Notes: generated from the sequence alone by a model not told the origin. DNA of 64,000 bases from a bacterium (GCA_030603395.1 JAUVXX010000004.1:3597-67596), one strand, 5' to 3'; counted from the first letter of the stretch, positions 1-64,000 are shown. Translations and numbers: made by a program.

Positions 1-26
1 AAGCAACGGCAAGAGCTCTGGAGATA

Positions 27-590
27 GTGGAAGAGAAGAAAAAGGAAGAAGAAGGCAAACCAAAAAAGCCAGAGAAGCCAGAAAAGCCAAAGGAAGAAGA
101 GAAGGTAGACTGGTCGAAGGTAGACTGGGACAAGATGACTCCAAAGAAATTTGCTGAAGCTGTTGACAAAAGAATTGAAGAGAAGGCAGCGGAAAAGGCT
201 GAGGAAATTTCAAAGAGGATTTACTCAGACAGCTCCAAGGCCAGAGATGCAGTAAAATCTGATATCATAGAAGCTCAGAAAGACCATCCTCTCCTCAAAA
301 CCAGCGCAGAGTACCGAGAGTTAGCGCTATCACTTATTGTAGCTGCATCGTCTTCGGGCAAGGAGATTACCTTGAAAGAAGCCTGCACCAAGGTTGATAA
401 ACTTGTTGGGGAAAAGAAGGGAGCGGAAGAGATCAGCAAGGATCAAGAGAAGAAAATAAAGGCAGCAAATGCTGAGGTGGAAACAGAAGGAGGAGCACCG
501 GCAGGCGGAGGAAAGGATACCGAGGCAGAGAAGATCAAGAAGAGAATGTTGGAAGAGGGAGGCAGCGCAGGCGATCTGGGAGGACTCTAA
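27..590 (+). CDS. Phage scaffolding-like protein (K/E-rich, predicted helical)
   Basis: Highly charged 187-aa ORF immediately upstream of the capsid-like gene. The call rests on position and composition only. Confidence 0.45.
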   Translation: MEEKKKEEEGKPKKPEKPEKPKEEEKVDWSKVDWDKMTPKKFAEAVDKRIEEKAAEKAEEISKRIYSDSSKARDAVKSDIIEAQKDHPLLKTSAEYRELALSLIVAASSSGKEITLKEACTKVDKLVGEKKGAEEISKDQEKKIKAANAEVETEGGAPAGGGKDTEAEKIKKRMLEEGGSAGDLGGL

Positions 591-730
591 GTTTAAAAAT
601 TAGAGATCAAAAATTGGGGGAGGAAGCACCCCCGACCGTGAAGCCCTTAACGGGACAACTTACCGACAATCCAAATTGCCCACGAGAAGATTAGTCGAAC
701 TTCTCGGAGTAAGTAAGAATCAACCAAAAT

Positions 731-1903
731 ATGTCCGCAGAAGGCACACGAGGCACAGCCTCAATTTCGGCAAGAAAGTATGATATGGCCGACGTTATTT
801 CGCTATTGGATGTGAACCGCTATCCGCTGTTGGCTATTCTGACCAACGCTGGGAAAGACCCGGTAACCAAGCAAGGCAAGGCGATGAAAAAGAAAGAAAC
901 TACTGACCCTCACTTTAAGTGGCATGAGGATACCCTTGGAACGAGAAAGGTGACTGGAGAAGGAACGGTTGACCCTGATGGCGGAGCTCTTACTCTGGCA
1001 ACCCCTGGTGGCGATGCCATACAAGCAGGAGACATCGTTTTGGTAGCACTTCAGAAATGGGTGTTTGAAGTTATAGCATACGTGAGCGCCACTGAGGTTA
1101 CGGTAGGAGCAGAACTGGGCGGAACAACTGGAGCAGCTGCTTCAGCAGTTGGAGACGTTTGGATTATCGGAAACGCCAACGAGGAAGGAGTTGGACTGAG
1201 GGATATTAAGGGGACAACCCCAGTCGAGAAGAATGGCTATTGCCAGATTTTCAGAACTCCATTCGGTGTCACTGAAACCGCCAAGAACACCCAAGGTCTT
1301 ATTAAGGAAAACGATTTTGACTACCAGAGGAAAAAGAAAGGAATCGAGCACGCAGTGGATATTGAGAGGGCCTTCATCTATGGCATAGCCAGCGCAGACT
1401 TAGGCACTGGAGTAACCCATCCGAAAAGAGCTACTGCCGGGGTGTTGAGCAGGATCACCGTCTATGCGACAGCCAGCGTTGACACGGAAGCAGAGTTTGA
1501 AACCTGGTTGGAAAGCGCTTTTGCCTACGGAAACGTTGAGAAGTATCTCTTCGCTTCCGCACCAGTGATCTCAATGATTAATGGCTGGGCAAAAGGCAAG
1601 CTGGAAGTTTTAGACAAAGCCAAGACCTACGGACTGACAATCCTCAGATACATCTCACCCCATGGCACGGTCAACATCATCAAGCACTCATTGCTGACAG
1701 GAACCGTCTTCGGGAACTACGCCATCATGATTGACATGGAATCCTTGACTTACCGCTACCTGATTAACCGAGACACCAAGCTCTTAACCAATCGACAGAA
1801 TCCAGGAGATGACGAAAGAGTGGATGAGTTCTTGACCGAATGTGGATTGATGATGGAGCAGGACAGCCGACACGCCAAGATGACTAAGGCCGCAGCTCTC
1901 TAA
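731..1903 (+). CDS. Putative major capsid protein
   Basis: 390-aa ORF after the scaffold-like gene, followed by a perfect 10-bp hairpin. Size and synteny are typical of a major capsid gene. Confidence 0.55.
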   Translation: MSAEGTRGTASISARKYDMADVISLLDVNRYPLLAILTNAGKDPVTKQGKAMKKKETTDPHFKWHEDTLGTRKVTGEGTVDPDGGALTLATPGGDAIQAGDIVLVALQKWVFEVIAYVSATEVTVGAELGGTTGAAASAVGDVWIIGNANEEGVGLRDIKGTTPVEKNGYCQIFRTPFGVTETAKNTQGLIKENDFDYQRKKKGIEHAVDIERAFIYGIASADLGTGVTHPKRATAGVLSRITVYATASVDTEAEFETWLESAFAYGNVEKYLFASAPVISMINGWAKGKLEVLDKAKTYGLTILRYISPHGTVNIIKHSLLTGTVFGNYAIMIDMESLTYRYLINRDTKLLTNRQNPGDDERVDEFLTECGLMMEQDSRHAKMTKAAAL

Positions 1904-1940
1904 ACCTAAACGAAAGTAGGATCTAACACTTGCGGTTGGC

Positions 1941-1974
1941 TTCGGGGAGTTTCGTCTCTTTCGGACTCCCCGAA
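1941..1974 (+). terminator. Hairpin after the capsid-like gene (TTCGGGGAGT...ACTCCCCGAA)
   Basis: Perfect 10-bp inverted repeat read directly from the sequence. There is no strong U-tract, so it may be an attenuator or a processing site. Confidence 0.4.
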
Positions 1975-2027
1975 TCAAAGAGACAGTCAACCAAAAATAA
2001 AGGTCGAACAATAAACCAAACAAGATT

Positions 2028-2588
2028 ATGTCATTAGCAAAAAAAGATATCGTCCCAAAATTAAAAGAACTCAAGGTTGAGTTCAATGAGGAAGATTCTG
2101 CCAAAAACCTCGCTAAACTTCTAAAGAAAGCAAATAAAGCGAAGGCAAAAGAGGAGAAACCAAAAGAGAAAGGACCCGAAGGGGCCCCGAGAGAGAAGAA
2201 AGTGAAGAAAGCAAAATACATCTCCCAGTACGCAGAATTGAAGTTGATCAACAAGTCCTCTTACACCAAAGAGGTTGAGGGAAAGGTTGTGGTCGTGGAA
2301 GGGAGTTCAATTCAATTCCACAACGGATTGTTCGAGACCTCTGACCCGAGAGAGATTGAATTCTTGGAGAACAATCCAAACTTGGGGTCTGTTTTTATCA
2401 GAGTGAAGGATCAGGATTTGCAGAAAGCCCGGGAAGAAAAGTTTAAGCCCCTGACAGAAAGACAACAGGAAGAGAAGGCCGAGAAAGAAAAGCTATCAGA
2501 GAAAGAGAAGACATTAGGAGAGGGAGAAGGACTTCCCAAGAAGAGAGGCAAAGGTAAAACATCGAAAAAAGAGAATCCTGCTTTTTAA
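2028..2588 (+). CDS. Phage hypothetical protein with K/E-rich termini
   Basis: 186-aa ORF in the structural block, preceded by the AAAGGTCGAACA motif. Confidence 0.4.
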   Translation: MSLAKKDIVPKLKELKVEFNEEDSAKNLAKLLKKANKAKAKEEKPKEKGPEGAPREKKVKKAKYISQYAELKLINKSSYTKEVEGKVVVVEGSSIQFHNGLFETSDPREIEFLENNPNLGSVFIRVKDQDLQKAREEKFKPLTERQQEEKAEKEKLSEKEKTLGEGEGLPKKRGKGKTSKKENPAF

Positions 2589-2644
2589 GGGCGGGTTTTT
2601 ATTATAAAAGGTCGAACAAAATTAATTAATAGAATTACGTAATT

Positions 2645-2809
2645 ATGCCTCGAAAAGAAAAAGAAAAAACTCAAGAAAAAGAAGAGATGGTTTTGATTTA
2701 TGACCCAGGAAAAGATACCTCCTACGATGTAAAGTTATCATCCGCTTTGAAGTGGATTAAAGAAGCAAAAAAGTTAGAGGCACGACTTAAAGAAGAAGGA
2801 AAAATATGA
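2645..2809 (+). CDS. Small phage protein (54 aa), not in the ORF track
   Basis: ATG at 2645. Its stop overlaps the next start as ATGA (2806-2809), which suggests translational coupling. It is preceded by the AAAGGTCGAACA motif. Confidence 0.35.
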   Translation: MPRKEKEKTQEKEEMVLIYDPGKDTSYDVKLSSALKWIKEAKKLEARLKEEGKI

Positions 2810-3390
2810 ACAATTTAGAAGAAAACGCAAAAGGAAAAGAGAATATTGGAACAGTCCAGGCAAAAGGAATCTTAGAAAGAGCACTTGAGAATGCGGTTTG
2901 GAAAATAGGTAGATGGGCTTCAAAAGCTGATAAGAAAGTAGGGAGAATCTACTCAAAGAAAGAAGCTCTGAGGTTATTTGGAGTACCCCAATTTACAGAA
3001 ATCAAAGGAAATTGTCTTTGTAATGAAGGGATAGAAGAGTGGTTTAAGTTGATTGCCACAACTGGTGCGGTTCAGTATAACAATGCAGGCGCTTATCTGA
3101 TTGTCGGGACCGGCTCGGGTGCGGCAGACCCAACTGATAACCAGGCCACCTTTACTTCTGGAGTGACTAAGGTAATGGAAGCTACCTATCCGCAGGTTGC
3201 GGCGGCAGCCGACCACAAATGCACCTGGAAATCCAGCTACGGTTCTGCTGAAGCCAATCAGGTTTGGGCTGAGTTTGGATTGCTGAACCACGCCACTACA
3301 GGAAAGTTAGCAAACAGGAAGGTATCAGCGCAAGGAACAAAGGCAGCTGGACAGACTTGGGAATTGACTCTTGAGATAACATTAACCTAA
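2806..3390 (+). CDS. Phage hypothetical virion protein
   Basis: 194-aa ORF, co-directional and ATGA-coupled to the upstream small ORF. Confidence 0.4.
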   Translation: MNNLEENAKGKENIGTVQAKGILERALENAVWKIGRWASKADKKVGRIYSKKEALRLFGVPQFTEIKGNCLCNEGIEEWFKLIATTGAVQYNNAGAYLIVGTGSGAADPTDNQATFTSGVTKVMEATYPQVAAAADHKCTWKSSYGSAEANQVWAEFGLLNHATTGKLANRKVSAQGTKAAGQTWELTLEITLT

Positions 3391-3513
3391 AGTTTTTGCT
3401 TTAGGTTTTTGTTTATGAAGGAATGGTTGAAAGAATTTATCCTGAGTTTTGAATAGCTTTACCGATAATAATTTATGCTATTTATCTTTTACAGAAAATA
3501 GCAAGTAGATAAT

Positions 3514-5322
3514 ATGCCTTGGTTAGCGGGTTGGAAAAAAAGAATAAAGCTTGATATTGACTATACCAACAAAATTGGTGCTTCTGTTACTTGGTTTCCT
3601 GTAACTATTCATTTAAAAGATGCGAATGGGGATAGCACTAAAGTTTTTTTAGAAGTTGGAGCAAATTCCAGAAAGATAGCCATCACGAAAGCTGACGGAG
3701 AAACTGAATTAAAGGGAGAGATAGATGAATGGAATTATGACGCTGGAACTCCTGCCAATAGCACAGCAATTATTCACGCAAGCATAGATGGCTGGACTAT
3801 TGATGAAGATACTTCTATCTATCTTTATTACGATAATGACCACGCTGACAATGCCAACATAGGAACTGTTCCAGGTTCTTCTCCTGCTTCGGATGTTTGG
3901 GATGGTAATTTTAGGGGAGTTTGGCACTTGAAGGAAGCAGGAGTATTAAAAGATTCTACTCCTTTTACCAACCCTTCCATTTCAGATAATGTTATCCACG
4001 AGGTAGTTGCGAAAATCGGCAAGGGAATTGAATCCGATGCCGTTAACGAAAGGGTGACTGTGGATGGAGAAGCTGTCAGTCTGAAGATAACGGGACACAT
4101 TACTGTTGAGGGGTGGTTGCGGAGTGAACCAGAAATGCAACCCTACCTTGCCAGTAAGAACTATTCAGCTGAATATGAGTTTAGCTTACGCATTAAGGCC
4201 TCTGGCTATCAATGGCGTTTCTACCGAAACAGTCTTGTTGGACAGATAACTCACCAATCTCCGATAGAAACTTGGTTTCACGCAGTAGCCGTAGATAATG
4301 GAATTAATACTCTTTTCTATGAGGATGGTGACTTGGTAGGAACCACCTCCAGAAGAGATGGTGTGGCTTCAGATGACGATTTGAATTTCGGTAATCGTCC
4401 TGGGATTGAAGTAGGAGCAGAAGCTAAATACGATGAAATTCGCATCTCAGCTTCAGCAAGAAGTGCCGCCTGGATAAAAGGAACTTACAATGCTGGGAAT
4501 GATAGCTTGCTGACTTATGGAGAAGAGGAAACATCAATAACCCAAAAATCAGTTTCAGATGCTGGCTCAGGAGTAGAAATAGTTGGAGTGAAATCAAAAG
4601 TAGGAATTAGTGATTCAGGACAAGGAGCAGAAACTCCAGGAATAAAAGAGCAAATTAGTTTGGCGGAAAGCGGAGTAGGGTCAGATATTATAGCAGCAAT
4701 TACAGGAAAAATACCCGTAACAGACCAAGGAAGTGGAGTAGATATTGCTGCCATTAAACAATTCAGGGAAATTTTAGAAAGCGGAACGGGAAGTGAGACA
4801 TTAAAAATAAAATTAGTAAAAGCGATTACTGATTCAGGAGCAGGACAAGATTTGATTTTAGCCATTAAAGCCAAACTGACTTTACAAGAATCTGGCTCAG
4901 GAGCAGATGTAATCAGTATTTTGTCAAAAATCTTAATTCAGGATAGCGGGTTGGGGCAAGATATAGCTCAAATGCTGGAAATGGTGAACATAAGTGATTC
5001 GGGAATTGGAAACGATATTATTAAAACTATTTTAGCGAAATTACTGATTCAAGACTTGGGATTGGGAGCTGATACATTAAAAGTAGTAGGTATAGAGTTT
5101 ATCCAAGATAGTGGAGTAGGAGCAGACCTGGCAAGTATTTTAGCAAAGATTTTAATTCAGGAGTTGGGAGTAGGATCAGAGAGGGTGAAGGTGCCACCGT
5201 TCTATATCGGCAAATTCACGCCACAGGGCGACGCTTATACTGATAAATTCCCAGAACAAGAAGATGGCTATACTAACAAATATCCAAAACAAAAAACTAA
5301 ATACCAAAATAAATTTTTATGA
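3514..5322 (+). CDS. Fibre or receptor-binding-type protein: N-terminal DUF2341/LamG-like jelly-roll region plus a C-terminal tandem-repeat domain
   Basis: The N-terminus MPWLAGWKKRIKLDIDYTNKIG... resembles the DUF2341 / concanavalin-like lectin arrangement, recalled from memory. About 13 repeats of an x-I/L-x-D-S-G-x-G-x-D unit are visible in the translation. Confidence 0.5.
   Translation: MPWLAGWKKRIKLDIDYTNKIGASVTWFPVTIHLKDANGDSTKVFLEVGANSRKIAITKADGETELKGEIDEWNYDAGTPANSTAIIHASIDGWTIDEDTSIYLYYDNDHADNANIGTVPGSSPASDVWDGNFRGVWHLKEAGVLKDSTPFTNPSISDNVIHEVVAKIGKGIESDAVNERVTVDGEAVSLKITGHITVEGWLRSEPEMQPYLASKNYSAEYEFSLRIKASGYQWRFYRNSLVGQITHQSPIETWFHAVAVDNGINTLFYEDGDLVGTTSRRDGVASDDDLNFGNRPGIEVGAEAKYDEIRISASARSAAWIKGTYNAGNDSLLTYGEEETSITQKSVSDAGSGVEIVGVKSKVGISDSGQGAETPGIKEQISLAESGVGSDIIAAITGKIPVTDQGSGVDIAAIKQFREILESGTGSETLKIKLVKAITDSGAGQDLILAIKAKLTLQESGSGADVISILSKILIQDSGLGQDIAQMLEMVNISDSGIGNDIIKTILAKLLIQDLGLGADTLKVVGIEFIQDSGVGADLASILAKILIQELGVGSERVKVPPFYIGKFTPQGDAYTDKFPEQEDGYTNKYPKQKTKYQNKFL
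4546..5190 (+). repeat. In-frame tandem repeat of about 17-20 aa (DSGxGxD units) inside the fibre-like gene
   Basis: Translation shows SDAGSGVE, SDSGQGAE, AESGVGSD, TDQGSGVD, LESGTGSE, TDSGAGQD, QESGSGAD, QDSGLGQD, SDSGIGND, QDLGLGAD, QDSGVGAD and QELGVGSE. Confidence 0.8.
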
Positions 5323-5987
5323 AATTAAGTGAATTTTTAACAGCATTAAATAATAGAATAGCAGCTGCAAAGGTGAGCGGGTTTTGGACTGATGCCCAGA
5401 AAGAACAATGGATCTACGAATCAGTAGTGAGGGTTTGTAATTGGCAAAGATGGAAAAATTTGGAGCTGGCAAAAAGCACCACGACCAAGGCAAACCAGGA
5501 ATACTATGATTACCCGGCAGAGTTCAAGGCAAACAGCATTTATTACATGGAAGTGGACGGAAAAGAATACATTGAAAAGACCTGGGATGATTACCAGGCC
5601 TTCAGAGCGGCGGGAAGCACTGACAAGATATTCAGCTCGCATAATGGATTTTACTTTATCAATCCAACGCCGGCCACTGAGGGTCTAACCATAGACATCT
5701 GGGGGATTAAAAAACCAGTGGCTTTAGCAACATGGAAAGCAGCCGATAATGATTCGGTGCTTGCAGAAGAATTTGACGAAGCAATAATTAAAATGGCCTT
5801 AGCAACCTGCCTTGATAAAGAAAGGCGAAAGGCAGAAGCAACAGCGGAAAGAAACGAAGTAGAGAGGCCAGCTAACCCAAGAATTGAAGGATCAGGAGGG
5901 ATATTGGCAAAACTGGCCGCCAGAGAAGAAGATGAAGGACCAAAGGGATACATAGGCAAGGCAAAAAGCACAAGGTTCATGATGTAA
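5319..5987 (+). CDS. Phage hypothetical protein
   Basis: 222-aa ORF whose start overlaps the previous stop (ATGA). Confidence 0.4.
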   Translation: MKLSEFLTALNNRIAAAKVSGFWTDAQKEQWIYESVVRVCNWQRWKNLELAKSTTTKANQEYYDYPAEFKANSIYYMEVDGKEYIEKTWDDYQAFRAAGSTDKIFSSHNGFYFINPTPATEGLTIDIWGIKKPVALATWKAADNDSVLAEEFDEAIIKMALATCLDKERRKAEATAERNEVERPANPRIEGSGGILAKLAAREEDEGPKGYIGKAKSTRFMM

Positions 5988-5988
5988 T

Positions 5989-7593
5989 ATGCCAGTCTTA
6001 GATTCATATACAATTGAAAACTTCGCGGGGGGATTAGCAGATGAAGGGAAAAGGGGAGTGCCGGGAGCTTTTAGAAATGGATTCAACCTGAACATTCACA
6101 AAAAGGGAAAGAACACCCTATCTTGTAATCAGAAGTTAAAAAAGATTTCACCAGATTCAGGAGATCACCAAGTAGTGGATAAGGTTATCAAACTTGTCCC
6201 GGTGACAGCCACTAAATCCTATGGGTTTGGAGATGCCGGCAATGTCTATAAGATAGTTAATAGTACAGTTACCAAGATTTATACTGATTCGGGAGCAATC
6301 TTGGATGCCGATTATTTCTACGGTTATCTTGTTTGGACTACCGCTACAAAATTAAGAAAACAAGATGAGACCGTGGCTGATTGGAATGCCACGCCCCCAA
6401 CAGATGTAGGAACACTTACTTCCTGTAGCTACCACCCAATTTTTATAGTGCCAAAAAGCGATTTGATGTGTGTAGGAAACAAGAGATATATAGCAACGGT
6501 AAGTTCCAGTTGGGTATTCAATAATCAGGCATTAGATTTATTCTATGGCTGGATAGCAAAATGTTTAACTCTGATTAAACCCAAACTTTTAATCGGAGCA
6601 ATTAATAATAAAATAGCAGAATTGTTTGACTGGGACTTAACTTCTGAATCTTATGATCCAATAGAGGGCTGGGAGGAGAGAGATATTAATGCATTCCTAA
6701 AAACAATCGGCACAACCTATATTTTTACACCAGACCTTCTTTACTGGTTCAATGAAGGATTATCGGATCGGGCAAAAGAGCTGCCATCAGAAATCAATCA
6801 TGGAGCGTCTGATATTTGGAAAGGCAAAGTGCTTTTCGGGGCAACAAACGGAGTCTATTCTTATCACAAAAAAAACAAGAACTATCCGCTGGCTCTTAAC
6901 CTCGAGTACACTCCTTCTCCGATTACCATAGCGAACTTTGACTCAAAGAGCATAGAGATAGGGGCAGTCCTGGGAAGAGGGGATGACTTGCTTGTCTCGT
7001 GGAAAGACGGCGCGACTTACGGGCTGGATAACATTGATACCAGCAACAAGGCCCAGGCGGTCTATGAGGGATTAGTGTTTGATGCAAAAAAACCATTCCA
7101 GGATAAGCTATTTAGATACATTAAAATCGTAACAAAGCCATTGCCTGGCGGCTGCTCGATCAAAGCTAAATACAGGATGAATGAAGCTGGAGAATGGGTA
7201 AAAGCATACCAGGCGGATGAATCAGAGGCCTTTGATAAAGACGACCATAAAACAGGATCAGTGGCAGTTACTCAAAACTCAAAGACAGTGGCAGGAACAG
7301 GAACAGGATGGGATTCGTCAATGGTGGGAAGGAAATTCAGGGTAGATACCGATGGCGATCTTTACAAAATCGAGGCAGTCGGCTCTGCGACATCTCTCAC
7401 TTTATCAAGGCCTTATCAGGGAACAACGGGAAGCGGAAAGGATTATACGATTCTCGGAGAGACCAAGGTTGTATTCCAAATAGAGGGGGAAGGCGAGGTT
7501 TATGAGGTGAGAGTAGAATTATACCCGAGCGTAAACGACACTCCAGAAATCCTGTCAATCAATTCCTATTTTCAAGCCGAGAGTATTTATTAA
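5989..7593 (+). CDS. Phage hypothetical structural protein (534 aa)
   Basis: Large ORF in the structural block, 1 nt after the previous stop. Confidence 0.4.
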   Translation: MPVLDSYTIENFAGGLADEGKRGVPGAFRNGFNLNIHKKGKNTLSCNQKLKKISPDSGDHQVVDKVIKLVPVTATKSYGFGDAGNVYKIVNSTVTKIYTDSGAILDADYFYGYLVWTTATKLRKQDETVADWNATPPTDVGTLTSCSYHPIFIVPKSDLMCVGNKRYIATVSSSWVFNNQALDLFYGWIAKCLTLIKPKLLIGAINNKIAELFDWDLTSESYDPIEGWEERDINAFLKTIGTTYIFTPDLLYWFNEGLSDRAKELPSEINHGASDIWKGKVLFGATNGVYSYHKKNKNYPLALNLEYTPSPITIANFDSKSIEIGAVLGRGDDLLVSWKDGATYGLDNIDTSNKAQAVYEGLVFDAKKPFQDKLFRYIKIVTKPLPGGCSIKAKYRMNEAGEWVKAYQADESEAFDKDDHKTGSVAVTQNSKTVAGTGTGWDSSMVGRKFRVDTDGDLYKIEAVGSATSLTLSRPYQGTTGSGKDYTILGETKVVFQIEGEGEVYEVRVELYPSVNDTPEILSINSYFQAESIY

Positions 7594-7598
7594 AAAAA

Positions 7599-8993
7599 AT
7601 GCCAGGAAAAACAAAATTTAAAGAGAGAAAGATGAAGGTTTATTATAATCCAGAGATGGAAGACTTGCCATTCCCAGAACTGATGAGCTACAAGCTCCTA
7701 GTGGAGAAGCCCAGCGAATTGAAAGATATTAATGAAACAGAAGGAGTGAAGCTGACAGGGATTGAAGCAGGAGCAGATATAACCGCAACCCATCAGGCAG
7801 CATCAATTGTTGACCAAGGAGACCTGGCAACACTTGACCAAGTAAACACGGCTCAGATTGTTAATGCCGCCATTAAAGAAGCTCAATTAGCAGACCTTGC
7901 TGTTAGCGAGGGGAAGTTAAGGGATGCTGCCGTTGCTTTAGCAAAATTAGCAGACGAAGCAGTTAATGCCGATAAGATCTGGAAGGGTGGCAATGTGATT
8001 ACTTTATCAGCCCAGATCAAAGATGCCATAATTTTGAATGCTCATGTTGATAGCTTGGCCGCCCAAAAAATAACCTCTCAGATAGTGGATGCACAGATAG
8101 CAAACATAGGTTGGGCAAAGATTCTGAACGTGGCAATTGTAGATGCAGATATAGTGAATTTGACCGTAGAAAAATTAATAGGAACTTATCTGACAGGGAA
8201 AACGGTGAGAACAGCAACTTCTGGAGAAAGAGTCCAACTCGATGCTACTTATCACCAAATTGAATTTTATGATACAGCTGGAGCTTTGCAGGGAATTTTA
8301 GATATGTCCACCGAAGGACTCAGGGTAGTCAGTAACATCGCTGCGAAATCTCTAATGTTTTTTGCCAGAACAGCTGGTGGGAGCCTTCAAACAGTTGCCA
8401 CTTTCAAAACCTTGGAATGTCGGTTTTACAAAGATGTGCTGCCTGATGCAAATAATCAAAGAGATTTAGGTTCTCTCTCTTATAGATGGAAAAATCTTTT
8501 TATTGCAGGTGATCTCCTTATTAGTGGTTCCATCTCAGGTCCCTTAAAGCCGGCTGTTGATAACTCCGATTTTATTGGCACTTCTACTTATGGTTGGAAA
8601 AGTCTTTATTTTACAGATACCTATGACCCCAAAATATACAGAGGAGCTTCTATAGAATTAGAATTTGAGGCGGCTAATGTTAAATGCCACAGAAACCTTG
8701 TCACCAACGTCACAACTTTAAATCTTGGAAGCGCTGGAGAATACTGGAATGAGGTTCATTATCAATCCTTACATCCCCATACGCCAAAAATTATTGCTGA
8801 TAAAATAGGGTTTGAAATTCTAAATTCATTAAAAACAAAAAACGGCAGATTAGATGCCGTCAATGTAGATAAGAGGATAAAAGTTAACGGAAGATTAGAA
8901 TTGACTCATTTAGTGATGGCGAACATAGCAGCCACTAAAGACTTGGGAAAAAAAGTGAAAGAATTAGAGTCCACATTGGTTGTTAAAAATTGA
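7599..8993 (+). CDS. Putative tail fibre protein
   Basis: The central region has repeated A-x-I-x-x-A-x-I / DA-x-V heptad-like units (AQIVNAAIKEAQLADLAV, IKDAIILNAHVDSLAAQKI, IVDAQIANI, IVDADIVNL), which are typical of fibre shafts. Confidence 0.45.
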   Translation: MPGKTKFKERKMKVYYNPEMEDLPFPELMSYKLLVEKPSELKDINETEGVKLTGIEAGADITATHQAASIVDQGDLATLDQVNTAQIVNAAIKEAQLADLAVSEGKLRDAAVALAKLADEAVNADKIWKGGNVITLSAQIKDAIILNAHVDSLAAQKITSQIVDAQIANIGWAKILNVAIVDADIVNLTVEKLIGTYLTGKTVRTATSGERVQLDATYHQIEFYDTAGALQGILDMSTEGLRVVSNIAAKSLMFFARTAGGSLQTVATFKTLECRFYKDVLPDANNQRDLGSLSYRWKNLFIAGDLLISGSISGPLKPAVDNSDFIGTSTYGWKSLYFTDTYDPKIYRGASIELEFEAANVKCHRNLVTNVTTLNLGSAGEYWNEVHYQSLHPHTPKIIADKIGFEILNSLKTKNGRLDAVNVDKRIKVNGRLELTHLVMANIAATKDLGKKVKELESTLVVKN

Positions 8994-9446
8994 GTATTGA
9001 GACTTCAAAGATTTAAGTTTATCTGGATGATATCGCCAATCGGCAGGGCGATCATAATCTCTTAATTCTTCTTCTCTATAATGGATACATTCATCAATCC
9101 CAGGAAATGGCATTATTCCGCAGGTTTCCTTAATCTCGATTAGGAGTCGATCCGCTTCCCGGCACGCTTCTTCTTTAGCCAGTTTATCCTCTAACTCAGA
9201 AATGGTTTGTTCTTGTTGCGTGGTAGTTGCTCGAAGCCCAGAAATTATTTCCTCCTGTTCTGCCTGCCTTGTCTCAACGATTCCAACCCTGCCAAAGAGA
9301 TTATCAATTTGGGTAGCAAGAATTTCTACGGCTTCAGAAGGAGTTTTGCCAGCGACAAGAGAAGAGACAAAAGTCCCGCCAAGAGAGATAGTAGGAAGAG
9401 CTACAGCACCGATCAGAACACCAATTAAAAGAGATTTTGCCTTCAT
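8964..9446 (-). CDS. Secreted or membrane-anchored coiled-coil protein. It is the only large reverse-strand gene inside the virion module.
   Basis: Internal start MKAKSLLIGVLIGAVALPTISLGG looks like a signal peptide or TM segment. The ORF-track start at 9479 adds 11 aa. Confidence 0.4.
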   Translation of the reverse strand: MKAKSLLIGVLIGAVALPTISLGGTFVSSLVAGKTPSEAVEILATQIDNLFGRVGIVETRQAEQEEIISGLRATTTQQEQTISELEDKLAKEEACREADRLLIEIKETCGIMPFPGIDECIHYREEELRDYDRPADWRYHPDKLKSLKSQYSIFNNQCGL

Positions 9447-9601
9447 ACAATTTAATAATAACTCTTCGCAAAACACCATGTCAAGAGCAACAATTAAAAA
9501 AATCCTAAAATTTATCTACGAATTTATAGCATTGGGTTATGCGGGGATTTTCTTTAGCGATCAAATAAAAAGGTCGAGCCAAAAACTATTTAAAGACAAT
9601 A

Positions 9602-9817
9602 ATGTTTAATAAAAAATTGAAACAAGAGGATCTGGAAGAATTGAGGAAGAGAACCGAACTGATTAATCAGCATATTTTGATTAGCCAGGCTTTGGAAATG
9701 CAAAAGCGGATTTACATCAAAAATCTTCTCCCGAAATACGGATTAGACATGAACCAGAACTACGAGATTGATTTAGAATCGGGCAAGGTTGAGTTAGCTA
9801 AAGAACCACAAAAATAA
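9602..9817 (+). CDS. Small phage protein (71 aa)
   Basis: ORF preceded by the AAAAGGTCGAGC motif. Confidence 0.3.
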   Translation: MFNKKLKQEDLEELRKRTELINQHILISQALEMQKRIYIKNLLPKYGLDMNQNYEIDLESGKVELAKEPQK

Positions 9818-9818
9818 C

Positions 9819-11027
9819 ATGGCAACAATCGAAGACATTAGAATAACTCTGGAAAAGGCCCGGCAAAAGGCATTAGATGTTCAGGCGGGGATAAAAACAT
9901 TACCGGCCACACCAACCACCCCAACCTTAGGAGCTGGGGTTGGAGCTGGGGAAGGAACGCCACAAGACTACTCAGCCATATGGACAACTGAGTATGGAAA
10001 AGCAGGGCTGGAAGATGTTAAGACCAAGATCGCTGGGATTGACACGGATATATCAACCAGAAAAGCGACAAGAGATAAGGCATTGCTCACGGAAAAAGGC
10101 AAGCCGATTCCCCAATGGATGATTACCGGCAGAAAGAAATTGGAGATAGATGCAGCGACCGGGGATCTCAACCGGCTGATAGACGAGAGAAACACTCTGG
10201 CCGGCCAGTACAACACAGGCATAGAAGAAGTGACCAGGAAGGTCAGCTATAACATAAGCTATCAGCAAGAGATGCGGAGGCAATTAGAGACCACCAGGGC
10301 CTTCGGACTTGAAGAAAAGCTGTACGAATTGAGAAAGACAGAGGCGGAAAAACCAACAGAGTACGCACCACCTGCTTCATATAAGGAATGGGAGCTGGCT
10401 GGCAAGCCAGGGACTTTTGAGGATTGGTTAGCCACAGGTGGAGAAGCGGGAGTGAGTCCAGTTTATGGCAGATACCGGGACAGGCTAGAGGAAGAAATAA
10501 ATAATATGTACTCTGGAGTGTACGGCAAGGAGTTCTCGAGAGAGAAAGTAATTGAAATACTCAAGAGAGAATTCCCAGACACAGATGTGTCAGGAGACGT
10601 TTATGCCCGGGCTCCCGATGGCTATGAGGCAAAAATAGCAGAGGTAGGAGAGAACGTTGATACCTATGCTTGGGCAGTCCTTCGGGGAGAAAAGAGCCTG
10701 ACAAGCGTTCCTGACAGCATAGAGCCACAGGTGATATCGAGGCTGGAGGAGCTGAAGAAAACAGAAAGGGTTTATACCGATGAGCAAATAAAAGCAGATA
10801 TCAGAACTCGGATAGCGGAGACAAAAGCAAAATACGAAGAGGCAACCGATGAAGAGATCAAGGCAGCACTCGTTGATTCAATTACAAGATCGGACTTAAC
10901 CGATCCCGACAGGGAGAGATTCAACTTAATACTCAACGAGATATTGCCAGAGGAAGCAGGCTTTTGGGAAAAGTTCTGGACTCCGCCAAAAACAGTAGCG
11001 AGAAAGATAGGGGAAATATTCAAATAA
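9819..11027 (+). CDS. Phage hypothetical protein (402 aa)
   Basis: ORF in the co-directional block. Confidence 0.4.
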   Translation: MATIEDIRITLEKARQKALDVQAGIKTLPATPTTPTLGAGVGAGEGTPQDYSAIWTTEYGKAGLEDVKTKIAGIDTDISTRKATRDKALLTEKGKPIPQWMITGRKKLEIDAATGDLNRLIDERNTLAGQYNTGIEEVTRKVSYNISYQQEMRRQLETTRAFGLEEKLYELRKTEAEKPTEYAPPASYKEWELAGKPGTFEDWLATGGEAGVSPVYGRYRDRLEEEINNMYSGVYGKEFSREKVIEILKREFPDTDVSGDVYARAPDGYEAKIAEVGENVDTYAWAVLRGEKSLTSVPDSIEPQVISRLEELKKTERVYTDEQIKADIRTRIAETKAKYEEATDEEIKAALVDSITRSDLTDPDRERFNLILNEILPEEAGFWEKFWTPPKTVARKIGEIFK

Positions 11028-11030
11028 AAT

Positions 11031-14000
11031 ATGCCTTCTTTTTGGGAACAATTTAAGAAACCAGTGGTTTCAGCTGGTAGAACTCTTGGTGAATGGCTGA
11101 AGAAAGGAGTGCGATGGAAGCCGCCAGGATACGTGAGCCCCACGGAAAGACCAGAGATAGCAAAGCCGATCAAGATAATGCCTCGCGAGGCAGCGCCACC
11201 GATCACAACGACGTTGGGGAAGCTATTCAGGGGAGAGGAAATACAGATGATCAGGCCCGGGAGCGCCTTGGAAAGAGTGGCCAAAGCTCAGGCGGCAGCC
11301 AGAGAAGAGATCACAGAAAAAATAGGCAAGCCAATTGCTGAAAAGTTAGTGACGGCTCCCAGGGAATTTGCCATACCGGCCGCAAAGGGATTTTTGGGAG
11401 AGCCCATCTACAAGAGAATTCTTGAACCGGTAGTGCCAGAGGCCATGAGAGATCCGAAGGGAAGGATCGTGCCGGCCGCAGGAAAGATAGCAGGATGGAT
11501 GACAGCCTTTGGAAAGGTGGCGGGAGCTCTTGGAAAACTGATGACCACGAGCAAGATAGGCCAGACGCTTATCAGCCACGCACCACGGATATCCCGAGCA
11601 GTCCAGATAGCCGGGGCGGGTTTGACATTAGATCAGGCCCACGCACCCTTAGAATCCACCTTTGAGGAGCGAAAGAAGATATTCACCACCGGCCTGCCTC
11701 GCTGGGCAGGATGGGGAGTCGCTGGCATGATCGCACCAGCCAAGGTTTATGCTTGGCTGCCAACGATTTTTGGTACTCAATATGCTTCGGCAAAACTGGA
11801 GGGGCAGTCGAATGAGGATGCGTTCAAGGACGCATTGACTATGACTGCCATTTTTTCATTATTTAAAATAGCGGATCTGCCAAAAAGTCCTCAACAGATG
11901 CTGAGGGAACAGGCATTTAAAAAACTGAATCTGAAACCAAAGGCAACAGCAGATGAAATCAAGAAAGCCTATCGTGTTTTGGCTCACAAATACCACCCCG
12001 ATAGGCCGGGAGGGGACTTATCAAAATTCAAAGTAATCGCTGATGCTTATAAAATCTTAGACACAACGCCCCGCCAATTCCAAAAAGACATCTTCACCGA
12101 GATCAGGGACTTTTACAAATACCTTCGTTCACCAGAGGGAAAGAAAATGGCTCTGATGATTGTCGAGGAGATGCCGGTAGGGTTTCGAATAAAGGCGGTT
12201 AAGCCAAAAGTCAAACCAGTCACCAAGGAATTAGAATCATTAGTAATATACAGGGGATCAGATGTAAAACTTGATATGGGAAAGATTAAGGGAGCAGTAT
12301 TTTTTAGCACCAATAAAGAAGTTGCTGAAAGATATGCCGAAATTAGTTCAAAGGGAGAGGGAGGAATAATTGAGGAATTTCAAATAGATAAAAATGCTAA
12401 TATATTGAAAGATGTTCCACCAGAATTAAAAAAATATGCTGACCCAGATGCTGTTTTACCGAATAACATAGATTCTATTTTATATAATTATGGTAAAAAA
12501 CACGGACATGATGTTATAGATTTAAGAAAATTTGGACAACTTGCCGAAGAAAAAGAAGTAATTGTTATCAACCCAAAATTTCTTAAAGCTACTAAACCGG
12601 TAGAAGAAGTCAAGCCCGCTGTGACCATGGCCGAGGTATTTAAACCAAAGCCAGAGCCGGTAGCATTGACGGCTAAGGAAGACGCAGAATTAAAGAGAAT
12701 TTACAACAAGGAATTGTCAGAGTTCAAGGTAGAGGGAGAGAAGCAATTATTTAGAGACGTAAAAGACCTTGGCGGTCTGAAAACTCCGAAGGGATTGGAG
12801 GAAGAAATGTCAGAAGTTCCTATTGATATCAGGAGAGTGGATGGATTTACTCCAGACGAAATCATATCAGAGCTGAATGAGATGGGCTACAACTTCAAAA
12901 GCGGGGATGACCTGATAGAAATGATAAAGAGCATCAGGACCATGCCGACCAAATACCAGGCAGGCAAGACCACGCTGGAAAAGAACATTGAGTTTGTCGG
13001 AGCGATAAGTTCTAAGATGCCGAAGGTCATCAAGCCCAAAGTGTCGGCCCGCCTATTGAGAAAACTCTACCGAATAAAATATCCAAAAGTCCCAGCGACC
13101 CTAAAAGCGGCCAGAAGAGCTGTCGAGAAGGGAGTGATAAAAGAGATCCCCGCAGAACTCATAGTGAGGAAGGGCAAGGGTTTTGTAATGGTAGGGGAGA
13201 CCGTAGAGGCAGCGCCAGAACCACCAGCGCCAGCAACCACCAAGCAGGTAAAGTTGGCCCACGTTCTGGCCAAGAGCAAAGCAATGATCGGAGCGAAGGG
13301 AAAAATGAAACCACAATACAGAGCGCTGGCAAAAGCAATAACCGGCGAAACATCAATGAAGTCAATGACAGAAAAAGAAGCAAGCGAGTTCATTGATGCC
13401 CTTAAAAAACTCCCCGAGCCGTACTACGTAAAGGGCAGGTTAATCCCACCCTCGATCTCCAAAGTCACAGCGTTAGTCCCCAAAGGGTTCTTCGAGGGAA
13501 TGAAATTCAAAGAGCCAACGATAGTGAGATACCTAACCCCCCAGACTTATTACTCCCAGATATTAGGAGTGAAGCCTTTGGTCGAGCCCCTGGAGCTGGC
13601 CAAGCAGAGGTTCGATTTGGTCTACCGGGACATGGCCAACGGAGTAGACAAAATGATTAAGGCGATAGATGAAATTGGGGGGACAACTGCCAAAGAAAAG
13701 ATAAAAGCAAAAATAAAGAACATCCCTACGGAGGCAGTTAAAGAGACGAGGAACTTGCTGAACGAATACGAAGAGGCCCCGGCAGACCTGCTCCCGGCCA
13801 AAAAAGAAATCTTCAACTGGTTTAGAAACTTGACCCAGGAAACATGGAGGGCCGAAAACAAGATGCGGGCCAAATTAGATCTGCCACTTATCGAATATCG
13901 CAGAGCATACGTGAAACACACCGCTGATGCTTTGGCTCAGGAAATGCTGCAAGGAAGATATCCATTCCCCGAAGGACTGAAATTCTGGTCTCAGAAGATT

Positions 14001-15488
14001 GTGGGAAAAAAGATATTCAACCCCATGGAACTTCGTAGAAAGCTGGCAGAGGACTTGGAGAAGCTATGGACTGAGGATTTGGCTCTCGCCACGAAATCAA
14101 TGCTCTGGACTGCTTTGAAAGAAATACATTTATCGCAGCCATTGAAATTCTTCAACGAGCAACTGGGAGCGGTTTCGAAGGACTCCCTGATCTACAAAAA
14201 CCTGACCCCAGAGGAGCAGGATATTTACAGCCAGATTAGGACCATGCCGGCCTCCACTAAAAAGTGGCTTGTTGATTATGTGAACCAGGTGATCAAGGGG
14301 CAGGAAACCTGGCTTGACACCCACGTAAATAATGTCGTAACCAAAACAGGATTAAAAGGATTACTCAATAAGGTGCTGGCTCCGTTCGGCAGATCGGTGG
14401 GAAGGAAGCCGATCACCAAAGTCTTCCAGACGGCAGGAAGGATAATGATTCATGGAGTGATGGGACCCCTAAGACCAAAACAGATTATCAGAAACAAATT
14501 CCAGTTGACTCAGAACCTTGCCCTATACACTTTAAAAGCCAACCTGAAAGGATTCTACCCTGTCTCGGTCGACAAGAATTTAGAAAAACTAATGAGAGAG
14601 AGCTTGTTTCTGCAAACCTATACCGGGATGGAGGAATTACCCATAGACATTATGGGAAGATTAGAAAAAGCAAACCTTGCTGGATTTCAATGGTCAGCGA
14701 AATCTAATGTTGCCCAGGGAATGAAGGTGTCCTATTGGGACACGCTGGAGTTGATCACGGATCCAAAGTACAAAGACTTCGGCTGGGCTGACCCAGAGAG
14801 GATCAAACTAAACTACGATGTCCCAGAGGGAAAACTGTACCCGAGCGAAAAAGAAAAGCTCATAAAAGAGATGGAGTTTGGGGCCAGCGCTACTCAGTAC
14901 CATTACATCGCAATGGGGATGCCCGAGGTCTTCCGCCACAAGGCCCTTGTCCCTGTGACAAGACTGCAAAGCTGGTGGATGAATTACTTCTTCAAGTTCA
15001 ACCGGGAAGCGATCATGAGAGGAATCAAGGGAGAGACCGGGTACGGAGCAAAGCTGCCTTGGTCAAGAAGATTAGGATGGTTCAGATATTTGATTATAGG
15101 GGGAATCATCTTAAACACCCTGGGCTACGAAAGGAGCTACCTATGGGGAGCGGCCCCGACAGGAGTTCCTCCGACCGCCCAGTTCGTAACAGGTTTGTAT
15201 ACGTACCTGACGACTCTTCCCAACTTAGACGAAGACTGGGCAAAGAGAAAGAACGCCCAGGCCAAGAACCAAATGTACTACTCAATCAAGACCTTCATCC
15301 CCGGCTACCTGGCCTGGAAAGACTTCATGGGCTTATGGAGCGGAGAGAAATCTTTTGAGGAGTATTTCTTCTACAAGAAAAAGAAGAAGGAGAAGAAGCC
15401 TATCGAGGTAAAACCGATAGGAGGAAAAACAATGGGAGGGATATTCAAGCCAACAAAAAGAATTTTGGAATCCCCGACACTGAGATAA
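11031..15488 (+). CDS. Giant virion protein (1485 aa) with an embedded J-domain and an ADP-ribosyltransferase-like module. It may be an internal or ejected core protein.
   Basis: J-domain signature DEIKKAYRVLAHKYHPDRPGGDLSKFKVIADAYKILD, with HPD at 11994-12002. Downstream motifs are YRG (R at 12252-12254), FFSTN (12306-12314) and EKEVIVINP (12549-12557). Confidence 0.6.
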   Translation: MPSFWEQFKKPVVSAGRTLGEWLKKGVRWKPPGYVSPTERPEIAKPIKIMPREAAPPITTTLGKLFRGEEIQMIRPGSALERVAKAQAAAREEITEKIGKPIAEKLVTAPREFAIPAAKGFLGEPIYKRILEPVVPEAMRDPKGRIVPAAGKIAGWMTAFGKVAGALGKLMTTSKIGQTLISHAPRISRAVQIAGAGLTLDQAHAPLESTFEERKKIFTTGLPRWAGWGVAGMIAPAKVYAWLPTIFGTQYASAKLEGQSNEDAFKDALTMTAIFSLFKIADLPKSPQQMLREQAFKKLNLKPKATADEIKKAYRVLAHKYHPDRPGGDLSKFKVIADAYKILDTTPRQFQKDIFTEIRDFYKYLRSPEGKKMALMIVEEMPVGFRIKAVKPKVKPVTKELESLVIYRGSDVKLDMGKIKGAVFFSTNKEVAERYAEISSKGEGGIIEEFQIDKNANILKDVPPELKKYADPDAVLPNNIDSILYNYGKKHGHDVIDLRKFGQLAEEKEVIVINPKFLKATKPVEEVKPAVTMAEVFKPKPEPVALTAKEDAELKRIYNKELSEFKVEGEKQLFRDVKDLGGLKTPKGLEEEMSEVPIDIRRVDGFTPDEIISELNEMGYNFKSGDDLIEMIKSIRTMPTKYQAGKTTLEKNIEFVGAISSKMPKVIKPKVSARLLRKLYRIKYPKVPATLKAARRAVEKGVIKEIPAELIVRKGKGFVMVGETVEAAPEPPAPATTKQVKLAHVLAKSKAMIGAKGKMKPQYRALAKAITGETSMKSMTEKEASEFIDALKKLPEPYYVKGRLIPPSISKVTALVPKGFFEGMKFKEPTIVRYLTPQTYYSQILGVKPLVEPLELAKQRFDLVYRDMANGVDKMIKAIDEIGGTTAKEKIKAKIKNIPTEAVKETRNLLNEYEEAPADLLPAKKEIFNWFRNLTQETWRAENKMRAKLDLPLIEYRRAYVKHTADALAQEMLQGRYPFPEGLKFWSQKIVGKKIFNPMELRRKLAEDLEKLWTEDLALATKSMLWTALKEIHLSQPLKFFNEQLGAVSKDSLIYKNLTPEEQDIYSQIRTMPASTKKWLVDYVNQVIKGQETWLDTHVNNVVTKTGLKGLLNKVLAPFGRSVGRKPITKVFQTAGRIMIHGVMGPLRPKQIIRNKFQLTQNLALYTLKANLKGFYPVSVDKNLEKLMRESLFLQTYTGMEELPIDIMGRLEKANLAGFQWSAKSNVAQGMKVSYWDTLELITDPKYKDFGWADPERIKLNYDVPEGKLYPSEKEKLIKEMEFGASATQYHYIAMGMPEVFRHKALVPVTRLQSWWMNYFFKFNREAIMRGIKGETGYGAKLPWSRRLGWFRYLIIGGIILNTLGYERSYLWGAAPTGVPPTAQFVTGLYTYLTTLPNLDEDWAKRKNAQAKNQMYYSIKTFIPGYLAWKDFMGLWSGEKSFEEYFFYKKKKKEKKPIEVKPIGGKTMGGIFKPTKRILESPTLR

Positions 15489-15489
15489 C

Positions 15490-15630
15490 TTATTTCATCT
15501 GGCTGCCAAATCTGTCAATCCAAGGTTGATCATAATCTGCTTTCCAGTCAGGCCACATCCAAACACTCATGATGATTACGGCAAAGACGCAGGCAGCGAT
15601 AAAAAAAATTACTTTAATTTTCTCCTTCAT
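15490..15630 (-). CDS. Small membrane protein (46 aa), not in the ORF track
   Basis: Reverse-strand ORF MKEKIKVIFFIAACVFAVIIMSVWMWPDW... with one hydrophobic segment. Confidence 0.2.
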   Translation of the reverse strand: MKEKIKVIFFIAACVFAVIIMSVWMWPDWKADYDQPWIDRFGSQMK

Positions 15631-15658
15631 TTTTCAACATTAAAACAATCAAAACTAA

Positions 15659-15937
15659 TTGTCAAGTATGTCAATAATAGATTACGCACAATTAGGCGGA
15701 GTGATCCTGATGGCGGTTATTCTCTACAAGATAGTGAACAGATTTCTGGACTCCCAGAAAAAGAGAGACGAGCAATTTATAGGATTTATTACAAAACAAG
15801 AAGATAATTTTGACAACCTCGTCAAGAATCATCTACACGAAGACACTAAGGCCAAGCATACTTTAGAGAAATCCCACCTAATATTATCAAATACAATAGA
15901 ACTTCTTCGTCAATGGCTAATGAAGAACGGAAAATAA
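15659..15937 (+). CDS. Small membrane protein, holin-like candidate
   Basis: 92 aa with an N-terminal hydrophobic segment (LGGVILMAVILYKIV), lying upstream of the amidase region. Confidence 0.3.
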   Translation: MSSMSIIDYAQLGGVILMAVILYKIVNRFLDSQKKRDEQFIGFITKQEDNFDNLVKNHLHEDTKAKHTLEKSHLILSNTIELLRQWLMKNGK

Positions 15938-16043
15938 GAAAGGGCACCCGCCAGCGAAAACCCGACAAAAAGTTAACGCTTTTTGGATGCCCGATTTTAG
16001 TTTAACAAATCAAAGTTTTTTTAACAATTAGAGGAGGCGCGAG

Positions 16044-16241
16044 ATGAGAAGTTTTTTAGAGATTATTCAAAGCTGGAAAAGTGGCGGAGAATTGGAGTAT
16101 CGTGGTTTCAGGTGCGGAGACTGCCAAAGACCCATTAGAAAGGCGTGGCACATCACGGTCAAGCATAAGGGGCGAACCTGGGAACTTCATCTCTGCAAGA
16201 AATGCGGCAAGAAATATAACTTAAAAGGAGTAATACAATGA
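16044..16241 (+). CDS. Zinc-ribbon small protein
   Basis: CGDC...CKKC cysteine pairs and a GAGGAGG Shine-Dalgarno sequence upstream. Confidence 0.4.
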   Translation: MRSFLEIIQSWKSGGELEYRGFRCGDCQRPIRKAWHITVKHKGRTWELHLCKKCGKKYNLKGVIQ

Positions 16242-16447
16242 AATGGTGGAAGCACGTTGAATGGTGGTTTCACGACAGAGAGTGGCATCTACATTCGGAC
16301 TTCCGACTGGACTCAGGAATGAAATTTGAAATTAGGGTTGACGGGCAAGCAATCTTGATGCGGACAGTCCCCAGAGATGAGCATTGGAAGGTTCACCTCG
16401 GCGGTTCGTTCCAGCCATACAAAAATCGCCAAGGAGGCGAAAAATGA
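16238..16447 (+). CDS. Small phage protein (69 aa)
   Basis: ATGA overlap with the upstream gene. Confidence 0.35.
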   Translation: MKWWKHVEWWFHDREWHLHSDFRLDSGMKFEIRVDGQAILMRTVPRDEHWKVHLGGSFQPYKNRQGGEK

Positions 16448-16581
16448 TGGTCGTAAGGATGGAGATTAAAAGCAATATGGATTTGATTGATTTGAGGCGG
16501 AGATTGTTGATAGCTCTAAAGAGCAAACGCACCATAAGGTTGACTATCAGGATGTGGCAGAAAAAGATGCCTCCAACGTAA
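16444..16581 (+). CDS. Small basic phage protein (45 aa)
   Basis: ATG at 16444 overlaps the previous stop as ATGA. This is the same frame as track ORF 16384..16581. Confidence 0.25.
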   Translation: MMVVRMEIKSNMDLIDLRRRLLIALKSKRTIRLTIRMWQKKMPPT

Positions 16582-16705
16582 TAACGGGGGGTGTAGGCAA
16601 GAGAGAGCCCGAAAGCGACCTTGCCTACCCCCCGACCAAATAAATCGATTGTAGGGGGAATTTTGAAGCTATTAGAGGAAAAAAAAGTCGGCGGCCGATT
16701 TTACC

Positions 16706-17308
16706 ATGTCAATAAACAATCCAAAATACATACTTGTTCACTGCTCGGCAGTAAGCCGCAAAAAAGCCCCAACGCAATTCTGGGCTATTAATCGCTATCA
16801 CGGAGTAGAAAGAGGATTTCCGATGAGTTCAATGGGCTACTTCGGGGGTTATCATTTCTTTTACGAACCAAACGGAACTGAATTGAGATACAAGAGGGAT
16901 TGGGAAGTGGGAGCTCATTGTAATAGCAAAGTCAATGGAGTCAGTATGAATTTCCAGAGCATTTCATTATGTTGGGGCGGAGACGGGGATAACGAAACAC
17001 CCACTCCGAAACAAACGGAGAATATGAGAATAAGAATTAAGAAACTGGTTGAGAAGTATAATATTCCTCTGACCAATATCTATGTTGGTCCTCACCGACT
17101 ATGGACAAAATGGAAAACCTGCTATGGAAAAATGCTCTCAGATGATTGGGCTTATTTACTGGTGAAACCGAAAGAGAAACTTGCCTACGAAAGAGAAGCG
17201 GAAGAAAAGATCGCAGATATGAAAAGGAAGCTTGATAGGGTAAGAGAGATAATACTTAAAATAATGATTAGATTAAATAAGTTTTTCAAAGGTCGCAAAA
17301 TAAAATAA
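16706..17308 (+). CDS. N-acetylmuramoyl-L-alanine amidase (T7-lysozyme / PGRP type) endolysin
   Basis: ILVHCSA, GYHFF..NG, VGAHC and SISLCWGG line up with the T7 lysozyme motifs IFVHCSAT, GYHFII..DG, VGSHA and IGVCLVGG. Confidence 0.75.
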   Translation: MSINNPKYILVHCSAVSRKKAPTQFWAINRYHGVERGFPMSSMGYFGGYHFFYEPNGTELRYKRDWEVGAHCNSKVNGVSMNFQSISLCWGGDGDNETPTPKQTENMRIRIKKLVEKYNIPLTNIYVGPHRLWTKWKTCYGKMLSDDWAYLLVKPKEKLAYEREAEEKIADMKRKLDRVREIILKIMIRLNKFFKGRKIK

Positions 17309-17317
17309 TATAAAATT

Positions 17318-17542
17318 ATGGCTGAACCAATTACAATTACTATTGAGAATCCAAAGAGTTTAGCATACCGGGTTCTCTTGAGATTTGTTCGAGGTTTTGT
17401 CGCAGGCGGCTTAGCAGCGATGGTATTGGTGGCTCCCTTGGCAGGTTTAAGTTTGACAGATTTGAGGTTCTGGATTCTCGCCTTGATAGGCGCCTTTATG
17501 ACTGGAGGGCTTCAAGCTGTTGGTAAGTGGATTAGAGAATGA
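17318..17542 (+). CDS. Two-TM small membrane protein (holin-like candidate)
   Basis: 74 aa with two hydrophobic stretches, directly after the amidase. Confidence 0.4.
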   Translation: MAEPITITIENPKSLAYRVLLRFVRGFVAGGLAAMVLVAPLAGLSLTDLRFWILALIGAFMTGGLQAVGKWIRE

Positions 17543-17654
17543 AGGATAAAATTCTTAGTGTCTTTTTTAGATGTCTGATTTATTTAGGGAGCGCCACCGC
17601 ATTTCTTTATTGGTGAATTGTCTTGAGAAAGACTTGGTTTTAAAGTTTGAGCGG

Positions 17655-17693
17655 CCCGCCAGTTTTTAGTTAGGGCTATTCTGGCGGGTTTTT
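17655..17693 (+). terminator. Rho-independent terminator ending the lysis block
   Basis: CCCGCCAG...CTGGCGGG stem followed by TTTTT. Confidence 0.7.
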
Positions 17694-17784
17694 ACTTGAC
17701 AATATTTTGGGCTTGAGTAGGATTTGATTATTAAAAGGTCGATTCGTAGCTTTTTAAAGCTCATTCGTGCTGGGCGAATCAATC

Positions 17785-17812
17785 TTGACAAGGATTCCTA
17801 TTATTTTATAAT
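17785..17812 (+). promoter_or_regulatory. Sigma70-type promoter for the integrase gene
   Basis: TTGACA (17785-17790), a 16-nt spacer, then TATAAT (17807-17812). It is embedded in a long palindrome. Confidence 0.55.
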
Positions 17813-17839
17813 AGGAGGAATCCCTGCTCGCCAGCACGA

Positions 17840-18733
17840 GTGGGGATTCTTTTTATGAGATTAAAAGATTACTTTCCAGATTTTTTGGAGTATATGCGGA
17901 AAAAAGGTCTGACAGAGCATACCATCGGAGAGCATAAAAGATTTCTTTATGGAGCGTTGGGGCATTGCCCACTTAAAGACAAAAGAGCAAAGGACTTGAG
18001 ATTGATTGATGTGGCAGATGTAATAGAGGCCGGCAGGCTTCACGGCGAATATGGTCCACAAAGGTCAGTAGTTACCCTGCGAAGATTTCTGAAGTTCTTA
18101 TACGATAGCGGTATCAGATTGCCCTTTGACTGGCAAGAGATTAAAATTCCAATGGTTCCAGAAAAAGAACAGCCCTATTTAACCGAAGGAGAGTTTGATG
18201 GCTTTGTTGAAAAGATACCTCTAAATACCCTATATGGATTAAGAAACCGGGCCTTGTATGAGGTTCTGTTCTCTACCGGGGCAAGAATTGGAGAGATCGT
18301 ATCACTCAAGAGAGATATTATTGATTGGGAAAACAGGGAAGCCAAGATAAAGAATGCGAAGAGCGGAGACGAGGGAATGATTTATTTTTCAGAAAGAAGC
18401 TTAAGGTGGTTGAAAAGATACTTAGACACCCGGGCGGATAATTGCCCTGCTCTATTTATCACCTACGGCTTCCAGGGGATCACTCCGTTGTCTGGGATGA
18501 TGTCAAGAAAACACCTGGCAGCTTACAGGAGAAAGTTGGAGGTCAAGAAAAGAATTACCCACCACGCTTTCAGAAGAAGCTTGGCGACATTGTTATTGGA
18601 GAATGGAGCAACGATAAAAGAAGTTCAGTATCTAATGCGCCATAAATCAGAGAGGACCACTCTAAGATTCTATACAAAGGTAAATAAAAGGAGGGCAAAG
18701 GAAGTCCATCAGAGGATTTTGGACAGGAAATAG
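17840..18733 (+). CDS. Tyrosine recombinase / phage integrase. The ATG at 17855 is an alternative start.
   Basis: GARIGEI (Arg), HHAFRRSLAT (HxxR) and MRHKSERTTLRFY (His...Tyr) match the catalytic signature. Confidence 0.85.
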   Translation: MGILFMRLKDYFPDFLEYMRKKGLTEHTIGEHKRFLYGALGHCPLKDKRAKDLRLIDVADVIEAGRLHGEYGPQRSVVTLRRFLKFLYDSGIRLPFDWQEIKIPMVPEKEQPYLTEGEFDGFVEKIPLNTLYGLRNRALYEVLFSTGARIGEIVSLKRDIIDWENREAKIKNAKSGDEGMIYFSERSLRWLKRYLDTRADNCPALFITYGFQGITPLSGMMSRKHLAAYRRKLEVKKRITHHAFRRSLATLLLENGATIKEVQYLMRHKSERTTLRFYTKVNKRRAKEVHQRILDRK

Positions 18734-18761
18734 GGCTGTGGATAACTCTTGTCAAAGGTGC

Positions 18762-18790
18762 TTGACAAAGTGTCTTAGGCAGCTTAAAAT
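18762..18790 (+). promoter_or_regulatory. Promoter with an overlapping operator-like inverted repeat
   Basis: TTGACA, 17 nt, then TAAAAT. The -35 element forms an inverted repeat with TTGTCAA at 18749-18755. Confidence 0.4.
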
Positions 18791-18808
18791 GGAAGATGTA
18801 AGATAGAT

Positions 18809-18964
18809 ATGCCAAAAACAAAAACAACTAAAAAGAAAATAAAGATTGGGGTAGAGCAGGCAAAATATAGAAAGATGATGAGGAGAGAACAACAAATAAT
18901 GAGAGTCAAGGCCTACATTAGGGAGGCATGGAGGATTTTGACTAAAATGGAAAAGGTTAATTGA
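18809..18964 (+). CDS. Small basic protein (51 aa), possibly a DNA-binding or excision accessory protein. Not in the ORF track.
   Basis: MPKTKTTKKKIKIG... ORF downstream of the promoter above. No homology was recognised. Confidence 0.25.
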   Translation: MPKTKTTKKKIKIGVEQAKYRKMMRREQQIMRVKAYIREAWRILTKMEKVN

Positions 18965-19117
18965 TGTTTCTTAAAAATTAGATTATAATTAAAGTATAAA
19001 CTCATTTAGATTCTGGCTGGGGAATTACTAAAGAGCGCCACAATGGAGCAAGAGGTAAAGCAACCTTCCACAGTGGTCAAAGAGATAAAGTTCGACTGAT
19101 AAACTCCCTTAACCAAT

Positions 19118-19810
19118 ATGTTAAAAGAATTAATTGACAAATTTTATTTGGACAGAGAACATGATAGAGGTCAGGACCACTTTTATATCACCGATGCTGG
19201 CAAGTGCGCACGGTCAATTTTCTTTAAATTTAAAAAAGCCCCCCGAAAAGAATTAGAGGCCAGAGTTTTGAGAATGTTTGACCATGGTAACCACATTCAC
19301 CAGCTTATTATGAAGGCCTTGTCTGCGGTAAGAAGGATTCACGTAGTGGCTGCTGAAATCAACATACCTCCCCAAGAGATAATTTCAGGAAGAGCCGATG
19401 CTATTTTAAGTTTAGATAACGAACTTTATATTCTTGACATCAAAAGCATTAACAGCATGATTTTTGGTAAATTAGAAGCCCCCAAAGAAGACCACAACAA
19501 CCAACTCCAACTTTATTTACACTTTTTTAATATACCCAAGGGAATCATACTTTATGTTAGTAAAGACACTCAAGACCTCAAAGAATTTCTAGTTCCTTAT
19601 GACGCCAAGGTAGCTGAAAAACTCCTCAAGAACCTCCAGGACCTTAAAACAAAGATTGAGACAGATACCATTCCCCAGCCACTTCCTGAAAGGCCTGACA
19701 ATTGGCAGTGTAAGTATTGCCAGTTTGCCGACGTCTGTGCTAAGGTTGGCGAAAAAGAACTTAGCTGGGGAGAGTTTAAAAAGCAAATTGAAGCTGAAGA
19801 AATCCGGTAA
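19118..19810 (+). CDS. Cas4-like / RecB-family PD-(D/E)XK nuclease with an Fe-S cysteine set
   Basis: GRADAIL...LDIKS (D...DxK), QLQLY (QxxxY), an N-terminal Cys (GKCAR) and C-terminal CKYCQFADVC. Confidence 0.6.
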   Translation: MLKELIDKFYLDREHDRGQDHFYITDAGKCARSIFFKFKKAPRKELEARVLRMFDHGNHIHQLIMKALSAVRRIHVVAAEINIPPQEIISGRADAILSLDNELYILDIKSINSMIFGKLEAPKEDHNNQLQLYLHFFNIPKGIILYVSKDTQDLKEFLVPYDAKVAEKLLKNLQDLKTKIETDTIPQPLPERPDNWQCKYCQFADVCAKVGEKELSWGEFKKQIEAEEIR

Positions 19811-19817
19811 GAGAAGA

Positions 19818-21173
19818 CTAAGGTACTAATTTTTCTGAAACGTAGAGAATGTTTTCCGAAAGGATATACAATTTTTTATCCCCTTGATTAAAGAATATCT
19901 CGGGGTTTTTAAATTCTCCCAGATTGACCATATTAAGGTAATCCCGATTATCAATTTCAGTTATTTTTATTTCATCTCCAAGCTTAAATAACAGATAATG
20001 GGGAGTGAGCCAGGAGATTGATTGGGGACTTTTTGAGAAGCGGTTGAGGAATAAAGTCACCTTTTCTCCCTTAGATTCTTTCAGAAGCCAAATTTCATTT
20101 TCTTGCCAAAAAGTTGCCTGTGCCAAGTTGGGAGAAATTTCAAGACCCCTCACCTCCTCAAAAATCTTATTGAGTTTACCGTCCTCCCTGAGAAGATAGA
20201 GGCCTTCTGGGGTTGAAACAAGCACCTCTTCCTTCCAGGCCCTTATGTCATAATTTTCTCCTTGCCTTAAAGAGAGCGGCTCTTTGTTTAAAATTTCTTT
20301 CCTTTCTCCATTAAAACCGGATTTTAAAAGAAACCCAGAATCAGATAGCCAAAACAAATTTCCATTCTCGATTTCAAACCAGGCCACGCCCGGCAGAAAG
20401 ATTTCCTCTCTTTGGTTTCCATCAAAGTTTTTCCTGATTAAATTATTTCCTCGCAAACACAAAACCTCTCCCTTAACTGCTGGTGTGAACGAGATTTTTT
20501 TGATATCTCCCAGTAAGGTTAAATTGAAAAGTTGTTTCTCTGGTAAAAAATCGTAATTTAAGATGAAAAATTTCTGAATTTCAGTATTGTCGCTTTCCAA
20601 TAAAATCTCTTTTTCTTGCTCGTGCCAGGCGACGGGTGTTATCCCTACCTTTCCCTCAAACTCTCTTTCAGAAAAAATTTCTCTTTCTCTTGAAGTTAAA
20701 AGATTTAAAAGTAGAAATCTCCAGCCCTCCTCATTACTTTCTTTTAATAGTAAATCTTCGCCATCTTCTGAGACCAAAAAATCTTCAACGTTTCTTCTCA
20801 AAACCTTGAACTGAACCTCCTCTTCTATCAAGAGGATATTTTTTGCCTGCACTACCTCTCCCTCCTTTATCTCCAGGGTTTTCTGCCAGGGAAAATAGCC
20901 CGTCTTTTTAATCTCTATGTCATATTTTTGGGGAGAGAGGTTTCTAATCAGAACTGAATTACCCCAAATACCCGTTTTTTCCTGCAAAGAGCCATTGAGA
21001 TAAATTCCAGCTGAGTTTTGCAGGACATTAAAATAGAAGCCACCGGTTCTTAAAATCCTCTGTTCGCCAAATCTAATTCTTATTCCCTGGGAATAAAGCA
21101 AAAGCAGGGGAGCGATAATAAAAAACAGCAGCAAACCCAAAATAAAAATAATCTTTCTGGTTTTCTTTTCCAT
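19818..21173 (-). CDS. Membrane-anchored protein with a PEGA-like domain and beta-rich C-terminal region
   Basis: N-terminal TM (IIFILGLLLFFIIAPLLLLY). YDIEIKKTGYFPWQKTLEIKEGEVV resembles a PEGA domain. Confidence 0.4.
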   Translation of the reverse strand: MEKKTRKIIFILGLLLFFIIAPLLLLYSQGIRIRFGEQRILRTGGFYFNVLQNSAGIYLNGSLQEKTGIWGNSVLIRNLSPQKYDIEIKKTGYFPWQKTLEIKEGEVVQAKNILLIEEEVQFKVLRRNVEDFLVSEDGEDLLLKESNEEGWRFLLLNLLTSREREIFSEREFEGKVGITPVAWHEQEKEILLESDNTEIQKFFILNYDFLPEKQLFNLTLLGDIKKISFTPAVKGEVLCLRGNNLIRKNFDGNQREEIFLPGVAWFEIENGNLFWLSDSGFLLKSGFNGERKEILNKEPLSLRQGENYDIRAWKEEVLVSTPEGLYLLREDGKLNKIFEEVRGLEISPNLAQATFWQENEIWLLKESKGEKVTLFLNRFSKSPQSISWLTPHYLLFKLGDEIKITEIDNRDYLNMVNLGEFKNPEIFFNQGDKKLYILSENILYVSEKLVP

Positions 21174-21288
21174 GCTATTTTCTTATTCTAAGCTAAAATT
21201 CCCCCTTTGCCAACCGCACGAGGTTTGACCTCGTGCGATTAATTTCTCTTGATAAATTTTGGGTTTTAGGATAAAGTAAAGTATAAAT

Positions 21289-22548
21289 ATGGCTGAGAAA
21301 TTTGTCATTGAAGGTGGCAAGAAACTTGAGGGTGAGATTGAGGTGAGGGGTTCAAAAAATGCGGCAGGCGCCATATTGGCGGCCACCCTACTTACCGATA
21401 AAGAATGTCTCATTGATAATCTTCCTTTGATTTCTGATATTTTAAATCTCATTGATATCTTGAAAGAAATGGGAGCAGAGGTTGAGTGGACAAGTGACAG
21501 GCAAGTTAAAATCAGAGCCGGCAAGGACGTTAGCCCCGAAAAGATGGATTTTGAAAAAGTTTCCAAATCAAGGGTCTCAGTGCTTTTAATGGGCGGGCTT
21601 TTGCCTCGATTCAAAGAATTTAAGATTTCCAGGCCGGGGGGAGACAGAATTGGAGTTCGACCCATCACTACTCACTTGCAAGCCCTGAAAGGATTAGGAG
21701 TTGATATTGAGGAGAAAGGCGATTTTTATTATATCAAATCTCAGGGACTCCGTGCCAAAGAAATTATTTTGCCAGAATTCAGCGTAACCGCCACCGAGAA
21801 TTTAATGATGAGTTCTGTGTTAACTGAAGGAGAAACTATTATCAAGGGAGCGGCTCAAGAGCCCCAGGTTCAGGACCTCTGTAAAATGTTGCAGGAGATG
21901 GGAGCCAAAATTGAAGGAACAGGAACCCACACCCTAAAAATTCAAGGAGTGAAAACATTGAAGGGATGTCACCACAGGATTATGCCTGACTTGATTGAAG
22001 CGGGAACATTTTTGGCCATTGGTGCTGGCACAGGCACGAAAGTTAAGGTAAAAAACCTTATTCCTGACCATTTAGATTCCTTTTTAGCCAAACTTCAGGA
22101 GCTCGGAGTGGAGTTTAAAAAAGACAATAATTCCATCGAAATCTTTGGAGCCACCAATTTAAAACCTGGCAAAGTCCAGGCTCTTCCTTATCCCGGCTTC
22201 CCAACCGATTTGCTTCCTCTGGTAGTGCCCCTGTTAACCCAGGCTAAAGGGAAAAGTTTAATTCACGACCCTTTATACGATTACCGCTTCAATTACATCC
22301 AAGAGTTGAGAAAGATGGGAGCTGACATTGAGATAGTTGACCCTCATCGAGCTATTGTCTTTGGACCAACGCCGCTCTCCGGGGTAACTATTGAATCCTG
22401 GGACATCAGAGCGGGAGCCAGCTTAGTGGTGGCCGGTCTGATGGCTCAAGGTCAAACCATTATTGAGAACGTGGAGCAAATAGATAGAGGATATGAAAAA
22501 ATAGAAGAGAGATTACAGCAAATCGGAGCTAACATTAAGCGAGTATAA
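21289..22548 (+). CDS. murA: UDP-N-acetylglucosamine 1-carboxyvinyltransferase
   Basis: Full-length similarity in pattern to MurA (GSKNAA..., PGGDRIGVRPI, FPTD). Confidence 0.9.
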   Translation: MAEKFVIEGGKKLEGEIEVRGSKNAAGAILAATLLTDKECLIDNLPLISDILNLIDILKEMGAEVEWTSDRQVKIRAGKDVSPEKMDFEKVSKSRVSVLLMGGLLPRFKEFKISRPGGDRIGVRPITTHLQALKGLGVDIEEKGDFYYIKSQGLRAKEIILPEFSVTATENLMMSSVLTEGETIIKGAAQEPQVQDLCKMLQEMGAKIEGTGTHTLKIQGVKTLKGCHHRIMPDLIEAGTFLAIGAGTGTKVKVKNLIPDHLDSFLAKLQELGVEFKKDNNSIEIFGATNLKPGKVQALPYPGFPTDLLPLVVPLLTQAKGKSLIHDPLYDYRFNYIQELRKMGADIEIVDPHRAIVFGPTPLSGVTIESWDIRAGASLVVAGLMAQGQTIIENVEQIDRGYEKIEERLQQIGANIKRV

Positions 22549-22552
22549 AGAT

Positions 22553-23560
22553 ATGTTTGTTACTAAAATAGCCGTAGATTTAGGAACTTGTAATTGTTTG
22601 GTTTTTGTCCCTAAAAGGGGGGTTGTTTTGCAAGAGCCCTCGGTGGTGGCTGTTACCCAACCAGAGAACAGGATTCTGGCCGTGGGACAGGAGGCTAAGC
22701 TGATGATTGGTCGAACTCCCGACTCCATCAGGGTTTATCGACCCTTGAAAGACGGGGTTATTGCTGATTATCGGGCAACCCAGGCCATGCTTCGACATTT
22801 CATCCGGAAAGCCCAGGGAACTTTTTCCCTTTTCCGGCCGGAGCTCGTCATTTCAGTTCCTGCGGGGAGTACCTCCACCGAAAGAAGGGCGGTCATTGAA
22901 GCTGCCATCTCTTCGGGAGCCAAGGTTGCTTTTGTGGCTAAAGAGCCAATTTTGGCTGCCATTGGAGCCGGTATTCCTATTAATTCTTGCCAGGGCAATA
23001 TGATTATTGATATTGGAGGAGGAACTTCAGAAATTGCTGTGATTTCTCTTGGTGGCATTGTTACTTCACATTCGGTTAGGGTGGGGGGAGATAGAATGGA
23101 TGAAGCCATCGCTGAATATATCAAGAGAGAACATAATTTGGCGGTGGGGAGCCAGTCGGCAGAGGAGATAAAAATAAGAATTGGCCGGGCTTTTCCGCGG
23201 AAAAAGGAGGATTTCTTTGAAATCAGAGGTAGAGATTTGGTTTCCGGGCTTCCCCGCAATATCAAAGTTTCTTCAAATGAGGTGGCGGGAGCCATCAAGG
23301 ATGTTCTAAATGAGATAATTACGGCGGTCAAGCTGGTTCTCCGTGATACCCCTCCAGAACTTTCAGCCGATATTATGAATAAGGGCATGGTTTTGACCGG
23401 TGGAGGAGCTTTATTGAGAGATATTGATACTCTCGTAGCCAGGGTTACCGGCGTGCCATGTTTTCGCGGAGAAGAACCGCTCCTTTCGGTAGTTAAGGGA
23501 ACGGGCGTTGTTCTTGAAAATTTGGAAACCTATAAAAAAAGTTTAATGTCAAAAAAGTAA
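22553..23560 (+). CDS. mreB: Rod-shape protein MreB (paralog 1)
   Basis: Actin-fold motifs DLGT, DIGGGT and LTGGGALL. Confidence 0.85.
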   Translation: MFVTKIAVDLGTCNCLVFVPKRGVVLQEPSVVAVTQPENRILAVGQEAKLMIGRTPDSIRVYRPLKDGVIADYRATQAMLRHFIRKAQGTFSLFRPELVISVPAGSTSTERRAVIEAAISSGAKVAFVAKEPILAAIGAGIPINSCQGNMIIDIGGGTSEIAVISLGGIVTSHSVRVGGDRMDEAIAEYIKREHNLAVGSQSAEEIKIRIGRAFPRKKEDFFEIRGRDLVSGLPRNIKVSSNEVAGAIKDVLNEIITAVKLVLRDTPPELSADIMNKGMVLTGGGALLRDIDTLVARVTGVPCFRGEEPLLSVVKGTGVVLENLETYKKSLMSKK

Positions 23561-23561
23561 T

Positions 23562-24524
23562 ATGATACTTGGTCATCAATCTCAATGGGAATTTTTACAG
23601 AGAATAGCCAGAGCTGACAGGATTCCTCAAGCTCTACTTTTTGCAGGCTCTTGCCATTTGGGTAAAAAGAAAGTGGCTTTGGAGTTTATAAAACTTTTGA
23701 ATTGTTCTCAAATCTCTCGTCAAGATTTTGAAAGACCCTGTCAGAAATGTTTTTCTTGTCAGAGCATTAACAAAGAGAGATACCCGGATTTGAGCATGGT
23801 GCTGCCCCAAAAAAAAATGATTCAGATTTCCCAGATTAGAGACCTGCAAAGTACTTTAAATCTTGGAGCTCAAATTTCCTCTATCAAATCAGTGATTATT
23901 GATAGTGCGGAAACCATGAATATTGCTGCTCAAAATTGTCTTTTAAAAACCTTAGAAGAACCCAAAGGAAAAACCCTTTTAATTCTTATTTCTTCTCAGC
24001 CAGCTATGTTAGCCCCCACCATCATTTCAAGAACCCAGCTGTTAAAATTTTATCCTCTGAGGCCCTCAGAAATAGAGGAATATTTTAAGGGAAAGGTGTC
24101 TCAGGATTCCTTGAAAAAATTGGTTTGGCTTGCAGAAGGACTCCCCGGAAAAGCAATGGAGTTTTTTAAGAACCCTGAAAAGTTAGAGATAGAGCTCGGA
24201 AGATACCAATTTTGGCAGAAAATTTTGGACTCAAGTCTGGGACAGAGATTTTATTATCTCAACCAACTTTTTAGCAAAAAACAAGAGTTTCCTCAAAATT
24301 TAGGAGCTTTCCTGGAGATTTTACTAAGACATTTAAGGAGACTTTTACTTGAAAAATTGGGAGTTAAAAAAAACCAATTAACTTCTTTCCAGAGAACTAG
24401 TCGGGATTATTCGCTCCTCAACCTAGAAAAAATGATTAAGGCCGTCCAGGATTTAAGCTCTGCAATTTTCCAGACCAATATCAATCCAAAGTTAGCTTTA
24501 GAGAACCTAATTCTTTACCTATGA
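23562..24524 (+). CDS. holB: DNA polymerase III delta-prime subunit
   Basis: AAA+-like N-terminus with a degenerate P-loop (GSCHLGKKK) and a zinc module (CQKCFSCQ). Confidence 0.65.
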   Translation: MILGHQSQWEFLQRIARADRIPQALLFAGSCHLGKKKVALEFIKLLNCSQISRQDFERPCQKCFSCQSINKERYPDLSMVLPQKKMIQISQIRDLQSTLNLGAQISSIKSVIIDSAETMNIAAQNCLLKTLEEPKGKTLLILISSQPAMLAPTIISRTQLLKFYPLRPSEIEEYFKGKVSQDSLKKLVWLAEGLPGKAMEFFKNPEKLEIELGRYQFWQKILDSSLGQRFYYLNQLFSKKQEFPQNLGAFLEILLRHLRRLLLEKLGVKKNQLTSFQRTSRDYSLLNLEKMIKAVQDLSSAIFQTNINPKLALENLILYL

Positions 24525-25078
24525 GCTATCAAGAAATTATTGATAAAATTAAACCCGAACTGAGAAATCTTGTTGAATTATTAAAGGAAGAACTAATGAA
24601 AATCCGGGCTTCCCGCGTCTCTGCCGCCTTAATTGAAGATATTGAGGTAGAGATTGAGGGAAGTTCCGTACCCCTGAAAGGTTTGGGGGCAATCTCTTCT
24701 CTTTCAGCCAGAGAACTTACCGTGCAGCCCTGGGATAAGTCATACATTGAACCCATCATAAGCTCAATTGAGAGGGCAGGAGTTGGCCTGACTCCGGTGG
24801 TGGACAAAGATACCATCCGTTTAGTCAGTCCTTCCTTGACTGAAGAGACCAAGAAAAACTTAGTCCGAATTTTGAACCAGAAAAAAGAAGAGACCTTTCA
24901 AGATATCCGGCATCTGAGAGACAAAACTTGGAAGGAAATTCAAGAGGGATTTCAGAAAGGAGAGATTAGGGAAGATGATAAGTTTCGAGGTAAAGATAAG
25001 TTAGAGGAGGTTGTTAAAGAATACAAAGATGAGATAGAAGAGATAGTCGAAAGAAAGATAAAAGAAATAGAGGGATGA
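24521..25078 (+). CDS. frr: Ribosome recycling factor
   Basis: 185 aa with a typical RRF pattern (LRASRVSAALIEDI..., IRLVSPSLTEE). Confidence 0.9.
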   Translation: MSYQEIIDKIKPELRNLVELLKEELMKIRASRVSAALIEDIEVEIEGSSVPLKGLGAISSLSARELTVQPWDKSYIEPIISSIERAGVGLTPVVDKDTIRLVSPSLTEETKKNLVRILNQKKEETFQDIRHLRDKTWKEIQEGFQKGEIREDDKFRGKDKLEEVVKEYKDEIEEIVERKIKEIEG

Positions 25079-25080
25079 GT

Positions 25081-25157
25081 GCTCGCTAACTCAAACATTT
25101 TTTCAGCGCCCCCACCCTCCCACGCGCCATGCTGAAAAAATGTTGATTAGCTCGCCC
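25081..25157 (+). other. Long hairpin with a C-rich loop (element X1) between frr and rseP
   Basis: AACATTTTTTCAGC (25094-25107) pairs with GCTGAAAAAATGTT (25131-25144). The loop is GCCCCCACCCTCCCACGCGCCAT. Outer arms GCTCGCTAA / TTAGCTCGC extend the helix. Confidence 0.6.
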
Positions 25158-25175
25158 TGCTTAAATTTTTTCACT

Positions 25176-26294
25176 ATGATAATAACTATTTTAATTGTTT
25201 TTTTCACCTTGATTGGCTTGTTGGTTTTGCATGAACTGGGACATTTTTTATTAGCCAAGAAGTTTGGAGTTGAAGTTGAAGAGTTCGGGGTTGGTTACCC
25301 GCCAAGGATTTTTGGTAAAAAGATTGGGAAAACCATTTATTCTTTGAACCTTCTGCCTTTTGGCGCCTTTGTTAGAATCAGGGGAGAGGAAGGAAAGCTC
25401 GGAGTTGAAGATGCCAGAAGTTTTTCCGGTAAACCCATTTGGCAGAGAGCCTTGATTTTAATTGGAGGAGTGGTTACTTTTTGGTTAATCGGATTTTTGA
25501 TTTTCACTGTTATTGCAGCATCCTGGGGGTTGCCAGTCTCAGTTGCTGAAGATTTTCAGCCCGAAGATTTAAAACAGAATATTCAAATAGTTGAGGGACC
25601 TCTGGTACAGATTATTGGTGTAAGTTCAGGTTCACCAGCTGAATTAGCGGGACTCTTGGTAGGGGACATCATAATGAGTGTCGAAGCTCAAATATCAAAT
25701 GTCAAAAAAATTGATAAAGTTGGACAGATTCAAGAATTTACTCAAGAACATTTGGGTCAGGAAGTTGTTTTGACCATTAAAAAAGGAGAGGATATTTCTG
25801 AGATTTCGGTAATTCCCCGGACTTCTCCACCCGAAGGAGAGGGAGCTATGGGCATAGCTTTAGCCAGGGTTGCCAAATTCAGGTATCCCTGGTACGGGGC
25901 TCCCTTGCAAGGGGTTCTGGTGACTGCCCAACAGACGGTGGCTATGCCAATGATTTTAGGCCGGGTAATAGTGAAGGCAATTCAGGGAGAAAAAGTTGAG
26001 GGGGTGAAGTTTGTCGGACCCATTGGCATAGGGGAAATGATGGGTCGGAGTTTGAAAATTGGCTTTGATAGTTTTTTACTTCTGGTGGCTATGATTTCAA
26101 TTTGGCTGGCTCTCTTTAACCTTTTACCCATTCCGGCTGTTGATGGGGGACGGCTTCTGTTCCTGGGTATCGAGAAGGTTAGGGGGCGTCCCGTCAATCC
26201 CAGTATTGAGAGAAACATCACCGCCTTATTTTTCGCCATTTTGGTCGGTCTGATGGTCTTTATCACCGTCAAAGATATCGTTAGATTATTTTAA
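25176..26294 (+). CDS. rseP: RIP metalloprotease RseP (site-2 protease, M50)
   Basis: HELGH, a PDZ-like middle region and NLLPIPAVDGG. The start was moved to ATG 25176 because the track start at 25140 lies inside hairpin X1. Confidence 0.8.
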   Translation: MIITILIVFFTLIGLLVLHELGHFLLAKKFGVEVEEFGVGYPPRIFGKKIGKTIYSLNLLPFGAFVRIRGEEGKLGVEDARSFSGKPIWQRALILIGGVVTFWLIGFLIFTVIAASWGLPVSVAEDFQPEDLKQNIQIVEGPLVQIIGVSSGSPAELAGLLVGDIIMSVEAQISNVKKIDKVGQIQEFTQEHLGQEVVLTIKKGEDISEISVIPRTSPPEGEGAMGIALARVAKFRYPWYGAPLQGVLVTAQQTVAMPMILGRVIVKAIQGEKVEGVKFVGPIGIGEMMGRSLKIGFDSFLLLVAMISIWLALFNLLPIPAVDGGRLLFLGIEKVRGRPVNPSIERNITALFFAILVGLMVFITVKDIVRLF

Positions 26295-26298
26295 CAAC

Positions 26299-27546
26299 AT
26301 GTTACAATCACAACTTTTTACCGAAACAACTAAAGAGGCCCCGCGGGATGAAAAAAGTTTGAATGCCAAGTTATTAATTAGAGCTGGATTTGTCCACAAA
26401 GAAATGGCCGGAGTCTATTCTTATTTGCCTTTGGGCTTGCTGGTTTTAAGAAAGATTCAAGATATTATCAGGGAAGAGATGGAGAAGATCGGTGGTCAGG
26501 AGATTTTAATGTCAGTTTTTCAACCGAAAGATCTTTGGTTGAAGACCGATCGCTGGTCAAAGGGAATTGGAAAAGATATGTTTAAATGTAAGCTGAACGG
26601 AAGTGAAGTTGGCTTAGGTCCGACACATGAGGAGATAGTGACTCGCATTTTGAAAAGTTATCTTAGTTCTTACCGAGATTTGCCTAAGTCTGTTTTTCAA
26701 ATCCAAACCAAGTTTAGAAAAGAATTACGAGCAAAATCAGGATTACTCCGAGGCAGAGAATTTGATATGAAAGACCTTTATAGCTTCCATAGCTCTGAAG
26801 AGGATTTTGAAAAATACTATAAAATTGTTATAAAATCTTATCATAAAGTTTTAGGAAGATGTGGACTTCGAGCCATCTTAACCGAGGCCTCAGGAAAAGG
26901 ATTTACCTCAAGCACTCCTCATGAGTTTCAGGTTATTGCTCCTGCAGGAGAGGATACAATTTTCTACTGCCTCGGAGGAGATTTTTCTCAAAACAAAGAA
27001 GTTGCTAAAGTAAAAGCTGGAGACAAATGTCCAATTTGCCAAAAAACTTTAATTGAGGAAAAGTCAATTGAGGTTGGCAATATCTTCCCCCTGGGAATTA
27101 AGTATTCAGAGGCCCTGGGAGCTTACTTTACTGATAAGGATGGAAAGAAAAAACCAATTACCATGGGATGCTATGGATTGGGTCCTTCTAGGATTATGGG
27201 AGCCGCTGTTGAGATTCACCATGATTCAAAGGGAATTATCTGGCCCGGAGAGATAGCTCCTTTCCAGGTTCATTTAATTCAATTACAAGAGAATCCTGAG
27301 ATCAAGAAAAAGAGCAGGGAAATCTACGATACTTTACTTAAAACAGGGATTGAAGTATTATATGATGACAGAGATGGTAAATCGCCAGGAGAGAAGTTTG
27401 CCGATGCTGATTTAATAGGCATACCCTGGAGAATTGTGGTTAGCGAGAGAACCTTAGAGAAAGATTCGGTGGAATTAAAGAGAAGAGATAAAGAGGAAAT
27501 AAAATTAGTAAAAACGAAAGAACTGCAAACTTTTTTTAAATCTTAA
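26299..27546 (+). CDS. proS: Prolyl-tRNA synthetase, short form without the INS editing domain
   Basis: Class II motifs, 415 aa. Confidence 0.85.
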   Translation: MLQSQLFTETTKEAPRDEKSLNAKLLIRAGFVHKEMAGVYSYLPLGLLVLRKIQDIIREEMEKIGGQEILMSVFQPKDLWLKTDRWSKGIGKDMFKCKLNGSEVGLGPTHEEIVTRILKSYLSSYRDLPKSVFQIQTKFRKELRAKSGLLRGREFDMKDLYSFHSSEEDFEKYYKIVIKSYHKVLGRCGLRAILTEASGKGFTSSTPHEFQVIAPAGEDTIFYCLGGDFSQNKEVAKVKAGDKCPICQKTLIEEKSIEVGNIFPLGIKYSEALGAYFTDKDGKKKPITMGCYGLGPSRIMGAAVEIHHDSKGIIWPGEIAPFQVHLIQLQENPEIKKKSREIYDTLLKTGIEVLYDDRDGKSPGEKFADADLIGIPWRIVVSERTLEKDSVELKRRDKEEIKLVKTKELQTFFKS

Positions 27547-27574
27547 ATCATAAATCTTAAGTCATAAATCAATC

Positions 27575-28627
27575 ATGTTTTCTAAACTTCTGTCATATTT
27601 CAGCGAAGATATTGCCATTGATTTGGGTACGGCCTACTCTTTGGTTTATGTTCGGGGAAGGGGAATTGTTATTAACGAACCATCGGTGGTCGCTCTCAAC
27701 AAAAAAACCGGACAGATTTTAGCTATCGGAGAGGAAGCAAAAAAGATGGTTGGCAGAACTCCCTCTTACGTTCAAGCTATCCGACCCTTACAGCGAGGGG
27801 TAATTTCTGACTTTGAGGTTACCGAACAGATGCTTAAATATTTTATTGACAGGGCTCACCGAAAAAGAGTTTTTCCTCTTTCTTGGCCTAGGGTGATTAT
27901 TGGTATTCCCTGCGGGGTAACCGAGGTTGAAAAGAAAGCGGTGGAAGACGCAGCTAAGTCAGCGGGAGCCAGAGAAGTTTATTTAATTGAAGAACCAGTG
28001 GCGGCTGCCATCGGAGCGCGACTCCCCATTCAGGAGCCCAAAGGAAATTTTTTGGTTGACATTGGAGGAGGAACAACTGAGGTAGCTATAATTTCTCTGG
28101 GAGGCATAGTTACCTCCAAAAGCTTAAAAATTGCTGGAGACAAGCTGGACGAAGACATTATTGAGTATGTAGGACAGAAATACAAGATTCTGGTTGGGAC
28201 CAGAACCGCCGAAGACATCAAAATCAGTATTGGTTCGGCTCTTCCCTTGAGAGAGAAGAAAGAGGCGCCGCTTCGGGGCAGGAATTTGGTCACCGGGCTT
28301 CCTGAGGAGATTATCATCAATTCAGAAGACATTAGAAAGGCCTTGGAGAAATCAATCAATCAAATTGTTGAAGCAATTAAACTAACCATTGAACAAACTC
28401 CTCCCGAGTTACTATCTGATGTGATGACCGACGGCATTTATCTGGTTGGGGGAGGTTCTTTATTAAGGGGATTGGATAAGTTGATAAGCACCACCACCAA
28501 AATGCCAGTTAAAATTATTGAAGATCCTTTAACAGCCGTGGTTCGGGGTGGTGGGATAGTTTTGGAAAACCTTGACGAACTAAGAGAAATATTAACTGAA
28601 ACAGAATCGGAAGGACTGATAAAATAA
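27575..28627 (+). CDS. mreB: Rod-shape protein MreB (paralog 2)
   Basis: DLGTA, DIGGGTTE and LVGGGSLL. Confidence 0.85.
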   Translation: MFSKLLSYFSEDIAIDLGTAYSLVYVRGRGIVINEPSVVALNKKTGQILAIGEEAKKMVGRTPSYVQAIRPLQRGVISDFEVTEQMLKYFIDRAHRKRVFPLSWPRVIIGIPCGVTEVEKKAVEDAAKSAGAREVYLIEEPVAAAIGARLPIQEPKGNFLVDIGGGTTEVAIISLGGIVTSKSLKIAGDKLDEDIIEYVGQKYKILVGTRTAEDIKISIGSALPLREKKEAPLRGRNLVTGLPEEIIINSEDIRKALEKSINQIVEAIKLTIEQTPPELLSDVMTDGIYLVGGGSLLRGLDKLISTTTKMPVKIIEDPLTAVVRGGGIVLENLDELREILTETESEGLIK

Positions 28628-28630
28628 TTT

Positions 28631-28921
28631 ATGATTTCTAAAAAAGAAGTAGAACATGTGGCTAAGCTGGCTCGGCTTGGCTTGACCTGGAAAGAAATTG
28701 AGAAAATGCAAAAGGAATTGACTTTAATCTTAGATTATTTTGATTTACTAAAAGAGGTTGACGTTTCTCAGGTTCAACCAACCTCTCACTCAATTTTATT
28801 GGAGAACGTAGACCGAGAGGATATTGTCAAAAAAGAAAGCTTAGAGACAGTTAATAAAATTCTAGACGGGGCTCCAGCCAGAGAAAAAGGACACGTTAGG
28901 GTTAAAGGAATACTAAAGTAA
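28631..28921 (+). CDS. gatC: Glu/Asp-tRNA amidotransferase subunit C
   Basis: [10 protein letters not shown]... and position upstream of gatA. Confidence 0.85.
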
Positions 28922-28949
28922 TTCTCAATTTTTAATTATCAATTTTCAA

Positions 28950-30371
28950 ATGGTCAAGGGTCTTACAATTTCTGACATTCATCAGGGTTTGCGAAAGAAA
29001 GAATTTTCAGCCCAGGAATTAGCCCAGAGTTATTTTAAAAAAATAAATTCCCTGGATGAAAAATTGGGGGCTTTTTTGGAAATTACCCAAAACGAGGCAT
29101 TGTCACAAGCTAAAAGAGTGGATGAATTAATTTCTCAAGGAAAAAAAGTTTCTTTGATGACTGGAATACCCATGGCTATTAAAGATAATATTTTGGTCAA
29201 GGATGTAAAATGCACAGCCGCCTCAAAAATCCTTGAGGAATATCTGGCTCCCTATGAGGCAACTTCGGTTAAGAAGTTAAGAGGAGAGGGTGCTGTTTTT
29301 TTGGGTAAAACCAATCTGGATGAGTTTGGCATGGGAGCCTCAACCGAAAATTCAGCCTTCAAAAAGACGCGCAATCCTCACGACCCATCTCGAGTGCCCG
29401 GCGGCTCCTCGGGGGGCTCGGCGGTGGCGGTGGCGGCTGACGAGTCTTGCTGTGCTTTGGGTTCTGATACTGGTGGTTCGGTCCGTCAGCCAGCTGCCTT
29501 TTGTGGAGTAGTTGGACTGAAACCAACCTACGGAGCTGTTTCTCGCTACGGTTTAATAGCTTTCGCTTCTTCCCTCGACCAAATAGGTCCGATAGCAAAG
29601 AATGTGGAAGATTGTGAGATTGTTTTTAATGCTATTAAAGGAAAAGACCCTCTTGATTCAACTTCGGTTGAATCAAAATTTTCAATTTCCCATTTTCAAT
29701 TTTCAAACCCAAAAATAGGGGTTCCTAAAGAATATTTCGGAGAGGGGATTGAGCCGGGCGTAGAGAAAATTATCAAAGAAACCATTAAAAAAGTAGAAAA
29801 AGAAGGTGCTAAAATTGAAGAAATTTCTCTGCCTCACACCAAATATGCTTTAGCTTGCTATTATATCATCGCCACTTCCGAAGCAAGCGCCAATTTGGCA
29901 AGGTACGACGGAATAAAATATGGGTTGTCAAAGGATGATGAGCAAAAATCAGACCTTTTAGATGTTTATCTTAAAACAAGAGAAGAGGGATTTGGCCCGG
30001 AAGTTAAAAGAAGAATAATGCTTGGCACCTACACCTTATCGGCTGGCTATTACGAGGCCTATTATCTGAGAGCTCAAAAAGTGAGAACTTTAATCAAGCA
30101 GGATTTTGAGAAAGCTTTTCAAAAAGTGGATGTTATCTTCACCCCGGTCTCTCCTTTTGCTGCTTTCAAAATCGGCGAGAAAGTTAAAGACCCTCTGGCC
30201 ATGTATCTTTCAGATGTTTTTACTGCCTCGGTAAATTTGGCAGGCCTGCCAGCCCTTTCTCTGCCTTGCGGCAAGGTTCGCAAATTGCCGGTAGGGCTTC
30301 AAATAATTGGCAGACCGTTCCGAGAATCAGAAATTTTCCAGGTTGGCAAATTCGTCGAAAAAATAGTTTAA
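28950..30371 (+). CDS. gatA: Glu/Asp-tRNA amidotransferase subunit A
   Basis: Amidase signature [13 protein letters not shown]. Confidence 0.9.
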
Positions 30372-30383
30372 GCAACTAATAAC

Positions 30384-30947
30384 ATGCCCCCAGAAGCTCC
30401 CTCAGGGACAATTGATATCAGACAACTTATCCAGGAAGTTAAAGAAGCTTTCCAGTTTCTAATTTCTTCTCAATTTCAAGAGAGGATTCTTATTCTTAAA
30501 ATAATTTTTATGGTCGTTTCTGTTTTGTTTTTTTTGGCTCTTTTGTATCTTCTTTCAAAAAGCAGTTATCTCGCAGATGCCTACTTTGATGACATGGGAG
30601 ACCTCTCGGCTTTTCGTGAGTTTGGCCAGAAAAAAATAGTTAAGAGATGGACCAAAATTAAAAAGCGTTTGGAAAGAGGTTCTGGGGCCCAACAAAAACT
30701 TAGTTTAATTGAAGCGTTGCAAATGTTTGATGGGGTCTTGGTCAGAGCAGGATACGGAGGGGAAAATTTAGATGAGAGATTGGAAAAACTGACTGAAAAA
30801 GATATGACTAATCTTGAATCAGTACGAGGGGCTCTCCAGACCTGCCAAGATATTGCCCGCGATCCTGATTACCGATTGTCTCGAGAAAGAGCTGAGGAGA
30901 TTTTGAATATTTTTGAGAAAGCCTTCACTGACTTAGAGGTATTTTAG
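30384..30947 (+). CDS. Hypothetical membrane protein
   Basis: 187-aa ORF with one TM segment (IIFMVVSVLFFLALLYLL). Confidence 0.35.
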   Translation: MPPEAPSGTIDIRQLIQEVKEAFQFLISSQFQERILILKIIFMVVSVLFFLALLYLLSKSSYLADAYFDDMGDLSAFREFGQKKIVKRWTKIKKRLERGSGAQQKLSLIEALQMFDGVLVRAGYGGENLDERLEKLTEKDMTNLESVRGALQTCQDIARDPDYRLSRERAEEILNIFEKAFTDLEVF

Positions 30948-30984
30948 GGGTTGAATTTCCTCAGAGTTTAGTATAGGATAGACT

Positions 30985-31055
30985 CGCGGGGTGGAGAAGT
31001 AGTATCTTGCGAGGCCCATAACCTCGAGACGTCAGTGCAATTCTGGCCCCCGCAA
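30985..31055 (+). tRNA. Initiator-like tRNA-Met (CAU) with atypical D and T loops
   Basis: CGCGGGG...CCCCGCA-A acceptor with a C1:A72 mismatch, as in bacterial tRNA-fMet. Anticodon loop is CCCAUAA. The D-loop lacks GG and the T-loop reads TGCAATT. Confidence 0.55.
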
Positions 31056-31088
31056 CAGGAAACATTTTTCGTATAGCGAAAAATGCAC

Positions 31089-31224
31089 AGGAGGGGTCGG
31101 GAGGATTGGGTATCCTCCCGTGTAGGAAAACAGGCTTTCGCCGAAGGCGAAAACGTTAGAAACCGAGGGTGTCTAAGGAGCGGTGTTAGCGCACTCGCTC
31201 AAGGCGAGTGTCGCGTGCCGCGAC
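31089..31224 (+). ncRNA. Unclassified structured RNA motif, copy 1
   Basis: Shares five conserved blocks and two covarying helices with 39529-39640. It abuts the 5' end of the next tRNA. Confidence 0.5.
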
Positions 31225-31297
31225 GCCGGTGTAGCTCAGTGGTAGAGCAGAGTCTTCATAAGGCTAAGGTCGTTGGGTTCAAATCCCACCACCGGCA
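31225..31297 (+). tRNA. tRNA with CAU anticodon (elongator Met or Ile2)
   Basis: GCCGGTG/CACCGGC acceptor, TAGCTCAGTGGTAGAGC D-arm, TTCATAA anticodon loop and GGTTCAAATCC T-arm. Confidence 0.8.
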
Positions 31298-31300
31298 CAT

Positions 31301-31376
31301 GGTCGCGTAGTGTAGCCCGGTCAAACACATCTCCTTGTCACGGAGAAGATCACGGGTTCAAATCCCGTCGCGACCG
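31301..31376 (+). tRNA. tRNA-Asp (GUC)
   Basis: GGTCGCG/CGCGACC acceptor, CTCC-TTGTCAC-GGAG anticodon arm and GGGTTCAAATCCC T-arm. Confidence 0.85.
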
Positions 31377-31402
31377 CAAAAGTTTTCAAGCTCATTTTGG
31401 GG

Positions 31403-31431
31403 TTGACTTTTTTGTTTGGGACTGATAAAAA
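31403..31431 (+). promoter_or_regulatory. Island promoter, copy 1 (GGGGTTGACTT-N15-TAAAAAGAA)
   Basis: TTGACT, a 17-nt spacer, then TAAAAA. The architecture is nearly identical to 33393-33421. Confidence 0.5.
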
Positions 31432-31530
31432 GAAAGTTAGAACCTAAGTGAGTTCATTAAGATTTAAATAGGGAAAGTGAAGATAAAGAAAGAGAAGAAA
31501 TGATTAATATTAAATACGGAGGTGAATTAA

Positions 31531-31896
31531 ATGGGATTAGACATCGGGTTAGATAGCGAAGACAAGCAGCCAAAACGTGGACCATGTCCGTTTTTTGGCA
31601 TAGAAGAAGGATCATTTTCTTGCGAAATTAGGGTGAAAGTTTGCAATCATGATGACAATGTTTCTTCTAGGTGTACAAAGTACCGGATATTAGGGAATAG
31701 ATTAATGCATGAGGTACGGGCAAGATGTGTAGTCTGTCAGAGGGTAGAATTTGAAAATGAATGGCTCAAGCCCGAAGAAATTATCATCCCTAACAGCAAC
31801 AATCCCATACCCTTAGATATCTGGGAGAAATTTGGAGATTTACCAAATGTCTTTTGCCTAGATCCAAAATGTCGGCCAAAAAAGGAGGGGGAATGA
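31531..31896 (+). CDS. Cys-rich small protein (121 aa, 8 Cys) coupled to the radical SAM gene
   Basis: GGAGGTG Shine-Dalgarno sequence. The stop lies 1 nt before the next ATG. CVVC and CLDPKC motifs suggest metal binding. Confidence 0.45.
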   Translation: MGLDIGLDSEDKQPKRGPCPFFGIEEGSFSCEIRVKVCNHDDNVSSRCTKYRILGNRLMHEVRARCVVCQRVEFENEWLKPEEIIIPNSNNPIPLDIWEKFGDLPNVFCLDPKCRPKKEGE

Positions 31897-31897
31897 A

Positions 31898-33109
31898 ATG
31901 ACTACAAAGAAGGCGAGATCAATGTCTAAGAAGTTTTTAGGCAAAACAGTGCAGTTGTATACCACTAGTCTGTGTAAAATGAACTGTCCACATTGCAGTT
32001 CAAGATTACAGATGATACCAGACATGATACTAGCGACATTCAAGCACGTAGTGAAAGACGTAGAAGTAAATGGTGCTCGGCGCATAGAGCTGTTCGCGAA
32101 TGATCCGCTCTTGCACCCCGAAATTGAGGAGCAAGTCGAGGTGCTTAATAAAAGCGGACTTGGCTACGCGATCCTAACCGTCGGTGCCAGCCCGAGAGAT
32201 TCAAGGGATTCAAGTGTAAGGGAACGTTTCTTTCGCGTAATGAGAAAGATTAATCGAGAAAGAGGTGCTTTTGTATTTTCGGTAGATCTCACTGAGGAGA
32301 CTGCCAAAAAGATCCTGACTAAAGGAGGCACGGACGAGAATACGTCGTATGCTTTCAAGGCGAATACATTTTGGGAGTTAGCCCCTCTACTCCAGATGGA
32401 GCAGATCCCTGTGCGCATCAACGTTGTCATTAGTCGATACAATATTGATGAAGTAGTGACAATCATGTGCCGAGCAACAGAAATGGGTTTCGCCGCATCG
32501 TTTTGTTTTGTACAAAACACCGACGCGAAGTTCGATGAACTTTCGCGTAAGGGGCTTACGCCAAAGCTCGAACAGGGCTTCCGTAACTACTTGCACTCCT
32601 CTGGTCTTCTGAGCACTTCCGAAGTTGACCAGATTATTGCGGATACTCACAAGGTTGTAGCAGACAACGAACTGGAAGATAAGAAAAACACAAGCGGCAA
32701 CGTGATTGAACAAAGTCCGTTCAACGCATTCCGTGGCAACGACCGTAGCGAGGGTAGAATTTCCATCATACAACTTGCAAAGCTACGGCGTGATATCCTT
32801 GCCCTCAAAAACAAGTTGAAAGAGAAGATACTTCCGAGTGATGATTTCATTTACGAAATTGGTAATCGTGGTTTCGGATGTATCAAGCTTCTCAAACAAA
32901 ATCAGTTTCCACAAATGAAAATTGGGTCGGAAGGTCAGATGATTTTTTGCTGTGATCTACATGACCCCTGCACCAGCAGGTATTCTATCAATGAGATGGA
33001 TGAAGACAAAAGGAGGGACTCATTTCTTGAAATGATTCGAACCAACCCGTACATTTGGACCTGTCTCTATTTCAATCCGTGTGACTTCAGTGTGAACCAT
33101 GTTGTCTAA
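31898..33109 (+). CDS. Radical SAM enzyme with a C-terminal Cys cluster (possible SPASM/twitch-like auxiliary domain)
   Basis: CKMNCPHC is a CX3CX2C motif. NDPLLHPEI resembles the GGEPLL box. C-terminal cysteines include GCIKL, FCCDLHDPC and WTCLYFNPC. Confidence 0.7.
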   Translation: MTTKKARSMSKKFLGKTVQLYTTSLCKMNCPHCSSRLQMIPDMILATFKHVVKDVEVNGARRIELFANDPLLHPEIEEQVEVLNKSGLGYAILTVGASPRDSRDSSVRERFFRVMRKINRERGAFVFSVDLTEETAKKILTKGGTDENTSYAFKANTFWELAPLLQMEQIPVRINVVISRYNIDEVVTIMCRATEMGFAASFCFVQNTDAKFDELSRKGLTPKLEQGFRNYLHSSGLLSTSEVDQIIADTHKVVADNELEDKKNTSGNVIEQSPFNAFRGNDRSEGRISIIQLAKLRRDILALKNKLKEKILPSDDFIYEIGNRGFGCIKLLKQNQFPQMKIGSEGQMIFCCDLHDPCTSRYSINEMDEDKRRDSFLEMIRTNPYIWTCLYFNPCDFSVNHVV

Positions 33110-33268
33110 GACGCTGGTAGGTGATGCGGGAGAGAGAAATATTTCCGTGGAAACTCACTCGCCAATTTCACGAAGATTCGGTATATATTCAGTGATGCCC
33201 AATGGTTGCACCTCAAATATCTACTTGAAAAGACAAACAGAAATAAGAAGTAAAATGTACAGTCATGA

Positions 33269-33311
33269 CCCGCTGGAGAATCTCATATGAGATCCCAGCG
33301 GGACATTTTTA
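33269..33311 (+). terminator. Rho-independent terminator of the radical SAM unit
   Basis: CCCGCTGG...CCAGCGGG around an internal ATCTCATATGAGAT palindrome, followed by a T-run. Confidence 0.7.
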
Positions 33312-33329
33312 TTAAAATGTTTTTACTTG

Positions 33330-33393
33330 ACCCCGTTAGAAGTCCGAATCAAAGATTCGGCAGTCGCCTCAGGCGACTTACTTTTAACGGGGT
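33330..33393 (+). other. Three-way-junction-capable element overlapping the -35 of the second island promoter
   Basis: 14-bp closing helix ACCCCGTTAGAAGT / ACTTTTAACGGGGT encloses CCGAATC-AAA-GATTCGG and GTCGCC-TCA-GGCGAC. Confidence 0.5.
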
Positions 33394-33421
33394 TGACTTC
33401 CTTGTTTTAACGTGGTAAAAA
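33393..33421 (+). promoter_or_regulatory. Island promoter, copy 2
   Basis: TTGACT, a 17-nt spacer, then TAAAAA, with the same flanks as copy 1. Confidence 0.5.
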
Positions 33422-33456
33422 GAAGAATCAAACTAAAAGAGGAGGTGCTCGTTAAA

Positions 33457-34050
33457 ATGTTAATAATTCATCGTGTCATTTCTCCCGAGGAAGCAAAGAG
33501 GATAAGAAGCATATGGGAACGAATGGGGGCGGTTAAAGCAGAGAGTAAGAGAGAGGCAATCTGTATTGAAAGAGAAGGTAAGCTCCTTGTCTTTGTTGAT
33601 GAAACCAACAATGGTCAAAACTGCCTTCCCCAAGAAAAGAGAGCTAAGCTTTTTGATTTGGAGAGACTTAATAAATGGCCAGAGACTTATGAGGTGAGAT
33701 ACATTCAACCCAAAGTCACACATCTTTGTGGGGCGAGTAAGGTCTGGAATGAGCTACGGGTAGAAGCAGCTGAGGAAGCAATCAGTATTGATGCTTCACT
33801 CAGAACAGACGGACCTTACTGGGCAAGAATGGTGAAGGAAAGTTTCTTGACTGGAACAGTGCCTAAAATAATTGATAAGCATGAATCAATGGGGGACTGC
33901 AGCTGTGAGAAGGGAGAGAAAATAAGAGAGATAGAAGAACTACTTAAATCATTAGAAGAGATTGACGTCGAGTCTCACCAGATTGATAATCTCTATACTG
34001 GTTTAGAGCGGCTACTCGACCTTAAAGTGCCAGAGCTGCTGACTATCTGA
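33457..34050 (+). CDS. Hypothetical protein (197 aa)
   Basis: ATG with GAGGAGGTG upstream. The track start at 33412 (GTG) lies inside the promoter. No family was recognised. Confidence 0.4.
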   Translation: MLIIHRVISPEEAKRIRSIWERMGAVKAESKREAICIEREGKLLVFVDETNNGQNCLPQEKRAKLFDLERLNKWPETYEVRYIQPKVTHLCGASKVWNELRVEAAEEAISIDASLRTDGPYWARMVKESFLTGTVPKIIDKHESMGDCSCEKGEKIREIEELLKSLEEIDVESHQIDNLYTGLERLLDLKVPELLTI

Positions 34051-34090
34051 ACTACAGGTTGGGAAAAGTAGATTCCAAAAGAGTATCATG

Positions 34091-34127
34091 GCCTATCGCG
34101 AGAACATTCTCGCGATAGGTCCTTTTT
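34091..34127 (+). terminator. Rho-independent terminator closing the island
   Basis: CCTATCGCGAGA...TCTCGCGATAGG followed by TTTTT. Confidence 0.75.
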
Positions 34128-34191
34128 GTTGGATTTGTGGATAAATCGGGCTTGAATTTGGGCTGAATTTTAGGTAAAATAAAGGAATAAT

Positions 34192-35175
34192 ATGGATCTG
34201 AAAAAGCTGAAAATTGAGGCAGAAAAAGGAGTAAAAAAGGCATCAAATTTGAAAGAATTGGACAAGATTTTTAAGAAATATTTGGGTAAAAAAGGTGAGA
34301 TTGCCCGAGTTTTTAATTCCTTGAAAAAACTTTCAAAGAACGAGAAAAAGAAAAAGGGCAAGGAGGCCAATCTGGCCAAAATTGGCATTGAGAGAATAAT
34401 CAAAGAGAAATCCAAGAAACTCAAGGAAGAGACAAGGAAACTTAAACTCAAAAAAGAAAGGATTGACGTAACGAGACCTGGCAAAAAAATAGAGGTAGGG
34501 CACTTACACCCCTTAACTTTGGTTCAAAGAGAGGTTGAAGAGATATTTGAATCGATGGGATTTTCGGTTATTCAGGGTCCTGAAGTTGAAACAGAGTGGT
34601 ACAATTTTGACGCTTTAAACATTCCTAAAGACCATCCAGCCAGAGATATCTGGGACACTTTTTGGCTCAAAAACCAGAGGCTTTTGCTGCGCACCCATAC
34701 CTCACCGGTTCAAATTCATTATATGGAAAAACACCACCCGCCCTTGAGAATTATTGTACCGGGAAGATGTTTCCGGCACGAAGCAACCGATGCCTCACAT
34801 GGCGTTCAATTCTATCAGCTTGAGGGACTAATGGTGGATAAAAACATTTCCGTCGCCAATTTTAAGGCCGTCATTGAGGAATTTTTAAAAAGATTCTATA
34901 AAGCAAAAGTTGAGATTCAATTAAGACCGAGTTATTTCCCTTTCACTGAACCAAGCTTTGAGATAGATGTCAGGAAGGGAAAAGGGAAATGGGTTGAGAT
35001 GATGGGGGCTGGTATGGTTCATCCCAATGTTTTAAAAGCAGCCAAAATCAATCCCAAAAACTGGCAGGGGTTTGCCTTTGGGGTGGGCTTAGATAGATTG
35101 GCTATGGTCAGGTATAAGATTGAAGACATTCGCTTATTTTACAGCGGCGACCTGCGCTTTCTAAAACAATTCTAA
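34192..35175 (+). CDS. pheS: Phenylalanyl-tRNA synthetase alpha subunit
   Basis: Class II core (FRHEATDASH, FPFTEPS, GAGMVHPNV). Confidence 0.9.
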   Translation: MDLKKLKIEAEKGVKKASNLKELDKIFKKYLGKKGEIARVFNSLKKLSKNEKKKKGKEANLAKIGIERIIKEKSKKLKEETRKLKLKKERIDVTRPGKKIEVGHLHPLTLVQREVEEIFESMGFSVIQGPEVETEWYNFDALNIPKDHPARDIWDTFWLKNQRLLLRTHTSPVQIHYMEKHHPPLRIIVPGRCFRHEATDASHGVQFYQLEGLMVDKNISVANFKAVIEEFLKRFYKAKVEIQLRPSYFPFTEPSFEIDVRKGKGKWVEMMGAGMVHPNVLKAAKINPKNWQGFAFGVGLDRLAMVRYKIEDIRLFYSGDLRFLKQF

Positions 35176-35178
35176 TTT

Positions 35179-37224
35179 ATGTTGTTTTCTTACAATTGGT
35201 TGAAGGATTATCTAAAAGGCAAAACGCCAACTCCTCAAAAATTGGCAGAGATTTTGACCAGGCACAGCTTTGAGGTGGAGAGCGTTGTTAAAAAAGGCAA
35301 TGATTTTGTCTTGGATATTGATGTTCTGTCCAACCGGGCACCCGATTGCCTATCGCATTTGGGAATTGCTCGGGAAATAGCAGCTATTCTTAACTCCGAA
35401 CTCCAATCTCCAGATTCTAAGTTCAAAGAAGACAAAAAATTAAAAGCCAGAAATTTTGTTAGCATAGAAGTTAAAAACAAAGCTGATTGTCCCCGTTACA
35501 GCGCCAAAGTAATTTCAGGAGTGAGAGTGAAATCCGCGCCCGGATGGATTCAAGAAAGATTGAGGGCTTGCGGGCTTCAGCCGATTAATAATATCGTTGA
35601 CATCACCAATTACGTAATGTTGGAAACCGGCCAGCCAATCCATGCTTTTGACCTTGATAAAGTTGGCAAGAAAATTGTGGTCAGAAGAGCCAGGAAGGGA
35701 GAGAGAATAAAAGCTTTGGACGATAAAACTTATAACTTAGATGGAGATATCTTGGTGATAGCTGACTCAAAAAGACCCATAGCTATTGCTGGCATCAAAG
35801 GGGGGGAGAGAACCGGCATTGATTCTAAAACAAAGAAGATTGTTGTTGAAGCCGCCAATTTCAACCAGAAAGTGGTTCGTCAGGGTTCCAAGAAATTAAA
35901 ACTAAGAACTGATGCTTCTTGGCGATTTGAAAATGGCCTCACACCCGAACTGGTTGACCTCGCCCAGGAGAGAGTTGCCTTTTTGATTCAAAAGATAGCC
36001 GAAGGGAAAGTAGCTCAAGGATTGGTTGATTTTTACCCAAAAAAGATTCTTCCCAAGAAAATAAACCTTGATTTAAATTATGTTGAGAGATTACTGGGAA
36101 TTAAAGTTTCAAAAAATAAAGTAAAGAATATCCTTCAAAAATTAGGATTTAAAGTGACAGAGACCCGACCTCCTCAACTGAAAGTGGAGGTGCCGACCAG
36201 GAGATTGGACATTTCAATCCAAGAAGATTTAATTGAGGAGATAGGGAGGATTATTGGCTTTCAAAACATTCCCTCAATTTTTCCTCAAGCCGCTTTAATT
36301 TCTCCCAAGAAAAATGAAGAGCTTTTTTGGCAAAGAAATATCAAAAACATTTTAAAAGAAGCAGGCTTCTCCGAAGTTTATAATTACTCTTTTATGGGAG
36401 ATAAGGAAAAGGGGATTTTCGGCCGGAGAAAGCATAACCTGATAGAATTGGCCAATCCGATGAGTTCCTTTAATAAGTATTTGAGGCCAAGCTTGATTTC
36501 CAATTTGTTAAGAAATATTAAAGACAACTTAAAATATTTTGACCAGATAAAACTTTTTGAACTTGGAAAAGTTTTTATCAAAAAACAAAACTTATGGGAA
36601 AGGAAAATGTTGACAGGGATTTTAACAAGAGAGGGCATCAAAGATGAGGGTTTTTATGAATTGAAAGGGATAGTTGATTCTTTACTGGCTAAATTGGGCA
36701 TAGCTGATGTCTGGTATGATGATTACCGCCAGACCCCCGAGTACTCAGAAGCAGAAATCTGGCATCCTCAAAAATCAGCCGAGATTAAAAGCAACGGAGA
36801 GGAAATTGGCTTTTTGGGAGAAATTCACCCTAAGGTCACAGAAATCCTGGACATCAAAGAAAGAGTGTTTGTTTTTGATGTCAGCTTTGAGAAATTACTG
36901 AAACTTGCCTCAGAAGAGCAGGTATATCAACCTATTTCTGCTTACCCAGCGGCCATTCGTGACTTAGCTATTTTGGTTCCCCAAGGAACGAAAGTGGTTG
37001 AGATTTTAAACAAAATGAATATCGGGGGAGGGAAATTGGTTCGAGATATTGACCTTTTTGATGTTTACAGTGGCGAGGGAATTCCTCAGGGTAAAGAAAA
37101 TTTTGCTTTTCACATTATTTACCAAGCTCGAGATAGAACTTTATCTTCTAAAGAAATTGATAAAGTTCACCAAAGAATAACTGAAACTCTGGAGGAGAAT
37201 CCGGCCTGGGAAGTAAGAAGATAA
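35179..37224 (+). CDS. pheT: Phenylalanyl-tRNA synthetase beta subunit (short, 681 aa)
   Basis: MLFSYNWLKDYL N-terminus with B3/4, B5 and FDX-ACB-like regions. Confidence 0.9.
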   Translation: MLFSYNWLKDYLKGKTPTPQKLAEILTRHSFEVESVVKKGNDFVLDIDVLSNRAPDCLSHLGIAREIAAILNSELQSPDSKFKEDKKLKARNFVSIEVKNKADCPRYSAKVISGVRVKSAPGWIQERLRACGLQPINNIVDITNYVMLETGQPIHAFDLDKVGKKIVVRRARKGERIKALDDKTYNLDGDILVIADSKRPIAIAGIKGGERTGIDSKTKKIVVEAANFNQKVVRQGSKKLKLRTDASWRFENGLTPELVDLAQERVAFLIQKIAEGKVAQGLVDFYPKKILPKKINLDLNYVERLLGIKVSKNKVKNILQKLGFKVTETRPPQLKVEVPTRRLDISIQEDLIEEIGRIIGFQNIPSIFPQAALISPKKNEELFWQRNIKNILKEAGFSEVYNYSFMGDKEKGIFGRRKHNLIELANPMSSFNKYLRPSLISNLLRNIKDNLKYFDQIKLFELGKVFIKKQNLWERKMLTGILTREGIKDEGFYELKGIVDSLLAKLGIADVWYDDYRQTPEYSEAEIWHPQKSAEIKSNGEEIGFLGEIHPKVTEILDIKERVFVFDVSFEKLLKLASEEQVYQPISAYPAAIRDLAILVPQGTKVVEILNKMNIGGGKLVRDIDLFDVYSGEGIPQGKENFAFHIIYQARDRTLSSKEIDKVHQRITETLEENPAWEVRR

Positions 37225-37234
37225 AAATTTCTAA

Positions 37235-39211
<1,977 letters not shown>

Positions 39212-39236
39212 AGATGGCTAAATTCCAAAGGAGGGG

Positions 39237-39265
39237 TTGACAAGTTTAGAGAAGGGCTTTAATAT
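39237..39265 (+). promoter_or_regulatory. Promoter upstream of secE
   Basis: GGGGTTGACA, a 17-nt spacer, then TAATAT. Confidence 0.55.
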
Positions 39266-39301
39266 TGATTTAGAGCCCGAGAGGGCTTTTTTTAAAAAAC
39301 A

Positions 39302-39496
39302 TTGATGAATTTTTTAACTAAAATTAAAACTTTCTTTAAAGAAGTTTGGATTGAAGGCAAGAAGGTTGACTGGCCAACTCGTCAGCAAACTTTCAGATAC
39401 ACCTTGATTATTATTGGGATTTCGGCGGCCGTGGCTGCCTTTTTAGGAATTTTGGACTTCGGATTTCTTAAGATTTTAAACAGAATCATCTTTTGA
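39302..39496 (+). CDS. secE: Preprotein translocase subunit SecE
   Basis: 64 aa with a single C-terminal TM, a KKVDWPT motif and position upstream of nusG. Confidence 0.7.
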   Translation: MMNFLTKIKTFFKEVWIEGKKVDWPTRQQTFRYTLIIIGISAAVAAFLGILDFGFLKILNRIIF

Positions 39497-39528
39497 AGAG
39501 TCCGTTAGATTTGAGTAGTCTATTAGAT

Positions 39529-39640
39529 AGGAGAGGGGTCGGGAGAACCGCAGGTTCTCCCGTGTAGGAAAAGATTAAAAACCGAGGGTTTTTAAAGAGC
39601 GGTGTTAGCGCCCCGCCACAGCGGGGGTGCGTGCCGCGAC
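39529..39640 (+). ncRNA. Unclassified structured RNA motif, copy 2 (nusG 5' leader)
   Basis: Homologous to 31089-31224 with compensatory changes in two helices. It ends 18 nt before the nusG ATG. Confidence 0.5.
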
Positions 39641-39658
39641 TTACTCCCTGGCACCATT

Positions 39659-40204
39659 ATGCCAAAGCAAAAAATACAACAAGGTAAAAATTGGTATGTT
39701 CTCCATACCTATCCCGGAGAAGAGGATGCGGTGGCTCGGAATTTAAAACAACGTATTGAAAGTTTGAGCATGGAAGATAAAATCTTCAATGTTTTGGTAC
39801 CCAAAGAAAAAAAGATTAAGATTAAAAACGGCAAAAGGAAAGTAGTTGAGGAAAAGATTTATCCGGGGTATATCTTGGTTGAGATGGTGGTTACTGACGA
39901 CTCTTGGTATGTGGTCAGGAATACCCCTCGAGTGACCGGATTTATTGGGGCAGGGACCACTCCCGTTCCCGTTTCTTCCCAAGAAATAGATATTCTTAAG
40001 AAGAGAATGGGGGTTGAAGCTCCTCAATACAAGATTGATGTTACTCCCGGAAGTTTAATCAGGATTACCGATGGTTCGTTTAAAGATTTTGAGGGAAAGG
40101 TTTCAGAGATTGATGAGGAGAGAGGAAAAATTAAAGTTTTGGTAAATATTTTTGGCAGAGATACTCCGGTGGAGGTTGACTCTCTGCAAGTCAAAAAGTT
40201 ATAA
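39659..40204 (+). CDS. nusG: Transcription termination/antitermination factor NusG
   Basis: WYVLHTYPGEE, a KOW region. The start was set at MPKQK because the track start at 39602 lies within the RNA motif. Confidence 0.9.
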   Translation: MPKQKIQQGKNWYVLHTYPGEEDAVARNLKQRIESLSMEDKIFNVLVPKEKKIKIKNGKRKVVEEKIYPGYILVEMVVTDDSWYVVRNTPRVTGFIGAGTTPVPVSSQEIDILKKRMGVEAPQYKIDVTPGSLIRITDGSFKDFEGKVSEIDEERGKIKVLVNIFGRDTPVEVDSLQVKKL

Positions 40205-40348
40205 GCGCTCGGGTAGCTTGCCTCGGGGAGCAAACGGTCATTTGGGTGTTTGACAGAATAGTTTCCTTGAACGCCAAGTACATAAAAGTTCTCATGTTCG
40301 GTCATCCCCACCCGCCCTCCATGCTCTCCTCGGCAACTACCCTCGCCC
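40205..40348 (+). other. Long-range hairpin with a C-rich tract (element X2) in the nusG-rplK spacer
   Basis: GCGCTCGGGTAGCTTGCC... (40205-40231) pairs with ...GGCAACTACCCTCGCC (40323-40347). The tract CCCCACCCGCCCTCCATGC resembles the X1 loop. Confidence 0.5.
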
Positions 40349-40367
40349 TTAATTACCTTATCTTAAT

Positions 40368-40790
40368 ATGGCTAAAAAAGTAGCAGCAACAGTAAAACTT
40401 CATATTCCGGCTGGTAAAGCGACGCCAGCCCCACCTATCGGGCCTGCTTTGGCTCAGCATGGCGTAAATATCGGGGATTTTTGTCAGAAATTTAATGAGG
40501 CCAGTAAAGGACAGGAGGGTTTTACTCTTCCGGTAGAGGTTAGCATTTACCAAGATAGAACTTTTGATTTTAAATTGAAGACCCCTTTGGCCTCAGAACT
40601 AATAAAGAAAGCGGCTGGCATTGAAAAAGGTTCTGGTGAACCCAATAAAACCAAGGTTGGTAAAATTACCAAAGCTCAGTTAAGAGAGATTGCTCAAAAA
40701 AAGATACCTGATTTAAATACTGAAAATATTGACAAAGCCATGAAAATAATAGAAGGCACCGCCAAGAATATGGGAGTTACGGTCGAGTAA
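40368..40790 (+). CDS. rplK: 50S ribosomal protein L11
   Basis: MAKKV..., [22 protein letters not shown]. Confidence 0.95.
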
Positions 40791-40805
40791 TTCACACTTT
40801 TAAAT

Positions 40806-41381
40806 ATGATACTTTCCGACAAAGACATAAAAAAATATATCAAAGAGGGAAAGATTAAAATTACACCTAAGCCCAATTTCAAAGAACAATTAGGGCCTTG
40901 CTCTCTGGATTTGCATTTGGGTAATATTTTTAAAACTTTCAAGCCCTCTCAATATCCCTATTTAGACCTCAAAAGGATGGTCAATTTCGAGAAGTTTATG
41001 GAGGAAGTGAAGATACAGGACGATGCTCCTTTTATCTTACAGCCCAAAGAGTTTGTTTTGGCCATCACCAAAGAAGAGATTGCTTTGAGTAATGATTTGA
41101 TGGCTCGACTTGATGGTAGAAGTTCCATTGGCAGATTGGGAGTGGTTGTTCATTCAACAGCAGCCCGTTTTGACCCGGGCTGGCAAGGAAAGGCAGTCAT
41201 GGAACTTGGTAATTTGGGAATTATGCCAGTCGTTTTATATTCTGGGATGCGGATTTGTGCCCTAACTTTCGAAACTCTTTCTTCTCCCTGCGAGACCCCT
41301 TACTCAAAAAAGAAAGCCCAGAAATACGCTAAACAGAAATCACCCAGAGCTAGCAGAATAAATCAAGAATTTAAAAAATAA
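40806..41381 (+). CDS. dcd: dCTP deaminase
   Basis: LDGRSSIGRLGVVVH and DPGWQG match Dcd (E. coli LDGRSSLARLGLMVH, DPGWSG). Confidence 0.9.
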   Translation: MILSDKDIKKYIKEGKIKITPKPNFKEQLGPCSLDLHLGNIFKTFKPSQYPYLDLKRMVNFEKFMEEVKIQDDAPFILQPKEFVLAITKEEIALSNDLMARLDGRSSIGRLGVVVHSTAARFDPGWQGKAVMELGNLGIMPVVLYSGMRICALTFETLSSPCETPYSKKKAQKYAKQKSPRASRINQEFKK

Positions 41382-41394
41382 TTAATAAAAGCCC

Positions 41395-42258
41395 ATGGCA
41401 GAAGACCTCAAAAACTGGCCGCCGGTTGAGGGAAGATACGTCTTGGGAAATAAGAAATCTCCCATAGCTGTTTGTACCAATGCCACGGTTGAAGGAATCA
41501 AAGTGGACATGAAAAAGGTGGCTATTATTGGGAAATGCGCTACCGAAAATATTGGTGTTGAGAAGATAATTCAAAATATTGTTTCTAATCCCAACATCAG
41601 GTATCTGGTTCTTTGCGGAAAGCCATCAAAGGGTCATTTTGTTGCTCAAGCCATTGAAAGTCTAATCAAGAACGGAGTTGATGAGAAAAAAAGAATTACT
41701 GGAGCTAAGGGCAACATGCCTTATTTAAAAAATATTGCCAAAGAATTGATTGAGAGATTTAGAAAGCAAATTACTCCGGTAAATCTTATGGGAGAGACCA
41801 CTTCTCAAGGAATTATGGGTGTGATAGACGAACTTTTGGCAACGAAACCCGAGGAATTTAAACACGGGGCAATTAAAATTAAAAAAGTTGAGGAGATAGA
41901 AGCTCACCCTTGTCCTGACTGGATCCCTGACCCCAAGGGATTTTTCGTTGTCTCCATTGATAGAGCAAGAAACAAGCTATTGGTTGAACACTACCAGGAT
42001 AATAAACTAAAAAATAAGATAATCGGGGATTCAGCAGAAGGTATTTGCAAGACAATCGCCAACCTTAATTTGATAGGGGATTTTGGCGGGACTTTGGAAC
42101 ACTCAATGTATTTAGCCAGAGAGCTTCAAAAAGCCGAACTTGCTCTGAGCAGCAATTCGGATTATGAGCAGGACGGAGAGCTCAAGATGAAAAAAGGTAA
42201 AGAAAAAAAAGAAACATTAAAAGAAGAACCAGTCGGTGAATACGACTGGCACGACTAA
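41395..42258 (+). CDS. Soluble MtrA-like (corrinoid-binding methyltransferase subunit A family) protein with a DUF4346-like C-terminal region
   Basis: WPPVEGRYVLGNKKSPIAVCT, CATENIGVEKIIQNIVSNPNIRYLVLCGKPSKGHFVAQAIESLIKNGVD follows the MtrA pattern as recalled, including the His in the GH motif. There is no C-terminal TM helix. Confidence 0.6.
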   Translation: MAEDLKNWPPVEGRYVLGNKKSPIAVCTNATVEGIKVDMKKVAIIGKCATENIGVEKIIQNIVSNPNIRYLVLCGKPSKGHFVAQAIESLIKNGVDEKKRITGAKGNMPYLKNIAKELIERFRKQITPVNLMGETTSQGIMGVIDELLATKPEEFKHGAIKIKKVEEIEAHPCPDWIPDPKGFFVVSIDRARNKLLVEHYQDNKLKNKIIGDSAEGICKTIANLNLIGDFGGTLEHSMYLARELQKAELALSSNSDYEQDGELKMKKGKEKKETLKEEPVGEYDWHD

Positions 42259-42262
42259 AACC

Positions 42263-43039
42263 ATGTACGAAACAAAAATAATTGAGGCAAAAACTTTAGG
42301 TGAGGCCTGGGAAAAGGCCTGTATCTTAATGCTCAAAGAAGGACATAACCGTTATGTCCAGGCTCCGGAGTATCAGATAGAGACCAAAGATTTACCTTTA
42401 ATGATTAAGGTTGCTGAACCCTTTTCAGAACCAAGATTAAGCGATAAGGCCAGCACCAATAAAGAGCAAGCCGATGACTATGCCAAAAAGTTTATCGGGG
42501 GCTCGGGAAAAGAGCAGGAGAACAGTTTTGATTACACTTATTACTCCCGACTTAGATGTTATCCCGATTGCCGAGTCAGGGCTTTTTTGCCAAGCGTAAC
42601 TGACTCTGAGGAGGAATTGCGAAAGCACGTGAAAAAGATTTCTCCTGAGGGAAAATGCGTGGTTGAACGAATTGACCAGGTAGAGAAAGCCATTAAAATT
42701 TTGAAGAGAGACCCAACCAGGAGAACCGTAGTTATGCATACCTGGATTCCCTTTCGGGACCTAATGAAGTTTGGCCCCAAGAGGGAAGATACTTCCTCGC
42801 CCTGCGTTCTCTTGTTTTATCCTCAACTGGTAGACGGGAAATTACATATGTTTGTGGTTATGAAAACCAATGATTTATATAACGCTTGGCCAGAAAATGC
42901 TTATGCCTTCACTTGCTTACAAAAATATATGGCAGATGAACTTAAGGTGGCCACCGGAACTTACACTCATTTTTCAATAAGCATGCAAATCTACAAGGAT
43001 ATGTACGAGGAGGCAAAAAAGAAATTTAATCTGACATAG
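42263..43039 (+). CDS. Divergent thymidylate synthase (ThyA superfamily) homolog. GTG at 42236 is an alternative start.
   Basis: IDQVEKAIKILKRDPTRRTVV, SPCVLLFYPQLVDGKLHMFVVMKTNDLYNAWPEN aligns with ThyA IDQ...DP.SRR, PCH..FQFYV.DGKL...QRSCD...G.PFN. Confidence 0.6.
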   Translation: MYETKIIEAKTLGEAWEKACILMLKEGHNRYVQAPEYQIETKDLPLMIKVAEPFSEPRLSDKASTNKEQADDYAKKFIGGSGKEQENSFDYTYYSRLRCYPDCRVRAFLPSVTDSEEELRKHVKKISPEGKCVVERIDQVEKAIKILKRDPTRRTVVMHTWIPFRDLMKFGPKREDTSSPCVLLFYPQLVDGKLHMFVVMKTNDLYNAWPENAYAFTCLQKYMADELKVATGTYTHFSISMQIYKDMYEEAKKKFNLT

Positions 43040-43041
43040 TT

Positions 43042-43713
43042 ATGAGAAAAATTAATCCAGCAAAAATCATTGACCATACCAACATAGACCTTTCTGCAAC
43101 CGCCAGAGACATTAAAAAAACCTGCCAGGAAGCCAAGAGATATGGTTTCCGGGGAGTTTGCGTCAACCCAGAGTGGGTGAGTTTGGTGAGCCGAGAATTA
43201 AAAGGAAAGAAAATTAAGATTTGTGTTTTAATTGACCCGCCTATGGGTCTGAGTCCGCATTCCAAAAGAGTTGAGGTCGCCAAAGAAGCAAAAAAAGATG
43301 GGGCAGACGAGCTGGATGTTGTGATGAATGTTATTGACCTGAAATACGAAAGATATGACGAAATCTCAGCTGACCTAAAAGAGATTTGTCGGACTTTACC
43401 AACCAAGGTGATTATCGGCTCAGGATACCTAACCGACCAAGAAATCAGTAAAGCTTCAGAAATAGTTAAAAAAGCTGGGGCTTTTTGCGTGAAAACAGCC
43501 ACGGAAAAAGACCCCTTGGAGCACATTGAACTGAAAGAAAAAGCCAAACATCTTCAGATTATGGCTACCGCAGCTCCCGGCTTGAAGATTAAAGCTTCTG
43601 GTAAAATTAAAACTTACCAAGATGTTATCAAGGTGGTTGAAGCGGGAGCTGATATTGTAGGAAGTAGTTCTTCGGTTAAGATTATACAAGGATATAGGAG
43701 GAGAAAAACGTAA
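43042..43713 (+). CDS. deoC: Deoxyribose-phosphate aldolase
   Basis: IDHTNIDLSATARDIKKTCQEAKRYGFRGVCVNPEWV and FCVKTAT (Schiff-base Lys region). Confidence 0.85.
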   Translation: MRKINPAKIIDHTNIDLSATARDIKKTCQEAKRYGFRGVCVNPEWVSLVSRELKGKKIKICVLIDPPMGLSPHSKRVEVAKEAKKDGADELDVVMNVIDLKYERYDEISADLKEICRTLPTKVIIGSGYLTDQEISKASEIVKKAGAFCVKTATEKDPLEHIELKEKAKHLQIMATAAPGLKIKASGKIKTYQDVIKVVEAGADIVGSSSSVKIIQGYRRRKT

Positions 43714-43752
43714 ATTTCTAATTTCTAATTTCTAATTTCCAATTTCCAATTT
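43714..43752 (+). repeat. G-free heptad tandem repeat forming the whole deoC-gatB spacer
   Basis: ATTTCTA x3 and ATTTCCA x2, then ATTT, ending at the gatB ATG. Confidence 0.9.
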
Positions 43753-45234
43753 ATGTACAAGCCAATAATTGGTCTTGAGATTCACGTTGAGCTGAAAACA
43801 AAGTCCAAGCTGTTTTGTGCTTGCAGTAACAATCCGGACGAAACGAAGCCCAATGTAAACATTTGCCCTATTTGTATGGGGCATCCAGGAGTTCTTCCTG
43901 TAATTAATAAAGAGGCAGTAAAAAAAATAGTTAAAGCTGCTTTAGCTTTGAATTGTGAGATTGCTAAAAGTTCTGAGTTTTACCGAAAACTTTATTTTTA
44001 TCCTGACCTGCCCAAGGGATATCAGATAAGCCAGGACATCTCTCCTTTAGCCAAAAATGGTTTTATCAAAATTGACGGTAAAAAAATACGCGTTCATGAA
44101 ATTCACTTAGAAGAAGATGTGGCCAAATTAGTTCACCCCCAGGGAGAAGATTATTCTTTAGTGGATTTTAATCGGGCAGGGATTCCTCTAATAGAATTGG
44201 TAACAGAGCCAGACATTAATTCAGCGTTAGTAGCAAGAAGATTCGCCCAGGAGTTGCAGCTGATTTTAAGGTATTTGAATGTTTCTGATGCTAATATGGA
44301 AAAGGGCCAAATGCGAGTTGAAGTCAATGTTTCACTTTCTTCCGAACATAGCAAAAAATTAGGCACTAAGGTTGAAATTAAGAATTTAAATTCTTTCCGG
44401 GCGGTAAACGAGGCAACAAATTTTGAAATTGCCAGACAAAAAAAACTATTGGAAGAAAATAAAAAAGTAGTTCCCGAAACAATGGGCTGGGATGACGAAA
44501 AAAGATTGACATTTTCTCAGAGAGAAAAAGGAGGAGGCGCCTTTTCTACAGAAGATTTTCATGCGCCAGAACCCAACCTTTTTCCGCTTCGTCTTACAGA
44601 TACCTACATTGAAAAAATTCGGTCAGAGATTCCAGAATTACCTTCTCAAAGAGAAGAAAGGTTTAAAAAAGAATACCATCTTTCAGGTAAAGAGATAGGG
44701 CTTTATGTTATTCAAAAGGATTTAGGGGAATATTTTGAAAAAGTGGTTTCGGAATTGAACAATTGGGTCAAAGCCAAGAAATTAAAAGAGAAAATCACCG
44801 GAAATGAATTTAAAAAATTAGTTAAATTGGCTTCAAATTATATCTCAACCGATCTCCAGGGTCTTTTGAGGGGGGCTTCGGCTAGGGGAGAGGATTTTTT
44901 AATTACTCCTGAAAACTTTGCTGAATTTATCAGTATGATTTATTTGGGTGAGATTTCAAGCAAGATTGCCAAAACTTTGTTAAAAGAAATGTTTGGTGCA
45001 GGAGGAGACCCTTCTCAAATTATTGAAGAGAAAGGATTGCGCCAGATTACCGATGAAACAGAGCTTGAGAAAATTGCTAAGGACGTGATTAAAAAGAACC
45101 CCAAGCCGGTTGGAGATTACCAGAAAGGCAAAGAGGAGGCATTGCAATTTTTAGTGGGACAGATTATGGCTCAAACTAAAGGGAAGGCCAATCCCGAGAA
45201 AATAAATAAAATCTTGCGAAAATTATTAAGTTAA
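43753..45234 (+). CDS. gatB: Glu/Asp-tRNA amidotransferase subunit B
   Basis: IGLEIHVEL, CPICMGHPGVLP and a C-terminal YqeY-like tail. Confidence 0.9.
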   Translation: MYKPIIGLEIHVELKTKSKLFCACSNNPDETKPNVNICPICMGHPGVLPVINKEAVKKIVKAALALNCEIAKSSEFYRKLYFYPDLPKGYQISQDISPLAKNGFIKIDGKKIRVHEIHLEEDVAKLVHPQGEDYSLVDFNRAGIPLIELVTEPDINSALVARRFAQELQLILRYLNVSDANMEKGQMRVEVNVSLSSEHSKKLGTKVEIKNLNSFRAVNEATNFEIARQKKLLEENKKVVPETMGWDDEKRLTFSQREKGGGAFSTEDFHAPEPNLFPLRLTDTYIEKIRSEIPELPSQREERFKKEYHLSGKEIGLYVIQKDLGEYFEKVVSELNNWVKAKKLKEKITGNEFKKLVKLASNYISTDLQGLLRGASARGEDFLITPENFAEFISMIYLGEISSKIAKTLLKEMFGAGGDPSQIIEEKGLRQITDETELEKIAKDVIKKNPKPVGDYQKGKEEALQFLVGQIMAQTKGKANPEKINKILRKLLS

Positions 45235-45237
45235 ATT

Positions 45238-46308
45238 ATGCGAGAATTAGTCAAAGAGGCGGTTTTTGGGAAAGATAAAGAAAAAGCTCGAGAGAAAATA
45301 AAAAAAACAGCCCAACAAAAAGGGATATTTTTATCTTCAACACAAAAAATATACGAAAGGATGACCGAAGGGGGCCGTGGAGAATTCACTGTCCCTGCTT
45401 TTAATATTAGAACCCTAACCTTTGATGTTGCCAGAGCCCTTTTCCGGGCAGTAAAAAAAGAGAAGGTAGGTGCTTTTATTGTTGAATTAGCCAACTCCGA
45501 AATGGCTTATACCGACCAATCATCCCAAGAATATGTTGGTTGCGTTTTAGCGGCGGCTCTCAAGGAGAAATTCAAAGGACCTCTTTTTCTTCAAGGCGAC
45601 CATTTTCGCCCAGACCCTAAGAATCCAAGAGGTTTAGAAGATTTAATTAGGGAAGTGATTGAAGCTGGCTTTTATAACATTGATATTGATTGCTCTGCTT
45701 TTCCGATGAAGGATAACTTTACCCAAACAGCATACTTTACTAATTTTATCAGGCAAATAGAGTCAAAAGGATTGACAATTTCAGTTGGTGGTGAGATAGG
45801 GGAGATAGGGAGCGAGAATACAACACTTGAAGAATTGGAGGACTTTATAGTAGGTTATAAAAAGGAAGTTTCTGGATACGGCAATATAAAAGGAATAATA
45901 AAGGCGGCTGTTCAAACAGGCACTTCTCATGGAAAGGGAGGAAAGATGGATTTTGAACTTTTACTTCAGCTTTCAGAAAAAACCAAAGAACATAACCTGG
46001 CAGGGATAGTTCAGCACGGCGCTTCAACCTTACCAGAGGACCAATTCAAAAAATTTCCCGGAGCAGGCACTTTAGAAATTCATCTAGCAACCGAATTTCA
46101 AAATATAATTTTTAACAGCGATTATTTCCCCCAGGAATTAAAAGAAAAAGTCACCAAAAAAGTACTTGGTAACTTCAAAAAAGAAATCTGGGAGATACCC
46201 CAGAAAAACATTGATAAAATTTGTCAAGAATTAGAAGAGAAATTTACCTTCTTTTTCAAAGCATTAAATGTTTCTGGCACCTCGGATTTAACTGAAAAAT
46301 TATTTTAA
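45238..46308 (+). CDS. Class II ketose-bisphosphate aldolase-like protein
   Basis: VPAFNIRTL and LQGDHF motifs resemble class II FBA. The assignment is tentative. Confidence 0.5.
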   Translation: MRELVKEAVFGKDKEKAREKIKKTAQQKGIFLSSTQKIYERMTEGGRGEFTVPAFNIRTLTFDVARALFRAVKKEKVGAFIVELANSEMAYTDQSSQEYVGCVLAAALKEKFKGPLFLQGDHFRPDPKNPRGLEDLIREVIEAGFYNIDIDCSAFPMKDNFTQTAYFTNFIRQIESKGLTISVGGEIGEIGSENTTLEELEDFIVGYKKEVSGYGNIKGIIKAAVQTGTSHGKGGKMDFELLLQLSEKTKEHNLAGIVQHGASTLPEDQFKKFPGAGTLEIHLATEFQNIIFNSDYFPQELKEKVTKKVLGNFKKEIWEIPQKNIDKICQELEEKFTFFFKALNVSGTSDLTEKLF

Positions 46309-46310
46309 AC

Positions 46311-47216
46311 CTACCTGCCGGTAGGCAGAAATTCTCTAATTAATTTTTCTGCTTCTCTTTGATTTTTTAGCCAGTTAATTCTTTTGTCTTTCTTGAACCA
46401 GGTCATCTGGCGTTTAGAGAAATTTTCAAGTTCTTTAAGAGATTTTTCTATCATTTCATTATATTTCATTTTTCCCTGTAGGTACTGGGCGACACAGCGA
46501 TAATGGAGTCCAAATTCTTCTATTTTTTTCCAAGAGAGTCCAGATTTTTTCAATTTTCTTACCTCTTCAATAAACCCTCTCTTCAGCCATTTTAAAAACC
46601 TCTTTTTAATTAATTCTTTCAGTTCTCCTTTTGGTTTCCTAATCCCAATTAGCAAGCAATCAAATTGGGGACTTTTTTTCAAGAGAGGAACTTTCCCTAA
46701 AATTTTAGCAATCTCAATCGCCCTGACCAATCTTCTCTTATTTTCTCTTTCTATCTGGGCTGCCCTTTTGGGGTCAAGTTTTTTCAAGATATTAAAAAGT
46801 TCTTTAACCGATTTTTTTTCCAATATTTTTCTTAATTTTTGGTCTGCTTTTAATTGAGGGAAAACCCAACCCTCAACCACCGCATAAATATAAAAGGGAG
46901 AACCACCTACCAGGAAGGGGATTTTATTTTTTGCCAGAATTCCATTAATGGCACCGAAAGCCAATTTCTGATATTGAGCCACTGAAAATCTTCTCTTTGG
47001 TGAGGCCACGTCCAAAAGATAATGGGGGATTCTCCCCATCTCTTTTTTGATTATTTTGGCTGTGCCAATATTCATTCCTTGATAAACCTGTCTTGAGTCA
47101 GCTGAAACAATTTCCCCCTCAAGTTTTTGGGCAAGTTTTATTGACAAAGCAGTTTTACCTGAAGCCGTTGGTCCCAAAATAACAATTAGTTTTTTAAAAG
47201 ATATTTTTTTTGACAT
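46311..47216 (-). CDS. miaA: tRNA dimethylallyltransferase
   Basis: GPTASGKT P-loop, DSRQVYQGMNIGTAK. Confidence 0.9.
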   Translation of the reverse strand: MSKKISFKKLIVILGPTASGKTALSIKLAQKLEGEIVSADSRQVYQGMNIGTAKIIKKEMGRIPHYLLDVASPKRRFSVAQYQKLAFGAINGILAKNKIPFLVGGSPFYIYAVVEGWVFPQLKADQKLRKILEKKSVKELFNILKKLDPKRAAQIERENKRRLVRAIEIAKILGKVPLLKKSPQFDCLLIGIRKPKGELKELIKKRFLKWLKRGFIEEVRKLKKSGLSWKKIEEFGLHYRCVAQYLQGKMKYNEMIEKSLKELENFSKRQMTWFKKDKRINWLKNQREAEKLIREFLPTGR

Positions 47217-47288
47217 GCGATTTTAAAAAGAGTAAGATGATTACTGTTTGAATTGTGTTCTTTAAAATAAAGTTAACAGGAGAGTTAC

Positions 47289-47972
47289 ATGCACAAGAAA
47301 AGAATTAAAGATGTTCTTGGTTTTTTAAAGGGTTTCCTGGTTTCAACGTTAAAGACCTTCTTTTATGGAGCAATTACCTTAATTCCTATACTGTTTGTCT
47401 TCTGGCTTTTCAATATGTTTTTAGGAGGAGAGGTAGTTGATCTGAGGTGGATTTTAGAAACGATTTTAGGAATGATTTTTCCGGGAATAAAGGTACCTGG
47501 ATGGATAGTCGTGCTAACTCTATTTCTGATTATTGTCGGAATAGGAGGTTTATCTCCCGTACTCAGTAAGAAGATGTACTCCTGGATCGGAAAATTAATC
47601 CAAAAGCTTTTGTGGGGAAGGGTGAAGAAAAAAGGTAAAGCTACGGTAATATATGAACCCTATAGAAAGGGCTTTTGGAAAGTAGGAATCGTTGTCGGTC
47701 ATCTGCAGGGGACTGAACATCTGATAGGAGGGAGGGTGCTAAAAATTTTCCAAGCGAGCGTTCCTATTCCAGTAACTGGTCCTGCTCCAGACCTGGTGCA
47801 GGAGAAAGATGTAGTATACGTTGATTTACCGGCTCACGAAGTGCTGAATACCTATACTTCGGCTGGTATCTTATCTCCCAAGAAAATACCAGAACTGGTA
47901 GCGGAATTGGAACGGAGAGAAAAAGAGCTTTCAGAAGAAGACAGAAAAAAGCTTTTAAGGGCGGCCAAGTAA
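47289..47972 (+). CDS. Membrane protein (DUF502-like)
   Basis: Two N-terminal TM segments. The family guess is from the general pattern only. Confidence 0.35.
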   Translation: MHKKRIKDVLGFLKGFLVSTLKTFFYGAITLIPILFVFWLFNMFLGGEVVDLRWILETILGMIFPGIKVPGWIVVLTLFLIIVGIGGLSPVLSKKMYSWIGKLIQKLLWGRVKKKGKATVIYEPYRKGFWKVGIVVGHLQGTEHLIGGRVLKIFQASVPIPVTGPAPDLVQEKDVVYVDLPAHEVLNTYTSAGILSPKKIPELVAELERREKELSEEDRKKLLRAAK

Positions 47973-49243
47973 TTTAAGGCAGTCCTTTCCATTTTCTTTC
48001 CCTTTAATCCCCAGGGCTGGGCATCAATAATTTCTACTTTAACAAATTTGCCGATTAAATTCTTCCCTCCTTTAAATTTTACGGTTTTGTAATGAAAAGA
48101 TTTACCAGTTAAAAAGCCATCTTTATATGCCATGGGAAGAACTTCCACGGTTTTTCCAAGATATTTTTTGTTTTTGGCTTCAGCGCTTTTCTTTAAAATT
48201 TCAGTTAGCATTTTTTCTCTTTGTTTCTTTTCTTCTTGAGAAACATTGTCTTTCAGTTTTGCTGCCACCGTGCCTGGTCTCGAAGAATACTGGGCAAGAT
48301 AAGCCATGTCAAATTTAATTTCCTCGAATAATTTAGCAGTGTTTTGAAACTGCTTTTTGGTTTCACCAGGAAAGCCAACAATAACATCAGTGGATAGAGT
48401 AATCTCTGGGATTTTTTTTCGTATTTCTTCAACAAGTTTTCGGTAATCCTCAGCTTTGTAAGGGCGATTCATCTTTCTTAAAATTTCATCATCTCCCGAT
48501 TGAACCGGCAAATTCAAGTAGGGAGTCACTTTTTTACAGCGGGACATTGCCTCAATTAATTCATCAGAAAAATCTTTAGGATGAGAAGAGGTGAAGCGAA
48601 GCCAAAACTCTCCCGGGATGTCATTGGCCATCCTTAAGAGTTTCGGGAAGTTCATCCTTTCTGAAACGTAGGAATTGACGTTTTGGCCCAGCAGCCAGAG
48701 CTCTTTATAATTCTGCTCAACCAAACTTTTTACCTCAGCTGCAATTTCTTCCTTTGGCCGACAGATTTCTCGACCTCTGACATACGGAACAACGCAGTAA
48801 GAACAAAAATTATTACAGCCAGTAGAAATAGGCACGAAGCCCATCGGAAAAGAAGAGCATTTGGGTGGAATTTTTAAATAATCCAGGCAAGCTTCAACTT
48901 CTTTGGATTTGGGTTTAAGGTATTTCTGCCAGCTTGGGAGGTCTTTTACGTCTAAAATATAGTCAAAAGATTCAGCGAATTTTCTCCTGTCTTTTTTAAG
49001 AATACAACCGGTCAGGACAGTTTTTAGTTTGTGGTTGTTGGTTTTTAGTTTTTTAAATTTTGATTGAAGTCCATAGACTCTATCAACGGCTGATTGCCTG
49101 ACCGAACACATATTGACTACCATCAAATCCGCCCTCTCTATCCGAGGGGCTTTTTTGTAGCCAATTTTCTCTAAAACTTGGGCAATTCGTTCCGAATCGC
49201 TTTTATTCATCTGACAACCATAGGTAATAATAGAATATTCCAT
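47852..49243 (-). CDS. miaB: tRNA methylthiotransferase (MiaB family radical SAM)
   Basis: UPF0004 N-domain, CNNFCSYCVVP and a TRAM-like C-terminus. Confidence 0.85.
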   Translation of the reverse strand: MEYSIITYGCQMNKSDSERIAQVLEKIGYKKAPRIERADLMVVNMCSVRQSAVDRVYGLQSKFKKLKTNNHKLKTVLTGCILKKDRRKFAESFDYILDVKDLPSWQKYLKPKSKEVEACLDYLKIPPKCSSFPMGFVPISTGCNNFCSYCVVPYVRGREICRPKEEIAAEVKSLVEQNYKELWLLGQNVNSYVSERMNFPKLLRMANDIPGEFWLRFTSSHPKDFSDELIEAMSRCKKVTPYLNLPVQSGDDEILRKMNRPYKAEDYRKLVEEIRKKIPEITLSTDVIVGFPGETKKQFQNTAKLFEEIKFDMAYLAQYSSRPGTVAAKLKDNVSQEEKKQREKMLTEILKKSAEAKNKKYLGKTVEVLPMAYKDGFLTGKSFHYKTVKFKGGKNLIGKFVKVEIIDAQPWGLKGKKMERTALNYLAALKSFFLSSSESSFSLRSNSATSSGIFLGDKIPAEV

Positions 49244-49336
49244 AACCTAATATCTTACACTATTTTTCTTTAATTTAAAAGGGTTTTGGGCTTCTTTTAT
49301 GGAATCACCCAAAACCCTTTTGAAAAGAGTTCAAAT

Positions 49337-51070
49337 TTATTTTTTGTACTCAATTTCTATTCTCACCTCTCTTAAAAACTTTGTCAAGGATGTCTCGCCA
49401 ATATCTCCTTTTCCTCTTTCCCTCACCCGAACGTTTTTCTTTTTCATTTCTCTATCGCCGACCACCAGAAGATAGGGGATTTTCTGGATTTCTCCCTCTC
49501 TTATTTTTTTGGAAACCGTTTCAGCTTCGGTTTTTGCTTCAACGCGGAAACCCTCCGATTCTAACTTTTCAGCAATCTCACCCGCATATTTTCGATGATT
49601 GGAACCCACCGGAATCACCCAAACCTGTTCCGGAGATAACCATAAAGGCAAAGCTCCAGCAAAATGTTCTATCAAGATGCCAATAAATCTTTCCAGAGAG
49701 CCGTAAATAACTCTATGAATAACTACTGGAGTTTTCTTTCTTCCCTTGGTATCAGTATACTTGAGGTCAAAATTCTTTGGTATTTGAAAGTCCAATTGGA
49801 TAGTGCCTGTTTGCCATTCTCGACCAATGGAGTCTTTCATTAAAATATCAATTTTAGGACCATAAAAAGCACCATCACCCTCCAAAATTGTGTATTCTTC
49901 ACCACTCTCTTTGAGAATTTCTTTTAATGCCTTCTCTGCCTTATCCCACGACTTTTTATCTCCCATGAATTTTTCTGGGCGAGTGCCCAAACGGAAAGAA
50001 TATCTCAGATTAAATACGGAATAGAATCGCTTAACTATCTCCAATATTTCTTTGTATTCGCTTTTAATTTGCTCTTCAGTAAGGAAGATATGAGCGTCGT
50101 CTTGACGGAATTCTCGCACCCGAAAAAGTCCATAAAGAGTGCCTGAACGTTCAGACCGATGTATGGTGTCAATATCACTAAATCTCAAGGGCAGTTCTTT
50201 GTAAGACCTTGACCTCTGGCTATAAACTATCATGGCATTGGGGCAGTTCATTGCTTTTATTCCGTATGTCTCCTCCTCCTCGGTTTTTACGGTAAACATC
50301 TCTTCTTTATAATGTTCCCAGTGTCCCGAAGTTTCATAGAGTTCTTTTTTGTTGAGTAAGGGGGTAACGATTTCCTGATAACCTCTTTTTTTGTGTTCCT
50401 CTCGCCAGAAATTTATTAATTCGTTGTAAATAATTACTCCTTTAGGCAGCCAATAGGGCATGCCGGGGGCGGTCTCATGGAGGAAAAATAGTTCTAATTT
50501 CTTGCCTAATTTTCTGTGGTCACGTTCTTCGGCTTCTTTCATCATTTTAAAATAATTGTCTAACTCTTTCTTGGTTTTAAATGCTATTCCATAAATCCGG
50601 GTGAGCATGGGATTTTTTTCACTGCCTCGCCAATAAGCCCCGGCAGTTTTAGTAAGTTTAAATGCCTTAGGATCTATCTCCTTGGTTGATTTAATATGCG
50701 GTCCCTTGCACAAATCAACAAAATCGCCAACCCGATATGTAGAGATTGACAGAGGACTGTCCTCTGTAAGTTCTTTTATGAGTTCAATTTTATATTTTTG
50801 ATTCTCTTTTATTTTAAAAAATGTAATTGCTTGTCTACGAGACCATTTCTTTTTTTCGAATTTCAAATTCATCTTAATAATCTCTTTCATTTTCTTTTCA
50901 ATTTTGGGAAGGTCCTCTGGTGAAATAGGGGAGGGGAAGTCAAAATCATAATAAAAGCCATTCTCAATGGCGGGACCAATACCAAACTTAACTTTAGGGT
51001 ACATTTCCTGAACCGCAGCAGCTAGTATATGAGATAAGGAGTGTCTAATGGTATCAATTTTTGTTAGCAT
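49337..51070 (-). CDS. thrS: Threonyl-tRNA synthetase (lacks the N-terminal TGS domain)
   Basis: HSLSHILA second-additional-domain motif, class II core and an anticodon-binding domain. Confidence 0.9.
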   Translation of the reverse strand: MLTKIDTIRHSLSHILAAAVQEMYPKVKFGIGPAIENGFYYDFDFPSPISPEDLPKIEKKMKEIIKMNLKFEKKKWSRRQAITFFKIKENQKYKIELIKELTEDSPLSISTYRVGDFVDLCKGPHIKSTKEIDPKAFKLTKTAGAYWRGSEKNPMLTRIYGIAFKTKKELDNYFKMMKEAEERDHRKLGKKLELFFLHETAPGMPYWLPKGVIIYNELINFWREEHKKRGYQEIVTPLLNKKELYETSGHWEHYKEEMFTVKTEEEETYGIKAMNCPNAMIVYSQRSRSYKELPLRFSDIDTIHRSERSGTLYGLFRVREFRQDDAHIFLTEEQIKSEYKEILEIVKRFYSVFNLRYSFRLGTRPEKFMGDKKSWDKAEKALKEILKESGEEYTILEGDGAFYGPKIDILMKDSIGREWQTGTIQLDFQIPKNFDLKYTDTKGRKKTPVVIHRVIYGSLERFIGILIEHFAGALPLWLSPEQVWVIPVGSNHRKYAGEIAEKLESEGFRVEAKTEAETVSKKIREGEIQKIPYLLVVGDREMKKKNVRVRERGKGDIGETSLTKFLREVRIEIEYKK

Positions 51071-51107
51071 ATTTTAAGTTTGAAAATTGAAAATTGATAA
51101 TTGAAAA

Positions 51108-54100
51108 TTACTTTTCTACGATTTCCTCAATGTCTTCGCAGATTAGTTTTGGAGGGTCGTGCCAGTGTTCTGCCTTGCCGGTAACAAAAACAATTTTGTT
51201 TTCCTGAAACAAAGAGGGGTTTCTTTCAATGACTCCCGGGAAAACCACCACTTCCACCTTATCAGTTAAATCTTCCAGTTTCATAAAAAGCATAGGTTGG
51301 CCTTTTTTGGTTAAGATTTTTTTGATACTGGAAATTATCCCGCCTACTCTTATTTGCTGGTCAAAAATGCCATTTCTGATTTCTTTCAGAGGAAGAGTTT
51401 TCTTTTCCAAGATATTTTTAAATCTCTCCAGGGGATGAGAGGAGATGTAAAGTCCCAAAAGTTCTTTTTCCCATAAGAGATTCTGCTCAGAATCGGAGGG
51501 AGCCGTCGCCTTTAATTTGAAAGAGGGAATGATATTTGAGATTTTACCAAATAAGCTTTTTTGGCCATTGAGTTGAACTTTTTGCATCTCTCGGTTGAAA
51601 TCCAAAATATCTTCAAGGTTAGCCAATAATTTATTTCTTCCCTCAAATTTGTCAAAAACCCCTGTCTTGATTAAGCTTTCCAAAGATTTTTTGTTTAAAT
51701 CTTTGGAATTAATCCTTGAGATAAAACCAGCAAATGACTTATAGGGTCCCTTCTCTTTTCTTTCCTGGATAATTGCCTCAACCACATTATGTCCCACGTT
51801 TTTAATGGCTAAGAGCCCAAACCTTATTTTCTTTTGCTTGGGCACCACCGAAAAGTTTCGGAAGCTCTCGTTAACATCGGGCGGTAAAACCTCAATTCCC
51901 ATGCTTTTGCATTCTTCTATAAAAAAGGCAATCCTCTCAATATCGGCCTTCTCTGAAGTTAAAAGGGCAGCCATAAATTCAACTGGGAAATGGGCTTTTA
52001 AGTAAGCTGTTTGATAGGCGATCATTCCGTAAGCCACGCTGTGACTTTTATTGAACCCGTAGCTGGCGAAGGGTAAAATCCAGTCCCAAATTCTCTGAGC
52101 AATTTCTTTTTTTATTTCATTTTTTATCATACCCTGGATAAATCTCTCTCTTTGGCTGATAAGTAGACTTTCTATTTTTTTACCAACTGCTTTTCTCAAA
52201 ACATCAGCTTCAGATAAAGTGAAACCGGCCAACCTCTGAGCAATTTGCATTAATTGTTCCTGAAAAATACAAATTCCATGGGTTTTTTCTAAAATCGGTT
52301 TGAGTTTTGGGTGTAAATATTCCACTTTTTTCCTTTTGTGGGCTCTGGCAATATATTCGGGGATAAACTGTATGGGGCCTGGCCGGTAAAGGGCAACCAT
52401 AGCCACAATATCTTCAAATTCTGTTGGCTTTAATTCTTTTAGATATCTCTTCATCCCTTCGCTCTCTAATTGAAATACACCTGTACTTTTGCCTTCCTGT
52501 AAAAGTTTGTAAGTTTTTTTATCATCAAAGGGAATTTGCTCCATGTCTATTTTTTTATTTTGAACTTTATAGATTCGAGCCAGGGTATCTTCAATGATGG
52601 TTAAATTTTTTAACCCCAAAAAGTCCATTTTTAAGATTCCCAGGTCTTCAATGGAGTGCATTTCATATTGGGTGACAATAGTTTGGTCGTTTTGGGTTGG
52701 ATATTGCAAAGGAACAATGTCCGAGAGAGGTTCAGCAGAAATGACTACTCCGCAGGCGTGAGTTGAGGCATGACGGGCGACTCCCTCAAGTTTTTTTGAA
52801 AAATCAATCAGTTCTCGGGCAGTTTTGTCGGTGTCGTAGAGCTGGCGGAACTCAGCAACTTTATCCAGACAGTCCTGCAAAGTGAAACCAAAAGGAATCA
52901 TTTTGGCAATTCTATCGCAATAGTCATAACTTAATTTCGTACTCCTTCCTACATCTCTGATCACAGCACGGGCAGCCATTGTCCCAAAGGTGATAATCTG
53001 GGCCACCCTGTCTCTGCCGTATTTTTCAGCCACATAATCTATTACTTCGTCTCGTCTTCGGTCAGTAAAATCAATATCAAAATCTGGCATAGAGACGCGC
53101 TCTGGATTCAGAAAACGCTCAAATATTAATCCATATTTCATTGGATCGATATCAGTAATATTCAAAAGATAACATGCTAACGAACTGGCATCAGAGCCTC
53201 GACCCGGTCCTACGACAATCCTGCTCTGTTTTGCCCAATTGACAAAGTCCTGAACAATCAGGAAATAGGGAGCAAAACCGGTCTGGCTGATAACTGAAAG
53301 TTCATACTCTAATCTATCAATTGCCTTTTTTTCGTCTTTGATTTGTGATTTATGACTTTTTAAACCTTGGTAGCAAAGGTCTTTTAAGTATTGATTAGGA
53401 GTTTTGCCACCGGGAACCTCAAAATGGGGGAGTTTTATTTCGCCTAACTTAAAATTGAAATTACAAAGCTCGGCGATCTTTTGGGTGTTTGCTATGGCTC
53501 CCGGGACTTCTCGGAAGCTCTCTATCATTTTTTGGGGAGTGCGCATGGAAAAATCATCAGCTTTCATGGTTAGTCTTTCGGGGTCGTCTTCTTTGGCTCC
53601 GGTGTTTATTAACATCAGAATATCTTGGGCCTTGGCATCCTCCGGCTTCAAGTAGTGGACATCATTGGTGGCGACCAGCGGGATATTCAACTCCTTGGAA
53701 AACCCCATTAAAACTTGATTTACTTTCTTTTGCTCTCGGAGATTGGGGTGGTCTTGAATTTCCAGATAAAAATTGTCTTTGCCGAAAATCTCTTGATATT
53801 TTGCGGCAACCTTTTGGGCTTCCTCAATTTTACCCCTCATGATTAATTGAGGAATTTTCCCCTGCAAACAACCGGACAATCCAATAAGTCCCGAAGAATA
53901 TTCGGCCAAAAGTTCTTCATCAATTCTTGGTTTGTAATAAAAACCCTCCAGATGGGCTTGAGTGGAAAGTTTGACTAAATTCTTATAGCCCTTCTCATCC
54001 TTTACCAAAAGAACCAGATGATATCTTTTATCATCTATGTTCGGTCTCTTCTGCGTCATGCTTTCTTGAGCCAGGTAAACTTCTGCTCCAAGAATGGGCT

Positions 54101-54278
54101 TTATTCCTTTTTTGATGGCTTTTTTGTAAAATTCAACTGCCCCGTATAGAACTCCGTGGTCAGTCAAAGCCACCGAATCCATACCCTGTTCCTTGACATA
54201 ATCCAAAAGTTCATCAATTTTCGGCAAACCGTCAAGTAAGGAATAGTGGCTATGTACGTGTAAATGGGTAAAATTCAT
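51108..54278 (-). CDS. dnaE: DNA polymerase III alpha subunit
   Basis: PHP domain (FTHLHVHSHYSLLDG), a palm region (PDFDIDF) and an OB-fold C-terminus. Confidence 0.95.
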   Translation of the reverse strand: MNFTHLHVHSHYSLLDGLPKIDELLDYVKEQGMDSVALTDHGVLYGAVEFYKKAIKKGIKPILGAEVYLAQESMTQKRPNIDDKRYHLVLLVKDEKGYKNLVKLSTQAHLEGFYYKPRIDEELLAEYSSGLIGLSGCLQGKIPQLIMRGKIEEAQKVAAKYQEIFGKDNFYLEIQDHPNLREQKKVNQVLMGFSKELNIPLVATNDVHYLKPEDAKAQDILMLINTGAKEDDPERLTMKADDFSMRTPQKMIESFREVPGAIANTQKIAELCNFNFKLGEIKLPHFEVPGGKTPNQYLKDLCYQGLKSHKSQIKDEKKAIDRLEYELSVISQTGFAPYFLIVQDFVNWAKQSRIVVGPGRGSDASSLACYLLNITDIDPMKYGLIFERFLNPERVSMPDFDIDFTDRRRDEVIDYVAEKYGRDRVAQIITFGTMAARAVIRDVGRSTKLSYDYCDRIAKMIPFGFTLQDCLDKVAEFRQLYDTDKTARELIDFSKKLEGVARHASTHACGVVISAEPLSDIVPLQYPTQNDQTIVTQYEMHSIEDLGILKMDFLGLKNLTIIEDTLARIYKVQNKKIDMEQIPFDDKKTYKLLQEGKSTGVFQLESEGMKRYLKELKPTEFEDIVAMVALYRPGPIQFIPEYIARAHKRKKVEYLHPKLKPILEKTHGICIFQEQLMQIAQRLAGFTLSEADVLRKAVGKKIESLLISQRERFIQGMIKNEIKKEIAQRIWDWILPFASYGFNKSHSVAYGMIAYQTAYLKAHFPVEFMAALLTSEKADIERIAFFIEECKSMGIEVLPPDVNESFRNFSVVPKQKKIRFGLLAIKNVGHNVVEAIIQERKEKGPYKSFAGFISRINSKDLNKKSLESLIKTGVFDKFEGRNKLLANLEDILDFNREMQKVQLNGQKSLFGKISNIIPSFKLKATAPSDSEQNLLWEKELLGLYISSHPLERFKNILEKKTLPLKEIRNGIFDQQIRVGGIISSIKKILTKKGQPMLFMKLEDLTDKVEVVVFPGVIERNPSLFQENKIVFVTGKAEHWHDPPKLICEDIEEIVEK

Positions 54279-54279
54279 T

Positions 54280-54951
54280 TTACTTTATTATCTCTTTATA
54301 TTTGGCTCCCTCCAAAGCTATCTCGCCTTTGATTTTAGCTTCTTTTAAAATCAAAAACTCCTGAACATTAACCCCTTTTAAATCAACCTCTCTTCCGATA
54401 AAAGCTTTGAGCATATCCAGGGAGCCCTCAACGAAAGAATCGGTTATCAGAAGAGAGCCCGCAATCACCGCCTCTCTTAAATAGACATCTCCTTTAATAA
54501 TTAATCCAGCATGGTAGGAGTCATTAACTTTTATTCCTCGGAGGTCAACGTCTCTTTCAACCTGGGTTTTAGCTAAACTCAGAAAACCCGTTATGCTTAA
54601 TCCTTCAAAATTTAAGCTACCCCTTATTTTAGCTCCTACCAAGTTTACCACCCCTTTGGCCGTGGCTCCATTTAAACTTAAATCTCCATTAAGTATGCCA
54701 GAGCCAAAATAAAATGATTTTCTCATAATGGTCTGCCCGAGGTTTAAGTTGCCATTGATGGTTGTTCCTTCAAAAGAAATCGGACCCAAAATAATGGAGG
54801 CGGTAAGGTCTAAACCGGTTTCAATTGTTCTCTCAGAAAGAAAAAGTCCCGAGAGAATCTTTCCTCTGAAATCGATTTCTCTCTTCTCAATTTCAGCCCT
54901 TCTCACTTCCTCTTCTATGTCAGTCTGAGAAAGTATATTTTTATCTGGCAT
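54280..54951 (-). CDS. Beta-helix-type repeat protein (bactofilin- or pentapeptide-like), function unknown
   Basis: Periodic G-x-L/V-x-L/F repeats throughout. It is tightly coupled to dnaE with a 1-nt gap. Confidence 0.45.
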   Translation of the reverse strand: MPDKNILSQTDIEEEVRRAEIEKREIDFRGKILSGLFLSERTIETGLDLTASIILGPISFEGTTINGNLNLGQTIMRKSFYFGSGILNGDLSLNGATAKGVVNLVGAKIRGSLNFEGLSITGFLSLAKTQVERDVDLRGIKVNDSYHAGLIIKGDVYLREAVIAGSLLITDSFVEGSLDMLKAFIGREVDLKGVNVQEFLILKEAKIKGEIALEGAKYKEIIK

Positions 54952-55014
54952 TATTTAAGGTAAAATAAATTTAAATTACTCCATTATACCCCTTTTTCAA
55001 AATGTATTGCAAAT

Positions 55015-55614
55015 ATGACTACAAGAAAATTTAAAGTTATAGCAGGAATAGACGAAGCTGGGCGAGGACCCTTGGCTGGACCGGTGGTGGCGGCTGCGGT
55101 AGTAATAAAAAATCCGAAATTCAAGATTCAAAACCTAAAAGATTCAAAAAAATTAAGTCCTAAAAAAAGGGAAGAGATTTTTGAAATTTTAAAAAATCAT
55201 CCAGAGGTTGAATGGGGGACAGGAAGGGTTTCAGAGAGAGTCATTGATAAAATAAATATTCTCCAGGCTACCAAATTGGCTATGGAGAGAGCGGTCAGAA
55301 ATTTGGAAAAGAAAGTTAAGAAGAAAACAGATTTTTTGCTGATTGACGGTAATTTTGGGATAGCTTCAGATATTCCTCAAAAATCAGTCATTCGGGGAGA
55401 TGAGAAAATTTTCTTAATAAAAGTTGCCTCCATTGCGGCCAAGGTAACCAGGGATAGGGCCATGTTGAGATATCATCGTCAATATCCCCAATACCGATTT
55501 GACAAACACAAGGGCTATGGCACGAAGTTGCATATGGCGATGCTAAAGGAGCATGGACCATGCAGGTTGCACCGCCGAAGTTTTTCACCAATAAAAAACT
55601 ATTGTAAAATTTAA
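55015..55614 (+). CDS. rnhB: Ribonuclease HII
   Basis: GIDEAGRGPLAGPVV. Confidence 0.9.
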   Translation: MTTRKFKVIAGIDEAGRGPLAGPVVAAAVVIKNPKFKIQNLKDSKKLSPKKREEIFEILKNHPEVEWGTGRVSERVIDKINILQATKLAMERAVRNLEKKVKKKTDFLLIDGNFGIASDIPQKSVIRGDEKIFLIKVASIAAKVTRDRAMLRYHRQYPQYRFDKHKGYGTKLHMAMLKEHGPCRLHRRSFSPIKNYCKI

Positions 55615-55637
55615 TTTTATATGATAAGTTATTCTAT

Positions 55638-55931
55638 ATGGCCGTTCCAAAGCAAAGACATACAAAATCTCGAAGGAATAAAAGAAGGATGCATATTTTT
55701 TTGCAAGCCCCTTCTTTGGTTGTCTGTCCCAAATGCGGAAAGCCGACTCGTCCCCACACCGTTTGTCAAAACTGCGGCTTCTACAAGGGAACGGAGTTTA
55801 TTGATGTTTTAAAGAAACTTGAAAAGAAAGAGCGAAAAAAGAAGGAAAAAGAAATAAAAGAGAAAGAAAAAACCGAGAAAGGAAGAGAAAAACCATTAAC
55901 TCTGGAAGAACTTTCCAAAAAGAAATTTTAA
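55638..55931 (+). CDS. rpmF: 50S ribosomal protein L32 with a K/E-rich C-terminal extension
   Basis: MAVPKQRHTKSRRNKRR and CPKCG...CQNCG. Confidence 0.85.
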   Translation: MAVPKQRHTKSRRNKRRMHIFLQAPSLVVCPKCGKPTRPHTVCQNCGFYKGTEFIDVLKKLEKKERKKKEKEIKEKEKTEKGREKPLTLEELSKKKF

Positions 55932-55934
55932 TTT

Positions 55935-56363
55935 ATGGCCTCACGTCATCTTGCTCGTTCCATAGTTCTCCAATCATTGTTTGAATGGGATTTTTACCAG
56001 GGGAAGTTTGATTTGGATAAAATTATCAAGAGAAACATTAAAAAATTTGGTGGAAATTTTGATGAAAAGCAATTTACCCAGAATTTAGCCGAAGGGGTGA
56101 TGAAAAATTTTGCCAAAATAGACAAAGTTATTAAGAATTCGGCCACCGAGCGTCCCATTGAGCAATTGAGCACTGTTGATAGAAATGTTTTAAGGATTGG
56201 ACTTTTTGAGCTTTTGTACGGCAACAAAAAAGAGGTTCCACCAAAAGTTGCCATTAACGAAGCAATTGAATTAGCCAAGAATTTTGGAGGAGAGAGTTCG
56301 GGAAGATTTGTCAACGGAGTTTTGGGCACCGTCTACAAAGAAATAGAAAAGGAGACAACATGA
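55935..56363 (+). CDS. nusB: Transcription antitermination factor NusB
   Basis: [14 protein letters not shown]..., [10 protein letters not shown]. Confidence 0.8.
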
Positions 56364-57049
56364 AAGATTTTTCTCAATTAGAAAAAAAGTTGGGTTTAAA
56401 ATTCAAGAATAAAGATCTTTTAATTCAAGCTTTTATTCACCGTTCCTACCTGAACGAGAACCCCAAATTTTATTTAGACCATAACGAAAGATTAGAGTTT
56501 TTAGGGGATGCCGTCTTGGAAATAGTCGTTACCAAATATCTTTATCAGAAATATCCTAAAAAATCCGAAGGAGAACTTACCAATTGGAGGGCGGCTTTGG
56601 TCAATGCCCAAAGTTTATCAAAGATTGCCAAAAACCTTGGGTTTGGAGAATATCTTTTGCTTTCCCGGGGAGAGACCAAAGACACTGGCAAAGCTCGCCA
56701 ATATATTTTAGCCAACACTTTTGAAGCATTTTTGGGGGCTTTTTATCTTGACCAGGGATTGGAAAAAGTTCGGCAGTTTGTCAAAACTCATTTAATTAAA
56801 GAATTAGCCAAAATTTTAAAAGAAGGACTTTGGCGAGACGCTAAATCAAGTTTTCAAGAAGAGGGCCAGGAGAGAGCAAGAATTACCCCCAATTATAAAG
56901 TTTTAAAAGAATGGGGACCAGACCATGCCAAACATTTTGTGATCGGAGTGTTCCTGGGAAAAGAATTGGTGGCTGAAGGAGAGGGTTCTTCCAAACAAGA
57001 AGCCGAAGAGAAAGCCGCCCAAGCAGCCTTAAGAGCCAAAAACTGGTAA
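56360..57049 (+). CDS. rnc: Ribonuclease III
   Basis: [12 protein letters not shown] signature and a C-terminal dsRBD. Confidence 0.9.
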
Positions 57050-57055
57050 AAAAAT

Positions 57056-57514
57056 ATGTTAGTTATTCGTTTTTTAAGAGCAGGCAAAAAAAATCAACCA
57101 TTTTTCAGGATTGTCGTTACCGACAAAAAGAATCCACCCAGAGGCGGCAGGTTTTTAGAAGTGGTTGGCTTTTTTAATCCCTTAACCAAAGAAAAGAAGT
57201 TGAAGAAAGAGCGAATTAAATATTGGCTCAGCGTTGGCGCTCAACCTTCCGACACTGTCCATAATTTATTGGTAGGGGAGAAAATTATTGAGGGTAAAAA
57301 AATAGACGTCCACAAAAAGCCCAAGAAAAAGGAGAAACCGGAAGAAGAAAAACCAGCAGAGAAACCAAAGGAAGAGATGAAAGAAGAGAAAAAGGAAGAG
57401 AAGCCAAAAGAAGAAGAGAAATCAAAAGAGGAAAAGCCATCTGAAGAAAAGCCAAAAGAAAAACCCAGGGAAGAGGAAAAACCAGAAAGACCCCCTCAAC
57501 CCCTTGACAAATAA
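57056..57514 (+). CDS. rpsP: 30S ribosomal protein S16 with a roughly 70-aa K/E/P-rich tail
   Basis: [23 protein letters not shown]. Confidence 0.9.
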
Positions 57515-57531
57515 TATAGCTATGCTATAAT
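57504..57531 (+). promoter_or_regulatory. Consensus sigma70-type promoter overlapping the rpsP 3' end
   Basis: TTGACA (57504-57509), a 16-nt spacer, then TATAAT (57526-57531). Confidence 0.5.
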
Positions 57532-57537
57532 ACAAGC

Positions 57538-57664
57538 ACAAGAAGAAAAATAGAATGACTAAATTTTGGAGAGAGGATTTAGTCAAATTTAATCGATAGA
57601 TATCTACTGATTAGAAATTTATTCGCAACAGGCGACTCTCTCTGGAGAGTCGCCTGTTGCTTTG
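57538..57664 (+). ncRNA. Candidate small RNA, or a structured rpsP 3' UTR, ending in a 16-bp terminator hairpin
   Basis: Promoter above, GACTAAAT...ATTTAGTC hairpin, and the perfect stem GCAACAGGCGACTCTC/GAGAGTCGCCTGTTGC (57625-57660) followed by TTTG. There is no ORF longer than 14 codons. Confidence 0.35.
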
Positions 57665-57884
57665 TAAAAATATGTATCAAACTCTTCTCAGAAGCCCTAT
57701 TTAAGGTTTCTGGGGAGAAGGATGGAGGGGAGAGAGAAAAGCTCGAATTAGGCCGTCTCGGCTGTTCGCCAGCCGATCAGACGAATACCTAAATCAAGCA
57801 AATAAAAATGTTCTTCTCCATCCTTCTCTTGAACAGCATATTTTTTAAAAAAAAGATATCAAAGATATCAGAAAGGTGATAAAA

Positions 57885-58028
57885 ATGACGGTAGTCGACC
57901 ACAATCACCACAGTCCTTCCAACAGAGATGTCAGATGGGCGGTGGATACCCGGACGGGTCAAGTTCTCCCTCCCCGAGAACTTGAAGATCGTCTACAAGA
58001 GCGGACTTCGTGGCGAGTAAAGAATTAG
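57885..58028 (+). CDS. Small protein (47 aa), not in the ORF track
   Basis: AAAGGTGAT Shine-Dalgarno sequence 5 nt upstream of the ATG. It is preceded by a nested-helix leader. Confidence 0.25.
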   Translation: MTVVDHNHHSPSNRDVRWAVDTRTGQVLPPRELEDRLQERTSWRVKN

Positions 58029-58276
58029 GATCTGTCAGGTGGGGCCCCGAAGAGCCGCGCCTGAAAACAGAAGGACTTGCACTTTTCAGAAAAAATAAGG
58101 GAAGGAGGAAAGAGCTTTTGCTCGTTATTATTTCTCCTTCCCTGGTCTCCCAAGTTCAGAATTTGCAGAGGACAGTCCTCCGTAAGCTCAATTCTGGATT
58201 TAGGAGATTGGATGTAGATTAAAAAATAAAAAATAAGGAAAAAGCTCGCCGCCGTAGGTGGGCAGGAGGAAAGAAA

Positions 58277-58678
58277 ATGAAAGAAAAGAAAAGGCAAGAA
58301 ATTCAGGGAAAAACTAGTTGGAATGGAGTGAATTATCTAAGGCGAAGGGTAGTCATTGACGACTATCCAGAGGGATACGAGATAAGGTGTTTTAGAAAAG
58401 ATGAGCTTCATCTTTCTGTAGAAGATCGTCCCAACTATGTTTTTTTCCGGAGGCATGCTAATTTCCTAAGCATTATACGTTTAATAGGGATTTTCTTAGG
58501 AGATATAATCTTAGGAGGGGAAGTGAATGGTATTTGCTGGTGTGGAAGTAAAAAACACCACCATTTCACTTTTCATGATGAAACAGAAGAGGATATTTGG
58601 GACACTGTAAATAAATACATTTGTCCCAACTGCGGCGATATAGGAAGAAGTATCAGTAAGCCGGAGCACTCTGACTAG
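58277..58678 (+). CDS. Hypothetical protein with a C-terminal zinc-ribbon-like motif (CWCG...CPNCG)
   Basis: 133-aa ORF with AGGAGGAAAG upstream. Confidence 0.4.
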   Translation: MKEKKRQEIQGKTSWNGVNYLRRRVVIDDYPEGYEIRCFRKDELHLSVEDRPNYVFFRRHANFLSIIRLIGIFLGDIILGGEVNGICWCGSKKHHHFTFHDETEEDIWDTVNKYICPNCGDIGRSISKPEHSD

Positions 58679-59024
58679 CTGTAAAATAGGACCATCGGTC
58701 AGTGCAAGGCTAATATTGAAATATTGCACCCTCCAGATATGCAGGTATAGTCTGGTTGTATGGGAGAAAACGCCCGCACTATATCGTGATTCCCAAGAGG
58801 TGGATATAGTGTATGAAGCGTCCCTGCCTTTTTAAGGCATTCTTCTTTTTTCACCATAGCCGGAGTGCCCTGGCCGGCTGCAAAACAGAAGGGTCGAAAT
58901 TCTATGTGGAGAGAGTGAGGTATACTCCTCTCTCCACCCACTTTCCCAGTTCCTTACCAGGTAGGGGATTGAGAAAGTGGGGAAAGTACATTTTATTCAA
59001 AAAAATAAATAAGGAGAAGTTATA

Positions 59025-59420
59025 ATGACACCAAGAAATCTTGAAGAGGTGAGAAAGGAAGTTGAAAAAATAAGAGATAACTTTGGAAAACCTGTTGAGG
59101 GAAAGATAAAGCCATTGGTGATTGGCTTGCGAAGATGGGGGATAAAAACAAGGCAGTCATGTGAAGGTCATCTGTCTCGTGCTCTCTCTTATCCTTGGGT
59201 ATCAATTTCTAAAAGACAAGTTAGCAGGGTAGTTAAAATAATGGGTCGGCATAATGGACTAAGACTTCCGGATGGGAAGAAGAATAGAAATATTTGGGTA
59301 TTGAGGCCTGGTGGAGTACTACGTTTAATGCCAGAGGAGAAAAATCGAGATTTAGAGGGAATGCAAAAAGATGCCATTGAACGCGGACTCTTTTTGCAAA
59401 ATCTTCCGGATGAATGGTGA
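59025..59420 (+). CDS. Hypothetical protein (131 aa)
   Basis: AAGGAGAAG Shine-Dalgarno sequence, followed by a 10-bp hairpin and a T-run. Confidence 0.4.
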   Translation: MTPRNLEEVRKEVEKIRDNFGKPVEGKIKPLVIGLRRWGIKTRQSCEGHLSRALSYPWVSISKRQVSRVVKIMGRHNGLRLPDGKKNRNIWVLRPGGVLRLMPEEKNRDLEGMQKDAIERGLFLQNLPDEW

Positions 59421-59713
59421 TAAATAGATGAGAAAAAATGAGAGAGGTAGGGGTTACTTATTTCTCTGCCTCTCTAGTTTTTCTTCGGAGAGTTGCCAGT
59501 GAGATAGATCGGACATTAGTTAGGAAGTTTTGGCGATTTTCGCCAAAATCTCTCTCCTCATTCTTCAAAACTGATGTTCGAATAATTCTATATTTGCTGG
59601 CAGCTTTCTGGGGAAAACTTGACATTTTTCTTCAGCAGAGTAAGATATTCAATAGAAGAGTAGCTTTTCAAGATTATTTGCCGATTCTCTGAATTGCTGA
59701 AAGAGAGAATCGC

Positions 59714-59742
59714 TTGAAAGGTCGGGCTACTGATCGGATAAT
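59714..59742 (+). promoter_or_regulatory. Promoter for the KH-domain gene and trmD
   Basis: TTGAAA, a 17-nt spacer, then GATAAT. Confidence 0.4.
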
Positions 59743-59763
59743 TGAATTCAAACGAAAAGAATT

Positions 59764-60084
59764 ATGGCAACTAAAGATTCCGATAAAGAATTTCTGGAGT
59801 ATGTAATCAAAGCTCTAGTTGACAATCCTGACGATGTAAAACTTGACCGAAAAGTTGACGAGATGGGGGTTTTGCTTTCTTTGAAAGTTAATCCTGAAGA
59901 CATGGGTCAAATCATTGGAAAGGATGGAGCAACTGCCAGAGCAATCCGAAATCTTGTCCGGATTGTGGGACTCAAAAATCACGCAAGAGTTAACTTGAAG
60001 ATTGAAGAGCCCGTTGGTGGAAGAGGCGGAACAAGAGAAAAAGCTGCAGAAAAGAAAGGAGATTTGGAGGATTTGAAACTCTAA
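59764..60084 (+). CDS. KH-domain RNA-binding protein (YlqC/UPF0109 family)
   Basis: GQIIGKDGATARAIRNLV contains the GxxG KH motif. The gene sits in the usual position between rpsP and trmD. Confidence 0.8.
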   Translation: MATKDSDKEFLEYVIKALVDNPDDVKLDRKVDEMGVLLSLKVNPEDMGQIIGKDGATARAIRNLVRIVGLKNHARVNLKIEEPVGGRGGTREKAAEKKGDLEDLKL

Positions 60085-60152
60085 AAGAAATCTTCCAGTT
60101 GAATTTTCCGGAAACGGTGCTACTATAGAAAGGTAGCGCCGTTTTCGTTTCC

Positions 60153-60848
60153 ATGAAGTTTGACATTATTACAATCTTTCCGGAGATTTTTGATTTTTAC
60201 TTCAAGCATTCCATTATTAAAAAAGCTCAAGAAAAAGGAGTAATAAAGATTCAAGTTCACAATCTTAGAGATTTCACGGGGGACAGACACAAAACCGTTG
60301 ATGACAAACCCTTCGGTGGTGGCAGAGGCATGGTACTCAAGCTGGAACCAATATTTAAGGCGGTTTCCAGCTTGAAAAATCCCAAATCCCAAATCCTAAA
60401 TCCCAAAAAGTTGAAGAAGAAAATGAAAGTGATTCTTTTTACCCCGAGAGGGAAGAAATTTAATCAGAAAATGGCTACTCGCTTGGCAAAACTTGACCAG
60501 ATTATTCTAATTTCTGGCAGATATGAAGGGGTGGACGAAAGGGTAGCCAAGCATCTCTGCGATGAAAAAATTTCCATGGGGGATTACGTTTTAATGGGTG
60601 GGGATTTACCGGCTTTAACATTAATTGAAACGGTGGCCAGATTAATTCCCGGGGTGATTGGCAAATCTGAACTGTTAAAGGAGAGAATTACCAAACAGAA
60701 AGGATTTATAGAATATCCCCAATATACCAGACCAGAGGTATTTGAATCTAAACCAAAAGTAAAATGGCGGGTGCCCAAAATTCTTTTGTCCGGCAACCAT
60801 AAAAAGATTGAGGAATGGCGGAAGAAACAGGGCAAAATCATTGAATAA
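60153..60848 (+). CDS. trmD: tRNA (guanine37-N1)-methyltransferase
   Basis: [38 protein letters not shown]. Confidence 0.9.
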
Positions 60849-60877
60849 AACGAAATTTTTTGGTAGAATCTCAAGAA

Positions 60878-60960
60878 GGGTAGGTACCTAAGTGGTCAAA
60901 GGGGGCTGACTGTAAATCAGCTGGCTTCGGCCTTCGGGGGTTCGAATCCCTCCCTGCCCA
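60878..60960 (+). tRNA. tRNA-Tyr (GUA), long variable arm
   Basis: GGGTAGG/CCTGCCC acceptor, GCTGA-CTGTAAA-TCAGC anticodon arm, a variable stem-loop and GGTTCGAATCC. Confidence 0.85.
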
Positions 60961-60966
60961 CAATTT

Positions 60967-61040
60967 GCCAGGATAGCTCAGACGGTTAGAGCACGTCATT
61001 GGTAATGACGAGGTCGGCGGTTCAACTCCGCCTCCTGGCT
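60967..61040 (+). tRNA. tRNA-Thr (GGU)
   Basis: GCCAGGA/TCCTGGC acceptor, CGTCA-TTGGTAA-TGACG anticodon arm. Confidence 0.85.
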
Positions 61041-61049
61041 CATATTTCT

Positions 61050-61211
61050 ATGGCAAAAAAGAAGAAACCATTTATAAAACTTCAGTGTTCTGAATGTAAA
61101 AGAATCAATTATTTCACCAGCAAATCAAGGCAAGCTGAGGGTAAGTTAGAATTGAAAAAGTTCTGTAAATTTTGTAGAAAGCATACCTTACACAAAGAGA
61201 TGAAAAAGTGA
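61050..61211 (+). CDS. rpmG: 50S ribosomal protein L33
   Basis: [25 protein letters not shown]...[13 protein letters not shown]. The track start at 60999 overlaps tRNA-Thr. Confidence 0.85.
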
Positions 61212-61217
61212 ATCATT

Positions 61218-61289
61218 GGGGGTATAAGCTTAATGGTAAACTGCGGCTCTCCAAAAGCCGACTTCCGGGTTCGAATCCTGGTACCCCCG
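61218..61289 (+). tRNA. tRNA-Trp (CCA)
   Basis: GGGGGTA/TACCCCC acceptor, CGGCT-CTCCAAA-AGCCG anticodon arm and GGTTCGAATCC. Confidence 0.85.
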
Positions 61290-61290
61290 C

Positions 61291-61596
61291 ATGCCAGGGA
61301 AAAAATCAAATTCCATAAACGATTTACTTCTTTTTATTCTTTTCTCCTCAACCAAGGATGGGAAATGTTCATTTCAGAAGTTGGTCAAGGAGTTTTTTGA
61401 TGCTTTCCCTGAAATTTCCTCCCTCAAAGGTTATCCTCAATGGCCCGACACTAGAAAACTTGATCGACCTTTAAGAATGTTGAGAAAGAAAAAGCTAATT
61501 AAGGGCGACCCCAAAACTTTCTTTACCTTAACACCCCAGGGCAAGAGAGAAGCGAAAGACATTGCCAAGGTTCTGGGACAAAAGAAACTCCTCTAA
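61291..61596 (+). CDS. Hypothetical protein (101 aa)
   Basis: ORF abutting the next gene. No family was recognised. Confidence 0.35.
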   Translation: MPGKKSNSINDLLLFILFSSTKDGKCSFQKLVKEFFDAFPEISSLKGYPQWPDTRKLDRPLRMLRKKKLIKGDPKTFFTLTPQGKREAKDIAKVLGQKKLL

Positions 61597-61980
61597 ATGC
61601 AACAAGCTGCCTTTGAAAAATTAGTCCAAAAAGCTCTTTTGACCTTGCCAGAATATATCCGTCAGAAAATGGAAAATGTTGCTATTTGTATTGAGCGAGA
61701 GCCATCGGCTGAGCAATTTAGAAAATCCGGTACCAGGATTTCAAATTTTCTTTTAGGCCTCTATCAGGGAATACCCAAAACAGCTTGGGGCAGGGAAAGT
61801 TCTCCTGGTAGAATCCCAGATAAAATTACCATTTTCCAAAGACCAATTGAAAACTTAACTGGTTCAGAGAAAGAAGTTGAAGAATTGGTTAGAATGGTGG
61901 TCTGGCACGAAATTGCCCACCACTTCGGTTTTTCGGAAGCCAAAGTAAGAGAGCTTGAGAGAAAATGGAAACAAGCTTAA
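61597..61980 (+). CDS. Zincin-like metallopeptidase family protein (DUF1025-like)
   Basis: WHEIAHHFG contains an HExxH motif. Size is about 127 aa. Confidence 0.55.
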   Translation: MQQAAFEKLVQKALLTLPEYIRQKMENVAICIEREPSAEQFRKSGTRISNFLLGLYQGIPKTAWGRESSPGRIPDKITIFQRPIENLTGSEKEVEELVRMVVWHEIAHHFGFSEAKVRELERKWKQA

Positions 61981-62002
61981 GATTAAACAAACTAAAATTA
62001 AT

Positions 62003-62030
62003 TTGACAATTTAACAAAATCTATTATACT
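62003..62030 (+). promoter_or_regulatory. Promoter upstream of the FabZ-like gene
   Basis: TTGACA, a 16-nt spacer, then TATACT. Confidence 0.5.
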
Positions 62031-62181
62031 AAAAATAGTTTTTTAAATATCTTTTTTGGAGGGAATAGAGAAATGAAAGAAATTAAGATAAAGAGCAAAA
62101 ATAAGGGATGTGGTGGAGCTTTTTGTTTCTTGGTAGAAATTATGACAGGAGCTACGAAAGCTCTAAGGGAGGAAGAAAGCC

Positions 62182-62673
62182 ATGAGTGTAAGATTAGAAC
62201 AGCAACAGCCCGTTTTGACCAAAAGGCAGATAGAAAAGATTCTGCCTCATCGGGAAAATTGGCTATTGATTGACAGAGTATTGATGCTGACTAAAGAGGG
62301 AATTGTGACAGAGGCAAGCATTCCCGAAGAGATGTGTCAAGGACATTTTCCAGGTAATCCTATTGTACCGGGTTCTCTTTTAGCTGAGGCGATGAGTCAA
62401 GCGGTTGCCATATTAGGGTCTAGAAGAGTGTTTCCTAATGAATTATCCTCTCTGGAATTCAGATTAAGGGGTTACAAAGTGATAAGGTTCTGGGGAGAGG
62501 TTCGCCCGGGAGAGATGATAACAGTCTCAGCAAAAAAACCAAAACCTAGACAACTAAAAATACTAAGAGGAAATAAGGGTTTTGATGGTAAATTCGAGGC
62601 TGAAGTTCATCAGAATGGAAAAAGGGTGGCTTGGGGAATAATTGTTGGGGTTGCCAGAATAAAAGAAGCTTAA
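62182..62673 (+). CDS. FabZ/FabA-like hotdog-fold dehydratase
   Basis: LPHRENWLLIDRV..GHFPGNPIVPGSLLAEAMSQ matches the FabZ active-site region (LPHR.P.LL.D, GHFP..P..PGVL..EA..Q). Confidence 0.65.
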   Translation: MSVRLEQQQPVLTKRQIEKILPHRENWLLIDRVLMLTKEGIVTEASIPEEMCQGHFPGNPIVPGSLLAEAMSQAVAILGSRRVFPNELSSLEFRLRGYKVIRFWGEVRPGEMITVSAKKPKPRQLKILRGNKGFDGKFEAEVHQNGKRVAWGIIVGVARIKEA

Positions 62674-62703
62674 ATAGACAGGAACCTTGTCGGACAGAAT
62701 GTA

Positions 62704-62745
62704 GAAAGCCCTCTCGCTTTTGAACGCTTGAGGGCTTTTCGCTTG
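62704..62745 (+). terminator. Rho-independent terminator after the FabZ-like gene
   Basis: AAGCCCTC...GAGGGCTT followed by TTTCGCTT. Confidence 0.6.
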
Positions 62746-62777
62746 ATAAAAATTATCAAGGGTTTATAATATTAAAT

Positions 62778-63845
62778 ATGTCACTCTCGGTTGGTATTTT
62801 GGGTTTGCCCAATGTCGGCAAATCAACTCTTTTTCAGGCCCTGACCAAAAAGCAAGTTAATATCTCAAACTATCCTTTTTGTACGGTTGAGCCGAATATA
62901 GGTGTAGTTCAAGTTCCCGATGAGAGGTTGGAAAAGTTAGCTGAAATTACCAAACCCAAGAAAGTATTACCCTCAATTATTAAGTTTGTTGATGTGGCTG
63001 GTTTGGTCAGAGGAGCCCACAAGGGAGAAGGTTTGGGTAATCAATTTTTAGCCCATTTGAGAGAAACTGACGCTTTATTGCATATTGTCAGGTGTTTCCA
63101 GAATGAAAATATTGCCCACGTGGATGGTGAAATAAATCCTCTAAGGGACATCGAGACGATAAAAAGCGAATTAATTTTAAAGGATTTAGAAACAGTTGAG
63201 AAAAGGTTGGAGAAAGTTGAAAAAGATTTGAAAGCCAACAAAAAAGAGGTAGGGGTTGAATTTGAAGTTCTAAACTCTTTGAAAGAAAAATTGAGGCAGG
63301 AAGAAACAGCAATCTCTTTTTTTAAGAACCTTGAGCCAGAGAAAAAGGGAGCAGTTGACTCTCTTTTTTTATTGACTGCCAAACCCCAAATCTATCTTTT
63401 GAATTGTCCTGAAAAAGAAATTCCAGAAGATTTAAAAAGAGAACTGGCCGGAGAGGGAAGTAGCTGGCTTCATTTGGATTTAAGGGAAGAACTGGATAAA
63501 TCAGAGCTTAATCAGGAAGAAAGGAAAGAGCTTGGTTTGGGAGAGTCAAAACTTGACACTCTAATTAAAAAATGCTATGAAGTATTAAACTTAATCACTT
63601 TCTTTACCATTGTCGGCACAGAGGAGACTCGCGCCTGGCCCATAGAGAAAGGAAGCACGATTTTAGAAGGAGCTGGTAAGGTTCACAGTGACTTCCAGGA
63701 AAAGTTTGTCAGGGCCGAAGTTATTAATTGGCAGAGATTGCTTGAAATTGGCAACTGGAAGAAGGGCTCAGAGCTCGGGCTCTTGAAAACAGTCGGTAAA
63801 GATTATATTTTAGAAGATGGTGATGTAGTTGAGGTAAAAATATGA
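62778..63845 (+). CDS. ychF: Ribosome-binding ATPase YchF
   Basis: GILGLPNVGKST, FCTVEPN, a TGS-like C-terminus. Confidence 0.9.
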   Translation: MSLSVGILGLPNVGKSTLFQALTKKQVNISNYPFCTVEPNIGVVQVPDERLEKLAEITKPKKVLPSIIKFVDVAGLVRGAHKGEGLGNQFLAHLRETDALLHIVRCFQNENIAHVDGEINPLRDIETIKSELILKDLETVEKRLEKVEKDLKANKKEVGVEFEVLNSLKEKLRQEETAISFFKNLEPEKKGAVDSLFLLTAKPQIYLLNCPEKEIPEDLKRELAGEGSSWLHLDLREELDKSELNQEERKELGLGESKLDTLIKKCYEVLNLITFFTIVGTEETRAWPIEKGSTILEGAGKVHSDFQEKFVRAEVINWQRLLEIGNWKKGSELGLLKTVGKDYILEDGDVVEVKI

Positions 63846-63952
63846 TAAGAACAATTGACATTATAGTAATAGTCGCTTTTTTTATAATCGCTGCTTGGTT
63901 TTTAATTAAAGGTTATCCTGAGACAATAGGAGCCTTTATTGGGGGTTTTTAG
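63842..63952 (+). CDS. Small membrane protein (36 aa), not in the ORF track
   Basis: ATGA overlap with the ychF stop and a hydrophobic core (IIVIVAFFIIAAWFLI). Confidence 0.25.
   Translation: MIRTIDIIVIVAFFIIAAWFLIKGYPETIGAFIGGF

Positions 63953-64000: not shown

Follow-up and report, generated by a model that had tools for sequence, protein, structure and literature searches.

A probable hypervariable gene-cassette island between rpsP and the khpA promoter in Nealsonbacteria-like Patescibacteria

Patescibacteria have tiny genomes and very few recognisable mobile elements, and the acquisition and turnover of their accessory and defence genes are poorly understood. To our knowledge, no integrons have been described in Patescibacteria and almost no non-coding RNAs are known from them. 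In the hyperplastic regions of T4, small ORFs are separated by PeSL (promoter-early stem-loop) repeats, and modules are shuffled there by homologous recombination. The polycistronic mRNAs of T7 carry intergenic RNase III processing stems of approximately 18-20 bp, which have conserved irregularities and lie on the sense strand. The palindromes of REP/BIME and MITE families can affect transcript stability.

The locus described here was found in a stretch of 64,000 nucleotides from a bacterial genome (the window). Its positions 57515-59617 are probably a small example of a gene-cassette island, lineage-specific and hypervariable, that Nealsonbacteria-like Patescibacteria carry in an insertion hot spot where rpsP meets the khpA promoter. 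This type of island recurs in ultra-small Patescibacteria/CPR bacteria and was apparently not described before. The copy in the window is ordered as the promoter and leader of element A, a structured segment, a junction, cassette 1 (the 133-aa gene with element X), a second junction, cassette 2, and element D (Table 1).

Table 1. Features of the rpsP-khpA interval and its flanks, in positions of the window.
Feature	Position	Strand	Description
rpsP	57056..57514	+	Ribosomal protein S16 with long K/E-rich tail; left flank; Pfam PF00886, 1.1e-22
Promoter of element A	57504..57531	+	TTGACA, 16 nt, TG-n-TATAAT; 12/12 match
Element A	57538..57665	+	Leader or small RNA of ~130 nt, three hairpins; fold z -8.2
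Structured segment	57666..58095	+	Long hairpin; 13-bp perfect core 57715-57727 / 57816-57828
Hairpin 1, first junction	58098..58143	+	AGGGAAGGAGGAA...TTTCTCCTTCCCT; GGAGG/CCTCC stem
Junction hairpin copy 1 (B type)	58144..58232	+	18-bp stem; R1 62 bits on +, 19 bits on -
Cassette gene 1	58277..58678	+	133 aa; C-terminal CWCGSK...CPNCG zinc ribbon; codon score 0.157
Element X	58697..58901	+	Non-coding block of ~205 nt accompanying cassette 1
Hairpin 1, second junction	58906..58937	+	GTGGAGAGAG...CTCTCTCCAC; 10 bp, perfect
Junction hairpin copy 2 (C type)	58939..59010	+	R1 59 bits on +, 16 bits on -
Cassette gene 2	59025..59420	+	131 aa; unnamed conserved Patescibacteria family, invariant SCxGH...PW; codon score 0.132
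Hairpin after cassette gene 2	59434..59482	+	GAGAGAGGTAG...CTGCCTCTCT; overlaps start of the D match
Element D	59444..59621	+	Rod-like RNA closing the array; nhmmer profile E 2.8e-38
khpA promoter	59619..59646	+	TTGACA, 16 nt, TAAGAT; clade-wide; right edge of the insertion
khpA 5' leader	59654..59733	+	Stem AGUAGC/GCUACU around a variable hairpin and near-invariant GAAAGGUCG; outside the insertion
khpA	59764..60084	+	KH-domain RNA-binding protein; right flank; Pfam PF13083 (KH_KhpA-B), 1.2e-20
trmD	60153-60848		Pfam match 5e-52

The gap from the rpsP stop (57514) to the khpA start (59764) measures 2249 nt. An earlier sequence-only reading of the window had reported this separation of 2.2 kb with correct coordinates and had taken it for an insertion into a conserved cluster; a spacer-free relative agrees with it. 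In locus L008, whose TrmD is 80% identical, only 1 nt lies between the rpsP stop codon and the khpA promoter. Thus, 57515-59617 is a true insertion, and the insert proper, with its edge set by L008, is ~2.1 kb long. Among 49 loci that have both genes, the distance from rpsP to the khpA start is 294-1126 nt in 38 and 1354-5436 nt in 11. The ORFs inserted between the two genes are nearly all unrelated from locus to locus. The interval between rpsP and the khpA promoter is an insertion hot spot.

The synteny common to the related loci is rnc-rpsP-khpA-trmD. The earlier remark that rimM and rplS are missing from the locus is true here; as a peculiarity of the window it does not hold, since they are missing clade-wide in the related loci examined. 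The rplS gene lies elsewhere in the genome, for example in L095. In related loci khpA starts ~0.4 kb upstream of the trmD start, which leaves no room for rimM. No RimM or PRC-barrel domain was matched by Pfam among the insert ORFs, and a diverged rimM, considered earlier as a possible content of the spacer, was shown at none of the related loci.

The right edge of the insertion is formed by a promoter and leader that belong to khpA. The sequence-only reading placed this promoter at 59714-59742, which is the wrong site and lies partly within the leader RNA. It also proposed that an insertion had cut the operon and given khpA its own promoter. However, both elements are conserved: about 70 of the 78 distinct sequences upstream of khpA carry them, and these include genomes that have no insert. 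The leader has no Rfam match. Its covariation is modest, with compensatory changes in 3 of 7 pairs (RNAalifold, 13 minimal leaders), partly a matter of misalignment, and the stem-finding script used on the khpA leaders selects for pairing and is a biased test. The CTTGACA found at both insert edges was considered as a target-site duplication and rejected; it is the -35 box of the two promoters.

The insert differs from its surroundings in composition and folding. Its GC content reaches 0.46-0.48 in two stretches versus 0.35-0.41 in the flanks, and the earlier count of 34/60 for 58861-58920 is correct by direct reading. Perfect helices of 9-16 bp are present. Because coding support in the gap is limited to the 133-aa and 131-aa ORFs, ~65% of the gap is non-coding. 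In a scan of the whole 64 kb by 120-nt windows, the mean fold z was -2.95 in the insert versus -0.66 outside, and z fell below -3 in 42% of the insert's 120-nt windows versus 7% outside. Four non-coding blocks gave fold-energy z values against shuffles of -8.2, -10.0, -4.1, and -7.9. The earlier description of a segment that is more than half non-coding and dense in hairpins was therefore sound. The hairpins are conserved among relatives, and the expectation of conserved structured non-coding elements beside small, family-less proteins is borne out. The Rfam comparison that had been recommended was carried out and gave no family match in the insert: the window and 7 related loci yielded tRNAs alone at the gathering threshold, and a search of 57400-59900 relaxed to E <= 10 produced chance-level matches only. 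ARAGORN found no tmRNA.

Element A stands at the left end of the insert. Its promoter, of which the -35 box overlaps the final codons of rpsP, is kept in L013, L011, L033, and L014; the 64 kb contain only one other promoter that matches the consensus perfectly. The 5' GGAGAGAG box of A is complementary to CUCUCUCU in the terminator arm. At its 3' end, A has a 16-bp hairpin of perfect pairing (57625-57660) and then UUUG; this end is terminator-like by eye, yet is absent from the list given by a terminator scan of 56800-60400. Homologues of A are present in 4 other genomes, directly after rpsP or upstream of khpA, and the terminal hairpin has compensatory changes in L011. The 430-nt structured segment that comes after A has no homologue in any fetched locus; the fold of 57665-58276, which covers it, has a z of -10. 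A 47-aa ORF in this segment (57885-58028) had been counted as a convincing gene. Its codon score of -0.045 is at the level of spurious ORFs, and it has no homologue.

Each junction consists of two hairpins. The first, hairpin 1 (with a GGAGG/CCTCC stem), varies in sequence by cassette, and the junction hairpin that comes after it is shared, with the consensus aaUCUCCCaAGUUCAgAAu...aUUcUGGAUUuAGGAGauu. Copy 1 has a conserved C.A mismatch, G.U/U.G wobbles, a mini-hairpin nested in the loop, and an A/U-rich tail, and is 94% identical to positions 6-69 of L104. Copy 2 folds in the same way, with compensatory stem changes and the C.A mismatch retained, and has homologues in L095, L098, L088, and L007. 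In an alignment of 20 junction hairpins, 97.5% of cells are paired and 13 of the 18 pairs show compensatory changes. The observed covariation score was reached by 0 of 500 shuffles, and slid controls paired at only 24-57%. These values mark the junction hairpin as a genuine structured element.

A covariance model of this hairpin, R1, was run over 910 kb of sequence and returned 95 hits with E <= 0.1. The loci searched were sampled around khpA or fetched by the hairpin pattern, and the spread of the hairpin beyond such loci is known for the 64-kb window only, which has exactly two hits, both within the insert. Hits were found upstream of khpA in 17 of 80 genome loci (15 at E < 0.01), many of them outside the seed alignment. 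With trmD placed on the + strand of each genome locus, the + strand carries almost all of the hits. In these genomes and in 17 metagenome contigs, the hairpin separates unrelated small ORFs, mostly upstream of khpA. The array of L007 has a copy at almost all of its gene boundaries. A hairpin at 50749-50774 resembles the nested loop hairpin; it sits in a coding region, apparently that of the threonyl-tRNA synthetase gene, and was set aside as coincidence.

The junction hairpin was also considered as an intrinsic terminator. Neither copy was listed by the terminator scan of 56800-60400, and neither has a clean U-tract. The tail reads UUGGAU/AAGUU... with no U-run, and conservation of sequence across species is atypical of terminators, so this role was rejected. 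No sigma-70-like hexamer pair at canonical spacing was seen in the junction tail by promoter scan or by reading, which covered this promoter type.

Both cassette genes are intact and each has a ribosome-binding site. Their codon usage is coding-like and atypical for the host, and the codon score of the 133-aa gene exceeds the 95th percentile of spurious ORFs. A small hairpin in its 5'UTR and an AGGAGG ribosome-binding site precede this gene. The CxC...CxxC motif noticed earlier in its product is real and is kept in one homologue. An exhaustive HMMER search of 1.84 billion cluster representatives gave one true homologue of the protein, P0031, at 51% identity; a word-indexed search returned the self-match only. 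A third HMMER match, to a 2380-aa repeat protein, was judged a repeat-inflated artefact. The P0031 gene in L104 lies between junction hairpins and has X downstream and a different neighbour gene.

The 131-aa protein has 22 homologues at 36-58% identity, which are found in unrelated contexts without junction hairpins. The family is thus an ordinary gene elsewhere, which fits capture into the array. Structure prediction and a Foldseek search, as had been advised for this protein, gave a confident AlphaFold model (pLDDT 91) with no Foldseek match in the PDB at E <= 0.001, and a profile search against PDB sequences found nothing. Across all insert ORFs, Pfam, PHROGs, and PADLOC gave sub-threshold zinc-ribbon matches only. 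The 133-aa and 131-aa genes were seen together in the genome of the window only.

Two further non-coding elements are found with the cassettes. X is 92% identical to positions 788-995 of L104, where the adjoining protein is only 51% identical. Flanks of 92-94% identity around a gene of 51% identity are not explained by simple descent. The last 45 nt of X, a GCCGG...CCGGC hairpin, are found twice in L007. X was considered as a stable RNA, a role that its fold z of -0.68 does not favor. Element D has a full form of ~175 nt, and the copy in the window is a shorter variant without the internal 5' hairpin and without its own promoter. Eleven matches to D lie in ten further loci, and several of them have a TTGACA...TGnTAAAAT promoter of their own. 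The copies of D are close, so covariation in its rod-like consensus is low. D was looked at as a possible 6S RNA and has no Rfam match.

Comparison between relatives indicates how the arrays change. L090 has an extra cassette of ~0.7 kb relative to L091, and it is flanked by a duplicated hairpin and tail. L088 and L095 match at 98.8% identity until 40 nt beyond the point where the right arm of the hairpin starts; there the two part, and they become alike again at the following junction hairpin. Cassettes are thus shown to be gained or lost at the junction hairpin. From genome to genome the cassette content changes almost wholly, and what is conserved is the junction hairpin, D, and A. Many genomes share the ordered architecture, which is found at several places on the chromosome. 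Among the cargo genes of relatives are those for a PIN-domain toxin and for Csx3 (L007, 7.7e-30; L102, 1.4e-5). Such genes suggest that the cargo, which is accessory, is drawn from a pool of the conflict or defence type.

If 57515-59617 is a cassette island, a course of expression and exchange can be proposed for it. The array would be transcribed on the + strand from the promoter of A, with the terminator of A gating read-through. As the promoter scan gave nothing sigma-70-like within the array, transcription beyond this strong terminator is an assumption. The junction hairpin, with G.U wobbles and a C.A mismatch that fold on the sense strand only, probably acts in RNA, as a candidate site for processing, stability, or protein binding. 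Together with the 5'UTR hairpin and the ribosome-binding site, it would give each cassette its own expression signals. As a repeat of ~65 nt, the junction is probably also the substrate for homologous exchange that shuffles the cassettes.

An integron-like capture of cassettes, site-specific and directed by the hairpin, was weighed against this. The junction would then be a recombination site, acting as folded DNA or a cruciform. The layout of the arrays agrees with such a process: the ORFs have one orientation, are 0.4-1.2 kb apart, and have at their boundaries an imperfect palindrome whose arms are conserved and whose centre, 4-45 nt long, is variable. In L007 the PIN toxin cassette is inverted, and gain and loss fall exactly at the hairpin. 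A dedicated enzyme would put cassettes in and take them out; the candidate is the small protein of the ORF127 family, whose gene opens the arrays at the left end in seven loci (L007, L026, L088, L095, L097, L098, and L100). The AlphaFold model of ORF127 (pLDDT 87.5) has mostly PD-(D/E)XK nucleases as its best PDB matches, and the top one is the Holliday-junction resolvase Hjc (Foldseek probability 0.96). However, all of these matches are weak (E 0.08-1). The window island has no ORF127-family gene and no ORF127 remnant, the only match in the window being a weak one at 15984-16142 (E 0.023), and its array would have to be non-autonomous. No tyrosine or serine recombinase was found by Pfam among the ORFs of any complete island, that is, those bounded by housekeeping genes in the window, L007, L026, L095, L092, L102, and L099. 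The core boxes of attC are absent from the hairpin consensus, and the sense strand folds far better, which is the opposite of attC and typical of RNA. Mosaic breakpoints also lie off the hairpin, for example around X, and are better explained by general homologous exchange. Capture of this kind is unlikely.

It is a similarly speculative proposal that the junction hairpin, the Hjc-like nuclease ORF127, and the D RNA form a new recombinase-independent system of cassette acquisition in Patescibacteria. If true, an integron analogue would be made from a structure-specific nuclease and an RNA/DNA stem-loop. Through it, ultra-small episymbiotic bacteria would assemble defence and anti-defence genes into arrays beside core translation genes.

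The insert could also be a decayed remnant of a phage, plasmid, or other mobile element, in which the ORFs are leftover cargo, the hairpins are mostly terminators or remnants, and nothing functions as a unit at present. The higher local GC and atypical codon usage look foreign, the genes are family-less, and the 430-nt segment stands alone. The model of the 131-aa protein weakly resembles uncharacterised jumbo-phage proteins in a Foldseek search of viral structures (E ~5e-3, TM 0.4-0.5). The absence of a transposase, integrase, or terminal repeats from the insert, noted earlier, is borne out. However, the insert has no match in INPHARED, PLSDB, or IMG/VR, as DNA or as protein, and both of its ORFs are intact. 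The non-coding modules covary and are its most conserved parts, and decay predicts the opposite. Their ordered architecture is seen again in many genomes, and a decayed mobile element, as the sequence-only reading had it, is too simple and quite improbable.

That reading had also offered a compact toxin-antitoxin or defence module, in which A, X, D, and the two proteins are one anti-phage system of RNA and small proteins. Structured RNAs do adjoin small proteins here, the 133-aa gene has X closely linked to it in two arrays, and Csx3 and the PIN toxin in relatives point to an enrichment of conflict-type genes in the island pool. It is nevertheless very improbable, as neither protein matches a defence or toxin-antitoxin family in PADLOC, Pfam, or PHROGs, and the genes are independent cassettes, the 131-aa family being found alone elsewhere and the 133-aa homologue having another neighbour. 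The A, D, and junction hairpin elements accompany wholly different cargo elsewhere and so belong to the island, not to a two-gene system.

As a cassette island, the locus represents a recurrent and ordered storage of unrelated small genes, with one covarying stem-loop and two conserved small RNAs as its frame, at a hot spot within a cluster of core ribosomal genes. Should the junction act in RNA, there are several new motifs: the junction hairpin, A, D, X, and, separately, the khpA leader. If it is a recombination site, there is a new mechanism of cassette capture. Either way, the R1 model can be used to find islands and their cargo (Csx3, PIN, and many family-less genes) in metagenomes.

Among described systems, REP/BIME and MITE repeats (Correia, ERIC) are also short, imperfect, intergenic palindromes. 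They differ from the island hairpin, which is not dispersed and has 2 copies in 64 kb, both in the island. It stands in strict order and orientation between cassettes, and no RAYT or IS200-IS605 TnpA, terminal inverted repeats, or target-site duplication accompany it. In its place downstream of one ORF and ahead of the ribosome-binding site that follows, the hairpin may be likened to the RNase III stems of T7. Unlike these, it is a sequence family across genomes that marks the boundaries of gene presence and absence.

The T4 regions are similar in having a stem-loop repeat between small ORFs and a signature of recombination at the repeat. The PeSL module joins a promoter to its stem-loop; no sigma-70-type promoter was recognised in the island junction tail. 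The island hairpin differs in its conserved non-canonical core. The island is also chromosomal, in a cellular genome, and has no similarity to phages in INPHARED or IMG/VR.

Integrons and CALINs (clusters of attC sites lacking an integrase) share the most visible traits with the island. These are small, unrelated ORFs on the same strand, boundaries of imperfect palindromes, presence and absence exactly at the palindrome, a strong promoter at one end of the array, and an occasional inverted toxin cassette. No IntI or other recombinase was found in the complete islands, although CALINs need no integrase. The attC boxes RYYYAAC and GTTRRRY are at neither end of the junction consensus on either strand, and a GTTCAGA inside the 5' arm of the junction fails the attC consensus. 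The hairpin folds best on the sense strand with G.U pairs, whereas attC folds on the bottom strand. The junction of ~65 nt is conserved in sequence and is not cassette-specific. In addition, it brings a 5'UTR hairpin and a ribosome-binding site to the cassette, and the arrays close with the D RNA.

Most of the DNA between rpsP and khpA is an insertion, and it belongs to a recurrent type of ordered, hypervariable island made up of cassettes, each a small gene, with or without companion sequence, bounded by junction hairpins. The gap spans 2249 nt, about 65% of it is non-coding, and only two of its ORFs have coding support. The large, mainly non-coding gap described in an earlier, sequence-only reading is thus real. 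That reading counted three convincing small ORFs. Coding support was found for those of 133 and 131 aa only, and the 47-aa ORF is unsupported (codon score -0.045). The 133-aa gene scored 0.157, compared with 0.080 at the 95th percentile of spurious ORFs and 0.283 +/- 0.065 for host genes.

A set of 80 species-level genome loci was fetched via TrmD. All are Patescibacteria, labeled mostly as Nealsonbacteria, Paceibacterota, or Parcubacteria, and the TrmD proteins nearest to that of the window are in loci L007 (82% identity) and L008 (80%). The order rnc-rpsP-khpA-trmD is common among these relatives. They also lack rimM and rplS at this locus (rplS is sited elsewhere, for example in L095), so the absence of both genes from the window's locus, which had been pointed out earlier, is a property of the clade and not special to the window. 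In L008, only 1 nt lies between the rpsP stop codon and the khpA promoter's -35 box, CTTGACA. The limits of the window's insertion are therefore 57515-59617, and the proposed insertion into a conserved cluster is borne out. Both rpsP and khpA were found in 49 loci; in several further loci no rpsP is present in the available sequence upstream of khpA. The start-to-start distance is 294-1126 nt in 38 of the 49 and 1354-5436 nt in the other 11, and it is 2708 nt in the window. The ORFs of these inserts are almost all mutually unrelated between loci. Given the long spacers and their unrelated ORFs, the junction of rpsP and khpA is an insertion hot spot.

The right edge, with the khpA promoter and leader, lies outside the insert. 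A khpA promoter had been placed at 59714-59742 and taken as consistent with an insertion that cut the operon, but that position is partly inside the leader, and the clade-wide promoter is the one in the table. Almost all relatives have it upstream of khpA, even where there is no insert, and it is therefore ancestral and not made by the insertion. Promoter and leader together occupy 59619-59733 in the window and 5422-5535 in L008, and they are found just upstream of khpA in most of loci L007-L086. About 70 of 78 distinct khpA upstream regions contain the leader core, whose near-invariant loop sequence GAAAGGUCG usually lies 20-45 nt ahead of the ATG. It has no Rfam family. The outer stem appears to covary (GUAGU/ACUAC, GCAGC/GCUGC), with a weak result in the formal test. 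Since KhpA is RNA-binding, the leader may be an autoregulatory site.

Features of the rpsP-trmD region in the window
Feature	Position	Description
rpsP	57056-57514	Pfam S16, 1.1e-22
A promoter	57504-57531	12/12 consensus, extended -10
Junctions (two)	58098-58232 and 58906-59010	variable GGAGG/CCTCC hairpin 1, then conserved hairpin 2 and A/U-rich tail
Element X	58697-58901	non-coding; 92% identity to sequence downstream of P0031 (homolog of the 133-aa protein) in L104
Element D	59444-59621	rod-like RNA; 11 matches in 10 other loci
khpA promoter	59619-59646	TTGACA, 16 nt, TAAGAT
khpA leader	59654-59733	outer stem AGUAGC/GCUACU around variable hairpin and near-invariant GAAAGGUCG
khpA	59764-60084	KH_KhpA-B, 1.2e-20
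trmD	60153-60848	

The insert differs from its surroundings in composition and folding. The GC count of 34/60 reported for 58861-58920 is correct, and GC peaks reach 0.46-0.48 in the insert compared with 0.35-0.41 in the flanks. The density of hairpins was confirmed as well. The insert contains perfect helices of 9-16 bp, and across the full set of 1065 scanned 120-nt windows the mean fold z was -2.95 in the insert and -0.66 elsewhere, with 42% of windows below -3 in the insert and 7% outside. The four non-coding blocks have z values of -8.2, -10.0, -4.1, and -7.9 against dinucleotide shuffles.

The junction hairpin (hairpin 2) is a structure under selection. In an alignment of 20 copies, including variants from L013, L014, and L033 and the second copy of the window, 97.5% of cells in the proposed 18-bp stem are paired, compensatory changes occur at 13 of the 18 pairs, and the observed score was reached by none of 500 shuffles; slid controls gave just 24-57% pairing. 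The hairpin has a conserved C.A mismatch and a conserved G.U / U-A / U.G core, both of which fold on the sense strand only. Its covariance model, R1, has 95 matches at E <= 0.1 in 910 kb. Exactly two are in the window, both in the insert, at 62 and 59 bits on the + strand compared with 19 and 16 bits on the - strand. Of the 80 genome loci, 17 have matches (15 at E < 0.01), and many of these loci were outside the seed; the matches are almost all on the + strand and upstream of khpA. A metagenome scan with the right arm returned 17 contigs, several of which carry 2-3 copies 0.7-1.3 kb apart. L007 has a seven-gene array with a copy at almost all of its gene boundaries.

In some copies, the junction hairpin has a mini-hairpin nested in its loop (58163-58189 in the window, and the same position in L091, L093, and L104). 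The mini-hairpins seen repeatedly across contigs are of two unrelated types, CAGAGGAC..GUCCUCYGUAAG and AAUGUAACAAAUGG..UUUGUUACA, and L102 and L007 have the other insert; the mini-hairpin looks like a small insertion module inside the junction module. In other sub-lineages, the islands carry internal repeats of their own, 100-160 nt long and downstream of the junction hairpin (L013 2927-3024 / 4496-4592, L033 3085-3202, and L007 3054-3213 / 4209-4369), which include a CUUCAUAGCGGCGAAGUG box and a 5'UTR hairpin. These repeats are 92-96% identical, and junction modules therefore appear to be homogenized within each array.

The sites of cassette gain and loss coincide with the junction hairpin. 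Compared with L091, L090 has an extra unit of ~0.7 kb flanked by duplicated hairpin and tail, the duplication spanning -37 to +49 relative to where the right arm starts. L088 and L095 are 98.8% identical until 40 nt past the right-arm start; beyond that point their genes differ, and the two sequences come together again at the next junction hairpin. The C-type junction, the form of the window's second copy, directly abuts D in L095, L098, and L088, and the window has the 131-aa gene between them. Elsewhere, members of the 131-aa family are ordinary genes that lack junction hairpins. In L104, junction hairpins flank the homolog of the 133-aa gene, which is followed by X and has a downstream neighbor different from the window's. 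Window 58146-58209 and 58697-58901 are 92-94% identical to L104 6-69 and 788-995, but between these flanks the cassette protein is just 51% identical and has a different N-terminus. This may reflect either recent exchange of flanks or very fast evolution of the ORF.

A complete example at the khpA site is provided by L100 and L092 (rnc-rpsP-ORF148-hp-ORF110-hp-ORF197-D-khpA-trmD, where hp is the junction hairpin). The same architecture adjoins rluD and rplS in L095 and L088, and rplI and pyrG in L102. In L026, a 3.1-kb island (6825-9972) lies between tRNA-Tyr and tRNA-Thr, downstream of trmD, and contains junction hairpins, an ORF127-family gene, D RNA, and the khpA leader. It also has a second khpA copy (9557-9898), which is divergent, so khpA and its leader may move or recombine along with the island.

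The cargo is mostly without family. The 133-aa protein has one true homolog among 1.84 billion representatives, P0031, in which the CxC...CxxC motif noted earlier is kept as CWCGSK...CPNCG. The 131-aa protein has 22 homologs (36-58% identity) and no Pfam or PDB match; its AlphaFold model (pLDDT 91) has only a weak fold similarity to uncharacterized jumbo-phage proteins. Exceptions in the islands of relatives are a KH-domain protein (L099), a PIN-domain toxin on the opposite strand of L007 (4510-4881(-), 1.8e-16), and Csx3, a CRISPR-associated family that stands alone here (L007 1373-1693, Pfam 7.7e-30; L102 5431-5736(-), Pfam 1.4e-5). Csx3 and the PIN toxin hint at a cassette pool rich in defence or counter-defence genes. 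None of the islands yielded an integrase, a transposase, or a RAYT.

The non-coding elements also recur. The A promoter is one of two 12/12 consensus promoters in the 64 kb. Element A, ~130 nt long, has a perfect 16-bp hairpin at its end, with UUUG after it. Its promoter, 5' GGAGAGAG box, and terminal hairpin are kept in L013, L011, L033, and L014, with compensatory changes in the terminal stem in L011. This 5' box could pair with the complementary CUCUCUCU in the terminator arm, an arrangement that looks attenuator-like. The segment 57666-58095, which includes the 47-aa ORF, is strongly structured and has no homolog in the fetched loci. Several D matches elsewhere have their own TTGACA...TGnTAAAAT promoter, and the window's D is a shorter, promoterless variant.

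Other gene-poor or structured regions were seen in the window. Besides that of A, the window has one perfect consensus promoter (17785-17812); it lies in the gap at 17308-17840 and precedes a hairpin. The gap at 15937-16706 has a weak tblastn match to the ORF127 family (15984-16142, E 0.023). The junction hairpin is absent from both gaps. An element of ~100-125 nt, GAGGGGUCGGGAG...CUCCCGUGUAGGAAAA...AAACCGAGGGU...GAGCGGUGUUAGCGC, is present at 31075-31215 and 39517-39640, with seven compensatory base pairs between the copies and no Rfam match at the gathering threshold. One copy is between tRNA genes and the other just upstream of the ORF at 39602.

In the proposed working of the island, the array would be transcribed from the A promoter, with A as a gate. 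The junction hairpin would act in the RNA, through processing, stability, or protein binding. Together with a small 5'UTR hairpin and ribosome-binding site, which are common to otherwise different cassettes, it could provide expression signals, and cassettes would be shuffled by homologous recombination between copies of the repeated ~65-nt junction. Site-specific, integron-like capture, possibly via the putative ORF127 nuclease, is the main rival and is favored by the array layout. ORF127, a family of small proteins, is encoded by the opening gene of many arrays, with no copy in the window, and its AlphaFold model (pLDDT 87.5) has weak PDB matches only, most of them PD-(D/E)XK nucleases with Hjc resolvase first (probability 0.96). 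Such capture is nevertheless unlikely, as this structural evidence is weak, no recombinase or attC core was found, the better fold is on the sense strand, and breakpoints also fall away from the hairpin. The sequence-only reading had suggested a decayed mobile element or a compact toxin-antitoxin or defence module. The former is quite improbable because the conserved parts are the non-coding ones. The latter, as a dedicated system, is very improbable because the two genes are independent cassettes.

The insert has no Rfam family and no similarity to phage, plasmid, or IMG/VR sequences. A full-text literature search on attC, integron, cassette, and hairpin in Patescibacteria, CPR, and Nealsonbacteria returned no description of such islands. 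The island works like a cassette array, as do integrons and the PeSL regions of T4, but by their defining features it falls outside both: it has no recombinase or attC core, as an integron would, and no phage similarity, as a T4-type region would.
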